64,000 nt of DNA from Hemiscyllium ocellatum (taxonomy: Eukaryota): positions 1-64,000 of the forward strand of contig NW_026867458.1 in assembly GCF_020745735.1 (NCBI RefSeq), given 5' to 3'. This document shows, piece after piece, positions 1 to 64,000 of this stretch. Below the pieces are notes generated by a model, which saw nothing but the letters and a program-made list of their open reading frames with translations, made no database searches and was not told the origin of the DNA. The first letter of the stretch is position 1. Every line of letters starts with the position of its first letter. The position numbers and the translations under genes are program-made.

Positions 1-1905
1 TTAAATTCCATTTAGGTAGTAATCTGCCTTCCTGTTCTTGCCACCAAAGTGGATAACCATACATTTATTCACATTAAACTGCATCTGCCATGCATCTGAC
101 CACTCACCTAACCTGCCCAGGTCACCCTGTAATCTCCTACATCCTCCTCACATTTCACCCTGCCACCCAGCTTAGTATCATCAGCAAATTTGCTAATGTT
201 ATTACTAATACCATCTTCTATATCACTAATATACATTGTAAAAAGCTGCGGTCCCAGTACTGATCCCTGCGGTACCCCACTGGTCACTGCCTGCCATTCC
301 GAAATGGAGCCGTTTATCACTACTCTTTGTTTCCCATCAGCCAACCAACTTTCAATCCAAGTTAGTACTTTGCCCCCAATACCATGCACCCTAATTTTGC
401 TCACTAACCTCCTATGTGGGACTTTATCAAAAGCTTTCTGAAGGTCCAGGTACACTACATCTACTGGATCTCGCTTGTCCATCTTCAGAGTTACATCCTC
501 AAAAAATTCCAGAAGATTAGTCAAGCATGATTTCCCCTTCATAAATCCATGCTGACTCTGACTTATCCTGTTACTACTATCCAGATGTGTCGTAATTTCA
601 TCCTTTATAATAGACTCCAGCATCTTTCCCACCACTGAGGTCAGACTAACTGGTCTATAATTTCCTGCTTTCTCTCTCCCATCTTTCTTAAAAAGTGGTA
701 CATTAGCCACCCTCCAATCCGCAGGAACTGATTCCGAATCTATTGGACTCTGGAAAATAATCACCGACGCATCCACGATTTCTTGAGCTACCTCCTTCAG
801 TACCCTGGGATGTAGACCATCAGGCCCCAGGGACTTATCAACCTTCAGACTCTAACTGTCTCTCCAACACCAATTACTGGCAAATATAAATTCCCTTCAG
901 TTCAGGTCGTTCAGCCACTGTTACCTCAGGGAGATTGCTTGTGTCTTCCCCAGTGAACACAGATCTGAAGTACCAATTCAATTCTTCTGCCATTTCTTTG
1001 TTCCCCGTAATATATTCCCCTGTTTCTGTCATCAAGGGTCCAATTTTAGTCTTAACCATTTTTTTGCCTTTCACATACCTAAAAAAGCTTTATATTTTTG
1101 GCCAGTTTACCTTCGTACCTCATTTTTTCTCTGCGTATTTCCTTCTTAGTAATCCTCTGTTGTTCTTTAAAAGCTTCCCAGTCCTCTGTTTTCCCACTTA
1201 TCTTTGCTATGTTATACTTTTTCTCTTTTAACTTTATATGTTTCTTAACTTCCCTTGTCAGCCACGGCCTCCCATGCCTCCTCCTAGGATCTTTTTTTCC
1301 TTTTTAGAATGAACTGATCCTGTATCATCTTCATTATACACAGAAATATCTGTCATTGTTCCTCCACTGTCTTCCCTGCTAAGGTATTGCACCATTGAAC
1401 TTTGGCCAGCTCCTCCCTCATAGCTCCATAGTTCCCTTTATTCAACTGAAATATTGTCACTTCCGATTGTACCCTCTCCCTCTTAAATTGCAGATTGAAT
1501 CTTATTGTATTATGGTCACTACTTCCCAATGGCTCCTTCACTGCGAGGTCCCTGATCAATTCTGGTTCGTTGCACAATACCAGATCCAGAATTGCCTTCT
1601 CCCTGGTCGGCTCCAGCACCAGCTGTTCTAAAAATCCATCTTGGAGGCACTTCACAAAGTCTCTTTCTTGAGGTCCAATACCATCCTGATTCTCCCAGTC
1701 TACCTGCATGTTGAAATCCCCCATAACAACTTTGCAACAGGCCAATTTCAGCTCCTGATTCAACTTACATCCGACATCCAGATTACTGTTTGGGGGCCTG
1801 TAGATAACTTCCAAGAGGATCTTTTTACCCTTAGAATTTCTCAGCTCTATCCATTGACTCTACACCCCCTGATTCTAGGTCCCCCCGCACAAGGGACTGA
1901 ATATA
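1..1905 (-). mobile_element. CR1-clade LINE ORF2 fragment (endonuclease + reverse transcriptase), disrupted
   Basis: ORF 1353-1814 has APE endonuclease motifs (YRPPNS, VVMGDFN, ILDLVLCN, SDHN). ORF 108-776 has CR1 RT motifs (NYRPVSLTSVVGK, KSCLTNLLEFFE, GVPQGSVLGP, KFADDTKLGG). Frames are broken. Confidence 0.95.
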
Positions 1906-1924
1906 TTAAAAATAAATAAAACAA

Positions 1925-2490
1925 TAATTCGGCCACCTTTTGAGTATTGTGTGCTGTTTTGATCACCACATAAAAAGGAGGATGTGGAGGCTTTGGACAG
2001 CGTGAAAACAGGTTTACCAGGATGTTGCCTGGATTTGGAGAGGTTGGAAAGACTTGGATTTTTGTCAGGGGTCTTACAGCTTTATATTCAGTCTCCTGAC
2101 AAAAGAAGGCAAGTATGCTATACAGATCCTTCACCACTTTCAGGGAGCTGTGAACTTGCCGCTGAAGTTCCGTGTGTACATCAATGCTGCTGAGAGCCCT
2201 TCGGTTTCGTGAATACATTCCTCTTGCAATGAGTCTCCCAAAATACATCACCTCACACTTGTCTGGATTAAAATCTGTCTCCGTATGGGTTTTCCAACTG
2301 ATCTCTTTCTTGCTGTATCCTTTGACAACATTCTTCATGATTCACTTCATCAATTTGTGCCATCTAGAAACTTGCTAATTAAATTGTTTACATTTCCATG
2401 CTAATCATTAATATATTTAACAGACAATAGATGTCCCAGTTCTGATCCTTGTGGAACAACACTGTCCACAGACCTCCAGCCAGCAACATG
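1925..2490 (-). mobile_element. Degraded CR1 RT C-terminal fragment with an internally inverted segment
   Basis: KCEVMYFGR-like motif in the minus ORF; the 1930-2060 part reads as CR1 on the + strand. Confidence 0.7.
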
Positions 2491-2769
2491 CTGTAGAAGG
2501 AACATATTTCATTTAGTCAGTCAGTCGGAAAGCATTGCAGGTATTGGTGTGGCACTGGATGTACAAGATATTCACAATCCTGGTAAAAACACCCTGGAAT
2601 AGGTGTTCAGTTCTGTGTACCCTACCTGGGGACTCCCCCAGACCCAAATATAAAACAGGAAACATTATCTCCTGCTGTGGAAAGACAACCTGAACACAGA
2701 GCAGATTTACTTTAATGATAATTTAACCCCTGAAGACAAATAACTAGGATAAGTTAAGCAAGTACAAAA

Positions 2770-3830
2770 AAAATGCATTATGGCACAGAAAGGGTCCCAT
2801 CAAATCCAAGCTGGCTCTCTGTGCAGAATCCCATATTCTCATTGTCCATCTGTCCCCAAAACCCTGCAAGTTTATTTCCCTCTGATGTGATATAATTGTA
2901 TTCTTTAATCATTGACCATCTCTACTTTCACCACTATTACAGGCAGCATGTTCTGCATATTTCCAGCCAATACAGTCAGTGGGAACACTTGCTCATCTCC
3001 CACTTTCTCAAAACGTTACAGCTGATCTTAAATCTTGTGCCATCCCCAATCGAATACAGTTTTTTAAAATTGTCTGTTCTATCTAGATCTGTTGTAATCT
3101 TATCCATTTTAATCGATAAAAATATATTCAACTTGATTTCTTCAAAGAAAAAGCAATTTTTCTAAATCAATCCAGAGACTGCATTTTCTTCATCAGTGAA
3201 CCACTCCACTAAGTCTATACTCCACACTCTGAAGATCCCTCATATCCTTCCTGACCAGGAATCTGTTGACCAGAATTGAATATAATGATTGACTGTAACC
3301 TAACCAGTCCAAGAAATTATTTCCATGAGTTTGTTCTCATTCCCTTTATTAATGAAGCCCAGGGTCCCATATGTTTTGATCAAAACTCATTGATTATGTC
3401 CTCTCCCCTTTAAAGGTTTGTACACATTGTCCCCCAATCCCTCAGTCTTTATTCTTTGTGTCTGTGCCATTCAAATATATACTCCCTTTCTACATTCCTT
3501 CTCTCAAAATGCAACAACTTACTGTGTGTTCTAAATAAAAATTAACGCTTGCTCCACACATTCTATCCCCTGGAAAACAGAACAGGACAGCACCAGAATA
3601 ATCGGCCCACCATGTGTGTGCGGACCATGGTGCCATTCCAAACTAATTCCATCTGCCTGTACATCATCCATATCCCTGCCAACCCATGCCTGCTTATGTG
3701 AGTGTCCAAATATCTCTTAAATGTTGTGATTGTTTCTGCTTTTGACACCTCCCAGGAGAGTGCATTCTGGTCATCTCCCACCTTTTGCATAAGAAAATTG
3801 CCTGACACAACTCCCTTTAAACGTTCACAT
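2770..3830 (-). mobile_element. Decayed CR1 3' end/tail fragments
   Basis: Reverse-complement similarity to the 3' regions of the better-preserved CR1 copies in this window (e.g. 13600-13920). Confidence 0.5.
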
Positions 3831-4015
3831 GTTGGAAATGCTCAGCAGGTCTTGCAGCATCTGTGAAGAAAAAAATACGTGAATGTTTCGGGTCCATCCT
3901 CAGAAACATGAACTCTGATTTCTCTTCACAGACGCTGCCATACCTGCTCAGCATTTCCAGAAACTTCTGTTTTTGTTTCTGATTTACATCATCTGCTGTT
4001 CTTTCGGTTTTTATT
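3830..4015. mobile_element. Short Penelope-terminal-repeat-like inverted pair (degenerate)
   Basis: ctggaaatgctcagcagg...gcagcatctgtgaag is mirrored by cttcacagacgctgcc...cctgctcagcatttccag. Confidence 0.55.
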
Positions 4016-4019
4016 TTCT

Positions 4020-4690
4020 TTAAACTTGCCCCCTCTCCCCTTAACTGTATGGCCTCTAGAATTTGTCATTTCCACCTTGGAAAAGATTCAGATTATTCAC
4101 TCTATCTGTGCCTGTCGGTCACCCAGCAGCCACCGACTTTCCCAAGACATCAATTCAAGTTTTTCCAACCTCTCTCAATCCAGGCAATATCCTGCTAAAC
4201 CTGTTTTTACCCTCTCCAAAACCTCCACATCCTCCTTATAATGCGGTGATCAAAACGGCACAAAGGTGGCCTAACTACAGTTTTATATTCAGTCTCCTCA
4301 CAAGCCTGCCATCCACCTCCTTCACCACTTTCAGGGAGCTGTGAACTTGCACCTGAAGATCTCTCTCTCTATCAAAGTTGCTTAGGGCCCTTCCATTTAG
4401 TGTATACATTCCTCTTACAATGAGCCTCCCAAAATGCATCACCTCACACTTGTCTGAATTAAAATCTATCCGCATAACTTTCCAACTGATCTCGTCCTTG
4501 ATGTTTCCTTTAACAACATTCTTCACGATTCACAACTTCCTCACTTTGTGCCATCTACAAACTTGCTAATTAAATTGTTTACACTTTCAGGCTAATCATT
4601 GATATATTTTGCAAACAACAGATGTCCCAGTTCTGCTCCTTGTGGAACAGAGGTACTGGCCACAGCCCTCCAGCCAGCAACATGCCCCTG
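4020..4690 (-). mobile_element. Degraded CR1 RT C-terminal fragment, paralog of 1925-2490
   Basis: ORF 4275-4526 contains DKCEVMHFGR; shares long stretches with 2100-2490 and ends at the same ctccagccagcaacatg. Confidence 0.75.
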
Positions 4691-4696
4691 CACAGC

Positions 4697-7600
4697 TGTT
4701 GCTGGGAGAAATATCGAAGAGGAGCCTTGAGTTCTGTGTTGAGCAGCACGACCAATGTTTATTCAGAGCTCCTTACTAATGCATGATGGGAGAGTTCCCT
4801 CTCTGGAACGCTGTGGCTCCCCCAGCCAAGTCCAGCATTTTGATGTATTTCCTTCATACGTTCCAGGAATATTTTCCCCCTGACCCGATCCCCTGGGTTC
4901 AGGATGTCAGCTGGGATGTTTATGAGCTCCCTTTCCCAATTTCTGATTCTCTATCCTTCTGCAAATTCCCCTCTCAGCTCATGCAGTTGCTTTGCCAGTT
5001 CTTTCACAAACTCTATCCTTGTCATTGCACATCTCCAGCCCTCCCACTACCACACCCTCTGGCAGCTGCATAGTCCGTCCAGTCACTAATTCAAAGGGGA
5101 ACTGCCCCGTTCCCTTTGCTGGGGTTGACCTCAGTTTCATTAGGTTGGTGGGGAGTACTCTAACCCATCCCTGCCTGTCTCTGTCAGGGCCTGAATCAGA
5201 CTAACTATCAGTATCTGCTTCATTCCTTCTGCTGTCCCTGAGCTCTGGGGATGGTATGGGGGATGGGATTTCTGTTCAGTACCAAACAGGGCACAGAGCT
5301 GTTTAACTACGTTCCCTGTAACATGTGTCCCTTGGTCAGAATCTGCAGGGGAATGCTTCCACCCACTGAGTAAACCTGCTTATTAAGACCCAGCAGGATT
5401 TCTTGCCCTGGTATTGGGATGGGGGGATGTGTAAAATCCATCTGTAATTGTTCCCATGGGCCCCTGGGTCCCTGCTGCTGCCTCCATTTTGTCCTGATTG
5501 CTTTCCCTGGCTCACATTGTGCACAGACTATACCCCTTCGACAAAACCTTGCTGTATCTCTCCCTGTTCCAGGCCACCCCTGTAGTGGGTCATCTGATAT
5601 TGCATTGTATCCTGCCCAAGATGTAATAATGTTTGTCTTATACAGTGTGGTGGCACTGCTGGATCATCCAGACTCTGTCTTGTCCCATTACTGCGCCCCC
5701 CCCCCCCTTTTTCCTATTCCTCTTTCTCCTGTTGTGGGGCTATTTCTGGGAATGTCTCCAACTTTCCTTTCTCGCTTCTGTAGCGACTGCCACATCCCCA
5801 AATGTCTGCACTGTTTCAGTCAGTATTTCACCTGCCTTACTCACATACTCACTGTCCCATTGTTGTGCAGTTTCTACTTTCCTGTGAGCTCTAATCTTCA
5901 TTATTGCTGCTTCACTGGGAAAGTTAGCTGCTTCCACTAACTCTCTGACCTGTTCCTCATGCTCGATGTGGCCCCCAGACAGGGTGATGTTCCGTCACCG
6001 AGCCCAGGCCAACACATGGTCATGAACAATAGGCATGCTGACTGTCTGTGCATATGCTGACTCCCTGACCCCTGGCTAATGTCAGTGCTTGTGTCAGGGC
6101 TTGTGATGGTTCTACTATTTCTGGATAATTCTCCACAAAAGTCCTCCAATAATTAAACAATCCTAAAGTTTACCTTAACCCCTTCATGGTGTGTGCGCAT
6201 GGATAGTTTTAAAATCATGGTCTTTCATTCTGCTGGGACTCTCCCCTCTCCCTTCCTGATTTGATCTCCCTGATATGATGTCCCAGGTACGTCTCTCCCT
6301 ACCTTCCCAGTTGCACTCTCTGTGGCTTAATTTTAAGTCCGTCCTGGCTGACCTGACCCAATAGTCTGTTTAATATCCAGATATGTTCCTTCTCACTGAC
6401 TGAGGTAATGAGGTGTTGGTAAGATCAATGTGACTAACTCCATCAGCTATACATTGATGGGATATACTGGAATATTGTGGGATCCTTGAGGTAACTGGAT
6501 CCAGGTGTACTGTTTTCCTTCAACAGTAAACACCAGCTTATTCTGGCATTCTGGGTACACAGGTATGGATTGGAACCCATTCACAATATCAAGAGCTGAG
6601 ACTGCATCCTGTTGTGATTTCAATACATTAAATATCGCGGCGAGGTTGGCTATTGTAGGTTATTCTTTCGTGACAGATTTATTCAGGGAGGTATATCCAA
6701 CAGTGAGGTGGGATGAGCCATCCGGATTCCGTAAATTAGTCTGGGATACTATCAGTCTGACTATTCCCTGCTTCTCTCAATCTGTCACTGTCATATTTAC
6801 TGCCTCAGCCCCGGCTTTAATGGGATCCTGTTTGTGTGGGGAGTGAGAGGGCCCTCTATCTTTACAGGACCGACAGATAATTACGCACATTCCTGTTTGA
6901 GTTACCCACACCACTGAGAGGGTCCTAACTATAACTCCCCAGATTCCCTGACGTCCCAGTCTCCCTGCAATGCAACTACTCTGTCGCCTCTCCTTTCCTT
7001 CCTATCTCAGCCCTGACCAGAGCGTCCCCATGTTATATTTCGGGTCCCAACATCAATAATTGCTTCTAACTGTTCTAAAATGGCAACTCCCAGAAGTGGT
7101 CCCTTCCTCAGTTTCACACTCCCATATCTGAATACATTTTGTCATATCCGTGATCTGCATCAGGACAGGTTCGCTTCATCTAGCTTCCTCGGTTCCCCCT
7201 CCGACTGCTCTCTTTTTATAGTTGTGGGGATTAGGGGTAAATCCATATCCGTAACTGATGTGGATGCTCCTGTATTAACATCATGTGCTGTTGGTCCCAA
7301 ACAGCACATCAAGAAACGTTCCTGGGCTATGCATGTGCAGACGTGAACACAGGCCACACACAATGTGAACATCTATCTTCCTCTCTCTGCCTACGTTCCT
7401 TGGCTATGTCCCCTTTCCTGCTTCCCTTGTAACATTGTGGGTCTGGTTACCCTCCCTGTATTAGGGTCCCATGTCATCTTTAAAATACATCAAACCTATT
7501 TCATCATCACAGATTGGGGTTTGGTAATCACCCATGGTCCTTACACACCTCAGACTTCCTCTCTGTATGATCCTCAATATTACCCTTGGGTCCCTGAGTC

Positions 7601-8250
7601 ACCAAGGTTATTTTAGCCCATTCAGCCTGTCACCTCCCCAGTGTGTCCCTGTAATATCTGTAAATGCCTGGAGGCAATGATCGGCTGTGCACTTTGGGGA
7701 ACTAGCTCACATCGCCACCCTCTCATTGCAGGAACAGGTTCTGCTGTACACGTCAGGGCATCTTAGCCTGAAAGATCTTGGCCTGACATCATCTTTGGTG
7801 AGACTGTGTACCTCAACTAATTCATCCATATTCTCCCAATAAGGCCCATTATTCCCATTTCTCCATTAGGCTGGGTGGTCATTCACCAACATCTGTCATT
7901 CAGACGGGTAAACGGTTCAGGTTTAGTTCCTGTCAGTTCCCTTTGTTGCTCCCTACTGTCTGTCCAAGTTTGAGCTTTGATGCCTAGTGGTGCCAGAGAC
8001 ACTGCCTCCTGGGCCTTACAGAGCAGTGGGTCATCCCACCCATTGCCGACCCTCTGACCATACATGGGCGCTTTGTCGTCTAACCTGTTCCAGTCAGTGT
8101 CACCGTCCTCACTGCCTTCTGAGGAGAGCGGGGCACTAGGTACCTCCCCCACTGTAACTACCATCTGGCCCTTTGGCTTTAAGGCCTCACGTCTGAGAGG
8201 CACCACCTTCACTTGTTCCTGTTTCCCAGAATAATGTAACATTCCGTCAT
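4697..8250 (-). mobile_element. Decayed endogenous retrovirus (gag-like, pro, RT, RNase H, integrase, partial 3' LTR); no env seen
   Basis: Minus-strand manual translation: protease-like NTGASTSV (~7250); RT SALDIVNGFQSIPV...GKQYTWIQLPQG and YLGHHI (6200-6870); RNase H ALTQALTLARGQGVSICTDS...AIMKIRAH (5850-6100); integrase CAQC, QMDFT, WVEAFP, DQGTH, YHPQSSG, PFELVTGR (4900-5530). AATAAA at 4758-4763 and a terminal CA at 4697. Many stops, frameshifts and deletions. The gag assignment rests on position only. Confidence 0.9.
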
Positions 8251-10074
8251 TCCTGGAATAACACAGAACAAGATGTGAATTTGGTTTGACTTGAAACATT
8301 AATAATTTGACATTCACTTTACATATCTATAGAGGTGAGAATTGTACTGTGATTATTTAAGTGAATTTAATGTAATCATACAATGGAAATAACCCTGATA
8401 ATCAATGACAATGAATGAACTGAATAATATGTGATTATTTGTACCAGTTCTTGCATTGAAGATTCAACATCATTTTAATGTTTGTCACCCATTACACCAT
8501 GGGCATTATTATTAGGGAATAAAGTAATGGGAGGATATCAGAGAAAATAAATAGATTTTAATTTTAGCTTCACTGCAATAATGAACCAAAGCAATATTTT
8601 GAAATATGGTTGAACTACATAACAATGTTTCCAGTGTCATTATTGACTTGAGAACTATTTTAGTTTGCAAATTTCTTTGCACTAAGAATAATTGGAAATG
8701 AATTATGATTATGAACTGACCATTTAAAAAATATTTTAAAGAGAATAACCAGGTATATTTTTTGGAGTAAATTAGGAATGGAAATAAATATGTATACATT
8801 GGTATTAATAGTTTTAAAATGTTTGGAAGTTGACTGATATTATTTGATTGAGAGAGGCTGCATGATTATAAAGACTAATTCGCCTTTTTCGTTGCATTGT
8901 TGGTTTCACTAGAATCTGTTGTGGTCTGAGCTCTTGTTGTGTGCAATGGACTGTCACTGATAGCTTAATTAACCTACGAGTCTCAGTTCAGGTTTCCTTT
9001 GTCTGTAAGTCAGTCTGTAAGTGAGCGACACACCTGCCTTTCTGAGGGGAAACAGAGATTCTTTTCAAAGGAAATAAGTGGCAGTTCTCAGTGAGAATGG
9101 TTTCTCCCACACACCATCAACAGGGAAGGGTTTTTCCAAAGAATTCCAATCTCTATCTATAAATCTGATGGTATCTGTGTTTGTCAGTTTGTGGAGGATT
9201 CGGCCCCTTTGTTCTGAGCTGTTTTTATACAAGCAGTTGGTTCATTATGTCTTTGCCAAGAATGTTGTTTACTTTCCCCTTTTACTGTGATTCTGCGGGT
9301 TAGAATATTCTGTGAGTCAATAATGGTCACTAACTGAACATTGAGTGATTTTGACTCTAACAGAGCACTGGCCTTGTTTGCAGCTAATTATTCACTTTTT
9401 TTTATTTCCTGGTTGTGTTGAATGTTACAGAAACAGGCTCTGAGCAATGTTTCCATTCACTTGTGTTGGAGTCACTGACAGCCACGTGGTCAGTTAGCTT
9501 CAAGCTGATGGATCAGTTTCTCTGTCCTATTAGATGGTGGTCACTTGCTCAGTTTCCGATGGCTCACCTCAGTGTCAGTCCATCAGCTGCTGAAACCCTG
9601 TATCCAGCATTTGTTCCCTCTCACCATGACGAATCCAATACAGTCCCAGCTTGTCTTCCACATTCTACCTCCATATTCTCATGATCCCCTCAGATTCTAT
9701 TCACTGTGTCCTTGCAGCAAGTTGTGGAAGACACCTATTTCAGTTTTAACCTGATCTATATTATGTTCATGAAGAAAATTTCAAAATTTGGTTCACTGCT
9801 TTTAAACCTACCCGTGCCTTCACCCTGTCCTCCCTGCGTAGTTCCACACCTCCCTGAGGGATCTGCACTTATCCAATTCCAGCTGCTTGACAGGTTCTTA
9901 TTTTATTCTCCTCCCTGTTGGTGTCTGTAGTTTCAGCTGCCTTGAACCTAAACTTGGTAATTCTCTTCCCCCATTCCCTTCAATTCTCCTCCATTCTACA
10001 GCCTCTCCTTCATTTCTACCTGTTTGATCAAGGTTTTTGTTTCCACCATTAAAACTGTCCCTTTGTAGCTCAGT

Positions 10075-10390
10075 AACTGTCCCGTGGTATCATTGCTGAA
10101 CTGTTCATCCAGAGCTCCAGGTAATATTCTGGGGACCCTGATTCGAATCCCATCACGACAGATGTGGAATTTGAATTCAATACAAATCTAGAATTATAAG
10201 CCTATTGATGAAATTATTCTTAATTGTCAGGAAAAACCCATCAGAGTCGCTGATGCCCTTTAGGGAAGGAAGCTGCCATCCTTACTTGATCTGGCCTACA
10301 TGTGACTCCTGACCCACACCAATGTGGTTGGCTCTTACCTGCCCTCTGGGTAATAAATGCTGCCCATAGCCAGTGGCACCTACATCCCAG
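10075..10390 (+). mobile_element. tRNA-derived SINE-like element
   Basis: B-box-like gattcgaatccc near the 5' end; 3' tail aataaatgctgcccatagccagtggcacctacatcccagtgaatgaa; a related copy lies reversed at ~38590-38960. Confidence 0.6.
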
Positions 10391-10394
10391 TGAA

Positions 10395-10835
10395 TGAATT
10401 TTAAACAAAGCGCTCAGTCCTTGGATCATGTGGGAAAGAAGCAGAAGGTGACCATTCGGCCCCTCGAGCCTGTTCCATCGTTCAATAAGACCAGGCCTGA
10501 TCTGTTTGTGATTTGTATTCCATCTCCCCCCAACATCCCTGAACAAGAATCTATCAACCTGTGTCTTAAAATACTCAGTGAGCCCACCTTCTGGGGCAGA
10601 GAGTTCCAAAGTTGCACTGCCCTCTGATTGGAAACAACTCTCCTCATCTCTGTCCTGAGAGGGTGAACACAATTTTAAAGCAGTTCCCTCTCGTTCAGGA
10701 ATGGCCCACAAGAGGAAACTTCCTTTCCACATCCTCCTTATCAAACCATTCAGGATCTTAGACACTTCAGTGACGTCACCCCTCACTCTCCCAAACTCCA
10801 GCTGAAACAAACCCAGCCTGTCCAACCGATCCACA
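10395..10835 (-). mobile_element. CR1 3' fragment
   Basis: Minus ORF begins RLDRLGLFQLEFGRVRGDVTEVSKI, matching the CR1 ORF2 C-terminus, followed by the 3' UTR. Confidence 0.8.
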
Positions 10836-11139
10836 TTTTATTTCTGTCACGCCGGGTGTGATTGGGATGAAATGTTATGTTTATTATGCAGTAAATGTGT
10901 TGCTTCACTCTGCGGTGTCTGAGAGTCAACATGAGCCATCCTCGCATTCCTGTCTCACTGTTGTACATATATCTTACATCACTGTCGTGTTTCCACCTCC
11001 CTCCCTCCCTCCCTCCCTCCAACCAAAAAAGGAGAGAGATCGAGAAAATCTGTTAGAAAATTGGTTGTCACCTAAATGGTACTGAGTCTGATTGTAGAGA
11101 TTGCATTGTAATTGTAGTAACCAGTTAATAAAAATTTAC

Positions 11140-13985
11140 TGACAAGACATTTTGAGAGGGGCTGCTGTGTTGGTGGTGGCAGTGCTGCTGGTTGGTATAA
11201 GTGAGGGCCGGGGTGAATACTGGGCTTTGGTGAGAAAGGTGAGCATGGGAAAGGCAAGGTGAGATTCTTTTGTCTTCCTCAATAAGAAGAGGCAGAGATG
11301 GCAGTTCGGACAGTGTGCAGCTGTTTTAATCTTGCAGGCATTCTTTTTTTAATATTCATTTTATGTGATGTGAGTGTCACTGGCTTGGCCAGCATTGAGA
11401 GCCCATCCCTCTGAATAGTTCCAGAGATGTAGAGGAAAGGATAGCAAAGATGATTCTCGATAGGAGTGAGAGAGACAGGGTAGTTGTCACGGGGGACTTC
11501 AACTTTCCAAATATTGGCTGGAAACACTACAGTACCAGTACTCTAGATGGGTCAGTTTTTGTCCAGTGTGTGCAGGAGGGCTTCCTGACACAGTATGTAG
11601 ACAGGCCAGGAAGTGGGGAAGCCATATTAGATTTGGTACTGGGTATTGAGCCCGGCCAGGTGTTAGACTTGGAAGGAGGTGAGCACTTTGGTGATAGCGA
11701 TCACAATTCTGTTGTGTTTATTTTAGTGATAGAAAGGGATAGGTGTATACCACTGGGCAAGAGTTACAGCTGGGGGAAAGGCAATTACAATGCGATTAGG
11801 CAAGGTTTAGGAAGCATAGGATGGGGAAGGAAACTGCAGGGGATGGGCACATTAGAAATGTGGAGCTTGTTCAAGGAAAGGCTCCTGTGTGTCCTAGATA
11901 AATATGTACCTGTCAGGCAGGGAGGAAGCTGTAGAGCGCAAGAGCCGTGGTTTACGAAGGAAGTGGAATCTCTGGTCAAGAGGAAGGAGAAGGCTTAAGT
12001 TAGGATGAGATGTGAACGCTCAGGCAGGGCACTTGAGGGTTACATGGTAGACAGGGAAGACTGAAAGAGAGAGCTCGGCAGAGCCAGGTGGAGACATGAG
12101 AAGTTGTTGGTGGATTGGATCAGGGTAAACCCTAAGGCTTTCTATAGGTATTTAAGGAATAAAAGAATGACAAGAGTAAGATTAGGGCCAATCAAGGATA
12201 GGAGTGGGAAGTTGTGTGTGGAGTCAGAGGAGATAGGGGAAGCACTAAATGAATATTTTTCGACAGTATTCACGCTAGAAAACGACAGTGTTATCGAGGA
12301 GATTACTGAGATACAGGCTACTTGACTAGGTGGGATTGAGGTTCACAAGGAAGAGGTATTAGAAATCCTGCAGAATGTGAAAATAGGTCTACTGGGCCTG
12401 ATGGGATTTATCCTAGGATTCTCTGGGAAGCCAGGGAGGAGATTGCTGAGCCTTTGGCATTGATCTTTAAATCATCATTGTCTACAGGAATAGTGCCAGA
12501 AGACTGGAGGATAGCAAATGTGGTTCCCCTGTTCAAGAAAGGGAGTAGAGTCAACCCTGGTAATTATAGACCAGTGAGCCTTACTTCAGTTGTTGGAAAA
12601 GGTTATAAGAGATAAGATGTATAATCATCTAGAAAAGAATAATTTGATTATGGATAGTCTGCACGGTTTTGTGAAGGGTAGGTCGTGCCTCACAAACCTT
12701 ATTGAGTTCTTTGAGAAGGTGACCAAACAGGTAGATGAGATTAAATTGGTTGACGTGGCATATATTGATTTCAGCAAGGCGTTTGATAAGGTTCCCCACC
12801 GTAGGCGATTGTACAAAATGCAGAGGAATGGGATTGTGGGAGATTTAGCAGTTTGGATCAGTAATTGGCTTGCTGAAAGAAGACAGAGGGTGATGGTTGA
12901 TGGGAAATGTTCATTCTAGAGTCCAGTTACCAGTCATGTACTGCAAGGGTCGGTGTTGGGTCCACTGCTGTTTGTCTTTTTTATAAACGACCTGGATGAG
13001 GGTGTAGAAGGGTGGGTTAGTAAATTTGCAGATGACACTAAGGTCAGTGGAGTTGTGAATAGGGACGAAGGATGTTGTAGTTACAGAGAGACATAGATAA
13101 GCTGCAGAGCTGGGCAGAGAGGTGGCAAGTGGAGTTTAATGCGGACAAGTCTGAGGTGATTCACTTTGGTCAGAGTAACCGGAATGCAAAGTACTGGACT
13201 TATGGTAAGATTCTTGGCAGTGTAGATGAGCAGAGACACCTCGGTGTCCAGGTACACAGATCCTTGAAAGTTGCCACCCAGGTTGACAGGGTTGTTAAGG
13301 AGGCATACAGTGTTTTAGCTTTTATTAATAGAGGGATCGAGTTCCGGAACCATGAGGTTATGCTACAGCTGTACAAAGCTCTGGTGCGGCTGCACTTGGA
13401 ATATTGTGTACAGTTCTGGTCACCACATTATAAGACGGATGTGGAAGCTTTGGAAAGGGTGCAGAGGGGATTTACTCGGATGTTGCCTGGTATGGAGGGA
13501 AGGTCTTTCGAGGAAAGGCTGAGGGAAGTGATGCTGTTTTCGTTAGAGAGAAGAAGGTTGAGAGGTGACTTAATAGAGACATATAAGATAATCAGAGGGT
13601 TAGGCAGAGTGGAAGGGAGAACCTTTTTCCAAGTATGGTGATGGCGAGTATGAGGGGGCATAGCTTTAACTTTAGGGATGATAGATATAGGACAGATGTC
13701 AGAGGTAGTCTCTTTACTCAGAGAGTATTAAGGGGATGGAATGCTTTGCCTGCAACGGTAGTAGATTCGCCAACTTTAAGTACATTTAAGTCGTCATTGG
13801 ACTAGCATATGGACGTACATGGAATAGTAGAGGTTAGATGGGCTTCAGATTGGTATGACAGGTCGGCACAACATCGAGGGCTGAAGGGCCTGTACTGCAA
13901 TGTAATGTTCTATGTTCTAATCCTTGGCACAACATCATAAGCTGAAGGGCCTGTTCCATGCTGTACGTTTCTATGTTCTATGTTC
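11140..13985 (+). mobile_element. Long CR1 LINE: 5' remnant, endonuclease, RT and 3' UTR ending in (ATGTTCT)n-like tail; most of ORF1 missing; non-functional
   Basis: ORFs 11450-11998 (VVTGDFNFP, AILDLVLG, SDHNSV), 12590-12919 (RSCLTNLIEFFE, DFSKAFDKV) and 13129-13641 (HLEYCVQFWSPHY, RRRLRGDLIETYK); in-frame stops between them. Confidence 0.95.
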
Positions 13986-13989
13986 TGTA

Positions 13990-16900
13990 ATTCCAGATAA
14001 TCCTCTTAGACCACAGCACTCCCTCAGTACTGACTGTCTGACATTGCAGTATTCCCTCAGTACTGACCCTCTGGCATTGGTGCTTTCTGTCAGTCCTAAC
14101 CTCTGACAGTGCAACGCTCCCTCAATACTGATCCTCTGACAATGGAGCGCACATTCAGTCCTGACCTTCTGACAGTGCAGTGCTCCAGCAGTACTGACCC
14201 TCCAACAGTGAGGCACTCCCTCAGTACTGACACTCTCTCAGTACTGACTAATTCAAACAGTAGTGCTCACTCAGTACTGACCCTATGACAGTGCAGCACT
14301 CCCTCAGTACTGACCCGCTGACAGTACGGAGCTCCGTCACCATTGATGATCTGATAGTGTGGAACTCCCTCAGTAATAAACTGCTGACATTGCAACACAC
14401 CTACAGTACTGACCCTCTGATAGTGCACCACTCACTCAGTACTGACCCTTTGATAGTGCTGCACTACCTGAGTGCTGTCCTTCCGACAGTGCAGCCCTCC
14501 CTCAGTACTAAACTCCTGACAGTGCGGCCCTCCCTCAGTACTAAACTCCTGACAGTGCGGCCCTCCCTCAGTACTAAACTCCTGACAGTGCGGCCCTCCC
14601 TCAGTACTAAACTCCCGACAGTGCGGCCCTCCCTCAGTACTAAACTCCTGACAGTGCGGCCCTCCCTCAGTACTAAACTCCGACAGTGCGGCCCTCCCTC
14701 AGTACTAAACTCCTGACAGTGCGGCCCTCCCTCAGTACTAAACTCCCGACAGTGCGGCCCTCCCTCAGAACTAAACTCCTGACAGTGCAGCCCTCCCTCA
14801 GTACTAAACTCCCGACAGTGCGGCACTCCCTCAGTACTAAACTCCTGACAGTGCGGCCCTCCCTCAGAACTAAACTCCTGACAGTGCGGCCCTCCCTCAG
14901 TACTAAACTCCTGACAGTGCGGCCCTCCCTCAGTACTAAACTCCTGACAGTGCGGCCCTCCCTCAGAACTAAACTCCTGACAGTGCGGCCCTCCCTCAGT
15001 ACTAAACTCCTGACAGTGCGGCCCTCCCTCAGTACTAAACTCCTGACAGTGCGGCCCTCCCTCAGTACTAAACTCCTGACAGTGCGGCCCTCCCTCAGTA
15101 CTAAACTCCTGACAGTGCAGCCCTCCCTCAGAACTAAACTCCTGACAGTGCGGCCCTCCCTCAGAACTAAACTCCTGACAGTGCAGCCCTCCCTCAGAAC
15201 TAAACTCCCGACAGTGCGGCCCTCCCTCAGAACTAAACTCCTGACAGTGCAGCCCTCCCTCAGAACTAAACTCCGACAGTGCGGCCCTCCCTCAGTACTA
15301 AACTCCTGACAGTGCAGCCCTCCCTCAGAACTAAACTCCCGACAGTGCGGCCCTCCCTCAGTACTAAACTCTTGACAGTGCAGCCCTCCCTCAGAACTAA
15401 ACTCCTGACAGTGCGGCCCTCCCTCAGTACTAAACTCCTGACAGTGCGGCTATCCCTCAGTGCTGACACTCCAACAGTGCGGCATTCCATCAGTACTGAC
15501 ACCACCAGTGCGGCAACACCCTCTGTCCTGCACCTTTGACAGTGCAGCACTCCCTCAGTACTGAACCTTTAACAGTACAGTACTCCCTCAGTACTATTAC
15601 TCTGGCAATGTAGCGGTCCCTCTGTACTGATCCTCTGATGGTGCAATGCTCCCTCAGTACTGACCCTCTGACAATGTGACACTCCCTCAGTCCAGACCTC
15701 CGTGTGACCCTCCGACAGTGCAGCACTTCCTCTGTACGGCACTCTGACAATGCAGCACTCCCTCTGTGCTGACCCTCTGACAGTGCAGCACTCCCTCTGT
15801 GCTGACTCTCTGACAGTGCAGCACTCCCTCAGCACTGACGCTACGACAGTGTTGTTCTCCCTCAGTAATGACCGTTCAACAGTTCAGTGCTCATTTTGTA
15901 CTGACCCTTTGACAGTTTAGCACTCCCTCAGTACTAACCTCTGACAGTGTAACACACCCTCAATACTGATCCTCTGGCAATGCGGTACTCCCTCAGTACT
16001 GACCCACTGACAGTGTGCATTCCTTCACTTCTCACCCTTTGACAGTGCAGTGCTCCCTCAGTACTCTCCTCCGATAGTTCGGCACATCCTTTGTACTGAC
16101 CCTCTGGCAGTGCACCACTCCCTCAATACTGTCTTTCCAAAAGTGTGGCACTCCCTCAGCACTGAGTGTATGGCGATCTGTCAGAGGATCAGTACTTAGG
16201 GTGTGCCACATTTTGGAAAGTCAGTGACAATGCGGCACTGCCCCATACTGACCCTCTGACAGTGAGGAACTCTCTCAGTACTGACACTCCAACAGTGAGG
16301 CACTGTCTCCGTACTGCCCCTTTGATTGCGTGGTGCTCCCTGAGTATTGACTCTCCAATAGTGTGCCACACTCTCAGTACTGACCCTCTGACAGTGCACC
16401 GCTCCCTCAGTACTGACCCTCTGACAGTGCAGCACTCCCTCAGTACTGACCCTCTGACAGTGCAGCACTCCCTCAGTACTGACCTTTGACGGTGCAGTGC
16501 TCCCTCAGTACTGACCCTCTGACAGTGCAGCACTCCCTCAGTACTGACCTTTGACGGTGCAGCGCTCCCTCAGTACTGACCCTCTGACAGTGCAGCACTC
16601 CCTCAGTACTGACCCTCTGACAGTGCAGCACATCCTCAGTACTGACCTTTGATGGTACAGTGCTCCCTCAGTACTGACCCTCTGACAGTGCAGCACTCCC
16701 TCAGTACTGACCTTTGACGGTGCAGCGCTCCCTCAGTACTGACCCTCTGACAGTGCAGCACTCCTTCAGCACTGACTCACCGACAGTGTTGTTCTCCCTG
16801 AGTAATGACCCTCCAAAAGTGCAGTGCTCGTTTTGTACTGACCCTCTCTCAGTGTAGCACGCCCTCAGGACTGATCTTCTGACAATGCGGTACTCCCTCA

Positions 16901-19900
16901 TTACCAACCTACCGACTGCGCGGTTTTAGATTAGATTACATTACTTACAGTGTGGAAACAGGCCCTTCGGCCCAACAAGTCCACACCGACCCGCCGAAGT
17001 GCAACCCACCCATACCCCTACATATACCCCTTACCTAACACGACGGGCAATTTAGCATGGCCAATTCACCTGACCCGCACATCTTTGGACTGTGGGAGGA
17101 AACCGGAGCACCCGGAGGAAACCCACGCAGACACGGGGAGAATGTGCAAACTCCACACAGTCAGTGGCCTGAGGCGGGAATTGAACCCAGGTCCCTGGCG
17201 CTGTGAGGCAGCAGTGCTAACCACTGTGCCACCGTGCTGCCCGTTCTCCCACATTACTGACGCTCTGACAGTGTGGCCTTCCCCTGGGACTGACACTCAG
17301 ACAGTGCAGCACTCCCTCAGTACCGACCCTCTGACAGTATAGCACTCCCTCAGTCCAGACCCTCTGACAGCGCAGCACTCTCTCAATACAGACCCTCTTA
17401 CGTTGCAGCGCTCACTTGGTGCTGACCCGCTGACAGTGTAGCAATCTATTAGTACTGCTCCTCTGACAGTGCAGCACTCCCTCAGTACTGACCCTCTGAC
17501 AATATCGTGCACACTCAGTACTGATGTTCTGACAGTATAGTGCTCCATCAGTACAGACCCTCCGACAGTGTGGCACTCCCCCAGGACTGATCCTGTGACA
17601 TTGTGACACTCCTTTGGTACAGACCCTCTGACAGCACATCACTCACTCCATACCGACCCTCTGACAGTGCAACAGTCCCTCAGCACTGAACTTCGGACAG
17701 TGGGGCGTTACCTCAGTACTGACCCTCTGACAGTGCAGAACTCCCTCAGTACTGACCGGCTGACAGTGTGGCGCTCCCTCATCATTGCTCTTGCAGAGTG
17801 AGCACTCCCTCAGTTCTGAACCTCCGACAATGCGGTGTGTCTTTGACACTGACCCTCTGACAGTGCAGCACTACCTTCAACAGTGCAGCACACACTCAGT
17901 ACTGACCCTCTGACAGTGCAGCACTCTATCTATGCTGAATCCCTAACAGTGAAGCACTCCCTCAGTACTGAACCTCTGACAGTGCGGTGTGCCTTTGACA
18001 CTGACCCTCTGGCAATGCAGCACTCCCTCAGTACTGACCCTCTGACAGTGCAGCACTCCCTCAGTACTGACGCTCTGACAGTGCAGCACTCCCTTGGCAC
18101 TGACCCTTTGACAGTGCAGCACACACTCAGTACTGACCCTCTGACAGTGCAGCACTCCATCTATGCTGAATCTCTGACAGTGAAGCACTCCCTCAGTACT
18201 GACCCTCTGACAGTGCAGTGCTCGTTTGTACTGACCCTCTGACAGTGTAGCGCAACCTCAGGACTGATCCTCTGACAGTGCGGCACTCCATCAGTACAGA
18301 CCCTCTGACAGTACAGCACTCACTCAGTACTGACCCTCTGACAGTGCAGCACTCCCTCAGTACTGACCCTTTGACAGTGCAGCATTCCCTCGGTACTGAC
18401 TCTCTCACAGTATAGTGCTCCCTCAGTACAGACCCTCTGACAGTGGAGTGCTCCTCAGTACTGACCCTCTCATGTTGCAGCACTCCATCAGTACTGACCC
18501 TCTGACATTGCAGCACTCCCTTGGTATTGACCCTCTGATAGTGCAGCACTCTTCCATTAAAGAACCTCTGACAGTGCAGCTTTCCCTGAGTACTGACCCA
18601 CTGATATTGCAGTACTCATTCAGTGAAGACCCTCAGACAATGTGGACCTCCCTCGGTGCTGACCTTCCGACAGTGCGGCATTCCCTTAGTACTGACATTC
18701 TGACAGTGCAGAACGCCCTCAGTACTGACCCTCTGACAGTGCAGCAGTCCCTCAGTACTGACTCTCTGACAGTGCAACACTCTCTCAGTACTGACCCTCT
18801 GACAGTGCAGCACTCCCTCAGTACTGACCCTCTGACAGTGCAACACTCCCTCAGTACTGACCCTCTGACAGTGCAACACTCCCTCAGTACTGACCCTCTG
18901 ACAGTGCAGCACTCCCTCAGTACTGACCCTCTGATCGTGCAGCACTCTCTCAGTACTGACCCTTTGACAGTGCAGCACTCCCTCAGTACTGACCATCTGA
19001 CAGTGCAGCACTCCCTCAGTACTGACCCTCTGACAGTGCAGCACTCCCTCAGTACTGACCCTCTGATGGTGCAGCACTCTCTCAGTACTGACCCTCTGAT
19101 GGTGCAGCACTCCCTCAGTACTGACCCTCTGATGGTGCAGCACTCTCTCAGTACTGACCCTCTGATGGTGCAGCACTCCCTCAGTACTGACCCTCTGATG
19201 GTGCAGCACTCTCTCAGTACTGACCCTCTGATAGTGTAGCATTCCCTGAGGACTGAACCTTGGACAGTGTGACATTCCCCCAGTACAGACCTCTCACAAT
19301 GCTCTTGCTCCGATAGTGTGCCATTCCCTCCTTACTGACTGACCAACAGTGCATCACTCCCTCCTTACTGACCCTCCGAGAATGAGCACTTCCTCAGTAC
19401 TGACCCTCTGACAGTGCGGTGTTTTGTCAGTTCTGACCCTCTGCCAATGCAGCACTCCCTCAGTACTGACACTTTAATTGTGTTGCACTCCCGCATACTG
19501 AACCTCTGTCAGTGCTGCACTCCCCCAGTACTGACCTTCTAACAGTGCAGCACACACTCAATACTGATCCTCTGACAGTGCAGCACTCTGTCTATGCTGA
19601 CACTCTGACAGTGTGGAGTTCCCTCACTTCTGACACTCCGAGAGTGCAGCACTCCATTCATACTGACCCTCTGACAGTGTGTGACACTCTCTCAGTACTG
19701 TTCCTCTGACAGTGTGACACTCTCTCAGTACTGCCCCTCTGTCAGAGAAGCACTCCCCCAGTAGTGACTCTCTGACAGTTTGGCACTGCACTGTAATGAA
19801 ACTCTGACAGTGCGGTATTCCCTCCATTCTGACACTCCAACATTCCGATACACCCACAGTACTGACCAACCAACAGTGTGGCACTCCCTCATTACTCACT

Positions 19901-20370
19901 CCCTGACAGTGTGCCACTCCCTCAGTACTGATCCTCTGACAGTGCAGCACTCCCTCGGTACTGACCCTCTGACTGTTCAATATTAACTCAGTACTGACGT
20001 TCCATAGTGCTGCACTCCCTCCGTACTGGTCCTCCCACAGTGCAGCACTTCCTCAGGACTGACCTTCCAACAGTGCGGCACTCCCTCAGTACTGACCCTC
20101 TGACAGTGTGACACTCTCTCAGTACTGCCCCTCTGACAGTGAAGCACTCCCCCAGTAGTGACTCTCTGACAGTGTGGCACTGCACTGCAATGAAACTCTG
20201 ACAGTGCAGTATTCCATCCATTTTCACCCTCTGACAGTCCAATGGACCCACAGTACTGACCCTCTAACAGTGCAGCGCCTGCTCAGCACTGACCCTTGAC
20301 AGTATTGCACTTCCTCTGTGCTGACCCTTTGACAGTGTCGCACTCCCTCACTACAGCACCTCTGACAGCA
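13990..20370. repeat. 33-bp minisatellite array (~6.4 kb), consensus CAGTGCAGCACTCCCTCAGTACTGACCCTCTGA
   Basis: 33-bp periodicity visible directly and as the 11-aa repeats TVQHSLSTDPL / VLRECCTVRGS in the ORF track. Confidence 0.97.
16925..17241 (-). mobile_element. HE1-type (V-SINE) tRNA-derived SINE inserted in the minisatellite
   Basis: Minus strand reads GGGCAGCACGGTGGCACAGTGGTTAGCACTGCTGCCTCACAGCGCCAGGGACCTGGGTTCAATTCCC (A/B boxes), then the central TGTGTGGAGTTTGCACATTCTCCCCGTGTCTGCGTGGGTTT core and an (AATCT)n tail. Confidence 0.92.
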
Positions 20371-20599
20371 CCTTTTTTTTTCTCTTTCTTAATGTTTTGT
20401 GGAAATATGGAGACATTGCGTTTGCAGATTCTGAGAAAGTATGACAGAGACACACAATCCAAGCCCTGTCTGAAACTTTGCAACAGTCTATTCAGAGAGA
20501 TGCACAGCATGGAAACAGACCTTTCGGCCCAACTTATTCATGCCAACCAGATATCCAACTTAATTTAGTTCCATTTGCTAACACTTGGCTGATATCCCT

Positions 20600-21030
20600 C
20601 TAAACCCTTCCTATTCACATACTCATCCTGATGCCTTTTAAATGTCGCAATTGTACCAGCCCCCACCATATCCTCTGGCAGCTAACTGCATGCCCTTGAA
20701 TAAGTGTTCAAACATTCATAGAGATGATGCAACCTCAAACAGACACCAACCTACGAAATGCTATCACTGTCATTTTCACCCCACCCTTTGGTTCTCCGTT
20801 ACGCTGATTTGAACAGAGGTAAAGAAACAGTCTCAGTGACCATCCACCGTGACCTTGTAATAAAGGTTACTTGCAAATTTCACTTGCATGAGATTACCAT
20901 ACCATCCAGTTGCCTGGATGGTGGGGGTGAGCTGTATTCTCCTGCTATAGCCCTTGGTGTCCCACGTTGATGTTAGGGAGTGAACTCCAGGATTTTGACC
21001 TGAACCATGTAAAGAGCTCTCTTACTGGAG
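20600..21030 (-). mobile_element. Decayed L2/CR1-group LINE 3' fragment
   Basis: Similar to the 3' part of the LINE at 39500-41900 (gaactccaggattttgacc). Confidence 0.45.
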
Positions 21031-21783
21031 TGCCTTTTTAAAGTTGGGAAGTTATTATAGACCAGGAGGACCCGAGAGCTGCTGTCTTGTCAGAGAGAGA
21101 GGACTGGTGGGTTACACACCTCAGGGGAGGGGCGAGGTGGAGAAGTTGGGGCCTTGATGGTAATTTCAGACATGATAGAAATTGAGCCAACAATGTTGGC
21201 ATCACGAACCAGTTAGCTGAGGTAACTGAGACCCCCACCCCCCCACACTCTATATCAGAGGAATCCAATCCCTATAATAGAGCAAGCTTGGGAATTCAAC
21301 ACTAAAATTAACTTGTACGGACGCGCTGGAAACCTGAACCATCAATACAGAGATTGCTGAAGAAGCTAAGCATGTCCGGCAGCATCTGTGAAGGGAGAGA
21401 GAGAGAGAGTTCACCTTTCAATCCAGTGATTTCTGCGGAAAAGTTCCTTCAGAACAGACTGTTTTGAGGAAGGGTCACTTGAAATGTGAATTGTTCCTCT
21501 CTCTCTCTCTTCACCGTTGCTGTCTGATCTGCTGAATTTGGATAGGTACATGGATGGGTGCTTAATCTAGGATAGATGTTCGGCACAACATCGTGGGCCG
21601 AAGGGCCTGTTCTGTGCTGTATTGTTCTATGTTCTATGTTCTAATTTCCCCAGCAATCTGTGCGGGTGTTTGCTTGAGAATTTGATCTGACCCAATCAAT
21701 CTTGTGTCACTGAGCAACTCAGTCTGTGTTCATGCCCTGAGGTTGCTTCTGTTGAAAGTTGACAAACAGTTTTAAGGCTTTTA

Positions 21784-21956
21784 GGAGAAAATGAGGACTG
21801 CAGATGTTGGAGATCAGAGCTGAAAATGTGTTGCTGGAAAAGCGCAGCAGGTCAGGCAGCATCCAAGGAGCAGGAGAATCGATGTTTCCGTCAATACTCC
21901 TGCTCCTTGGATGCTGCCTGACCTGCTGCACTTTTCCAGCAACACATTTTCAGCTC
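21784..21956. mobile_element. Penelope-terminal-repeat-derived foldback mini-element
   Basis: ~70-bp inverted arms (gagctgaaaatgtgttgctggaaaag...ggagcaggag and its reverse complement); degenerate flanking duplication agttttaaggcttt / aggtttaagccttt. Confidence 0.8.
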
Positions 21957-22399
21957 AGGTTTAAGCCTTTGTAAGGCATTGTATTTGGAGGGCGGGATGC
22001 ATGGGGGAACAGATAAAGATTTACGGCACTTCACAAAGATCCTTATCAATGTAACTTTATGATGTTAATTAAGAAGGAACAGCTCAGATCTAACATTTCA
22101 GTTAATCAGCCAAGAGAAGTATATATGTCATCATAAAGACTTGTTGTAAAGACTGTACAGAACCAAACTTTAGTTACTATGTTTGTACATCATTTTTTTG
22201 TGAATAAAGTCTCTGTTTGAAACACATATAAATATTTTTTAGAGGGGGACCAAGCATCTTGAGCTTGTGGAGGCATTGTCCTTTTCCCTAATCTTTCTTA
22301 AATAAACGCTAGACAGGTTAGATACTCCCCGGGTATACACATCAAACGGCCATCAATGGGGCGGAGATAGTGGGATTGTCACAGGGGCTCTGTGGTTAG

Positions 22400-22640
22400 C
22401 TCTGTTGCCTCACCCCACCCGGGTTCGATTCCAGCCTCGGGCGACTGTCTGTGTGGAGTTTGCACATTCTCCCCGTGTCAGCCTCCGGGTGCTTCAGTTC
22501 CCTCCCACTGTCCAAAGATGTGCAGGCTCGGTGGATTAGCCAGAGGGAATGAAGAGATCTAGGGATAGAGTGGGGGGATGGGATGCTCTGCCGAAGGTCA
22601 GTGTGAACCTGATAGGCCGAATGGCCTGCTTCCACATTCT
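22400..22640 (+). mobile_element. HE1-type SINE, degraded
   Basis: gggttcgattccagcctcgggcgactgtctgtgtggagtttgcacattctccccgtgtc core. Confidence 0.8.
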
Positions 22641-23201
22641 ATAACCAATCCAGAGACCCAAATAATGTTCTGGGCCCTGGGCTCCAATCTTGGGGGTGTC
22701 TGTGGGTTCCCACAGTGCGAACAGATTTGGGGATGAACACGGTCCAAGGGGGTAACAGGTTTGTTTTCTGAGGTGTTGAGGGCATGAATGTTCTGTCGAG
22801 GTGCTTTGGGGATAAACATACTGAGGAGGTGCTTTCTGAGATACTGAGGGAGCACTATCTGGCGGTACAGGGTGCAGAAGGTGGAATGGTACAGATACAC
22901 TTCCCTAATCATTTCCTCAGGGTCCCCAAGGCACGCTGGTGTGGTCATCTGAGATGGAAGCCACTCCCCATTTTAGAAGATTATATCAACACTCAGTGAA
23001 AAATAACACAAACACATGCCTTAAACATGGATTGGAGGAAAACTGTTATGAATCTATCATCATTTGTTGCTTAGACACGGTTTAGAAAAGCAGGCACCCA
23101 AACAGACCAATGCTGTCGATGTACAGGAAGATCCAAGAGGTTATTTACAGTTGATGTCTGTCTCCCTGCAGAGGTCATCATCCGAGATCAGGGTTCAGTC
23201 C

Positions 23202-23225
23202 GTGTGTGTGTGTGTGTGTGTGTGT
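23202..23225. repeat. (GT)n microsatellite
   Basis: gtgtgtgtgtgtgtgtgtgtgtgt run. Confidence 0.9.
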
Positions 23226-23559
23226 TATCCAAGAAGATAAATTCCTGCTGCTGTTTCAGCGAAGACACAAACATAAAAGTTTTTAAAAGCTGCAAAACTC
23301 ACTTCCCTGGGGTAAAGTGAATGCTGTAAATCTCCCAAAAGAGGTTCGGATGGAAGGAAGAAAGATTAGATTGAGAAGAGATAGTGCCATTCAGGTGCAG
23401 AGGTATTGTTGGAATGTCTATTCAGGATTTCAGAGAGGAGAAAACACCTTGGAGATAGTTTCTCAACCAACCTGTTCAGTGATGGTATGGTATTCCTCTA
23501 GACCAGGTGGGACTTGAAACTGAATCTCCTAGCTCAGAGGTAAAGATGCTACCACTGTC

Positions 23560-25780
23560 CCTTCCTACCTTCCCCAAGGCCTCACCTTCATCCCCCTACG
23601 CTCTCGGATGAACGAGTTCAACACGCGGCGAGACATCGAACAATTCTTCCGCCGCCTTCGCCTCCGTGCCTACTTCTTCAACCAGGATTCTCGCCCACCC
23701 TCTGACGACCCCTTCTCCCGCCTCCAACACACCCCATCCACCTGGACACCCTGTGCTGGCCTCTTACCTGCCCTCAATCACTTCATAGCCAACTGCCGCC
23801 GCGACATTCACCGCCTCAACCTCTCCATCCCTCTCACCCACTCCAACCTCTCACCCTCAGAACGTGCAGCCCTCCACTCCCTCCACTCCAACCCCAACCT
23901 CACCATCAAACCGGCAGACAAGGGAGGCGCGGTAGTAGTTTGGCGCACCGACCTTTACACCGCTGAGGCTAAACGCCAGCTCGCGGACACCTTCTCTTAC
24001 TGCCCCCTTGACCATGACCCCACCTCCAACCACCAAACCATCATCTCCCAGACCATCCATAACCTCATCACCTCAGGCGATCTCCCTTCCATCGTCTCCA
24101 AACTCAGAGTCCCACAACCCCACACCGCCCGTTTCTACCTCCTGCCCAAAATCCACAAACCTGACTGCCCCGGCTGACCCATTGTCTCAGCCTGCTCCTG
24201 CCCCAGAGAACTCATCTCTGCATACCTCGACATGGTCCTGTCCCCCTTAGTCCAAGAACTCCCCACCTACGTTTGGGACACCACCCACGCCCTCCACCTC
24301 CTCTATGATTTTCGCTTCCCCGGTCCCCAACGCCTTATCTTCACCATGGACATCCAGTCCCTGTACACCTCCATCCTCCATCATGAAGGACTCAAAGCCC
24401 TCCGCTTCTTCCTTTCCCGCCGGACCAACCAGTACCCTTCCACTGACACCCTCCATCGACTGACTGAACTGGTCCTCACCCTGAACACTTTACAACACTC
24501 CCACTTCCTACAAACCAAAGGAGTAGCCATGGGCACCCGAATGGGCCCCAGCTATGTCTGCCTCTTCGTCGGATATGTGGAACAGTCCATTTTCCGCAAC
24601 TACACTGGCACCACCCCCACCTTTTCCTCCGCTACATCGATGACTGTATCGGCGCTGCCTCGTGGAGGCAGGTTGAACAGTTCATCCACTTTACCAACAC
24701 CTTCCACCCTGACCTCAAATTTACCTGGACCATCTCAGACACCTCCTTCCCCTTCCTAGACCTTTCCCTTTCTATCTCAGGCAACCGAATCAATGCGGAC
24801 ATTTACTATAAACCGACCGACTCCCACAACTACCTAGACTACGCCTCCTCCCACCCTGCCCCCTGTAAAAACGCCATCCCATATTCCCAATTCCTTCGTC
24901 TCCACCGCATCTGTTCCCAGGAGGACCAGTTCCAATACTGTAAAACCCAGATGGCCTCCTTCTTCAAAGACCGCAATATCTCCTCAGACGTGATCGAATA
25001 TGACCTCCACCCCATCTCCTCCACTTCCCGCTCCTCCGCCCTTGAGCCCCGCCCCTCCAATCGCCACCAGGACAGAACCCCACTGGTCCTCACCTACCAC
25101 CCCACCAACCTCCATATATATCGTATCATCCGTCGTCATTTCCACCACCTCCAAACGGACCCCACCACCAGAGATATATTTCCCTCCCCTCCCCGATCAG
25201 CATTCTAAAAAGACCATTCCCTCCGTGACTCCCTCGTCAGGTCCACCCCCCCCCACCAACCCAACCTCCACTCCCGGCATCTTCCCCTGCAACTGCAAGA
25301 GATGCAAAATTGCCTCCCCCCTTACTTCCTTCCAAGGCCCAAGGGATCCTTCCATATCCACCACAAATTCACCTGCACCTCCACACACATCATTTACTGC
25401 ATCCGCTGCACCCGATGGGGCCTCCTCTATATTAGGAAGACAGGCTGCCTACTTGCGGACCGTTTCAGAGAACACCTCTGGGACACCCGGACCAACCAAC
25501 CCAACCACCCCGTGGCTCAACGCTTCAACACCCTCTCCCACTCCACCAAGGACATGCAGGTCCTTGGACTCCTCTATCGCCAGGCCATAGCAACACGACG
25601 GCTGGAGGAAGAGCGCCTAATCTTCCGCCTGATGGACACACTTTCCTCATTCCTGAAGAAGGGCTCATGCCCGAAACGTCGACTCTCCTGCTCCTTGGAT
25701 GCTGCCTGACCTACTGCGCTTTTCCAGCAACAGATTTTCAGCTCTGATCTCCAGCGCCTGCAGTCCTCACTTTCTCCCAG
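23560..25780 (+). mobile_element. Penelope-like retroelement (RT + GIY-YIG endonuclease) with terminal repeat; 5' truncated, frameshifted
   Basis: TIKPADKGGAVVVW, FYLLPKIHK, FTMDIQSLYTSI, QTKGVAMGTRMGPSY, YIDDC, PFLD; then IIYCIRC..WGLLYI..TG..LADRFREH (GIY-YIG); followed by the terminal repeat at 25650-25780. Confidence 0.95.
25649..25684 (+). ncRNA. Candidate minimal hammerhead ribozyme in the Penelope terminal repeat
   Basis: CTGAAGA-A-GGGC-TCAT-GCCC-GAAAC-GTC: conserved core, 4-bp stem II, palindromic ACGT in place of stem III. Stem I is weak. Confidence 0.6.
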
Positions 25781-25789
25781 TGGGATCTT

Positions 25790-26760
25790 GCAGAGGCCAG
25801 TATTGGGACCTCGCAGTTTCTAGGTTTATTGAAATAACTTTCACTTGAAAGTTGGAGGATTGATCAGTGAGTTCACAGATGATATGAAAACCAGTGTGGT
25901 GGCAAACAGTGAGGAAGATGGGCTTAGATCATAGGAGGGCAATCATGGTAAGGGAATACGTGATGAACTATAGGACCCTGGGAAGCACTGAAGATCAGAG
26001 GGACCTTGTTGTGCATGTCCCCCAGTCACTTAAACACCAACACAGGTGATAAACTCGCCTTTCCTTGTTAAGCACCGAGTTTGAGCTGGGAAGTTCTGTT
26101 AGAACTATCGAAAACATTGGCTAGGGGACAGCTAGCTTGTTGTCTGCATTTCTGGAATCCCCATTTAAGGAGGGATGTGTTAGCACTCAAGACTTGGAAA
26201 GATATTGTCTGAGCTGGAGAGTTTCAGTTATGAAGAGCGACTGGAAAGATTGGTTCGTTTTCCTTAGACCAGAGAGATTGAGAGGGGAGTCACAGGTAGA
26301 TAGGATAGTGACAAAGGCATTTGATATACTTTCCCTTATTAGTCAGAGCATTGAGTAAAGAAGTTTGGAGGTCATGTTGTGGCGGTACAGGACATTGGTT
26401 AGGCCACCTTTGGAGTATTGTGTGCAATTCTGCTCTGATTCCTATAGAAAGGATGTTTTGAAATTTGAAAGGGTTCAGAAAAGATTTACAAGGATGTTGC
26501 CAGGGTTAGAGGGTTTGAACTACAGGAAAGGCTGAATAGGCTGGAACTGGTTTCCCTGGAGTGTCGAAGGTTGAGGAGTGACCTTCTAGAGGTTTATAAA
26601 ATCATGGATGCATGGATAGGGTAAATAGACAAGGTTTTTTCCCTGGGGTGGGGGAGTCCAGAACTAGAGGGCATAGGTTTAGGGTGAGAGGGGAAAGACT
26701 TACAAGGGTCCTAAGGGGCAACGTTTTCATGCAACAGGCGGTGCGTGTATGCAAGAGGAA
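25790..26760 (+). mobile_element. Patchwork of CR1 RT C-terminal/3' fragments
   Basis: LVRPPLEYCVQF-like and ggttcagaaaagatttacaaggatgttgcc segments matching other CR1 copies in the window. Confidence 0.75.
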
Positions 26761-26826
26761 GTGCAGGCCAGTACAAGGCTAGTAACATATAAAAGGCATC
26801 GGGAGGGGTAAAAGAAAACTCCACAA

Positions 26827-26863
26827 CCACCTGATGAAGGAGCAGTGTTCGGAAAGCTAGTGG
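26827..26863 (+). ncRNA. Candidate minimal hammerhead ribozyme in a second Penelope-like terminal repeat family
   Basis: CCAC-CTGATGA-A-GGAGC-AGT-GTTCG-GAAA-GCTA-GTGG: 4-bp stem I, core, stem II with one mismatch, palindromic AGCT. Confidence 0.6.
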
Positions 26864-27199
26864 TTCCAAATAAACCTGTTGGATTATAACCTGGTGTTGG
26901 GTGATTTTTAATTTGAACTGGAAGGGATTAGAGGGCCAAGTGCTGGTAAATGGGACGAGGTTAATTTTGGATATCAGGTTGGCATGGACGAGTTGGGCTG
27001 AAGGATCTGTTTCTGTGTTGTACATCTGTTTGACTCTATGAGATCACTGAGATGTACAAAATAATGAGAGGTGTTGATTGGGTAGACAGTAAGGAAATAT
27101 TCCCCTTGATGGAGGAACCAATTCAGACAAATGTTGTGAAGACTGGAAGGCAGTGCAGATATTTAAGGTAAGGGACAGGAGACTTAAGGGGAATGTCAG

Positions 27200-27990
27200 T
27201 GATAAAGTCATACAGCATGGAAACAGACCTTTTGGTTCCCCCCAAAGTCCATGCTACCCATAATCCCAAACAAAACTAGTCCCACCACCTGCTCCTGGCC
27301 CATATCCCTTCAATACTTTCCTGTTTGTCCAAATACCTTTTAAACATTGGAACTGTACCCACATCCATTAATTCCTCACGAACCACTCTCTGTGTAGAAA
27401 AAGTTGACCCTCATTTCCCTTTTAAATCTTTCTCCTCTCACTTTAAAAGTATGTCCCCTAGTGCTGAAGTCTAGGGGGGAATAAGCTCCCTAGTCCAAGG
27501 GGAAAATTTCCTCACTATCTGCCTTATGAACACCCCTCATTATTTTATACATCTCAACCATGTCATTGAGTAATAGAGACATACAGCACAGAAACAGATC
27601 CTTCGGCCCAACTTATCCATGCTGACCAGATATCCTAAATTACCCTAGTCCCATTTACCTGTACTTGTTCCATATCTCTCTAATCACTTCCTCTTCATAT
27701 ACAAACCCTGAAGTCTATCACCCGAGGGAAAAGACATCTGACATTCACCTTATATATGCTCCTTATTATATTATAAACCTCTGTAAGGTCACCCCTCAAC
27801 CTTCAAGCTCCTTTCCATCGAACTCAAACCATCCAGTCCTGGCAACATCCTTGTAAATAATTTCTGAACAGTTTAACAATACCCCTCCTATAACAGGGAG
27901 ACCAGAATAGGACACAGTATTCTAGAAGAGGCCTGTACAACCTCAACATGATGTCCTAACTCCTATACTCATGGTCTGTGTAATGAAGGA
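27200..27990 (-). mobile_element. CR1 3' tail fragments
   Basis: Repeated catacagcatggaaacagacc...ggcccaac tails in reverse orientation. Confidence 0.6.
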
Positions 27991-28123
27991 AAAAGGCTTT
28001 CACCCAGAGGTTGGTGAGAAATTGAATTCACTGCCGGAAGGGCATTACAGACAGAAGCTCATCAAATCATTGAAGAAGTATTCAGATGTGCACTTGCGAT
28101 GCCAAGACATACAAGGTGATGGG

Positions 28124-28289
28124 TCTTGAAGGAGAACCGTTGCTGGTGTTTTTGAATCTGTAGTCTGTACTGTTTGCCCGAAATGTCAATTTTCCTGCTC
28201 CTTGGATGCTGCCTGACTTGCTGGGTTGTTCCAGCACCACTCTAATCTAGACTCTGGTTTCCAGCATCTGCAGTCCTTGTTTTTACCTG
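28124..28289 (+). mobile_element. Short Penelope-derived insertion with perfect 15-bp TSD
   Basis: atacaaggtgatggg at 28109-28123 and 28290-28304 flanks a terminal-repeat fragment. Confidence 0.85.
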
Positions 28290-29344
28290 ATACAAGGTGA
28301 TGGGCCGAGGGCTGAGAAATGAGGTTACCATAGTTTGATGGTTGTTTTTGACTGGCACAGAATCAATGGGCTGAAGGGACTTGTTCTGCAATGTCGACCA
28401 CTGCCATTCGATAAACAACAGGACAATGAAGAGCCTTTGATTGAGGTGTTGGCACTAACAATTGTCAGTGTGGCAGTGCCACAAGGTTGAGCTTTATTCT
28501 GACACACTGTCAGACCTGGGTTTGAACTCTGTTCTCGCTCTCTGCAGATGCTTCTGCACCTGCTAAATATCTTCATCACTCAGTGTTTATTTGTGGTGAC
28601 AGAGAGGATCTGAGGCTGCAGAGATGAAATCTGATGGTTTGTTAGATATGGGAAGGCGAAGCAGACACTTCCTGATTGAAAATGAAAAATCAAAGATAGA
28701 ATTGTGAGGCTGTAAATCTATATTTTGTTCCACAAATCCAGACGACACAAGTTTGAGTACGACAGCAGATGCTTTATTATCGGAGTGCAGCGCGAGATTC
28801 TCCATGTCCCTGAAAGTAGTTGTGCGTCTACTTGTGGTGATACAAAAGGTCTATAATCCACATGGTTGACTGTCGTTACACTGTTTAAGATGGGCAATTA
28901 TAATTTTACAAGGTCCGGTGAATGTTGATGTCCTGCGATAACAACTGATTATCGTGTTCTTCATGATCATGTGTCAATGGGAAGATTAAAACTGAAGGGT
29001 TTTGCCTGTTTTCAACGGGGAATTCACATCCCTATGCTAATATGGAGAGAAGCAAGATAATGGGAGCAGGAGGCAGTTGAACAGGGTTGCGGCCAAGGCT
29101 ATCAGTCTGGGCTGGGGAGGACAAATACCGTTGCCTGAGGCTGCAGAGGAATCCACATGTGTGGCTGCAATGGATTCCTTCTCGAAGATTCAGTTATCCT
29201 ACTGAGATGTTCCGTCTATTCTGTAATTGATACTGTAGTGAGTCTGTTTCACAGTGGAATGTTTAACCCTTGAGTGCCCAGTATGCCTTGAAAGAGAATT
29301 AAAACATGAAGTGATCCTTTTCTGGCTTTATAACATCCTCACCA

Positions 29345-30142
29345 AACTCCTCCTGTCAGATATAAACCAGCCCCTCGCTCACTGACACCAATCACCCCCT
29401 GTCGAATATAAACCACCCCACAGACACAAATCTCCCCATGTCTGATTTCACCCTGTCCCACAGACAGTGACAACAGTTTCCTCCAGTCTGATATAAACCA
29501 GCCTCACAGTCACTGACACCAATCTCCCCCAGTCTGATATAAACCACCCCACAGTCACTGACACCAATCTCCCCCTGTCTGATATAAACCAGCCCCACAG
29601 TCACTGACACCAATCTCCCCCTGTCTGATATAAACCAGCCCCACAGTCACTGACACCAATCTCCCCCAGTCTGATATAAACCAGCCTCACAGACACTGAC
29701 ACCAATCTCCCCCTGTCTGATATAAACCAGCCCCACAGACACTGACACCAATCTCCCCCAGTCTGATATAAACCAGCCCCACAGTCACTGACACTAATCT
29801 CTGCCTGTCTGATATAAACCAGCCCCACAGACACTGACACCAATCTCCCCCTGTCTGATATACACCAGCCCCACAGTCACTGACACCAATCTCCCCCTGT
29901 CTGATATAAACCAGCCCCACAGACACTGACACCAATCTCCCCAGTCTGATATAAACCAGCCCCACAGACACTGACACCAATCTCTGCCTGTCTGATATAA
30001 ACCAGCCCCACAGACACTGACACCAATCTCTGCCTGTCTGATATAAACCAGCCCCACAGACACTGACACCAATCTCCCCTGTCTGATATAAACCAGCCCC
30101 ACAGTCACTGACACTAATCTCTGTCTGTCTGATATAAACCAA
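29345..30142. repeat. 46-bp minisatellite, consensus CTGATATAAACCAGCCCCACAGWCACTGACACCAATCTCCCCCTGT
   Basis: About 17 direct units with 45-47 bp period. Confidence 0.95.
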
Positions 30143-30149
30143 CTAGTTA

Positions 30150-30275
30150 AAAGGACTGCAGATGCTGGAAACCAGAGTCTAGATGAGAGTGGTACTGGAA
30201 AAGCACAGCAGGTCAGGCAGCATCCGAGGAGCAGGAAAATCGACGTGTCGGGCAAAACCCCTTCATCAGGAATAG
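30150..30275 (-). mobile_element. Penelope terminal-repeat fragment
   Basis: Minus strand CTGATGAAGGGTTTTGCCCGACACGTCGATTTTCCTGCTC, then the terminal repeat body. Confidence 0.8.
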
Positions 30276-30289
30276 AGGCAGGGAGCCTG

Positions 30290-31515
30290 CAGATTGGAAA
30301 GACAGAGGAGGATATCTTCTTCAAGACAAAAAAGACTGAGTGTCTGCCTCTCATAATTTTGTACAGTTCTATAAGATCCCCTCTCAGTCTCCTAGACTGC
30401 CAAGAAAAGAAAAAGCTTGTTCAGCCTCTCCTTATAACACTGAGTGCGAGCAACATCCTTATAAATTTCTTCTGCACTCTTTCCAGTTTAATAACATCCT
30501 TCCCCGAGTAAGGTGACCAAAACAGAACACATGCTCCAACTGCAGCCTCACCCACCTCCTGTATAACTGTCGGTTTTTGTGAAGACAGAACTAAAGGATG
30601 TATACAATTGCTCAGCTGTTCGTTGTCCTTTGTTATACATTTCCCCAATTTCCATCTGTAGGGACCTAACATTTGTCTTCATCAATCTCTTTCTCTTCAT
30701 GTACTGTAGAACCTTGTAGCATCAGTCTTCATGTTCCCTGCAAGCTTACTTTCTTTTGTACTGTGTTTTCCCCATCTTAATCAATCCCTTGGTCCTTCTT
30801 TGCTGAATTCGAAACTGCTCTCAAATATCAGACCTGTTATTTTTCTTGGCCCATTTCCTTCAATTGGATGCTATCTAATTTCCTTTATAAGCCATGGATT
30901 GGCCCTGTTACCCATTTTGCTTTTGTACCAGACAGGAATAAATAGTTGTTGCAGTTCCCCCATGATTTCCTTGAATATTTGCTAATGCCTATCTACTGTC
31001 ACACCTTTAAGCAACTTTCACTGATCTATCAACGCCAACTCATGCCTTATATATCTTCACAGTTTCCTTTATTAAAATTCAGCACCCTAGTCTCCAAATC
31101 AGCTGGCTCACTCTCCATCTTGATAAAAAAGTTGTATCATGTCATGGTCACTCATCCCCAAGGAGTCTCACGCAGCTAGATTGGCAATGATTCCCTTCTC
31201 ATTACACAGTACCCAGTCTAAGATGGCCTGCTCTCTAGTTGGTTCATCCACATATTGGTTAAGAAAACCATCCTGTATGTACTCCAGGAATTTTTCCTCT
31301 AAGACATTGTGGCTAATTTGATTTGTCCAATCTAGATGCAGATTAAAATCACCCATGATCACAGATGTCTCCATATCACATGCTTGGCTAATTTCCTGTT
31401 TAATACTATTCCGATATGACCACTGCAGTCTGGGGGTCTGTCTATGACACCCACTAATGTTTTTTGTCCCTTGGTATTTCACAACTCCTCCCATACAGTC
31501 TCCACATTGTCAAAG
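30290..31515 (-). mobile_element. CR1 fragments (endonuclease and RT C-terminal parts)
   Basis: ORF 31168-31494 has VIMGDFNLH and AILDWVLCN; ORF 30421-30672 has FWSPY..KDVIKLERVQKKF. Confidence 0.85.
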
Positions 31516-32569
31516 CTAATGTCCTAAAAAGAGATGAACAAAAATACGTGACCAGGAATTGAGATATTTCTGCTCAATTATTGATCTTGATTTGATGTTA
31601 ATTAGCCTTGTCGACTTTCAATGAATAGCTTCGTAAAATCTGGGACCGCCAGCAGAAGGTGATGAGCTAGAACATTTGTGGAATTGCTTTCTCAGTAAAT
31701 GAACATAGATACAACTTGTTGAGTTTTTCACAGTAGATGACAGTGCTTCTCCAGCAGGTGGAAGTGACGGCTGATAGTAGATCCTTCAACCAACACCTTC
31801 ACTCATAAAAAGTTAAGGCACACAAAAGATTGACTGAGGCTACTTAGTTTAACATCATTTATTGAAAAAAATGGTGGAGTCTTTAAAAAAGGATGTTCCA
31901 GCAGAAAACTGGGAATGGCTTTACAAAATGGAAATCTTGCCTGATAAATGTATTGGAATTCTTGGAGAAAATGGAGGAAACGGTGATTGTAATATGTTTT
32001 GATTTTCTGAAGGTGTTTGACAGCACCCATGCATAAGATTACTGAATAAGAAAGGAGCCTTGGCTTTGGAGGTACTGTATTAACGTGGAGAGAGGATTTT
32101 TGAAATCCCAATCCGAAAAGTTTGATGAAGTGTTTTATTTTACAGGATGTCAAAGTGTGGAGTACCACATAAATCTGTTCTGGGGGACAAAAAAATGTAC
32201 AAAGTATTTTGATGACTTAGATGAGGAAAGTGAGTATATTGTAGGCAAGTTTGCGAAAGACACAAAAATTCGAGCGGAGACAAGTGGTGAGTATGACACA
32301 AAAAGAAGTTTGTGGAGCGATACAGATAGGACGAGAGTGAACAAGGAGTTTTGCACATTAATGTAATGTGGATTAAATAAATGAGAACAGACATAAACCG
32401 TGAACTTGTGCATTTTAACAGGCAAGATAGAGATTGAATTCAGAAATCTACAGAAAGTCTGCATCTCCGAACTACAAAACGTTAGCTTTTAATTTCAACT
32501 GTCAATAAAGATGGCAAATGTCATGTTGGGGTTTGTTTAAAAACTAATGGAATATTGAGATTAGGAACA

Positions 32570-34200
32570 GCCAGATAGAGCAGCGAATGTGTAGCTGAGG
32601 AGCTGCTGCAGGGGTTAGGATTCCCATTTTTCAATCATTGGGATCTCTTCAGGGATAGAAATGATCTATATAAGAGGGACCTGACTTGGAAGGGGACCGA
32701 TATTCTTGTGGGGAAATTTGCTAGCAGTATGCTGAAGGTTTTAAATTAGTAAGGTGGATGGTGGGAACTAACAAGATAGTGAGAAAAGAGAAGTGTTTGA
32801 GGTGAGATGCGGTGAGCAATTCTCGGGGTCAAGGCAGACGACAGTTTGGCAAGAGCAAGGTAAGACTGTTAAACTGCATTTACTTTGATGGAAGAGGCCT
32901 GACATGTGAGACAGATGAACATAGAGCATAGATGGGAATGTGGGACAAGGATATCATTACCATTACAGAAATGTGGCTCAGGGATGAACAGGACTGGCAA
33001 CTTAATGTTCCAGGATACAGATGTTATAGAATGTATAGACAGGAGATGGAGGAGTGTTTTTGGTTAGAAAGAACATTACAGCTGGATGTAGAGAGGATAT
33101 TTCTCGGAGACTGCCCAGTGAAGTTATATGGATGAAACTTAAAAATAAGAAAGAGGTGATGACCTTGCTGGGATTGTAAAATGGGCCTCCTGATAGTCAG
33201 TGGGAAATTTACAAGCGATTATGCTTTCTGTAAGGAAAGAGGATAATGGTAGGGAATTTTAACTTTCCAACCAGAGTTTGGGGTAGTGTTAAGATCTTGG
33301 AATGTGGAGAAATTGGTTAAGTGTGAACAAGAAAACATTGTTATTCAATATGTGGATGCACCTACTGGACAGTTCGCAATACTTGACCTTCTGTTGGGAA
33401 TCAAGGCAGGACAAGTGACTGAGGTGTCTGTAGGGACACGCTTCAGGGAAAGTGATCATAATTCTATTGGTTTAATAATAATGATGAGAAAGGATAGAAT
33501 TGATTTAAAAATGAAAGTTTCAAATTGGAGTGTGGCCAGTTTCGATGGTATAAGACTTTGAGATGTTGGTTGGGGGAGGTTATTCACAGGTAAAGGGACG
33601 ACTGACAAGTGGGAGGCCTTTAAGAATGAGACAATGAGAGTTCAGTGATGGTATGTTTCTGTTTGTGTGAAGGGCAAGGCATGGGAAAAGCTCAATGATG
33701 AGGGAAATTGCAACTCCTGTCCAGAAAACGAAGGGGGCATTCATCAGATATAGACAGCTGGGATTGAGTGAATCCTGAGAAGGGTATAAGGGCAGTCAGA
33801 GTATACTTCACCAGGAAATCATGAGGGAAAAAAGGGGGCATGAAATTGCATGGCAAATAGAATTAAGGAGAATCCGAAAAGATTCTAAAATTATTTTAAG
33901 GTTAAAAGAATAACTAAGAAGAGAATACAGCCCTTAAAGATCAAATGAGTTCATCTTACAGAAGAGGAGGTGTTGGGGGTCTTAAAGTAGAAAAATGGAA
34001 ATAAATCCTGGAGAGCTGATTAGGTATTTCTCAGAACTTTGTGGGAAGCTAGGGAAGGGATTCGTGGACCCCTTGCTGAGATATTTGGATCATCGATAAT
34101 CATAGATGAGATGCCAGAAGACTGGAGAGTGACTAATGTGGCAGCATTATTGAAGAAAGTTGTATGGAAAAGCCAGGGAACCATAAACTGGTGAGCCTTT
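32570..34200 (+). mobile_element. Decayed CR1 (ORF1 3' end + endonuclease)
   Basis: DIITITEMWL..DWQLNVPGYRCYR and ILDLLLG...SDHNSI motifs. Confidence 0.8.
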
Positions 34201-34339
34201 CACACCAGAGATGCTGCCTGACCTTCTGAACATTTCCAGCAGTTTCCGTTTTTGTTTCTGATACACAGCATCCACTGTTCTTTCAGTTTTTACTTAGTAG
34301 TCAGAGAGCATTACGTTTTGGATTGGAGGCCTGTTAGAA

Positions 34340-35560
34340 CATAACAACATCCAAACATTAGAAATACGATCAGGAGTAGGCCATCTGACCCCACGAGTCT
34401 GCTCTGCCTTTCAATATCATCATGGATCATCTTTCAATGGACTAAGATTCCACTTACCCACCCGCTCACTATAACCCTCCATTCCTTTACTGTTAAAAAA
34501 TCTATTTCACCTTTAAAACATTCAACAGGTTGGCCTCAGCTGCTTCACTAGGCAGGGGATTCCACAGCTTCACAACCCTTTGGGTGAAGATGTTGATCCT
34601 CAACTCAGTCCTAAATCTGTTGCCCTTATTTTGAGGTTATGCCCCGTCGTTCTAATTTCACCCACCAGTGGAAATAGCCTCCCTGCTTCTGTCTTATCTA
34701 TCCCATTTATAATTTTACAACCCCCTTCCCACATTGTTCTGAATTCCAATGAGTATAATCCCAGTCTGCTCAATCTCTCCTCACAAACCAACCCCCTCAT
34801 TTCCAGAATCAACGTAATCAACCTCCTCAGCAAACCCCACCCCAGTGCCATCTCATGTAAGCGATGAAAAGTGTACAGAGTACTGCAGGCATGGTCACAC
34901 CAGCGCCCTATACAGCTGCAGCAGAAAGTCCTAATTTTAAACACTACCCACTGCCAATGAAGAACACTATTCCATTTGTCTTCCTAATTAGCTACTGTAC
35001 TTGCAAACCATACTTTTGTGTTTCATGCACAAGAACAGCCAAGTCCCCCTGCACAGCAGCATTCTGTTTGTTATTATTCCTACCAAAATGGATGACCTCA
35101 CGTTTACTAACATTGTACTCCATCTGCCAGACTCTTGCCCACTCACTTAACCTGTCTATATCCTCCTGCACACTTTGCTCTATCACTCATTTAAGTGCCT
35201 TCTGCGAACTACAACACACTACACTTGGATCTCTAACTCGAAGCAATCGACCTGAATTGCAAACAATTGCAGTCCCAACACTCATCCCTGAGACACACCA
35301 CTCGCCACTGATTGCCAACCAGAAAAACACCCATTTATCCCCACGTTTTGCATTCTGTTAGTTAACCAGTTTTCTGTCTCTGCTAATGCATTGCCTGTAA
35401 CACTGTGCATCTTTATCTTATGCAGCAGCCTTTTGTGCAGCATCTTGCTGAATGCCTTTTGGAAATCCAGATACACCACGTTCACCAGTTCCCCATTGTC
35501 TACCACGCTCATTATGACCTCAAAGAATTCCAGTTAATCAGTTAAACATGACCTGCCTTT
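34340..35560 (-). mobile_element. CR1 RT-to-3' end fragment
   Basis: VVYLDFQKAF..MLHKRLL, IDRLSEWARVWQMEYNV, LSRLGLYSLEFR. Confidence 0.85.
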
Positions 35561-35569
35561 CATGAACCC

Positions 35570-36940
35570 AAACTTTATTAAATAAATGTGAGGTGCTGCA
35601 TTTTTGTAAGGCAAACCAGGGCAAGACTTATACAATTAATGGCTGGGCCTTGGGGAGTGTTGCTGAGCAAAGAAACCAAAGGGAGCAGATGCATCATTCC
35701 TTGAAAGTGGAGTTGCAGGTAGACAGGGTGGGGAAGAAGGTGTTTGGCATGCTTTCCTTCATTGGTCATAACATTAAGTGTAGGAGTCGAGATGTCATCT
35801 CTCAGCTGTACAGAACATTTGTGAGGCCACGTTTAGAATTATTACAGACAAATCTGGCTGACCATTTCTATGAAGGATTTTGTGAAACTTGAGGGGATGT
35901 AGAAAAGATTTCCAAGAATGATGCTGGAACTGGAGTGTTTAAGGTATAAGGTGAAGCTGAATAGGCTGGGGCTTTTCTTTTCCCTACAGTGAGAGGAAAG
36001 GAGGCTGAGGAGTGGCCTGAACAAGACCCTATAAAATCATGCAGGGCATTGATATGGTGAATAGCCAAGGCCTTTTTCCTCGAGTGGGAGAGTCCAAAAC
36101 TAGAGGACAGCAGATTAAGGTGAGAGGAGAAACGTTTGAAAAGAACCTGAGGGGTAACCTTTTCACGTGTATGTATGGAAACAGCTGCCAGTGGTCGTGG
36201 TGGAGGTGGGTTCAATTACTGCATTTAAAAGGCACCTGGATGGGTGTATGAACAGGTAACATTTAGAGAAAGATAGGCCAAATGTCTGGCAAATGGTACT
36301 CAGTCAGGTTGGGATATCTGGGCAGTGCAGTTGGACCGAAGGGTCTGTTTCTGTGCCTGATATCTGTATGACTATAATGTTTGTTAAAACTGAAAAGAAG
36401 CTCTATTTTTACCACAGCTGGAATACTGTGGACTGTTCTTGGGACTCATCTCACAAAGAAAAGGTACACTGGACTGTGAGACAATCCACACGAGGTTTAG
36501 TCGACTGATCCTGAGGATGGAGGGACTGTCTTGAGAGTAGAGACTGAGTCGTTTGGGCCTATACTCATTAGAACATAGAAGATTCAGTGGTGACATTCTG
36601 AAACATCTATTATTTTCAGGAAACTTGATGGTGTAAATGCAGAAATGTTGTTTCCCCTTGTGGGAGAGGTTCAGGCCAGTGAGTAAAATCTCTGAATTAG
36701 AGGTCACAAATGTCAGGCAGAACAGAATTTTGTCTCCCAGAATGTAGTGAATCTGTGGAATTTGTTTCCATAGAACACTGAAGGCTGAAATGGGCAGGTT
36801 TTGATTTGGGAATTGAATCAATGCTTACAGTTAAACGCTGTAAAAATGGAGGTGAGGATTATCAGCTCAGCTATGATGTCATTGTTTGGAAGCCCAAACC
36901 CCATTGGCTGAACAGACCGCTTCTGGTTCCCTCTCATTGA
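35570..36940 (+). mobile_element. Two CR1 3' fragments in tandem
   Basis: KCEVLHF...QLYRTFVRP.LE; a second copy with RLSRLGLYSLE-like sequence at 36530-36600. Confidence 0.75.
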
Positions 36941-38589
36941 CTTTTGCTCTAAGTTAGTCTTTTCAGAATTATATAGGTCTCATCTAAATTAACCTCCATG
37001 TTTGAAGCCCAGCTGCTTCAATCCCCCCTCATCATGAAAAAAGACAGGGATCATCTTTCTCACTGTTTGGTGGCATTGCATTCTGCCTCTAATGCAGTGA
37101 CTACATTTATAGTCCTTCAGTTCTGTTAAATATTTGTCAAACACAACCACGGCTGTCACAGAAAAGGTTAAAGACAGATCAAAACTACATTTAAACTACC
37201 ATATCAAGCACACTGTCGGCATGTGTTGCATGGAATACACACATGTTGCATATTAAAGCTCTCTCAGTACTCATCCATTAAACACTGCAAGGGTTGTTCA
37301 GAGATGATTTGCTTATGTGTGTGTGTATGTCTGTGCCTGTAAATGATAGTCTACTTGTATAACAAAGTTTCGATGCATAGTGTTGTTCCCTTTTATTCTG
37401 GTATCAAGCATTTCAAAATCAGAAAGACAGTGGGTAGGAGTTCAAATCCCTTTACACGGCTACATCAAATGTTTTCTGTGATTGTACAGCTCATGTAATG
37501 TGCTGGGTAAATCTCCCTCTATATTGTGTTGTCCAATGCAATCATGTCAAATATATTTTGGTTTAGACACAGAGTAGAGCTGCATCCAGGATTCCCTAAA
37601 AACAAATCCTCCCAGAGTCGATACAGAATAAATTGACCTCTATAATATTAAACCTTCCATGAGATGTGCAGCGTAAGGTTAATTGTAGACTAAATATGCA
37701 TTACATTGAACCATTAAACATTCCTCAGACAAGAATAATAGTGCAGAGATACAATGAAAACACTAACACAGTAAAGTCTTGCAGCCTCATTCCTATCAAG
37801 CGTTTCCAGATCACTCAATGCTCAGACAGATTTTTGAGAAAATCTTGCTGTCCTGACTCAAATCTCTCGAAAGAAATGGATGAATTTGGCTGAGAGGCAA
37901 TGTTGGTGAGGTGTTGGCTTCATGTTATTGGGGAAAACATTGTCCGATTGTGGAGAGGCAAAACAAGGCATCAGAGATAAAGAAAAAAGGGGGAAGGCAG
38001 GAGGGGAAGAGAGAAAAAGAGACACAGAAATATTAGCTGTGCCAATGTATCTCTTAATTATAGTTTTTTGACTAAACATGACAATTGATACCTCTGTCAT
38101 TCAACAATCATACAACTTATGTATTAAAAAGTCCGAACATCAATTAGTATTGGAATCCATTGAGTTATTTGCATTTTTTCCACAATTCGTGTGCTGTGCT
38201 TGTAGGGAAATATAAATGAGGGTTTTGTGGTTCTGTAATCTATTCTGAGAATTCTATTTCTGTGTTTATTTACATAAATGCTTAATTGGCTTCAAGGAAG
38301 TGATGTTGGCAGCAAAGCCAGGTGAATGAAGTGATTTGTTGGTAAGTTTCAAATCGAAACAAGTTTATTTTAAGAATGTTGACCATTTGCAGAAGTGAAT
38401 AAAAATTTATGAAGCCGAATTGCAACAGATTTTATTTATTTCTGAAAGATAAATAATTTAAAACTTTTATTTAGGTTAACAATTCAGTGCTGAAAATTCT
38501 GCAAATTTAGAATATTCACGTGAAATACAGGAACTGCCGCAACAATTACATTTAATTGATATAGTTGTTACGAGGTTTCGTTACACGTA

Positions 38590-38960
38590 TTACTTAATGG
38601 TAAGGGTCAGCAATGAGTCCCTATCCCCAACTGCCCATTGAATAGCTTGCTAAAGCCACTTCAGAACACAGTCAATTACTTCCCAGTGGGTCTGGAATCT
38701 CATGTCGGCCAGACCATGTAGATGTGACAGATGCCTTGTCATTCGTGAACCAGCTGTTTTTGTATTTTTCCATTGACTCGGGTTACATGGTCATCATTTG
38801 CCTTCCTTTCTGATTCCAGGATTTCTTTAAATTCAAATTTCACTCAAATGCAAAACGATGATATTCCAAACCCTGTCCATTCAACATCAAAGTGGAGTTC
38901 GAGAATACTGGTCCCATGATATCATCACTGTGATCCGAATGTTGGAAATGTACAGAAAGC
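38590..38960 (-). mobile_element. Degraded SINE related to 10075-10390
   Basis: Reverse-complement similarity (tctggaatctcatgtcggccagacc; aaattcaaatttcact). Confidence 0.45.
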
Positions 38961-39264
38961 ACAGAAATGCAATAAATCTGACACTTTACATCATGAACAA
39001 ATATTGGAGTGGAATACTGGCAAGAACTCTCTTGCTGTTCACAGCAACATCACATTGCATCCAATCACCAATCTAAAATCTGTCTGAAGAGCCTGACTCA
39101 CCGTCATTTGCATTTGTTGAATTCTTCACTGAATTATGAAAGCGTTAGTCACATATCCCAAGAAGGTGGTCATCAGCTCCCTTTTTGAGGCCTGCCATCT
39201 TGCTCGGCTAATTATGGTTGATCTTTCTTAAGAAGCTTTATTACAACCAAATGGCTTCTCAGTC

Positions 39265-39483
39265 GAGACTGTAGTGCTGGAAAAGTACAGCAGGTCAGGC
39301 AGCGTCCGAGGAGCAGGAGAATCGACGTTTTGGGCATAAAGCCTTTATTAAGATACCTGATGTAGTTGTTATGCCTGGAACATTGATTCTCCTGCCCCTT
39401 GGATGCTGCCTGACCTGCTGTGCTTTTCCAGCACTACACTCTCAACTCAGATCTCCAGCACCTGCTGTCCTCACTTTCTCCTG
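39265..39483. mobile_element. Penelope-derived foldback mini-element with degenerate TSD
   Basis: Inverted arms; flanks atggcttctcagtc / atgggtttcttagtc. Confidence 0.75.
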
Positions 39484-40128
39484 ATGGGTTTCTTAGTCAG
39501 GTTCGGCACAGGAAAGGAACCATCGCCTTTTTGTTGAACAGGTAGGGAAGGCCAGGTAGGAAGGTCGCACATCCTCCTCTGAAGGACAATACCGAACCAT
39601 GTAACATGCTTCAAAACTTTGGTAGGTCTGTGATTATCATTCATTACTTCAGCAGTTTCATTTCATACTCTTTCATTAATTGAAGCTACTATGGTATAGT
39701 TTGATTCTGGAACTTTACTCCAAACCTTTTGATTGCTTATTACATGCTCATAATGCCTCCTTAACCACTTTCTCAAACTGTCATGTTAGCCTCAATGATT
39801 TTTTTATTGACTCATGGAACACGGTGGTTGCTTTTAGTTGTCGGTAGGTGTCCTTCAGAAGATGGCAGAAAGCTGCCTTTCTGAAATAACATCTTCCAAA
39901 ATGACCTGAGGAAGGGAATTCCAGATTTTGACCCAGTTACAGTGAAAGATCGATGATATATTTCCATGTCAGGATGCTGAGTAGTTTAGAGAGGAGCTTA
40001 CAGTGGTGCTGCTCCCATGTATCTGCTGTTCTTATCCATCGAGATGCAAGTGGGAGTGGGAAGGTACTGTGTAAGGAAGTGGCTAAGTTACTGCAGTGCA
40101 GTATTTTAGATAGTGCATACGGCTGGTA

Positions 40129-40220
40129 TGCCTGAAGAAGGGCTTATGCCCGAAACATCGATTCTCCTGCTCCTTGGATGCTGCCTGACCTGCTGCGCTT
40201 TTCTAGCAACACATTTTTCA
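40129..40220 (+). mobile_element. 92-bp Penelope terminal-repeat insertion with 14-bp TSD
   Basis: gcatacggctggta (40115-40128) / gcatatggcaggta (40221-40234); the insert starts at the hammerhead-like core. Confidence 0.8.
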
Positions 40221-41053
40221 GCATATGGCAGGTACTAAGCATCAGATTTGGAGGCAATGGACGCTTGTGGATGTGCTGCTGATCAAGTGGGATGCTTTGT
40301 CCTGGACAATGCCTAGCTTCTTGAGTGCAGTTGAAGGTGCTCCTGTCCAGTCAAAGGGCGAGCTGTGCTATTACCCTCCTGACTTCTGTCTCTTAGACAG
40401 TCAGTTGGCTTTGCAAGTCAGGAGGGTGAGTTACTCGCTGCAGTATTCCTAGCCTCTGGCCTGCTCTTACAACCATTGTATTTATATGGAGTGTCCAGCT
40501 CAATTTCTAATGAACAATAAAACCCAGGATGTCGATGGTGAGGGATTCCGTGATGGTAACACTATTGAATGTCAAGGGGTTTTGGTTAGATTGTCTCTTA
40601 TTGTCAATGGTCATTGTCTCGCAGGTTTGTGGTGTGAATGCTATTTGCCACTTGTCAGCTCAAGGCTGGAAATTGTCCAGATTTTGTTGCGTTTGAATGT
40701 GGACTGAGCAGTCACAAAAAAATGCTAGATCAATGCAGATTTCACTTCTGACCTTCTGAGGGAGGGAAAGGCATTGCTGAAGCAGCTGAACATGATTGGG
40801 CCAAGGACACTTTCTTTAGGAACTCCAACAGAGATTTGCTTTGGCTGAGACGACTACCCTCTAACAAGCAGAGCCACCTTCCAATGTGTGAGGTCTGACT
40901 GCAGGCAGCAGGGAGGTTGTCACCTGATACCCATTGAATCCAGTTTTGCTAGGACTCCATAATATCACACTCTGTCAAATGTGACCTTAATGTGAAGGGC
41001 TGTCACTCTTCCCTCATTTCTGGAATTCAGTTCTTTGTCCATGTTTAAATCAA

Positions 41054-41284
41054 CTAGGAGAAAGTGAGGACCGCAGATGCTGGAGATCAGAGCTTAAAAA
41101 TGTGTTGCTGGAAAAGCGCAGCAGGTCAGGCAGCATCAAAGGAGCAGGAGAATCGGCGTTTCGGGCATAAGCCCTTCTTCAGGAATCAGGCTTCAGAAGG
41201 GCTTATTTATGTCCAAAACGTCGATTCTCCTGCTCCTTTGATGCTGCCTGACCTGCTGCGCTTTTCCAGCAACACATTTTTAAG
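41054..41284. mobile_element. Penelope-derived foldback mini-element with perfect 15-bp TSD
   Basis: ccatgtttaaatcaa at 41039-41053 and 41285-41299; two inverted terminal-repeat copies with hammerhead-like cores in the centre. Confidence 0.9.
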
Positions 41285-41959
41285 CCATGTTTAAATCAAG
41301 TCTGTAATTCAGTCATGAGCTGAGTAGGCCTTGCGCAACCCACATTTTATGTCACTGAGCAGGTTATTACTGAGCTAGTGCTGCTTGATAGCACTGTTGA
41401 AAGCACCTTCCTACACCTAACTCATGATTGAGCATGGACTGATGGAGCAGTAATTCGCCAGGGTGGTTTGACCTATTTTCTGTGCACAGGACATGCCTGG
41501 CCTATTTTCCACATTGTCCATGCCAGTATTGTAGCTGTACTGGGAGTGCTTGGCTAGCACAAGTCAGCAGTATTATTGCCAGAATTTTGTCAGGCTCCAT
41601 AGCATTTGCAGTAACCAGTGCCCCCCGCCCAACAGTGTCTTGATTTCACATGGAGAGAAGCGAATTCCCTGAAGACAGGTATCTGTAATATTGGTGATCT
41701 ATAGAAGATGCTGAGATGGATCAGACAATTGGCACTTCTGGCTGACGATTGCTGTGAATGCTTCAGCCTTAACTTTTGCGCTGATGTGTTGTGCTCTCCA
41801 AAGCAGAGCAAGGGGATATCTGTGGAGCTTATTCCTTCAATGAGTTGTTTAATTATCAACTTTAGTTCATGACTTGATGTGGCAGCACTGCAGGCTCAGA
41901 CCCCAGTTTCCTAAAGTAATGGTCTAGCCACAATATCTCCAGACTATAACTCCAACCCA

Positions 41960-42420
41960 CACTCCATGATGTGGATATGCACAACAGAAGATCGCTTATC
42001 CTTTGTATTTGTAGATTCCAACAATGCATCGTATATTCACTTAATTTGTTAGTCTTGAAAATGCTTTACTTCACAGACTTTAGGATATAATGTTCTGTTT
42101 TCAATTCTTCTCTCCAACAGGCAAGGTCATCGATGTCACACTGGCTTTCCTCCTCATTAATTGCAAAACCAAACGTTTTTCACCTCATCTTTGAACTTAC
42201 TGATCAAAATTGCTACATTCTTGACTAGATCGTTCATATACGCTGCAAACAGCAAAGGATCTAGCACCAAGTCGTATAGTAAGCCACTGGACACAAGATG
42301 TCTTCACAATGTCTACCTTCGACCATTACCTTCTGCCAACAAATAACCTTCGATGCATTTGCCAAACTGCACCAGATCCCATGAACCCTTAGTATATTGA
42401 AGATGCAAGACCTGGTCAAA
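41960..42420 (-). mobile_element. Highly decayed CR1 RT fragment
   Basis: Minus strand ggttcatgggatctggtgcagtttggcaaatg...gtaatggtcgaagg resembles the CR1 HGI.G...RQRVMVEG region. Confidence 0.5.
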
Positions 42421-43392
42421 AACCTGATTGAAGTCAAGAAGCATCACATCCACTTTTTACACCCGATGGCACATCTCATTGCCTCTGCGGAAAACAGAAT
42501 CAACCACTTCCGATATGATCTCACTTCCACCAAAGCCCTGCTGAATTTTATTGCTTAAATGTTACAATTCCAACTTTTAATGAATGCTGTCTCTTAGATT
42601 TATTTATTACCTTCCCTCAAGCTTTCTACTTTTAAACATAGGTTTATGAGCGAAACTACATATTGTCATTTCGCTCCTTTCACCCGATGATATCTCTTCT
42701 TATCTCTCTGACAGATAATTTACTCGAGCTGAAATAATCTTGTGTCTCTTCTGCTTCATTCTGGAAAATGGGAATGGAATTGAATACAATGTTGAGACCA
42801 ACAGCAAACTGTCCGTTTGTTCTTGACACTGTCAGTGTGTGTTCACCCTCAGAGGTAGGAAGACTGTTTGTGCTGATAATACGGAAAGTAGCGCCTGATG
42901 TATCATTCTCAGCTGGCGCGCAACTTCCTGTTTCTATGTGCCAGCAGCAAGCCACACATCTCACTTCTGATCAGAAAATAAACCCAGGGGATACAATCTG
43001 GCAGAAACACCTGCCAATGTGGCCTAGATCAGGACACAGAGTGTGAAGTGATCACATTGAAGTGACATTTGCAAATCGACCTTTCGATCTCTATTTCACG
43101 GTCTGATTCCAGGACGTCGTTGGACGAGTCTCTCGACGATCTAACAAGCTCATTCGATTCACTAACGTCTGGAACACATTGACATGCACCTTTCCATGTC
43201 TTTGATCTTGTACTATTTGTTACTCTCTCTTCAGATTTAATGTTCCCAGCTTTTGATTCTGTCTTCTGTATCCATCACCTTCCCACCCAAATACATTCTG
43301 TTTGATCTATTTCCTAAATTTTGATCAACTAAACAAATAATACAGTTTAGTACAGACAGGTATGTTGGTGTGTCCGATTAACAGAATCAGTA

Positions 43393-46300
43393 TATGGAGA
43401 GATCATATTGGCTGTATCTAAATCTGACCAACATTGAATTCAAATAAACCACCGCACTGTGTGGTTTCAAACCTTGCAAATCTTCTCTCTTTGATAGAGC
43501 TTGTTCTAACAGTTAATTCTTGTCTTGATTATTTCAGAAACTATAACTAAAAATCCCTATTTTTAACCAAGTTTCAAATATTATTACAAGTTGCAGCACT
43601 GGCATTTCCTACAGTGAGCGTTGTGGTGTTTAAATGTTCTGGTCAAAATTTGCTTCAAGCAGAAGACTGAACCATTGGTTTCTCTGAGTTCCCAGCCACT
43701 GCCCTTGCAGTTCCATAATAACTGCAAGCTATTGATAAGCCCCAGAATGAACAGAATGTCCAGGCCCTGTACACATCCAAACGCCATGATGGAGGCCTCG
43801 AAGCCCTCCGTTTCTTCCTGTCATGCCAACCCAAGCAGTACATGCTCAACCTCAACTACATTTCCTTTCAATCCTCCCACTTCCTCCAAACCAAAGGGTA
43901 GCCATGGACCCCAGCTATGCCTGCCTCTTCGTCAGATATGTGGAACAGTCAATCTTCCACAGCTACACCGGTATCATTGCCCACCTTTACCACCGCTACA
44001 TTGATGACTGTATCAATGCCACCTCATGCAACCACTAGGAGGTTGAACAGTTCATTAACTTTACGAAAACCTTCCACCCTGACCTAAACTTTACAGGGAC
44101 CATCTCGGACACCTCCCTCCCTTTCCTAGACCTCTCCATCTCTATCTCCAGTGACCAACTAAACATTTACTACAAGCCCACTGACTCCCACAGCTACCTG
44201 GACTACACCTCCTCCCACCTGACCTCAGGTAAAAATGCCATCCTTTATTCTCAATTCCTCTGCCTCCACCGCATCTGCTCCCAGGAGGTCCAGTTCCACC
44301 ATAAAACATCCCAGATCCTTTATCAAAGAATGCAATTTCCCCTCCCACGTGGTCGATGATGCCTTGAACCCCATCCCTCCAATCGCAACAGGGAGCCCTC
44401 CTGGTCCTCATCTTCCACCGCACCAACCTTGCATACATCATATCATCCTCTGCTGCTTCCACCACTGTAAACAGACCCCATCACTCGGGGTATATTTCCC
44501 TCCCTACACCTATCTGCATTCCGGAGACACCATTCCCTCCACGACTCCCTCGTCAGGTCCATGCCCCCCACCAGCCCACTCCCCACCCCTGTCACCTTCC
44601 CCTGTCACCACAGGAAGTGCAAAACCTGCGCCCACACCTCCCCCCTCACCTCCGACAAGGCCCCAAATGATCCTTCCACATCCCACAGAAACTTATCTAT
44701 ACTTCCACAAATGTCATCCACTGTGTCTGTTCCACCCGATGTGGTCTCCTCTGCATCAGGGAGACAGGACACTAACTTGCAGATCATTTAAGAGAACATC
44801 TCTGGGACACCCGTGCCAACCAACCCCACGGCCCTGTGGCTGAACACTTTAACTCCCCCTCCCACTCCACCAAGAACAGCCAGTCATATTCCTGTTCAAT
44901 TCCAATGAATAAATACAAAATAACGAGTCTGAATTTGGGATGATATTGATAGGATTTATTTCAATCTAAGCATGAACAGATTATTTTGACTTAACAGGTG
45001 GAGAGATTCACTTCCTGAAAAAGCAGCTCAAGTGATATAAGCTGGCACCAAACCGAGTTGGTCAATACTGAGGCAAAAGTACAGCATCCAGTCTTGAGTG
45101 AAATAAATAAAGAAACTATCTTAACCCCGGAACAAGATAGAGTGTATTAAATATGAACAAAGACTCGAGTATTTTAGGATATAATAGAAAAGTAATTTAT
45201 AGTATATTGAAATGCAAACAGAGATGTGAAGCCTCTACATTCTTCCTAGCTAAATTAATCATTTCAGAAATTTGTTAATTTTCATGTGTCACTCGTCGGT
45301 CCATTCCACGAACCTTGCGAGGTCCTTGTTAAATTCTGAACCATCAGGCGATGGTTCTCAGTGGTTGCGAGTTTCATGTTACAGCAAATTGTGATGTTGT
45401 CCACTGTATGCCAATGTCTTAGTTAAAAATTTGAAGCAATCACAACTCCAAACATTTACACAATATCACTATGGATCTTCCTTGAGTCCAAAAAAAATCC
45501 CTTTGATCAATGATTTCTAAAATTTGTTCCCATATCTTTTTTTGAAGGACGTTTTCAAATAACTTGAAGTGCAAATGGTTCACATCAGTCGGAATACAGT
45601 AACATTTCATGTGTTACCCCACACAAAAAAAATCAAGCAATTTTGTTATCACGAGTTGTTCTAAGCAAGTCTAGGATGGACTGTTTTATCAAACAAAATC
45701 ATTTCCAATGTTGTGAGGGCTCGTCTATCTTCTGTGCAATGGTCTGAATTTTGTATCTGAATGCAGATGTAACTGGCTGCTCTGGGTAAAAGTACAGTTT
45801 GTGCCTTTCACATTGTTAATGTGTATTGCTGACTTTAGTTGAATAAAGTGATGTTGTCCCAGGCATCGTCTGGCACCATTAATTAGACCATTAATTTCCA
45901 CATTGCTAGCCGGAGAGTCAGGTGGAGTTTATTAATATCATTGAACCGAAGGCTTGGAATATTTCCGGTATGAATCATGTGAATTAGAGCCTCTGAACGA
46001 GACAAAGTAGGAAAGATGAATTGAGGAAAGATGAAGTTTTCACGACAGAGAGAGATCACTTCGCCCATTACACCTGTATCATGTGAAAACAGAACCTTCC
46101 AGCCAACACCCACTTTATAGCATGTTGTCCATAACCCTGCAGGTGATAGCACTTGAAGTAAACATTCGGGAACATTGTGTAGGGTCTAATCCATTATCAA
46201 CATAGATATGATCTCCAATGCTGTAAATCCTGGCTTATGGGGAAAAAAGTAGGGGCAGAACACCCATTTCTAAACGTTGTTTCTCAGGACGTTTTGACAA

Positions 46301-48293
46301 TTCTTGACTTAATATCATTGTAAACTGACATGAAAAAAATGCAGACATGTTCCCCAGAAACGCTGACAGCAACATACCTTTACTCAGTCAAGATCAGCAA
46401 GATGAATTAAGAAAGTTTTTAAAAATCTTTGTTTTAACTGATTATTGACAACACGGATTTCACAAAGTGAAAAGTACAGAAGGGAAGGGGGAGGGCTGGG
46501 TGTGGACGATGTTCACTTGTGAGAAACAAAGCTCACACACTTCAATAATTTTCAGTCCGAGACAAAATCTGAATCAGTGGTGCCCTTTATTTTACTCTTG
46601 CAAGACGGTGTGATGTCCACTGTCCACAAGGCAGGGACACACACACTGAATTCAACTAATACACAATATTTATGTAATTTGGTTTCTATTTTTTTATTTC
46701 ATTGCTCCTCCCTGTTTACATCTTCCACTTCCCTAAGACCGGCGCCCTCCTTGTCTGTGACAAATGCTTATTTCTGGCCTCACAAGGCTGTTTGACCTCA
46801 TCCCGCTGTGGCCCATTGTTAGGCATATCCTTTCTTCACTATTATCTATTCCCTCCATCTGTGCCTTCCCCTACCATACTGATCCTTATGAACCTTTTAA
46901 TTGGGGTTTGTTCCTGTGTTTCAGTAAAAGTGGGAAACAGATGTTTATACCTACTGTTTGTACAGGCGTATCTAGCTTAACTCCCTCCCCTCACAGCATC
47001 TTATCTATTCGTCTGTAATATCTACCATTGTTTTGCAGTCACGTTTCATTGTTGCATACAATTTTAGTGAATACAAAAACAATTATGTATTTCCTCCACA
47101 TCGTTTCCATTCTTGTTGACTCAGCTCTTGGCTGAAACAATTACACACTGGTGTGAGTTCATTTACTTTGTATAAGTAATTATAATTGCAGAAGTAACAC
47201 TACTTTACCTATATCCCACACACTGTTCCCTGATGTCTGGTTGCATTTGTGAGCAACAGGTGAACCTGCGAACCAGATTCAGGATGGTACTGCAGGTATT
47301 TCAGCAGATACTGTGTAAACGGAATTCTCCCATAAATCAGCAATGACATGAACATTTATTTTTTATGGTGTTTGAAACCAAATAAAATTGAACAATATGG
47401 TGGGACAAGTTCCTTTCATTTCTTTGAACTAGTATCAAGGGACACTCTCTGTGGGCCGGGGTGGCAGGAGGATCTTTAACAGCAGAATGTGAGGGAACAA
47501 AGTTACCGTTGGAAATCCAGATAGACTGGAACTTGTTTCACTGGAGGGTGAGAGTTTCGGGGGTGACCTCATATAAGTTTATAAAGCCATGAGTGGAAAG
47601 GTGAATGGCTCTAATTTACATGATTCATCCTGGAAATGTACAAAGCTTTCGTTTCAAAAATATCACATATCAATAAACTCCACCTGATCCTCTGGCGAGT
47701 GATGTGGAAATTAATGGTCTAATTAATGGTGCCAGACGATGCCTGGGGCAACATCCCTTTATTCAACTAAAGTCAGCAATATACATTAACAATGTGAAAG
47801 GCGCAAACTGTACTTTTACCCCAGAGCAGCCAGTTTCATCTGCAGTCAGACACAACTTCAAAATTCAGACCGTTGCACAGAAGATAGACGAGCCCTCACA
47901 ACACTGGAAATGAATTTTGTTGATAAAAGAATTCATCGTAGACTTCCTCAGAGCAACTCATGTCAACAAACTTGTTTTTTTTTGTGTGTGGGGTAACAAC
48001 GAAATGTCACTTTAATACGATTGATGTGAACCACTTGCATTTCAGAGTTATTTGAAAACGTCATCACATTAGATATACGCGAATAAATTTACAAATCATT
48101 GATCAAAGGGGACAATCTTTTTTGGACTCAAGGAAGATCCATAGTGATATTTTGTAAATGTTTGGAGGCTGGGATGTTTTCAATTTTGACCCAGACATTG
48201 TGTATTTCCCTATGGGGGGATTTCAACAATAGGGAACATGTTTTACAATGAGAGGAGAAAAATTTTTAAAACAATATCAGAGGCAGCTTTTTA
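43393..48293 (+). repeat. Left arm of a >=4.9 kb inverted segmental duplication (pairs with 59058-64000)
   Basis: Near-identical ORFs on opposite strands (43584-43787 vs 63606-63809; 45883-46152 vs 61236-61505); spot-checked blocks differ by only a few bases. Confidence 0.97.
43745..44880 (+). mobile_element. Truncated, decayed Penelope-like element (RT 3' part/GIY-YIG) inside the left arm
   Basis: SHFLQTKGVAMDPSYACLFV.YVEQS and YIDDC motifs; homologous to 24400-25550. Confidence 0.85.
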
Positions 48294-48793
48294 NNNNNNN
48301 NNNNNNNNNNNNNNNNNNNNNNNNNNNNNNNNNNNNNNNNNNNNNNNNNNNNNNNNNNNNNNNNNNNNNNNNNNNNNNNNNNNNNNNNNNNNNNNNNNNN
48401 NNNNNNNNNNNNNNNNNNNNNNNNNNNNNNNNNNNNNNNNNNNNNNNNNNNNNNNNNNNNNNNNNNNNNNNNNNNNNNNNNNNNNNNNNNNNNNNNNNNN
48501 NNNNNNNNNNNNNNNNNNNNNNNNNNNNNNNNNNNNNNNNNNNNNNNNNNNNNNNNNNNNNNNNNNNNNNNNNNNNNNNNNNNNNNNNNNNNNNNNNNNN
48601 NNNNNNNNNNNNNNNNNNNNNNNNNNNNNNNNNNNNNNNNNNNNNNNNNNNNNNNNNNNNNNNNNNNNNNNNNNNNNNNNNNNNNNNNNNNNNNNNNNNN
48701 NNNNNNNNNNNNNNNNNNNNNNNNNNNNNNNNNNNNNNNNNNNNNNNNNNNNNNNNNNNNNNNNNNNNNNNNNNNNNNNNNNNNNNNNNNNNN
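48294..48793. other. Assembly gap, exactly 500 N
   Basis: N run; the round length suggests a placeholder of unknown true size. Confidence 0.99.
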
Positions 48794-48946
48794 GTTGTGT
48801 GATTTTTAAACTTTGTACACCCCAGTCCAACACCAGCATCTCCAAATCATGGTTTCCTTTTGAATGATTTGACTGTGTTTTCACTGAATGAACAGAGCTA
48901 TTTCTTAATCATTTAATAGGAATGAAGCTTCCCTCATTTTTAGCAA

Positions 48947-49146
48947 CTGCTGAAAATGTATTGCTGGAAAAGCGCAGCAGGTCAGGCAGCATCCAAGGAG
49001 CAGGCAGCATCCAAGGAGCCCTTCCTGAAGAAGGCTCATGCCCGAAACGTCGATTCTCCTGCTCCTTGGATGCTGCCTGACCTGCTGTGCTTTTCCAGCA
49101 ACACATTTTCAGCTCTGATCTCCAGCATCTGCACTCCTCACTTTCT
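48947..49146. mobile_element. Penelope-derived foldback mini-element with 15-bp TSD (1 mismatch)
   Basis: cctcatttttagcaa (48932-48946) / cctcattattagcaa (49147-49161). Confidence 0.85.
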
Positions 49147-50149
49147 CCTCATTATTAGCAAGGCAATCACACATTATATTTCTTGATTCCAGGGAAGTAT
49201 AGTGTTAAATTAATGAAATATGATGATTGGGATGTTTATATTGGAAATTGTCAGATATTAAAGTTTACTTTCATGAGCAATTAATTCCAGCCTCATTGTG
49301 TCACAGTACTCACAGGAATGTCTTTCAGAAATGGTGTCTCCCTTTGTTATGGGCAGTCGAATCAGTAAATCTGGGATAGTTTTTGCTTGTTAAACAAAGG
49401 TGTTAAAGAGTTTAGCCAAAGGGAGACCTGTGGATTGAGCTCACAGATGCACCATGATCTAAGTAAGTGGGGGAACAACTAGAGGGGCTGAGTGCCCTCC
49501 TCTTGTTCCTACCTTCCTATCATTGTGTCATTCATTAAGCTAGCACTGGCCGTGAATACTTTTTATTAAAATAGTTTGATAAATTAATTGTTTCACACAT
49601 GCTTTAAAAAAAACTTCTGTTGATTATTTGGAACGGGATCACTGACATTCTCTATTTGAGTGATCAAAATAACTTCCACCCAATTACAGCAGCCACTGCA
49701 CTCTGCAGTGTGTTGTTACTTCATAATAGTTTCTTGTGAAACTACAGCTCGAGATCAGGGCACTCAAATTCAATAATATCTCTGAACATTTGCAATTTGT
49801 TCAAATGCATCTTTTCTCTGAAGAACGTGTTTAATCGAACAGAACGTTTTTCAATGAAACAACAAACTTTAAATGCTAGAAAACCAAAATAAAGACAGAA
49901 ACATCTGAAGAAACTCAGCAGGTCTAGCAGCTCCTGTGGAGAGAAGGCAAGATTAACCTTTCCCATCCAGAGACCCCCTCTTCACCAAATTGTTTTCATG
50001 TTTTTGGCACAAGAGCTCACACCCGTTGAGATAAACAGTGATTCCGTTGGCTTGACTCCTGTTGGAAAAAGGATTCTTAGCAGAGGTACTGGATGGTCTG
50101 AGATAGCAATGGAAGACCAACTGAAAAGCTATCACCATCTGCTGCAAGT

Positions 50150-50900
50150 GTTGGATTCAACGGAAACCCCCACAGTACTGAACAATCAAATTCAGCTACA
50201 GCACTGGTTTAATATAAAGTAAAACAGCCTAAGCAAAATCTCATCAAATATACTTTGAAAATGTTTCATTCGGGATTATTTATAAATGATATTGTTAGAA
50301 CAGCAAGTCAAAAGCTGGGATTTCTTTGAGCACTTACTCCATTAACCCCATCTAGCGATGCCCAAAAGCTTGTGAACAAATATTGATCTGGAAAAAGCTG
50401 CTAACCACCAAAATTCTGTTTAATGTCTAAGAGACACAAGTCAGGACAGCGATTGAATAGATTTCACTGGCCTCTGTGAGTGGAATTCCAACAAACACCC
50501 AAACATCTCAATCTGCTTTCTTGTACTGAAGTAACCTGATAAGAGATGGTGTTACATACCTCTCTAACAGGTTGTAAGTGAACACAGGCCACCTGGCACA
50601 GAATCAGGGACCCTACCACAACATCACAACAGACCTGAACACAATGAGCTCGACACTATCACGGAGAACACAGCTCACCTGTTTCGACAGTTTATAAACC
50701 ATGTTAGTTATTAACACCTTCCAACAACCAGGGATTGTTCCAGAATGTTTGTACAATGAAAGTAACATTTCAACATTTATCCAAGAATACTTTGACAGCT
50801 GCTCCAAATTGTTCAAACTCGATGGGAACTACAGAGCAATAAAACTAGGAATTGCATTGCCATCAATTCACTGTCACGAGATTCCAACCTCGAACTCCCT
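50150..50900 (+). mobile_element. Highly decayed L2/CR1-group LINE RT C-terminal fragment in the J-C intron
   Basis: NDIVRTASQKLGFL, TQVRTAIE and LDTI....AHL motifs match the LINE at 39500-41900. Confidence 0.6.
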
Positions 50901-51859
50901 TCCTCTTTCCCCTGTGAATGTTGCTGCACCAGACGGTCTACTTAGTTTGAAAAAGATTAAAATGTTTTGAAGTGTAATAAGACCATTGCCAGTAACATTA
51001 AAAGCTGATAATAAGTTTTCAAATAATAAGATGCAAAAAAAAATTCTGATTTTACATTGTGCCACGAAACATCTCCTGCATAACTGAGGCACAAAGAAAA
51101 TATGCAGCATATTTCCCTCTGCCTCGCTCAATCAAATATCTCTTGTTGTCAACAACCAATTTCAAAACTCTTGCTATCTGCCTTTTGTTCCTGAAACATT
51201 CGTTCTGATTGGAACAACTTAGTCAGGGCTCTCAATTCTGAGGCACCTAATCAAATATTGTATTTCTGGCAGATAAAAGTGGTTTTGAAGCGCGAGATAA
51301 AATTGAACTGTCTGAGATTCAGGTATCCGAACTGGACAATTTATAAATGGTCAGGACCGTGGACAAGTTAGTCAGAGATAGCACTGAAACAAACTGTACA
51401 ACAGACTTAATCCCAGAGGATACATTGCTCAACTCCTCACGTCAAATATATTCACTGTAATTGAATATTCATCAGAGGAACTAACCAGTGGATTAATGTG
51501 AACGAGAATGTGTTCACAATGAACATAAATAACCACTGAGTTCATAAACTTAATAAGTCATTGTATTTAACAAAATTATTGAGGTGGGAAATATCGCCAA
51601 TTAAAGCACAGATCTGGAGGAAATGGATTATTCTCTAAATTATTTTTACATATTCTTAAAACGTTCCTCGAATTGTGGAGATTTTGCATGCACTGCATAA
51701 ACAATACTGCATTCCAGTGTGGAAAGCATTTCTGTTGAAGGAATTAGGGCAAGGTTATTTTCTTGTTAACTGCTTGTAATGAACTAAAATGTTGAAAAAG
51801 GTATGAATTGAAAACATGCTTCTGTCTGGAGTTGCCCACTTTAACGGATGTCTAAGTAA

Positions 51860-52150
51860 ATGTGGCACTGCTGCCTCACAGATCCAGGTACCCAGGCTCG
51901 GTTCCAGCCTCGGGTGATGGCCTATGTGGAGTTTACACAATCTCCCCTGTGTCTGTGTGGATTTCCTCCCAAAATCCAAAGATGTGCAAGTCAGGTGAAC
52001 TGGTCATGCTATATTGTCTATAGTGTTAGGTGCATCAGTCAGGGGTAAATATAGGGTAGGGGAATGGGTCTGGTGGGTTCCTCTTCAGAGGGTCGGTGTG
52101 GACTTGTTGGGCCAAATGGCCTGATACATACTGCAGGAAATCTAATCTAA
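51860..52150 (+). mobile_element. HE1-type SINE
   Basis: gcactgctgcctcacag...ggctcggttccagcctcgggtga...gtggagtttacacaatctcccc; aatctaatcta tail. Confidence 0.85.
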
Positions 52151-52394
52151 ATGATTGTCACACTGAACTAATGTGAGCAGATTCCTTCAGATCGCTACAT
52201 TGCAATAAATCGATCAAGTATATTAATTAAAATAAATATTACTCTATTTTCAGTGTTTGAATAAACAATGTGCTCTGTTATCCTCTAGTTCATGTCTTCT
52301 GCAAATTTGTGAACTCTGCATACGCCTGAACACATCGATGTAAAATGAATTTTCTGCGTTTGCAGCAAGTACTCCCATGGTTTTAAGAGGAGAG

Positions 52395-52736
52395 TTCCTA
52401 CAGTATGGAAACAGGCCATTTGGCCCAACAATTCCACACTGACCCTCTGAACAGTAAGTCGCCCACCCAGACCCATTCCCCCTAATTTATATTTGTCCTT
52501 GACTAATGCACCCTAACCTAGACATCCCTGAACACTATGGCTGTGCTAAACTGCACAATCACCTGACCTGCACATCTTTTGGACTGTGGTAGGAAACCAC
52601 AGCACCCGAAGGAAACCCACACAGACACAGGGAGAATGTGCAAACTCCACACAGGCAGTCACCCGAGGGTGGAATCAAATTTGGGACCCTGGCGCTGTGA
52701 GGCAGCAATGCCAATCACTGAGCCACCATGCTGCCC
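52395..52736 (-). mobile_element. HE1-type SINE
   Basis: Reverse complement of the HE1 head (gggcagcatggtggctcagtgattggcattgctgcctcacagcgcc) and core. Confidence 0.88.
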
Positions 52737-54349
52737 TGGAGTTCATGAGTGGATTACTTTAATTAATTCGAAATTTGGTTGGTCACATAATTCACTATAG
52801 CAGTTGTTTCCTGAAGAATGACTCTTCAGTTGATATTTTGTTGTAAAATGTAACTATTTATTTAAAATGCACAGATTGGGAACACCTAAAGCACTGTGCA
52901 GGTTAAATAATTCAGTTAATGTTTTATTTTTATCCTGCAAATCCAGTTTAATCAGGGGCATAACAATTAATTAACTCAAGTTATATGTGAAACTGATCAA
53001 AGCAGTGAAACTGATCTGTTCTACATAGAATTGAGCAGAATTTCCAAATGGTCTTTGCCAATGATCTTTTCCAGCCAGAAAAATATGTATGTAGTGTACA
53101 GCGGAATTGAAAGGTGTTTCTTGATCAATTATAGCACAGTCATGGCATTTTTGCTCAACAGCAAGAACTATTAGAACATTAGACTTTTGAAATTCTATTT
53201 ATATTTCTCTATGACTTGTAAACTGTTTAAAGACAGACTTTGTGATTGAACTAGATAGTTGAGTTTCGAATTTGGATTGTAAAGCATGGATTAGATTAAT
53301 CCTTAATTATTTATTTTAAGTAAAAATAGCACCTGAAGGTATCTGTTTTCCCTTCATTTCTAAAACCTGTGCGATTTGCCTTTCACTTTATAGTAGACTT
53401 TATGAAATTTTAACTCGCATGCTGATTGCATTGAATGAGGAAAGAGCAGTTCACTGTCACCAACCGTGTTAACATTGCAAAAACAATGTCGAAACCAGAA
53501 ACGGTTTCCCAAATATAACACATTTAATGTTACCCAAGCACAGTCCCTCCTCAACAGATCAACGATCACCAGATCACAACACGGTATGTTTGCAGCAGAA
53601 CTAGCTCTGCAAACATTTTCAACAGAACCAAGAACATGATGTCACCTCACAAATAAAACCAAATTGAAGTCTAACAAAGCTGCTCAGAATCAAGCAAACT
53701 AATGATTAAATTGAATAGAAATAACAGGTCATAATAGCAACCTTGTTTTGAGGGGACTTAACACTTAAAGCTGTAACGTTTCTGGCAATAGTTCAATTTA
53801 TTTCTAACCTGCACACCCTTCCTGATCATGACAATCTTGTGCAGCGCACAGTAGAGTGGGGTTGAAGGCATATATTGATTAATCACCTCATGGTCAAAAC
53901 AAAATTACTGAATGGACAAATATTACCACATTATAATTTTAAGTTAGTTTCAATTACGTAATCTGATCAATTCTGCAGTTTCAGATTTAGGTCCCAAATT
54001 TTATTTTGAATGAGGCTACTCAAAACAAAATTCAGTTCGTTTACAATTAGAACGGAGTTTTTTTAAAAAAGTCAATCCATTAAAAACTCATTTTTTTTTT
54101 CATTTCTCACACATCTGGGTTTCTGCCTTAAGTTGTTTTTCAGACCGTTACAAATGGATGTCCTGTTTTCAATCAAGCGGAGAAAAACGTGTCATATAAG
54201 TTTAACAAATGCAGAAATGATTCATGAAAAACAAAAGAACTTCACAAATATTGGTAATGAAAAGTATTCCAGAGAGTCAATCTCCTCACCAGAAAGAAAA
54301 CACCAACTCAGAAAGCATGAAAACGCAGATCAATTTCACAAACTGAATA

Positions 54350-54640
54350 AGAATCCAATCAACTCAATTCAACAGAATCAAAGAAAATAAAATCAGAATC
54401 CAATCAACTCAAAACAACAGATTTGAATGAAACATAATCAGAATCCAACCAATTCAATTCAACAGAATCAAATAAAACCATTTCAAAAGTCAATCAACAC
54501 AATTCAACAAAACCAAGTAAAAACAAAGTCAGAATCCAATCAACACAGTTCAACCCGAATCAACTAAAACAAAGCCAAAATCCAATCAACTCAATTCAAC
54601 AGAATCAAGTAAAACAAACTCCGAATCTAATCAACAGAAT
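54350..54640. repeat. ~45-bp degenerate tandem repeat (~6.5 copies) in the J-C intron
   Basis: gaatccaatc-like anchors at 54351, 54396, 54441, 54486, 54532, 54578 and 54623. Confidence 0.85.
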
Positions 54641-55155
54641 GCAATATAGCACCGCAAGAAACTTTGATGACAGTTTCTAACCTGCTTGTCATCAACAAAA
54701 TTAACAAAATAAATGAGAAAATATAATCATGGTAAGAACATATATTCAAGAAATGAATAATGATATTTTAGCATATTTTAGTCATGTTTGGTAATATCTT
54801 GAACATCTTTGAATTCGTAGCATTTGTTGTTGATAATAAAACTCACAGTCAGGGTGTCACTGACATTAAACATTATTTATAGCTGACTGATTAAGAGACA
54901 TTAGGTGTTTCAAGTAACCCAGCCACAAAGAATATCCATCTGATCAAAAAAAAAAGAGATACACTGAGCAAATGACTCCATCATCACCATTTTAACTATT
55001 TGCTGAGCCTTAACTGAAGTCTATAATCAGTCTGAACAAAAATCAATCCGAACCAAACCAAACTCAGCACAGAATCTGAGTTTCATTTAATTCAGAAATT
55101 AGTCACATGAATAGAAAGTTTTTAAAAAGTCACTAAGAATGTTCAAAGTTCTTAC

Positions 55156-55203
55156 CTGAAGTCACTGTCACCATGGTCCCTTGGCCCCAGTCATCAAGAT
55201 AGT
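55156..55203 (-). CDS. IGHJ: Ig heavy-chain JH segment (YLDDWGQGTMVTVTS)
   Basis: WGQG motif, VTVTS end, GTAAG splice donor at 55155-55151, upstream 23-RSS. Confidence 0.97.
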
Positions 55204-55242
55204 CACAGTGTTACATTCTCTGGATTGGATCACACAATAACT
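55204..55242 (-). other. JH 23-bp-spacer RSS
   Basis: On + strand: CACAGTG (55204-55210), 23 nt, ACAATAACT (55234-55242). Confidence 0.92.
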
Positions 55243-55569
55243 AGCTCTGCATAAAACAAATCAAAAATCTACCATCATTTTAAATTTTCAGAACCACAGG
55301 CAAAATAAAGTCACGATAAATCTTCATCACATAATTGCGCGAGTGAATTCTGATCATCCTTGATAAATTTTAATACTGTTTTATACTTCACAGAGTAACA
55401 CATCAGCTGATTCTCAAAATCCCCAACTGGTGTATCAATAATTACCCAACACTTTTACAAATTAAATAGTGATACTGGCATAAAACCCCACAGAACTAAT
55501 ACCGAACTGCAAGTTAAGACGGTTTGTAGAAGTAATCACTGACTAGATTCAAACAATGGAGGCTGAATA

Positions 55570-55640
55570 GGTTTTTGTATTGATCATAATTGCAGTGTCA
55601 CCCCAGCTATATCACTGTGAGACACGTTGTGTCAAATACT
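55570..55640 (-). other. IGHD: IgH D2 segment ATATAGCTGGGGTGA (55598-55612) with 12/12 RSSs
   Basis: On + strand: GGTTTTTGT-12-TGCAGTG, D core, CACTGTG-12-TCAAATACT. Confidence 0.9.
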
Positions 55641-55943
55641 ATGACAGACTGTAAACTGTAAAATGCAAATAATTTCTTCACTTCCTAGAAAGCAGTGATT
55701 CAGACTCCTCGAAAAATGATTTGGTGCATTATTTCAGCTTTTACTATTCATTGTATTTTGAAAGCTTGGAATACTTTTCCAGGTTTGGTCTGCATTTAAC
55801 TTGACAATCAACACGAAGAAGGTAGAAAACAATTCTACATTTGTACAAACTAGCACGACTGGATTGTGTTTAAATTGCAGCTCACATTATTTCTCGCTCC
55901 TGCCACGGTAGAAATCACCAATTTGAGATAAATCCTTGTCGGT

Positions 55944-56023
55944 GGTTATTGTATGAGGATGTCGCTGTGCACAGCACTGTGACCCACTGTAGTATCACAA
56001 TGATGTAGACCAGTACACTCATT
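55944..56023 (-). other. IGHD: IgH D1 segment ATACTACAGTGGGT (55982-55995) with 12 (V-side)/22 (J-side) RSSs
   Basis: On + strand: GGTTATTGT-22-CACTGTG, D core, CACAATG-12-ACACTCATT; all three D frames are open (YYSG in frame 2). Confidence 0.92.
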
Positions 56024-56371
56024 CTCTGTTCTTTACTCTAGGTCTCAATTTTCATTTGAAAGAGCCATTTAGCACTGATCATGTTTAGAATGAATGCCAT
56101 AGTTGACATAACAATTAGCAGTGATTTCCTGAGCTGTCAGATATATTTTGTCCCAGCATTTAATTGATGGAAGTGTTAGCAGTACATATGACATGCCTAA
56201 AACATTGTCCCATTGTGTCACCAGTTTGCTAGTTTCAATGGTACATTTCCTCTTTGATAGCTTTGTAAGAGGCAGCCTGAGGTCTGCTTCAGATCGCAGT
56301 TGGTATAATTGCATTTAAAACTCAAACTGACCATCAGTTTATGATGGAATTGACAAAATGTTCCCTCGAGC

Positions 56372-56410
56372 TGTTTTTGAACGGGTTCAGCCCTGGTTCC
56401 TCTCGCTGTG
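56372..56410 (-). other. VH 23-bp-spacer RSS
   Basis: Minus strand CACAGCG-23-TCAAAAACA immediately after YYCARD. Confidence 0.93.
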
Positions 56411-56715
56411 GTCTCTTGCACAGTAATAGATGGCGGTGTCTTCGATCTTCAGGTTAGTCATTTTCAACGAGAAAATGTTGTTTGAATTGTCTTTGGACGC
56501 AGTAAATCGACCCTGAATCGCTGGTGCATAGTTATTGCTGGATGAACTATAGTAGCTAACCAGCCACTCCAGACCCTGGCCGGGAACCTGGCGGACCCAG
56601 CTCATGTAGCTGCTGCTGAGATCGAACCCGCTGGTTTTACAGGTCAGTGTCAGGCTGCTTCCGGGATGGCCAGTCTCTGCCTCTGGCTGGGTCAAAACAA
56701 CCTCCGACTGGACAC
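56411..56715 (-). CDS. IGHV: Ig heavy-chain V exon, shark IgM-type VH, open reading frame
   Basis: (C)[101 protein letters not shown]; both Cys and the Trp are conserved; AG acceptor at 56717-56716. IgM rather than IgW is assigned from recalled framework similarity and the two-D layout. Confidence 0.97.
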
Positions 56716-56820
56716 CTTTAAAAAAGACAAGAAATAAACCATGAGCATTACTTTTACATTCCTGAGGTAGACTAACATTGAGACAGCAACAAAGACAGAC
56801 TTAAACAAAAAAACACTCAC

Positions 56821-56869
56821 ATGATAAGAAAGTCAGTAATAAACTGAGAAAAATTGTCGACACAATCAT
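56821..56869 (-). CDS. IGHV: VH leader exon (MIVSTIFLSLLLTFLS + 1 nt)
   Basis: Hydrophobic signal peptide, GTGAGT donor, 105-bp phase-1 intron in frame with the V exon. Confidence 0.95.
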
Positions 56870-56955
56870 TCTGATAACTTCTGGGAAGCGGTTCTGTCAA
56901 GATCTTTCTAAACAAAGCCGATCCCGGAGTGTTGAATTACGGTCCAGTGCCTAGG

Positions 56956-57010
56956 ATTTATATGGCTATCGGAAAGGGCAGGCTCACAGCTTCCGCCTGT
57001 TGGTTTCCTG
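56956..57010 (-). promoter_or_regulatory. Putative VH promoter: TATAAAT (56962-56956) with upstream GGAA (ETS-like) motifs, no octamer
   Basis: TATA box 87 bp upstream of the ATG; CAGGAAAC and GGCGGAAG just upstream of it. Confidence 0.55.
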
Positions 57011-57230
57011 CTGGAGACTGAGACTGGATCCTGGTCTCAGCTTGCACAGCCCCAACACATGGGTGCATATCTTTACCAGGTTATGCTTAAACATGGATAT
57101 ATACACATCTTGGGATATTTATTTTGCTGAATAGCTTCTTTGGGAGTGTTTTTTTTAAATGGTGGAAGTAAAATTGAGTACCTTCAGGTCTATTTCACAT
57201 GATAGTTGCAAGTATTTTGCTTTAAAATAA

Positions 57231-57686
57231 ATTCATTCGGAAGTTAGCTCCCTTTATTTCTACATTCATTCACAAACAGATAAAACTAAAATCGAAGTTC
57301 AAACGTATTACTAGCTAGTAAAACAATTGAGTTTTTATTTCCCAGGACACTGCCAGTCTCTGTCCCACTACAAAATAACATGTAATTCATACTAAACATT
57401 TCAAAATTCAATTTAGGCAACTGAATACAGAGCGTGTCCAAAGTGATTATATTCAGAATATTCAATTAGAAGTTAACTCCCTTTAATTCTACATTCCACC
57501 ACAAGCAGATAAAGCTAAAAAGAACTTCAATCATATTATTAACCAACAAAATGAGTGACTTTATTTTTGCTGTCACTCAACGTCTCTCTCACTTTACAAA
57601 ATAACATCCCATTTCTAATCTGCGTTTCTAAATTCCATTTAGGCAACCTAATATGGAGCAGGACTAAAGTGATTATGTTCAGAATG
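57231..57686. repeat. Degenerate ~228-bp direct tandem duplication upstream of VH
   Basis: Paired anchors agttagctcc/agttaactcc (57242/57471) and aagtgattatattcagaat/aagtgattatgttcagaat (57441/57667). Confidence 0.75.
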
Positions 57687-58849
57687 TGAGTGGATATCAC
57701 TAAACAGTTTGGACCCGGAGATTAGAAGCACCTCCTGACATTGCAGAATGTCAGGAGACTCCTTGCATCTTTTTTTTCAAATTTTTTAAAATGCATAGTA
57801 AAGGAAAGCTGTGTGCCTGAGAAACAAAAAGTGAGTTGGCAGTGCTACATAACACCTAGGTAAACTTTTGAAAGAGCATCTAATGAACTAGAACAGGACA
57901 GTCCATACTTTTTTTTAAAAAATCCTCAACACCTAAACCATTGCAGGTAACTGTCTGGGTACATCAGGAGTGTTTGGTTAAATTAGAGAGTATTACAATA
58001 ATCATTACCACGAATGTAGGTTATAAACAGTACATTTCTCTGCTCACTGATAGCTCTGACAGGGGCAGTTAACTCATAAAAATAAGCAGAAATTCGCTGT
58101 TACACGACACCAGTGTTAACCATGTATAAAGGGCCCACTCAGTTTTAATGAGATAAATGAATCAGAGAATGGTGTACCAAGTGATGTGAGTTTGAACCAA
58201 TTCAAGTTTGTTAATTTACTTTGAGATGATAACAAATGTTACTGCAATGTGGGATTTTGGATCCATTAACTTCATATTCAGGAGCTTTAAAGATACTCAA
58301 TAAACAGGCTGAACTAACCAGAATGTCACTGCATTCAATGTCCTGTTTCTGATAGTCATACGGTGAATGCTGTATTCAGTGACTTTCCTTTTTAAAGAAG
58401 AAATGCCAAGTGAAATGTATCCATTGTGAGTAAATGGGAAAATATAGTTTGTTTGGTATGATTTTACTTTAGTTGATTCATTTTCCCTTTAATCGGCCAG
58501 ATACAATCGTTGGCAGCAATTAAGCTGCTGCAGAAAAGGTCCTTGAGTTTCCAGGTTCATTTCCTGGAAGCAGGTGGAGTTTCTGCAGGGGATCAAAGAT
58601 ATTTTGTCTCACTGGTGACCAGTTGGTGGAAAGCAAACTGCAGACCATAACCACTGCCTCTGCAGAAACAAATCTACTCAGCAACAATACTGGAGAAAAG
58701 TTTATTTTTCAGTTGTGAAACTTGGAGAACTAGTCCCTCCTCTCATTGAAGGAAATATTCGCAGAGTCTCAGACACAACCTAAACATCAACAGTTCATTT
58801 GAGGATCACTGCAGCACTGTTTAATATTGAGAAAAATTGATAAATAGTC

Positions 58850-59150
58850 ATAGAGTCATGGAGTGATTCAGCATGGAAACAGACACTTCAGTCCAACCAG
58901 TCCATGCCAGTCATAATCCCAAACTAAACTAATCCCACCTGCGTGTACTTGGCCCATATCCTTCCAAACATTTGATATTCATTTACTTATCCAAATGTCT
59001 TCTATAGGTTGTAAGTATCCACCACCAGATCATCCCACACACAAACCATTCTCTGTGTAAAAAGTTGTCTCTGATATCGTTTTAAAAATTTTTCTCCTCT
59101 CATTGTAAAACATGTTCCCTATTGTTGAAATCCCCCACCATAGGGAAAAT
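58850..59150 (-). mobile_element. CR1 3' end fragment
   Basis: catagagtcat...cagcatggaaacagacacttcagtccaacc tail in reverse orientation. Confidence 0.7.
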
Positions 59151-62100
59151 ACGACAATGTCTGGGTCAAAAATTGAGAACAATCCCAGCTCCAAACATTT
59201 ACAAAATATTACTATGGATCTTCCTTGAGTCCAAAAAAGATTGTCTCCTTTGATCAATGATTTGTAAAATTTATTCGCGTATCTAATGTGATGGACGTTT
59301 TCAAATAACTTCTGAAATGCAATTGGTTCACATCAATCGTATTAAAGTGACATTTCGTGTGTGACCCCACACACATAAAAAACAAGTTTGTTGACATGAG
59401 TTGCTCTGAGGAAGTCTACGATGAATTCTTTTATCAAACAAAATCATTTCCAGTGTTGTGAGGGCTTGTCTATCTTCTGTGCAATGGTCTGAATTTTGAA
59501 GTTGTGTCTGACTGCAGATGAAACTGGCTGCTCTGGGTAAAAGTACAGTTTGCGCCTTTCACATTGTTAATGTATATTGCTGACTTTAGTTGAATAAAGG
59601 GATGTTGCCCCAGGCATCGTCTGGCACCATTAATTAGACCATTAATTTCCACATCGCTCGCCAGAGGATCAGGTGGAGTTTATTGATATGTGATATTTTT
59701 GAAACGAAAGCTTCGTACATTTCCAGGATGAATCATGTAAATTAGAGCCATTCACCTTTCCACTCATGGCTTTATAAACTTATATGAGGTCACCCCCCGA
59801 ACTCTCACCCTCCAGTGAAACAAGTTCCAGTCTATCTGGATTTCCAACGGTAACTTTGTTCCCTCACATTCTGCTGTTAAAGATCCTCCTGCCACCCCAG
59901 GTCCACAGAGAGTGTCCCTTGATACTAGTTCAAAGAAATGAAAGGAACTTGTCCCAGCATATTGTTCAATTTTATTTGGCTTCAAACACCATAAAAAATA
60001 AATGTTCATGTCATTGCTGATTTATGGGAGAATTCCGTTTACACAGTATCTGCTGAAATATCTGCAATACCATCCTGAATCTGGTTCGCAGGTTCACCTG
60101 TTGCTCACAAATGCAACCAGACATCAGGGAGCAGTGTGTGGGATATAGGTAAAGTAGTGTTACTTCTGCAATTATAATTACTTATACAAAGTAAATGAAC
60201 TCACACCAGTGTGTAATTGTTTCAGCCAAGAGCTGAGTCAACAAGAATGGAAATGATGTGGAGGAAATACATAATTGTTTTTGTATTCACTAAAAATGTA
60301 TGCAAGAATGAAACGTGACTGCAAAACAATGGTAGATATTACAGACGAATAGATAAGATGCTGTGAGGGGAGGGAGTTAAGCTAGATACGCCTGTACAAA
60401 CAATAGGTATAAACATCTGTTTCCCACTTTTACTGAAACACAGGAACAAACCCCAATTAAAAGGGTCATAAGGATCAGTATGGTAGGGGAAGGCACAGAT
60501 GGAGGGAATAGATAATAGTGAAGAAAGGATATGCCTAACAATGACCCACAGCGGGATGAGGTCAAACAGCCTTGTGAGGCCAGAAATAAGCATTTTGTCA
60601 CAGACAAGGCTGGATAAGGCAAGAGATAAACAGGAGTAATGGGCGCCGGTCTTAGGGAAGTGGAAGATGTAAACAGGGGAGGAGCAATGAAATAATAATA
60701 TAGAAACCAAATTACATAAATATTGTGTATTAGTTGAATTCAGTGTGTGTGTCCCTGCCTTGTGGACATGGACATCACACCATCTTGCAAGAGTAAAGTA
60801 AAGGGCACCACTGATTCAGATTTTGTCTCGAACTGAAATTATTGAAGTGTGTGAGCTTTGTTTCTCACAAGTGAACATTGTCCACACCCAGCCCTCCACC
60901 CTTCCCTTCTGTACTTTTCACTTTGTGAAATCCGTGTTGCCAATAATCAGTTAAAAGAAAGATTTTTTAAAACTTTCTTAATTCATCTTGCTGATCTTGA
61001 CTGAGTAAAGGTATGTTGCTGTCAGCATTTCTGGGGAACATGTCTGCATTTTTTTCATGTCAGTTTACAATGATATTAAGTCAAGAATTGTCAAAACGTC
61101 CTGAGAAACAACGTTTAGAAATGGGCGTTCTGCCCCTACTTTTTTCCCCATAAGCCAGGATTTACAGCATTGGAGATCATATCTATGTTGATAATGGATT
61201 AGACCCTACACAATGTTCCTGAATGTTTACTTCAAGTGCTATCACCTGCAGGGTTATGGACAACATGCTATAAAGTGGGTGTTGGCTGGAAGGTTCTGTT
61301 TTCACATGATACAGGTGTGATGGGCGAAGTGATCTCTCTCTGTCGTGAAAACTTCATCTTTCCTCAATTCATCTTTCCTACTTTGTCTCATTCAGAGGCT
61401 CTAATTCACATGATTCATACCGGAAATATTCCAAGCCTTCGGTTCAATGATATTAATAAACTCCACCTGACTCTCCAGCTAGCAATGTGGAAATTAATGG
61501 TCTAATTAATGGTGCCAGACGATGCCTGGGACAACATCACTTTATTCAACTAAAGTCAGCAATATACATTAACAATGTGAAAGGCACAAACTGTACTTTT
61601 ACCCAGAGCAGCCAGTTACATCTGCATTCAGATACAAAATTCAGACCATTGCACAGAAGATAGACGAGCCCTCACAACGTTGGAAATGATTTTGTTTGAT
61701 AAAACAGTCCATCCTAGACTTGCTTAGAACAACTCGTGATAACAAAATTGCTTGATTTTTTTTGTGTGGGGTAACACATGAAATGTTACTGTATTCCGAC
61801 TGATGTGAACCATTTGCACTTCAAGTTATTTGAAAACGTCCTTCAAAAAAAGATATGGGAACAAATTTTAGAAATCATTGATCAAAGGGATTTTTTTTGG
61901 ACTCAAGGAAGATCCATAGTGATATTTTGTAAATGTTTGGAGCTGTGATTGCTTCAAATTTTTAACTAAGACATTGGCATACAGTGGACGACATCACAAT
62001 TTGCTGTAACATGAAACTCGCAACCACTGTGAACCATCGCCTGATGGTTCAGAATTTAACAAGGACCTCGCAAGGTTCGTGGAATGGACCGACGAGTGAT

Positions 62101-64000
62101 ACATGAAAATTAACAAAGGCATTTCTGAAATGATTAATTTAGCTAGGAAGAATGTAGAGACCTCACATCTCTGTTTGCATTTCAATATACTATAAATTAC
62201 TTTTCTATTATATCCTAAAATACTCGAGTCTTTGTTCATATTTAATACACTCTATCTTGTTCCGGGGTTAAGATAGTTTCTTTATTTATTTCACTCAAGA
62301 CTGGATGCTGTACTTTTGCCTCAGTATTGACCAAACTCGGTTTGGTGCCAGCTTATATCACTTGAGCTGCTTTTTCAGGAAGTGAATCTCTCCACCTGTT
62401 AAGTCAAAATAATCTGTTCATGCTTAGATTGAAATAAATCCTATTAATATCATCCCAAATTCAGACTCGGTTATTTTGTATTTATTCATTGGAATTGAAC
62501 AGGAATATGACTGGCTGTTCTTGGTGGAGTGGGAGGGGGAGTTAAAGTGTTCAGCCACGGGGCCGTGAGGTTGGTTGGCACGGGTGTCCCAGAGATGTTC
62601 TCTGAAATGATCCGCAAGTTAGTGTCCTGTCTCCCTGATGCAGAGGAGACCACATCGGGTGGAACAGACACAGTGGATGACATTTGTGGAAGTATAGATA
62701 AGTTTCTGTGGGATGTGGAAGGATCATTTGGGGCCTTGTTGGAGGTGAGGGGGAGGTGTGGGCGCAGGTTTTGCACTTCCTGTGGTGACAGGGGAAGGTG
62801 ACAGGGGTGGGGAGTGGGCTGGTGGGGGGCATGGACCTGACGAGGGAGTCGTGGAGGGAATGATGCCTTCGGAATGCAGATAGGTGTAGGGAGGGAAATA
62901 TACCCCGAGTGATGGGGTCTGTTTACAGTGGTGGAAGCAGCAGAGGATGATATGATGTATGCAAGGTTGGTGCGGTGGAAGATGAGGACCAGGAGGGGTC
63001 CCTGTTGCGATTGGAGGGATGGGGTTCAAGGCATCATCGACCACGTGGGAGGGGAAATTGCATTCTTTGATAAAGGATCTGGGATGTTTTATGGTGGAAC
63101 TGGTCCTCCTGGAGCAGATGCGGTGGAGGCAGAGGAATTGAGAATAAAGGATGGCATTTTTACCTGAGGTCGGGTGGGAGGAGGTGTAGTCCAGGTAGCT
63201 GTGGGAGTCAGTGGGCTTGTAGTAAATGTTTAGTTGGTCACTGGAGATAGAGATGGAGAGGTCTAGGAAAGGGAGGGAGGTGTCCGAGATGGTCCCTGTA
63301 AAGTTTAGGTCAGGGTGGAAGGTTTTCGTAAAGTTAATGAACTGTTCAACCTCCTAGTGGTTGCATGAGGTGGCATTGATACAGTCATCAATGTAGCGGT
63401 GGTAAAGGTGGGCAATGATACCGGTGTAGCTGTGGAAGATTGACTGTTCCACATATCTGACGAAGAGGCAGGCATAGCTGGGGTCCATGGCTACCCCTTT
63501 GGTTTGGAGGAAGTGGGAGGATTGAAAGGAAATGTAGTTGAGGTTGAGCATGTACTGCTTGGGTTGGCGTGACAGGAAGAAACTGAGGGCTTCGAGGCCT
63601 CCATCATGGCGTTTGGATGTGTACAGGGCCTGGACATTCTGTTCATTCTGGGGCTTATCAATAGCTTGCAGTTATTATGGAACTGCAAGGGCAGTGGCTG
63701 GGAACTCGGAGAAACCAATGGTTCAGTCTTCTGCTTGAAGCAAATTTTGACCAGAACATTTAAACACCACAACGCTCACTGTAGGAAATGCCAGTGCTGC
63801 AACTTGTAATAATATTTGAAACTTGGTTAAAAATAGGAATTTTTAGTTATAGTTTCTGAAATAATCAAGACAAGAATTAACTGTTAGAACAAGCTCTATC
63901 AAAGAGAGAAGATTTGCAAGGTTTGAAACCACACAGTGCTGTGGTTTATTTGAATTCAATGTTGGTCAGATTTAGATACAGCCAAGGTGATCTCTCCATA
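59058..64000 (-). repeat. Right arm of the inverted segmental duplication (pairs with 43393-48293); continues past the window end
   Basis: Reverse-complement match; the window-terminal sequence matches 43393 onward. Confidence 0.97.
62510..63650 (-). mobile_element. Truncated Penelope-like element, mirror copy of 43745-44880
   Basis: ORF 63354-63551 SHFLQTKGVAMDPSYACLFVRYVEQS...YIDDC. Confidence 0.85.

Follow-up and report, generated by a model that had tools for sequence, protein, structure and literature searches.

The apparent palindrome with a hidden second IgM cluster in Hemiscyllium ocellatum (epaulette shark) most likely reflects a break of the assembly within an antibody gene family of multiple copies. 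We analyzed a window of 64,000 nucleotides, the whole stretch of DNA under study, and we put the probability that two paralogous cluster copies were set side by side by scaffolding at about 50%. The unit in the window is a further member of the known multi-cluster organization of shark IgM genes.

In the reading that we prefer, one IgM heavy-chain cluster would exist in two separate, near-identical copies, young paralogues within the multi-cluster IgM family of this species, and each inverted arm would be the upstream flank of one copy. The long-read assembler would have failed to carry either contig through that family. The left contig would have halted in a very-high-copy interspersed repeat, 2.2 kb upstream of the expected V, and the right contig would begin in the J-to-C intron, next to a palindromic Penelope-type repeat. 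SALSA2 would then have linked both contigs with a fixed 500-N placeholder. The missing left V-D-D-J-C and the missing right C exons need not, in that case, be inside the gap. We infer paralogy, not allelism, for the two copies, and an unreliable orientation.

The V-D1-D2-J unit and its missing constant region

The VH gene lies at 56372 to 56869 on the minus strand. It has a leader (56869 to 56821), an intron, a V exon (56715 to 56411), and a 23-RSS (56410 to 56372). The V exon has a Pfam V-set match (E = 6e-19), and its best relatives are a bamboo-shark V (86%) and the Heterodontus Ig heavy chain V HV01 (75%). With the leader and splice sites read from the sequence, the gene shows the elasmobranch-like V-set VH exon and split leader of an IgM minilocus. 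D1 (55945 to 56023, segment 55995 to 55982, minus strand), identified by direct sequence reading, has a 12-spacer RSS on its 5' side and a 22/23-spacer RSS on its 3' side. D2 (55570 to 55640, segment 55612 to 55598, minus strand) has a 12-spacer RSS on either side. JH (55156 to 55242, segment 55203 to 55156, minus strand) is preceded by a 23-spacer RSS (55242 to 55204) and followed by a splice donor. The four segments are unrearranged, about 400 bp apart, and in the same orientation, with compatible 12/23 RSSs, and they make up a unit at 56869 to 55156. The V-D1-D2-J unit is real, intact, and in germline configuration on the minus strand.

Downstream of J, the right contig covers 6.36 kb from the start of its cluster's J-to-C intron (48794 to 55155, minus strand). 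This stretch is collinear with bamboo-shark IgM clusters L001 (11300 to 17882) and L002 (11694 to 17920), and it contains a palindromic repeat of the Penelope type (48948 to 49150) and a 45-bp tandem array (54346 to 54635). No C-mu exon was found: the V is the sole Ig-domain ORF in the whole window, and the contig stops 6.36 kb past J. The first C exon of L002 is found about 9.3 kb downstream of J and about 3.5 kb past the last homologous point. The missing C exons are expected because the contig breaks off before the bamboo-shark C-exon distance is reached. The earlier view that the C exons of the right cluster are not assembled here is supported, and these exons must be past the contig end. 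We also considered that the right contig ends right at the position of C-mu1. This is true for the nurse-shark distance of 6.3 to 6.8 kb, but it fails for the bamboo-shark introns of at least 9 kb.

The V-proximal upstream flank (56870 to 59057, minus strand) has no partner in the window, and its mirror would be in or beyond the gap. In fact, the entire 10.3 kb from 48794 to 59057 is without a mirror in the window, and the gap truncates the left arm just where that mirror would start. The preliminary description had placed the V-D-D-J between the arms. The unit itself stands, but the symmetric placement does not: the unit belongs to the right copy, and the V-D-D-J counterpart of the left copy is outside the window.

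The inverted arms and their differences

The left arm (43393 to 48293, plus strand) flanks a plus-strand copy of the IgM cluster on its upstream side, and the right arm (59058 to 64000, minus strand) does so for the assembled V-D-D-J. BLAST, a repeat search, and a global alignment all gave the first as the reverse complement of the second, as had been claimed for a mirrored VH upstream flank. BLAST returned two segments, 43393 to 46747 versus 64000 to 60641 (98.3% over 3,364 nt) and 46749 to 48293 versus 60609 to 59058 (97.0% over 1,558 nt), and the repeat search returned collinear blocks of 96 to 99% identity. This inverted repeat is far above chance expectation and is confirmed as real. The arms are long and highly identical, as in a palindrome, at 97 to 98% over at least 4.9 kb. 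Their truncation is artificial at both ends, on the left by the gap and on the right by the window end. Because the window end sets the outer limit (43393/64000), the arm length of about 5 kb is a lower bound. At the inner end, the homology does run up to the final base before the 500 Ns, and the gap edge is about 2.2 kb short of the mirrored VH start codon (2,189 bp from 59058 to 56869), in agreement with the preliminary description.

The left contig terminates about 70 bp into the mirror of a high-copy interspersed repeat (58862 to 59129) that straddles the arm end and has a second copy at 27206 to 27468. In read contigs, the k-mer depth of the bin at 58801 to 59000 was about 200 times that of neighboring bins. 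The right arm contains other transposon debris: an internal 600-bp inverted repeat (59155 to 59749 versus 61397 to 61976) a Penelope-like fragment (62516 to 63528), and a high-copy insert (60137 to 60919, within a high-copy block at 60001 to 61000). An Rfam search of 43393 to 64000 found no family above threshold. This debris could suggest that a single young transposable element inserted twice to give the arms, with no relation to any duplication of an Ig cluster. However, the arms are collinear at 97 to 98% over several unrelated repeat fragments, which match their own families at only 72 to 86%. In addition, the arm lies upstream of V in three bamboo-shark clusters, and its non-repeat parts match the V flank in depth. 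We rejected this explanation as highly improbable.

The global alignment had 80 substitutions among 4,893 aligned bases (1.6%) and 24 indel events. One indel, reported earlier as about 30 bp, was recovered as a 30-bp block of the right arm (60610 to 60639) that has no counterpart in the left arm. There were 52 transitions versus 28 transversions, and CpG sites held 25 of the 80 substitutions (31%). When changes were polarized with the bamboo shark as outgroup and the contig end was set aside, 7 derived changes fell on the left arm and 7 on the right. Given a spectrum with many transitions and CpG changes, and derived changes on each arm, the arm differences look like true germline mutation, which supports the arms as truly diverged copies. 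The divergence of 1.44 to 1.6% is 7 to 8 times the mean species diversity of 0.002, and "recent" duplication of the arms is therefore relative only. At 1.5%, the arm duplication is much younger than the split between epaulette and bamboo sharks (about 10%).

Small indels had also been described as increasing toward the gap. The increase holds, with 12 of the 24 indels no more than 320 bp from the gap-side end, but its cause looks like consensus error at the contig end. Among the 12 indels nearest the gap, 10 are deletions in the left arm, and 12 of the 20 1-bp indels are in homopolymers. The error-rich appearance is limited to the last 330 bp or so of the alignment. Next to the gap, the cluster of 1-bp deletions resembles weak consensus at a contig end, not biology.

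The gap, the two contigs, and the number of copies

The scaffold gap (48294 to 48793) is the only N run in the window, and its 500 Ns are a placeholder of arbitrary length. The published epaulette-shark assembly was made from CLR long reads with the VGP pipeline v1.6; it was trio-binned, purge_dups was run, and SALSA2 was used for scaffolding. A run of 500 Ns is the default join of SALSA2/3d-dna, and the Hi-C joins of SALSA2 are prone to inversions. Because SALSA2 was used and 500 Ns are its default join, the adjacency and orientation of the arms are owed entirely to Hi-C. Therefore, the mirror layout is a statement of Hi-C scaffolding, not sequence evidence. The arms are on separate contigs, none of the short read contigs bridges the gap, and the two gap edges cannot be contiguous with each other.

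We compared the left contig with IgM clusters L001, L002, and L003 of the bamboo shark (Chiloscyllium punctatum), which were used for gene order and distances only. Outside the arm, the unique sequence of the left contig (37255 to 43392, plus strand) is the conserved far-upstream region of the IgM cluster family. Positions 38725 to 41538 matched L001 (1 to 2395, plus to plus, 88 to 94%), 37255 to 40368 matched L002 (7143 to 4016), and 41604 to 43426 matched L003 (1644 to 4940). The identities of these matches follow each bamboo-shark cluster's own divergence. All three clusters have homologues of the arm and of the left-contig unique sequence upstream of V. Judged by homology, the left contig, including its unique part, is the conserved upstream region of this cluster family and points rightward, and the cluster of the right contig points leftward. 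This synteny supports the left arm as a bona fide V-upstream flank, which a V-D-D-J-C must follow somewhere.

One explanation takes the layout at face value, as a true tail-to-tail inverted duplication whose gap hides the rest of the left flank, the left V-D-D-J, intron, and C exons, and the remainder of the right intron with its C exons. The arms are copies with real divergence, both the left arm and the right cluster point at the gap, and an inverted IgM pair has a precedent in the two head-to-head V units of bamboo-shark L002. However, that precedent has the other orientation, and here there are two contigs with no linking sequence, joined by the fixed placeholder of a scaffolding tool in whose output inversions are frequent. 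More than 16 kb and two constant regions would also have to be hidden in the gap, since J and C are about 9.3 kb apart in L002 and no less than 9 kb apart in L001. In the nurse shark, moreover, the published IgM miniloci lie no closer than 120 kb to one another. We consider a tail-to-tail duplication rather unlikely.

Read contigs addressed how many copies exist. On the right arm, read contigs from three epaulette-shark samples carried left-arm letters at 12 or more arm-difference sites; these samples are probably one family, so that presence in all of them does not show fixation. At three or more of those sites, left-arm letters also occurred in a related species. Variant contigs were equally dense in the 3 kb between V and arm and in the arm itself (21 versus 19 among the sites listed), and one 264-nt contig in the V-to-arm stretch carried 7 differences. 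Summed contig depth had no step at 59058, with arm/unique ratios of 1.01, 0.95, and 0.92 in the three samples. Because depth is flat there and variant density is equal, each arm copy seems to come with its own V-proximal region. The flat depth favors the tail-to-tail explanation, insofar as the left copy then has a V-proximal region somewhere, but it fits a single locus equally well. Main contigs had depths of 111 to 240, compared with a 31-mer depth of about 108 expected for a single diploid locus in the deepest described library (135×); these depths are an uncalibrated measure of copy number. They lean above the single-locus level. More diverged copies (6 to 7%) of the arm and the unique flank were present at lower depth, which shows a multi-member family. 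The indexed-word share was uninformative as a copy-number proxy, with 0.61 to 0.69 in the Ig stretch and the adjacent control alike. An argument from sites with only the left letter was dropped; among the sites listed, there were about as many as random bubble-popping with two equal copies gives.

Alternatively, one locus may have been assembled twice, in which case the right contig would be the flipped true continuation of the left, the arms would be the overlapping ends of two deep haplotypes, and there would be no second cluster. Joining the left contig to the flipped right contig would recreate the ancestral layout, in the bamboo-shark order of far-upstream segment, about 7.3 kb, V-proximal flank, and V-D-D-J. 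The left arm ends at the gap, and it is at contig boundaries that the VGP consortium described false duplications. At site 59902, one sample had the left letter only, one the right letter only, and one both. Trio binning could still let a pair of deep alleles into a single haplotype assembly, provided that the father has both of them. However, a divergence of 1.44% versus a mean diversity of 0.2% is beyond allelic-level or error-only differences, purge_dups was applied, the main contig depths exceed the single-diploid-locus expectation, and the lower-depth copies belong to a multi-member family. A single locus assembled twice is doubtful to us. Between the convergent clusters and the inverted contig join that had been offered as a pair, the evidence fits both but leans to the inverted join, given the 500-N placeholder and the bamboo-shark layout.

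Implications and comparison with known IgM clusters

The V-D-D-J described here is not an orphan, and its C exons are expected a few kilobases past the contig break. At least one further near-identical cluster is probably missing or misplaced, and any cluster count taken from this assembly is a minimum. Mirrors at 500-N joins in the epaulette-shark genome should not be taken as biological palindromes without long-read or optical-map support. It is unlikely that the layout is real, with a pair of intact IgM clusters, 98% identical, arranged tail-to-tail at a distance of a few tens of kilobases. If it were, then together with the bamboo-shark head-to-head pair it would make inverted duplication a recurrent route by which shark IgM miniloci multiply. 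Gene conversion, as well as inversional joining or switching between clusters, would also gain substrates from such duplication.

The arrangement shares features with false duplications described by the VGP (heterotype and homotype). The duplicate adjoins a gap, the assembly used CLR reads and VGP v1.6, and small indels are enriched at the contig end. It differs from them in a divergence well above allelic, a mutational spectrum, a trio-binned and purged assembly, and depth that hints at more than one locus.

Among bamboo-shark clusters, L001 aligns collinearly with the right contig at about 90%, starting at the V-proximal flank and extending through the 6.3 kb of intron, and its far-upstream end matches the left contig. 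The L001 span corresponding to the 7.3 kb or so between these parts is itself a 6.4-kb N gap. L002 and L003, like the epaulette-shark sequence, have arm homologues upstream of V. L002 also holds an inverted pair of V units, 83 to 90% alike, one member of which is a germline-joined pseudogene. Unlike that head-to-head pair, the epaulette-shark arms are 98% alike and would be tail-to-tail. Whale-shark locus L004 was left aside as only about 73 to 80% alike, with an ambiguous repeat match. As in the IgM miniloci of nurse and horned sharks, the RSS spacers are 23 / 12-23 / 12-12 / 23, the J-to-C intron is long, and there are many near-identical members. Unlike those miniloci, the unit here has no assembled C exon, and a second copy of its upstream flank is inverted across a gap.

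A complete V-D-D-J unit beside inverted arms

The right contig carries a complete, unrearranged heavy-chain V-D1-D2-J unit on its minus strand. It starts with a leader (56869 to 56821) and a V exon (56715 to 56411) that encodes a V-set domain (E=6e-19), followed by the V 23-spacer RSS (56410 to 56372). D1 (55995 to 55982) has 12-spacer and 22/23-spacer RSSs, D2 (55612 to 55598) has a 12-spacer RSS on each side, and J (55203 to 55156) has a 23-spacer RSS and is followed by a splice donor. The nearest relatives of the V are bamboo-shark V genes (86%) and a Heterodontus Ig heavy-chain V (75%). Across the whole 64 kb, no stop-to-stop frame of at least 70 residues encodes an Ig domain besides V; hence the window holds no constant exon.

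The preliminary description had claimed that the VH upstream flank is mirrored across the gap, and this was borne out. In a self-comparison, 43393 to 48293 (left arm) is the reverse complement of 59058 to 64000 (right arm), with 98.3% identity over 3364 nt and 97.0% over 1558 nt. Of the 4893 positions paired in a global alignment, 80 are substitutions; the alignment also has 24 indel events. The expected 30-bp indel was found as a block at 60610 to 60639 of the right arm that has no counterpart in the left. The right arm reaches the end of the window and is cut off there; the repeat therefore has an artificial outer limit, and its arms are at least about 5 kb long.

The arms as a cluster upstream region

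We rejected a single transposon as the identity of the arms, which are 97 to 98% collinear across unrelated repeat debris matching its own families at only 72 to 86%. The arms are the conserved upstream region of one IgM cluster family: homologues lie immediately upstream of V in the bamboo-shark clusters L002 and L003. The unique sequence of the left contig beyond its arm also has homologues in bamboo-shark clusters (38725 to 41538 in L001, 37255 to 40368 in L002, and 41604 to 43426 in L003). Their identities of about 90, 84, and 78%, respectively, are in step with each cluster's own divergence. Therefore, the right arm almost certainly extends beyond 64000, and the plus strand of the left contig is directed toward a V-D-D-J-C to its right. 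A 73 to 75% homologue of 40249 to 41518 sits in the whale-shark locus (NC_063338.1, 15852 to 16900 of the locus), downstream of that cluster's intron and not upstream of its V; it is either an old shared repeat or the upstream region of a tandem neighbor cluster.

L001 has the order far-upstream segment, 6.4-kb N gap, V-proximal flank, V-D-D-J, and intron. Placing the right contig, flipped, after the left contig would reproduce this order, with 7.3 kb between. That a single locus was assembled twice and the right contig was flipped is therefore the most economical account of the synteny, but this reading is opposed by the arm divergence, by the purging step of the assembly (purge_dups), and by hints from depth, and we consider it rather unlikely.

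Both arms carry a high-copy insert (60137 to 60919) and a Penelope-like fragment (62516 to 63528; 75 to 79% like 24488 to 25554), mirrored on the left. The insert is absent from L002 and L003 and the fragment from L003; both therefore entered the flank before the arms were duplicated. Each arm also contains a 600-bp inverted repeat of 85.5% identity around a 1.65-kb core (59155 to 59749 and 61397 to 61976 on the right; 45417 to 45996 and 47607 to 48196 on the left). This repeat is kept in L002 and L003; candidate explanations are an old foldback-type element and a structural feature of the cluster's upstream region. Elsewhere, the left contig has a 33-bp-unit array (14015 to 20368; about 190 units, 68 to 88% matches) beside LINE fragments, and a 46-bp-unit array lies at 29340 to 30141.

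Differences between the arms and in the reads

The arm substitutions look like germline mutations, because transitions outnumber transversions 52 to 28 and 25 of the 80 are at CpG. With L002 as the outgroup, both arms carry derived changes (16 right, 28 left). The left excess is confined to the 790 bp adjoining the gap (21 versus 9); elsewhere the counts are 7 and 7. Indels do increase toward the gap, as described, with 12 of the 24 events in the nearest 320 bp. However, left-arm deletions make up 10 of the 12 gap-nearest indels, 12 of 20 1-bp indels are in homopolymers, and we infer that the rise reflects falling consensus quality at a CLR contig end, not biology. Without the gap-side end, divergence is 1.44%, about 7 times the species mean nucleotide diversity of 0.002 (PMC10587355).

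We compared Logan contigs of four runs (three epaulette-shark samples and one related species) with 56001 to 62000. In the epaulette samples, left-arm letters occurred at no fewer than 12 of the sites where the arms differ; three of these sites showed them in the related species as well. Therefore, both arm versions are present in the reads. Because the samples are probably one family, presence in every sample does not demonstrate fixation. Variant contigs were as dense in the 3 kb from V to the arm, a stretch with one copy in the assembly, as in the arm (21 versus 19, among the sites listed). One 264-nt contig across the promoter had 7 differences, common to the related species. Further copies of the arm and unique flank, 6 to 7% diverged, had far lower depth.

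Contig depth marked high-copy repeats at 58801 to 59000 and 60001 to 61000. Two further depth findings are weaker. Summed depth had no step at the arm boundary (arm/unique, 1.01, 0.95, and 0.92 in three samples), which argues for a separate V-proximal region beside every arm copy; a single locus behind both arms would look no different. Main contig depths of 111 to 240, against about 108 for the highest 31-mer depth of a single diploid locus in the deepest described library (135x), argue for more than one locus, with the proviso that contig depth, uncalibrated here, does not measure copy number. Overall, we favor the arms being flanks of paralogous copies (probability about 0.7).

At 57017 to 57084, 150 to 215 bp upstream of the VH start codon, the assembled copy differs from read contigs of two samples at six positions in 68 bp, with five clustered in 21 bp, and the related species agrees with the reads. 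The promoter region of the assembled copy could have undergone a small conversion event or a complex mutation.

The gap and the layout of the clusters

The sole N run in the window (48294 to 48793) is exactly 500 bases. Its edges are not continuous, and neither interrupts a reading frame. On the left, the contig stops about 70 bp into the mirror of an interspersed repeat (58862 to 59129) whose core has a k-mer depth about 200-fold that of its surroundings. The right edge is in the J-to-C intron, 6.36 kb past J. A short palindrome of Penelope terminal-repeat type (48948 to 49150) lies 150 bp from this edge and recurs in at least eight other places in the window (for example, 21783 to 21956, 25650 to 25777, 39270 to 39482, and 41056 to 41280).

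The published assembly used TrioCanu on 50x PacBio CLR reads, purge_dups, scaff10x, Bionano, and SALSA2 (PMC10587355). Because SALSA2, like 3d-dna, joins contigs with 500 Ns by default (PMC9292758), Hi-C alone supports the adjacency and orientation of the contigs. Among methods, Hi-C scaffolding is the likeliest to invert shorter sequences (PMC9292758), and the VGP consortium reports false duplications at contig boundaries (PMC8081667). That paralogous copies were placed by scaffolding, in a layout still unverified, has roughly even odds.

A true tail-to-tail layout of paralogous clusters is unlikely. Inverted IgM cluster pairs are not implausible in this family, since L002 (Chiloscyllium punctatum BEZZ01001741.1:120444-142208) has two IgM-type V units head-to-head, about 6 to 7 kb apart, within its first 11800 bases. 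An inverted repeat there pairs 2274 to 3818 with 10161 to 11681 (83 to 90%). The plus-strand V is open (ORF 11358 to 11765). The minus-strand V (2274 to 2586) is a germline VDD-J pseudogene, because it has in-frame stops and is joined to D sequence, with a D2-type 12-spacer RSS and a separate J after it.

In the cluster sense, 2.2 kb of flank and then V should follow the left edge; before the right edge, further intron and then C exons should lie. Measured from the last homologous point, the first C exon lies about 3.5 kb further on in L002 and more than 2.7 kb further on in L001. If the layout is right, the gap conceals more than 16 kb and two constant regions. For annotation, the "missing" constant region of the V-D-D-J unit is a contig break, cluster counts taken from this assembly are minimum values, and mirror structures spanning 500-N joins require long-read proof. 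A tail-to-tail pair of intact clusters would be the only potentially new element. The V-D-D-J unit itself belongs, as an ordinary member, to the cartilaginous-fish IgM multiple-cluster system, which includes near-identical duplicated clusters (PMC5192425; PMC2435157).
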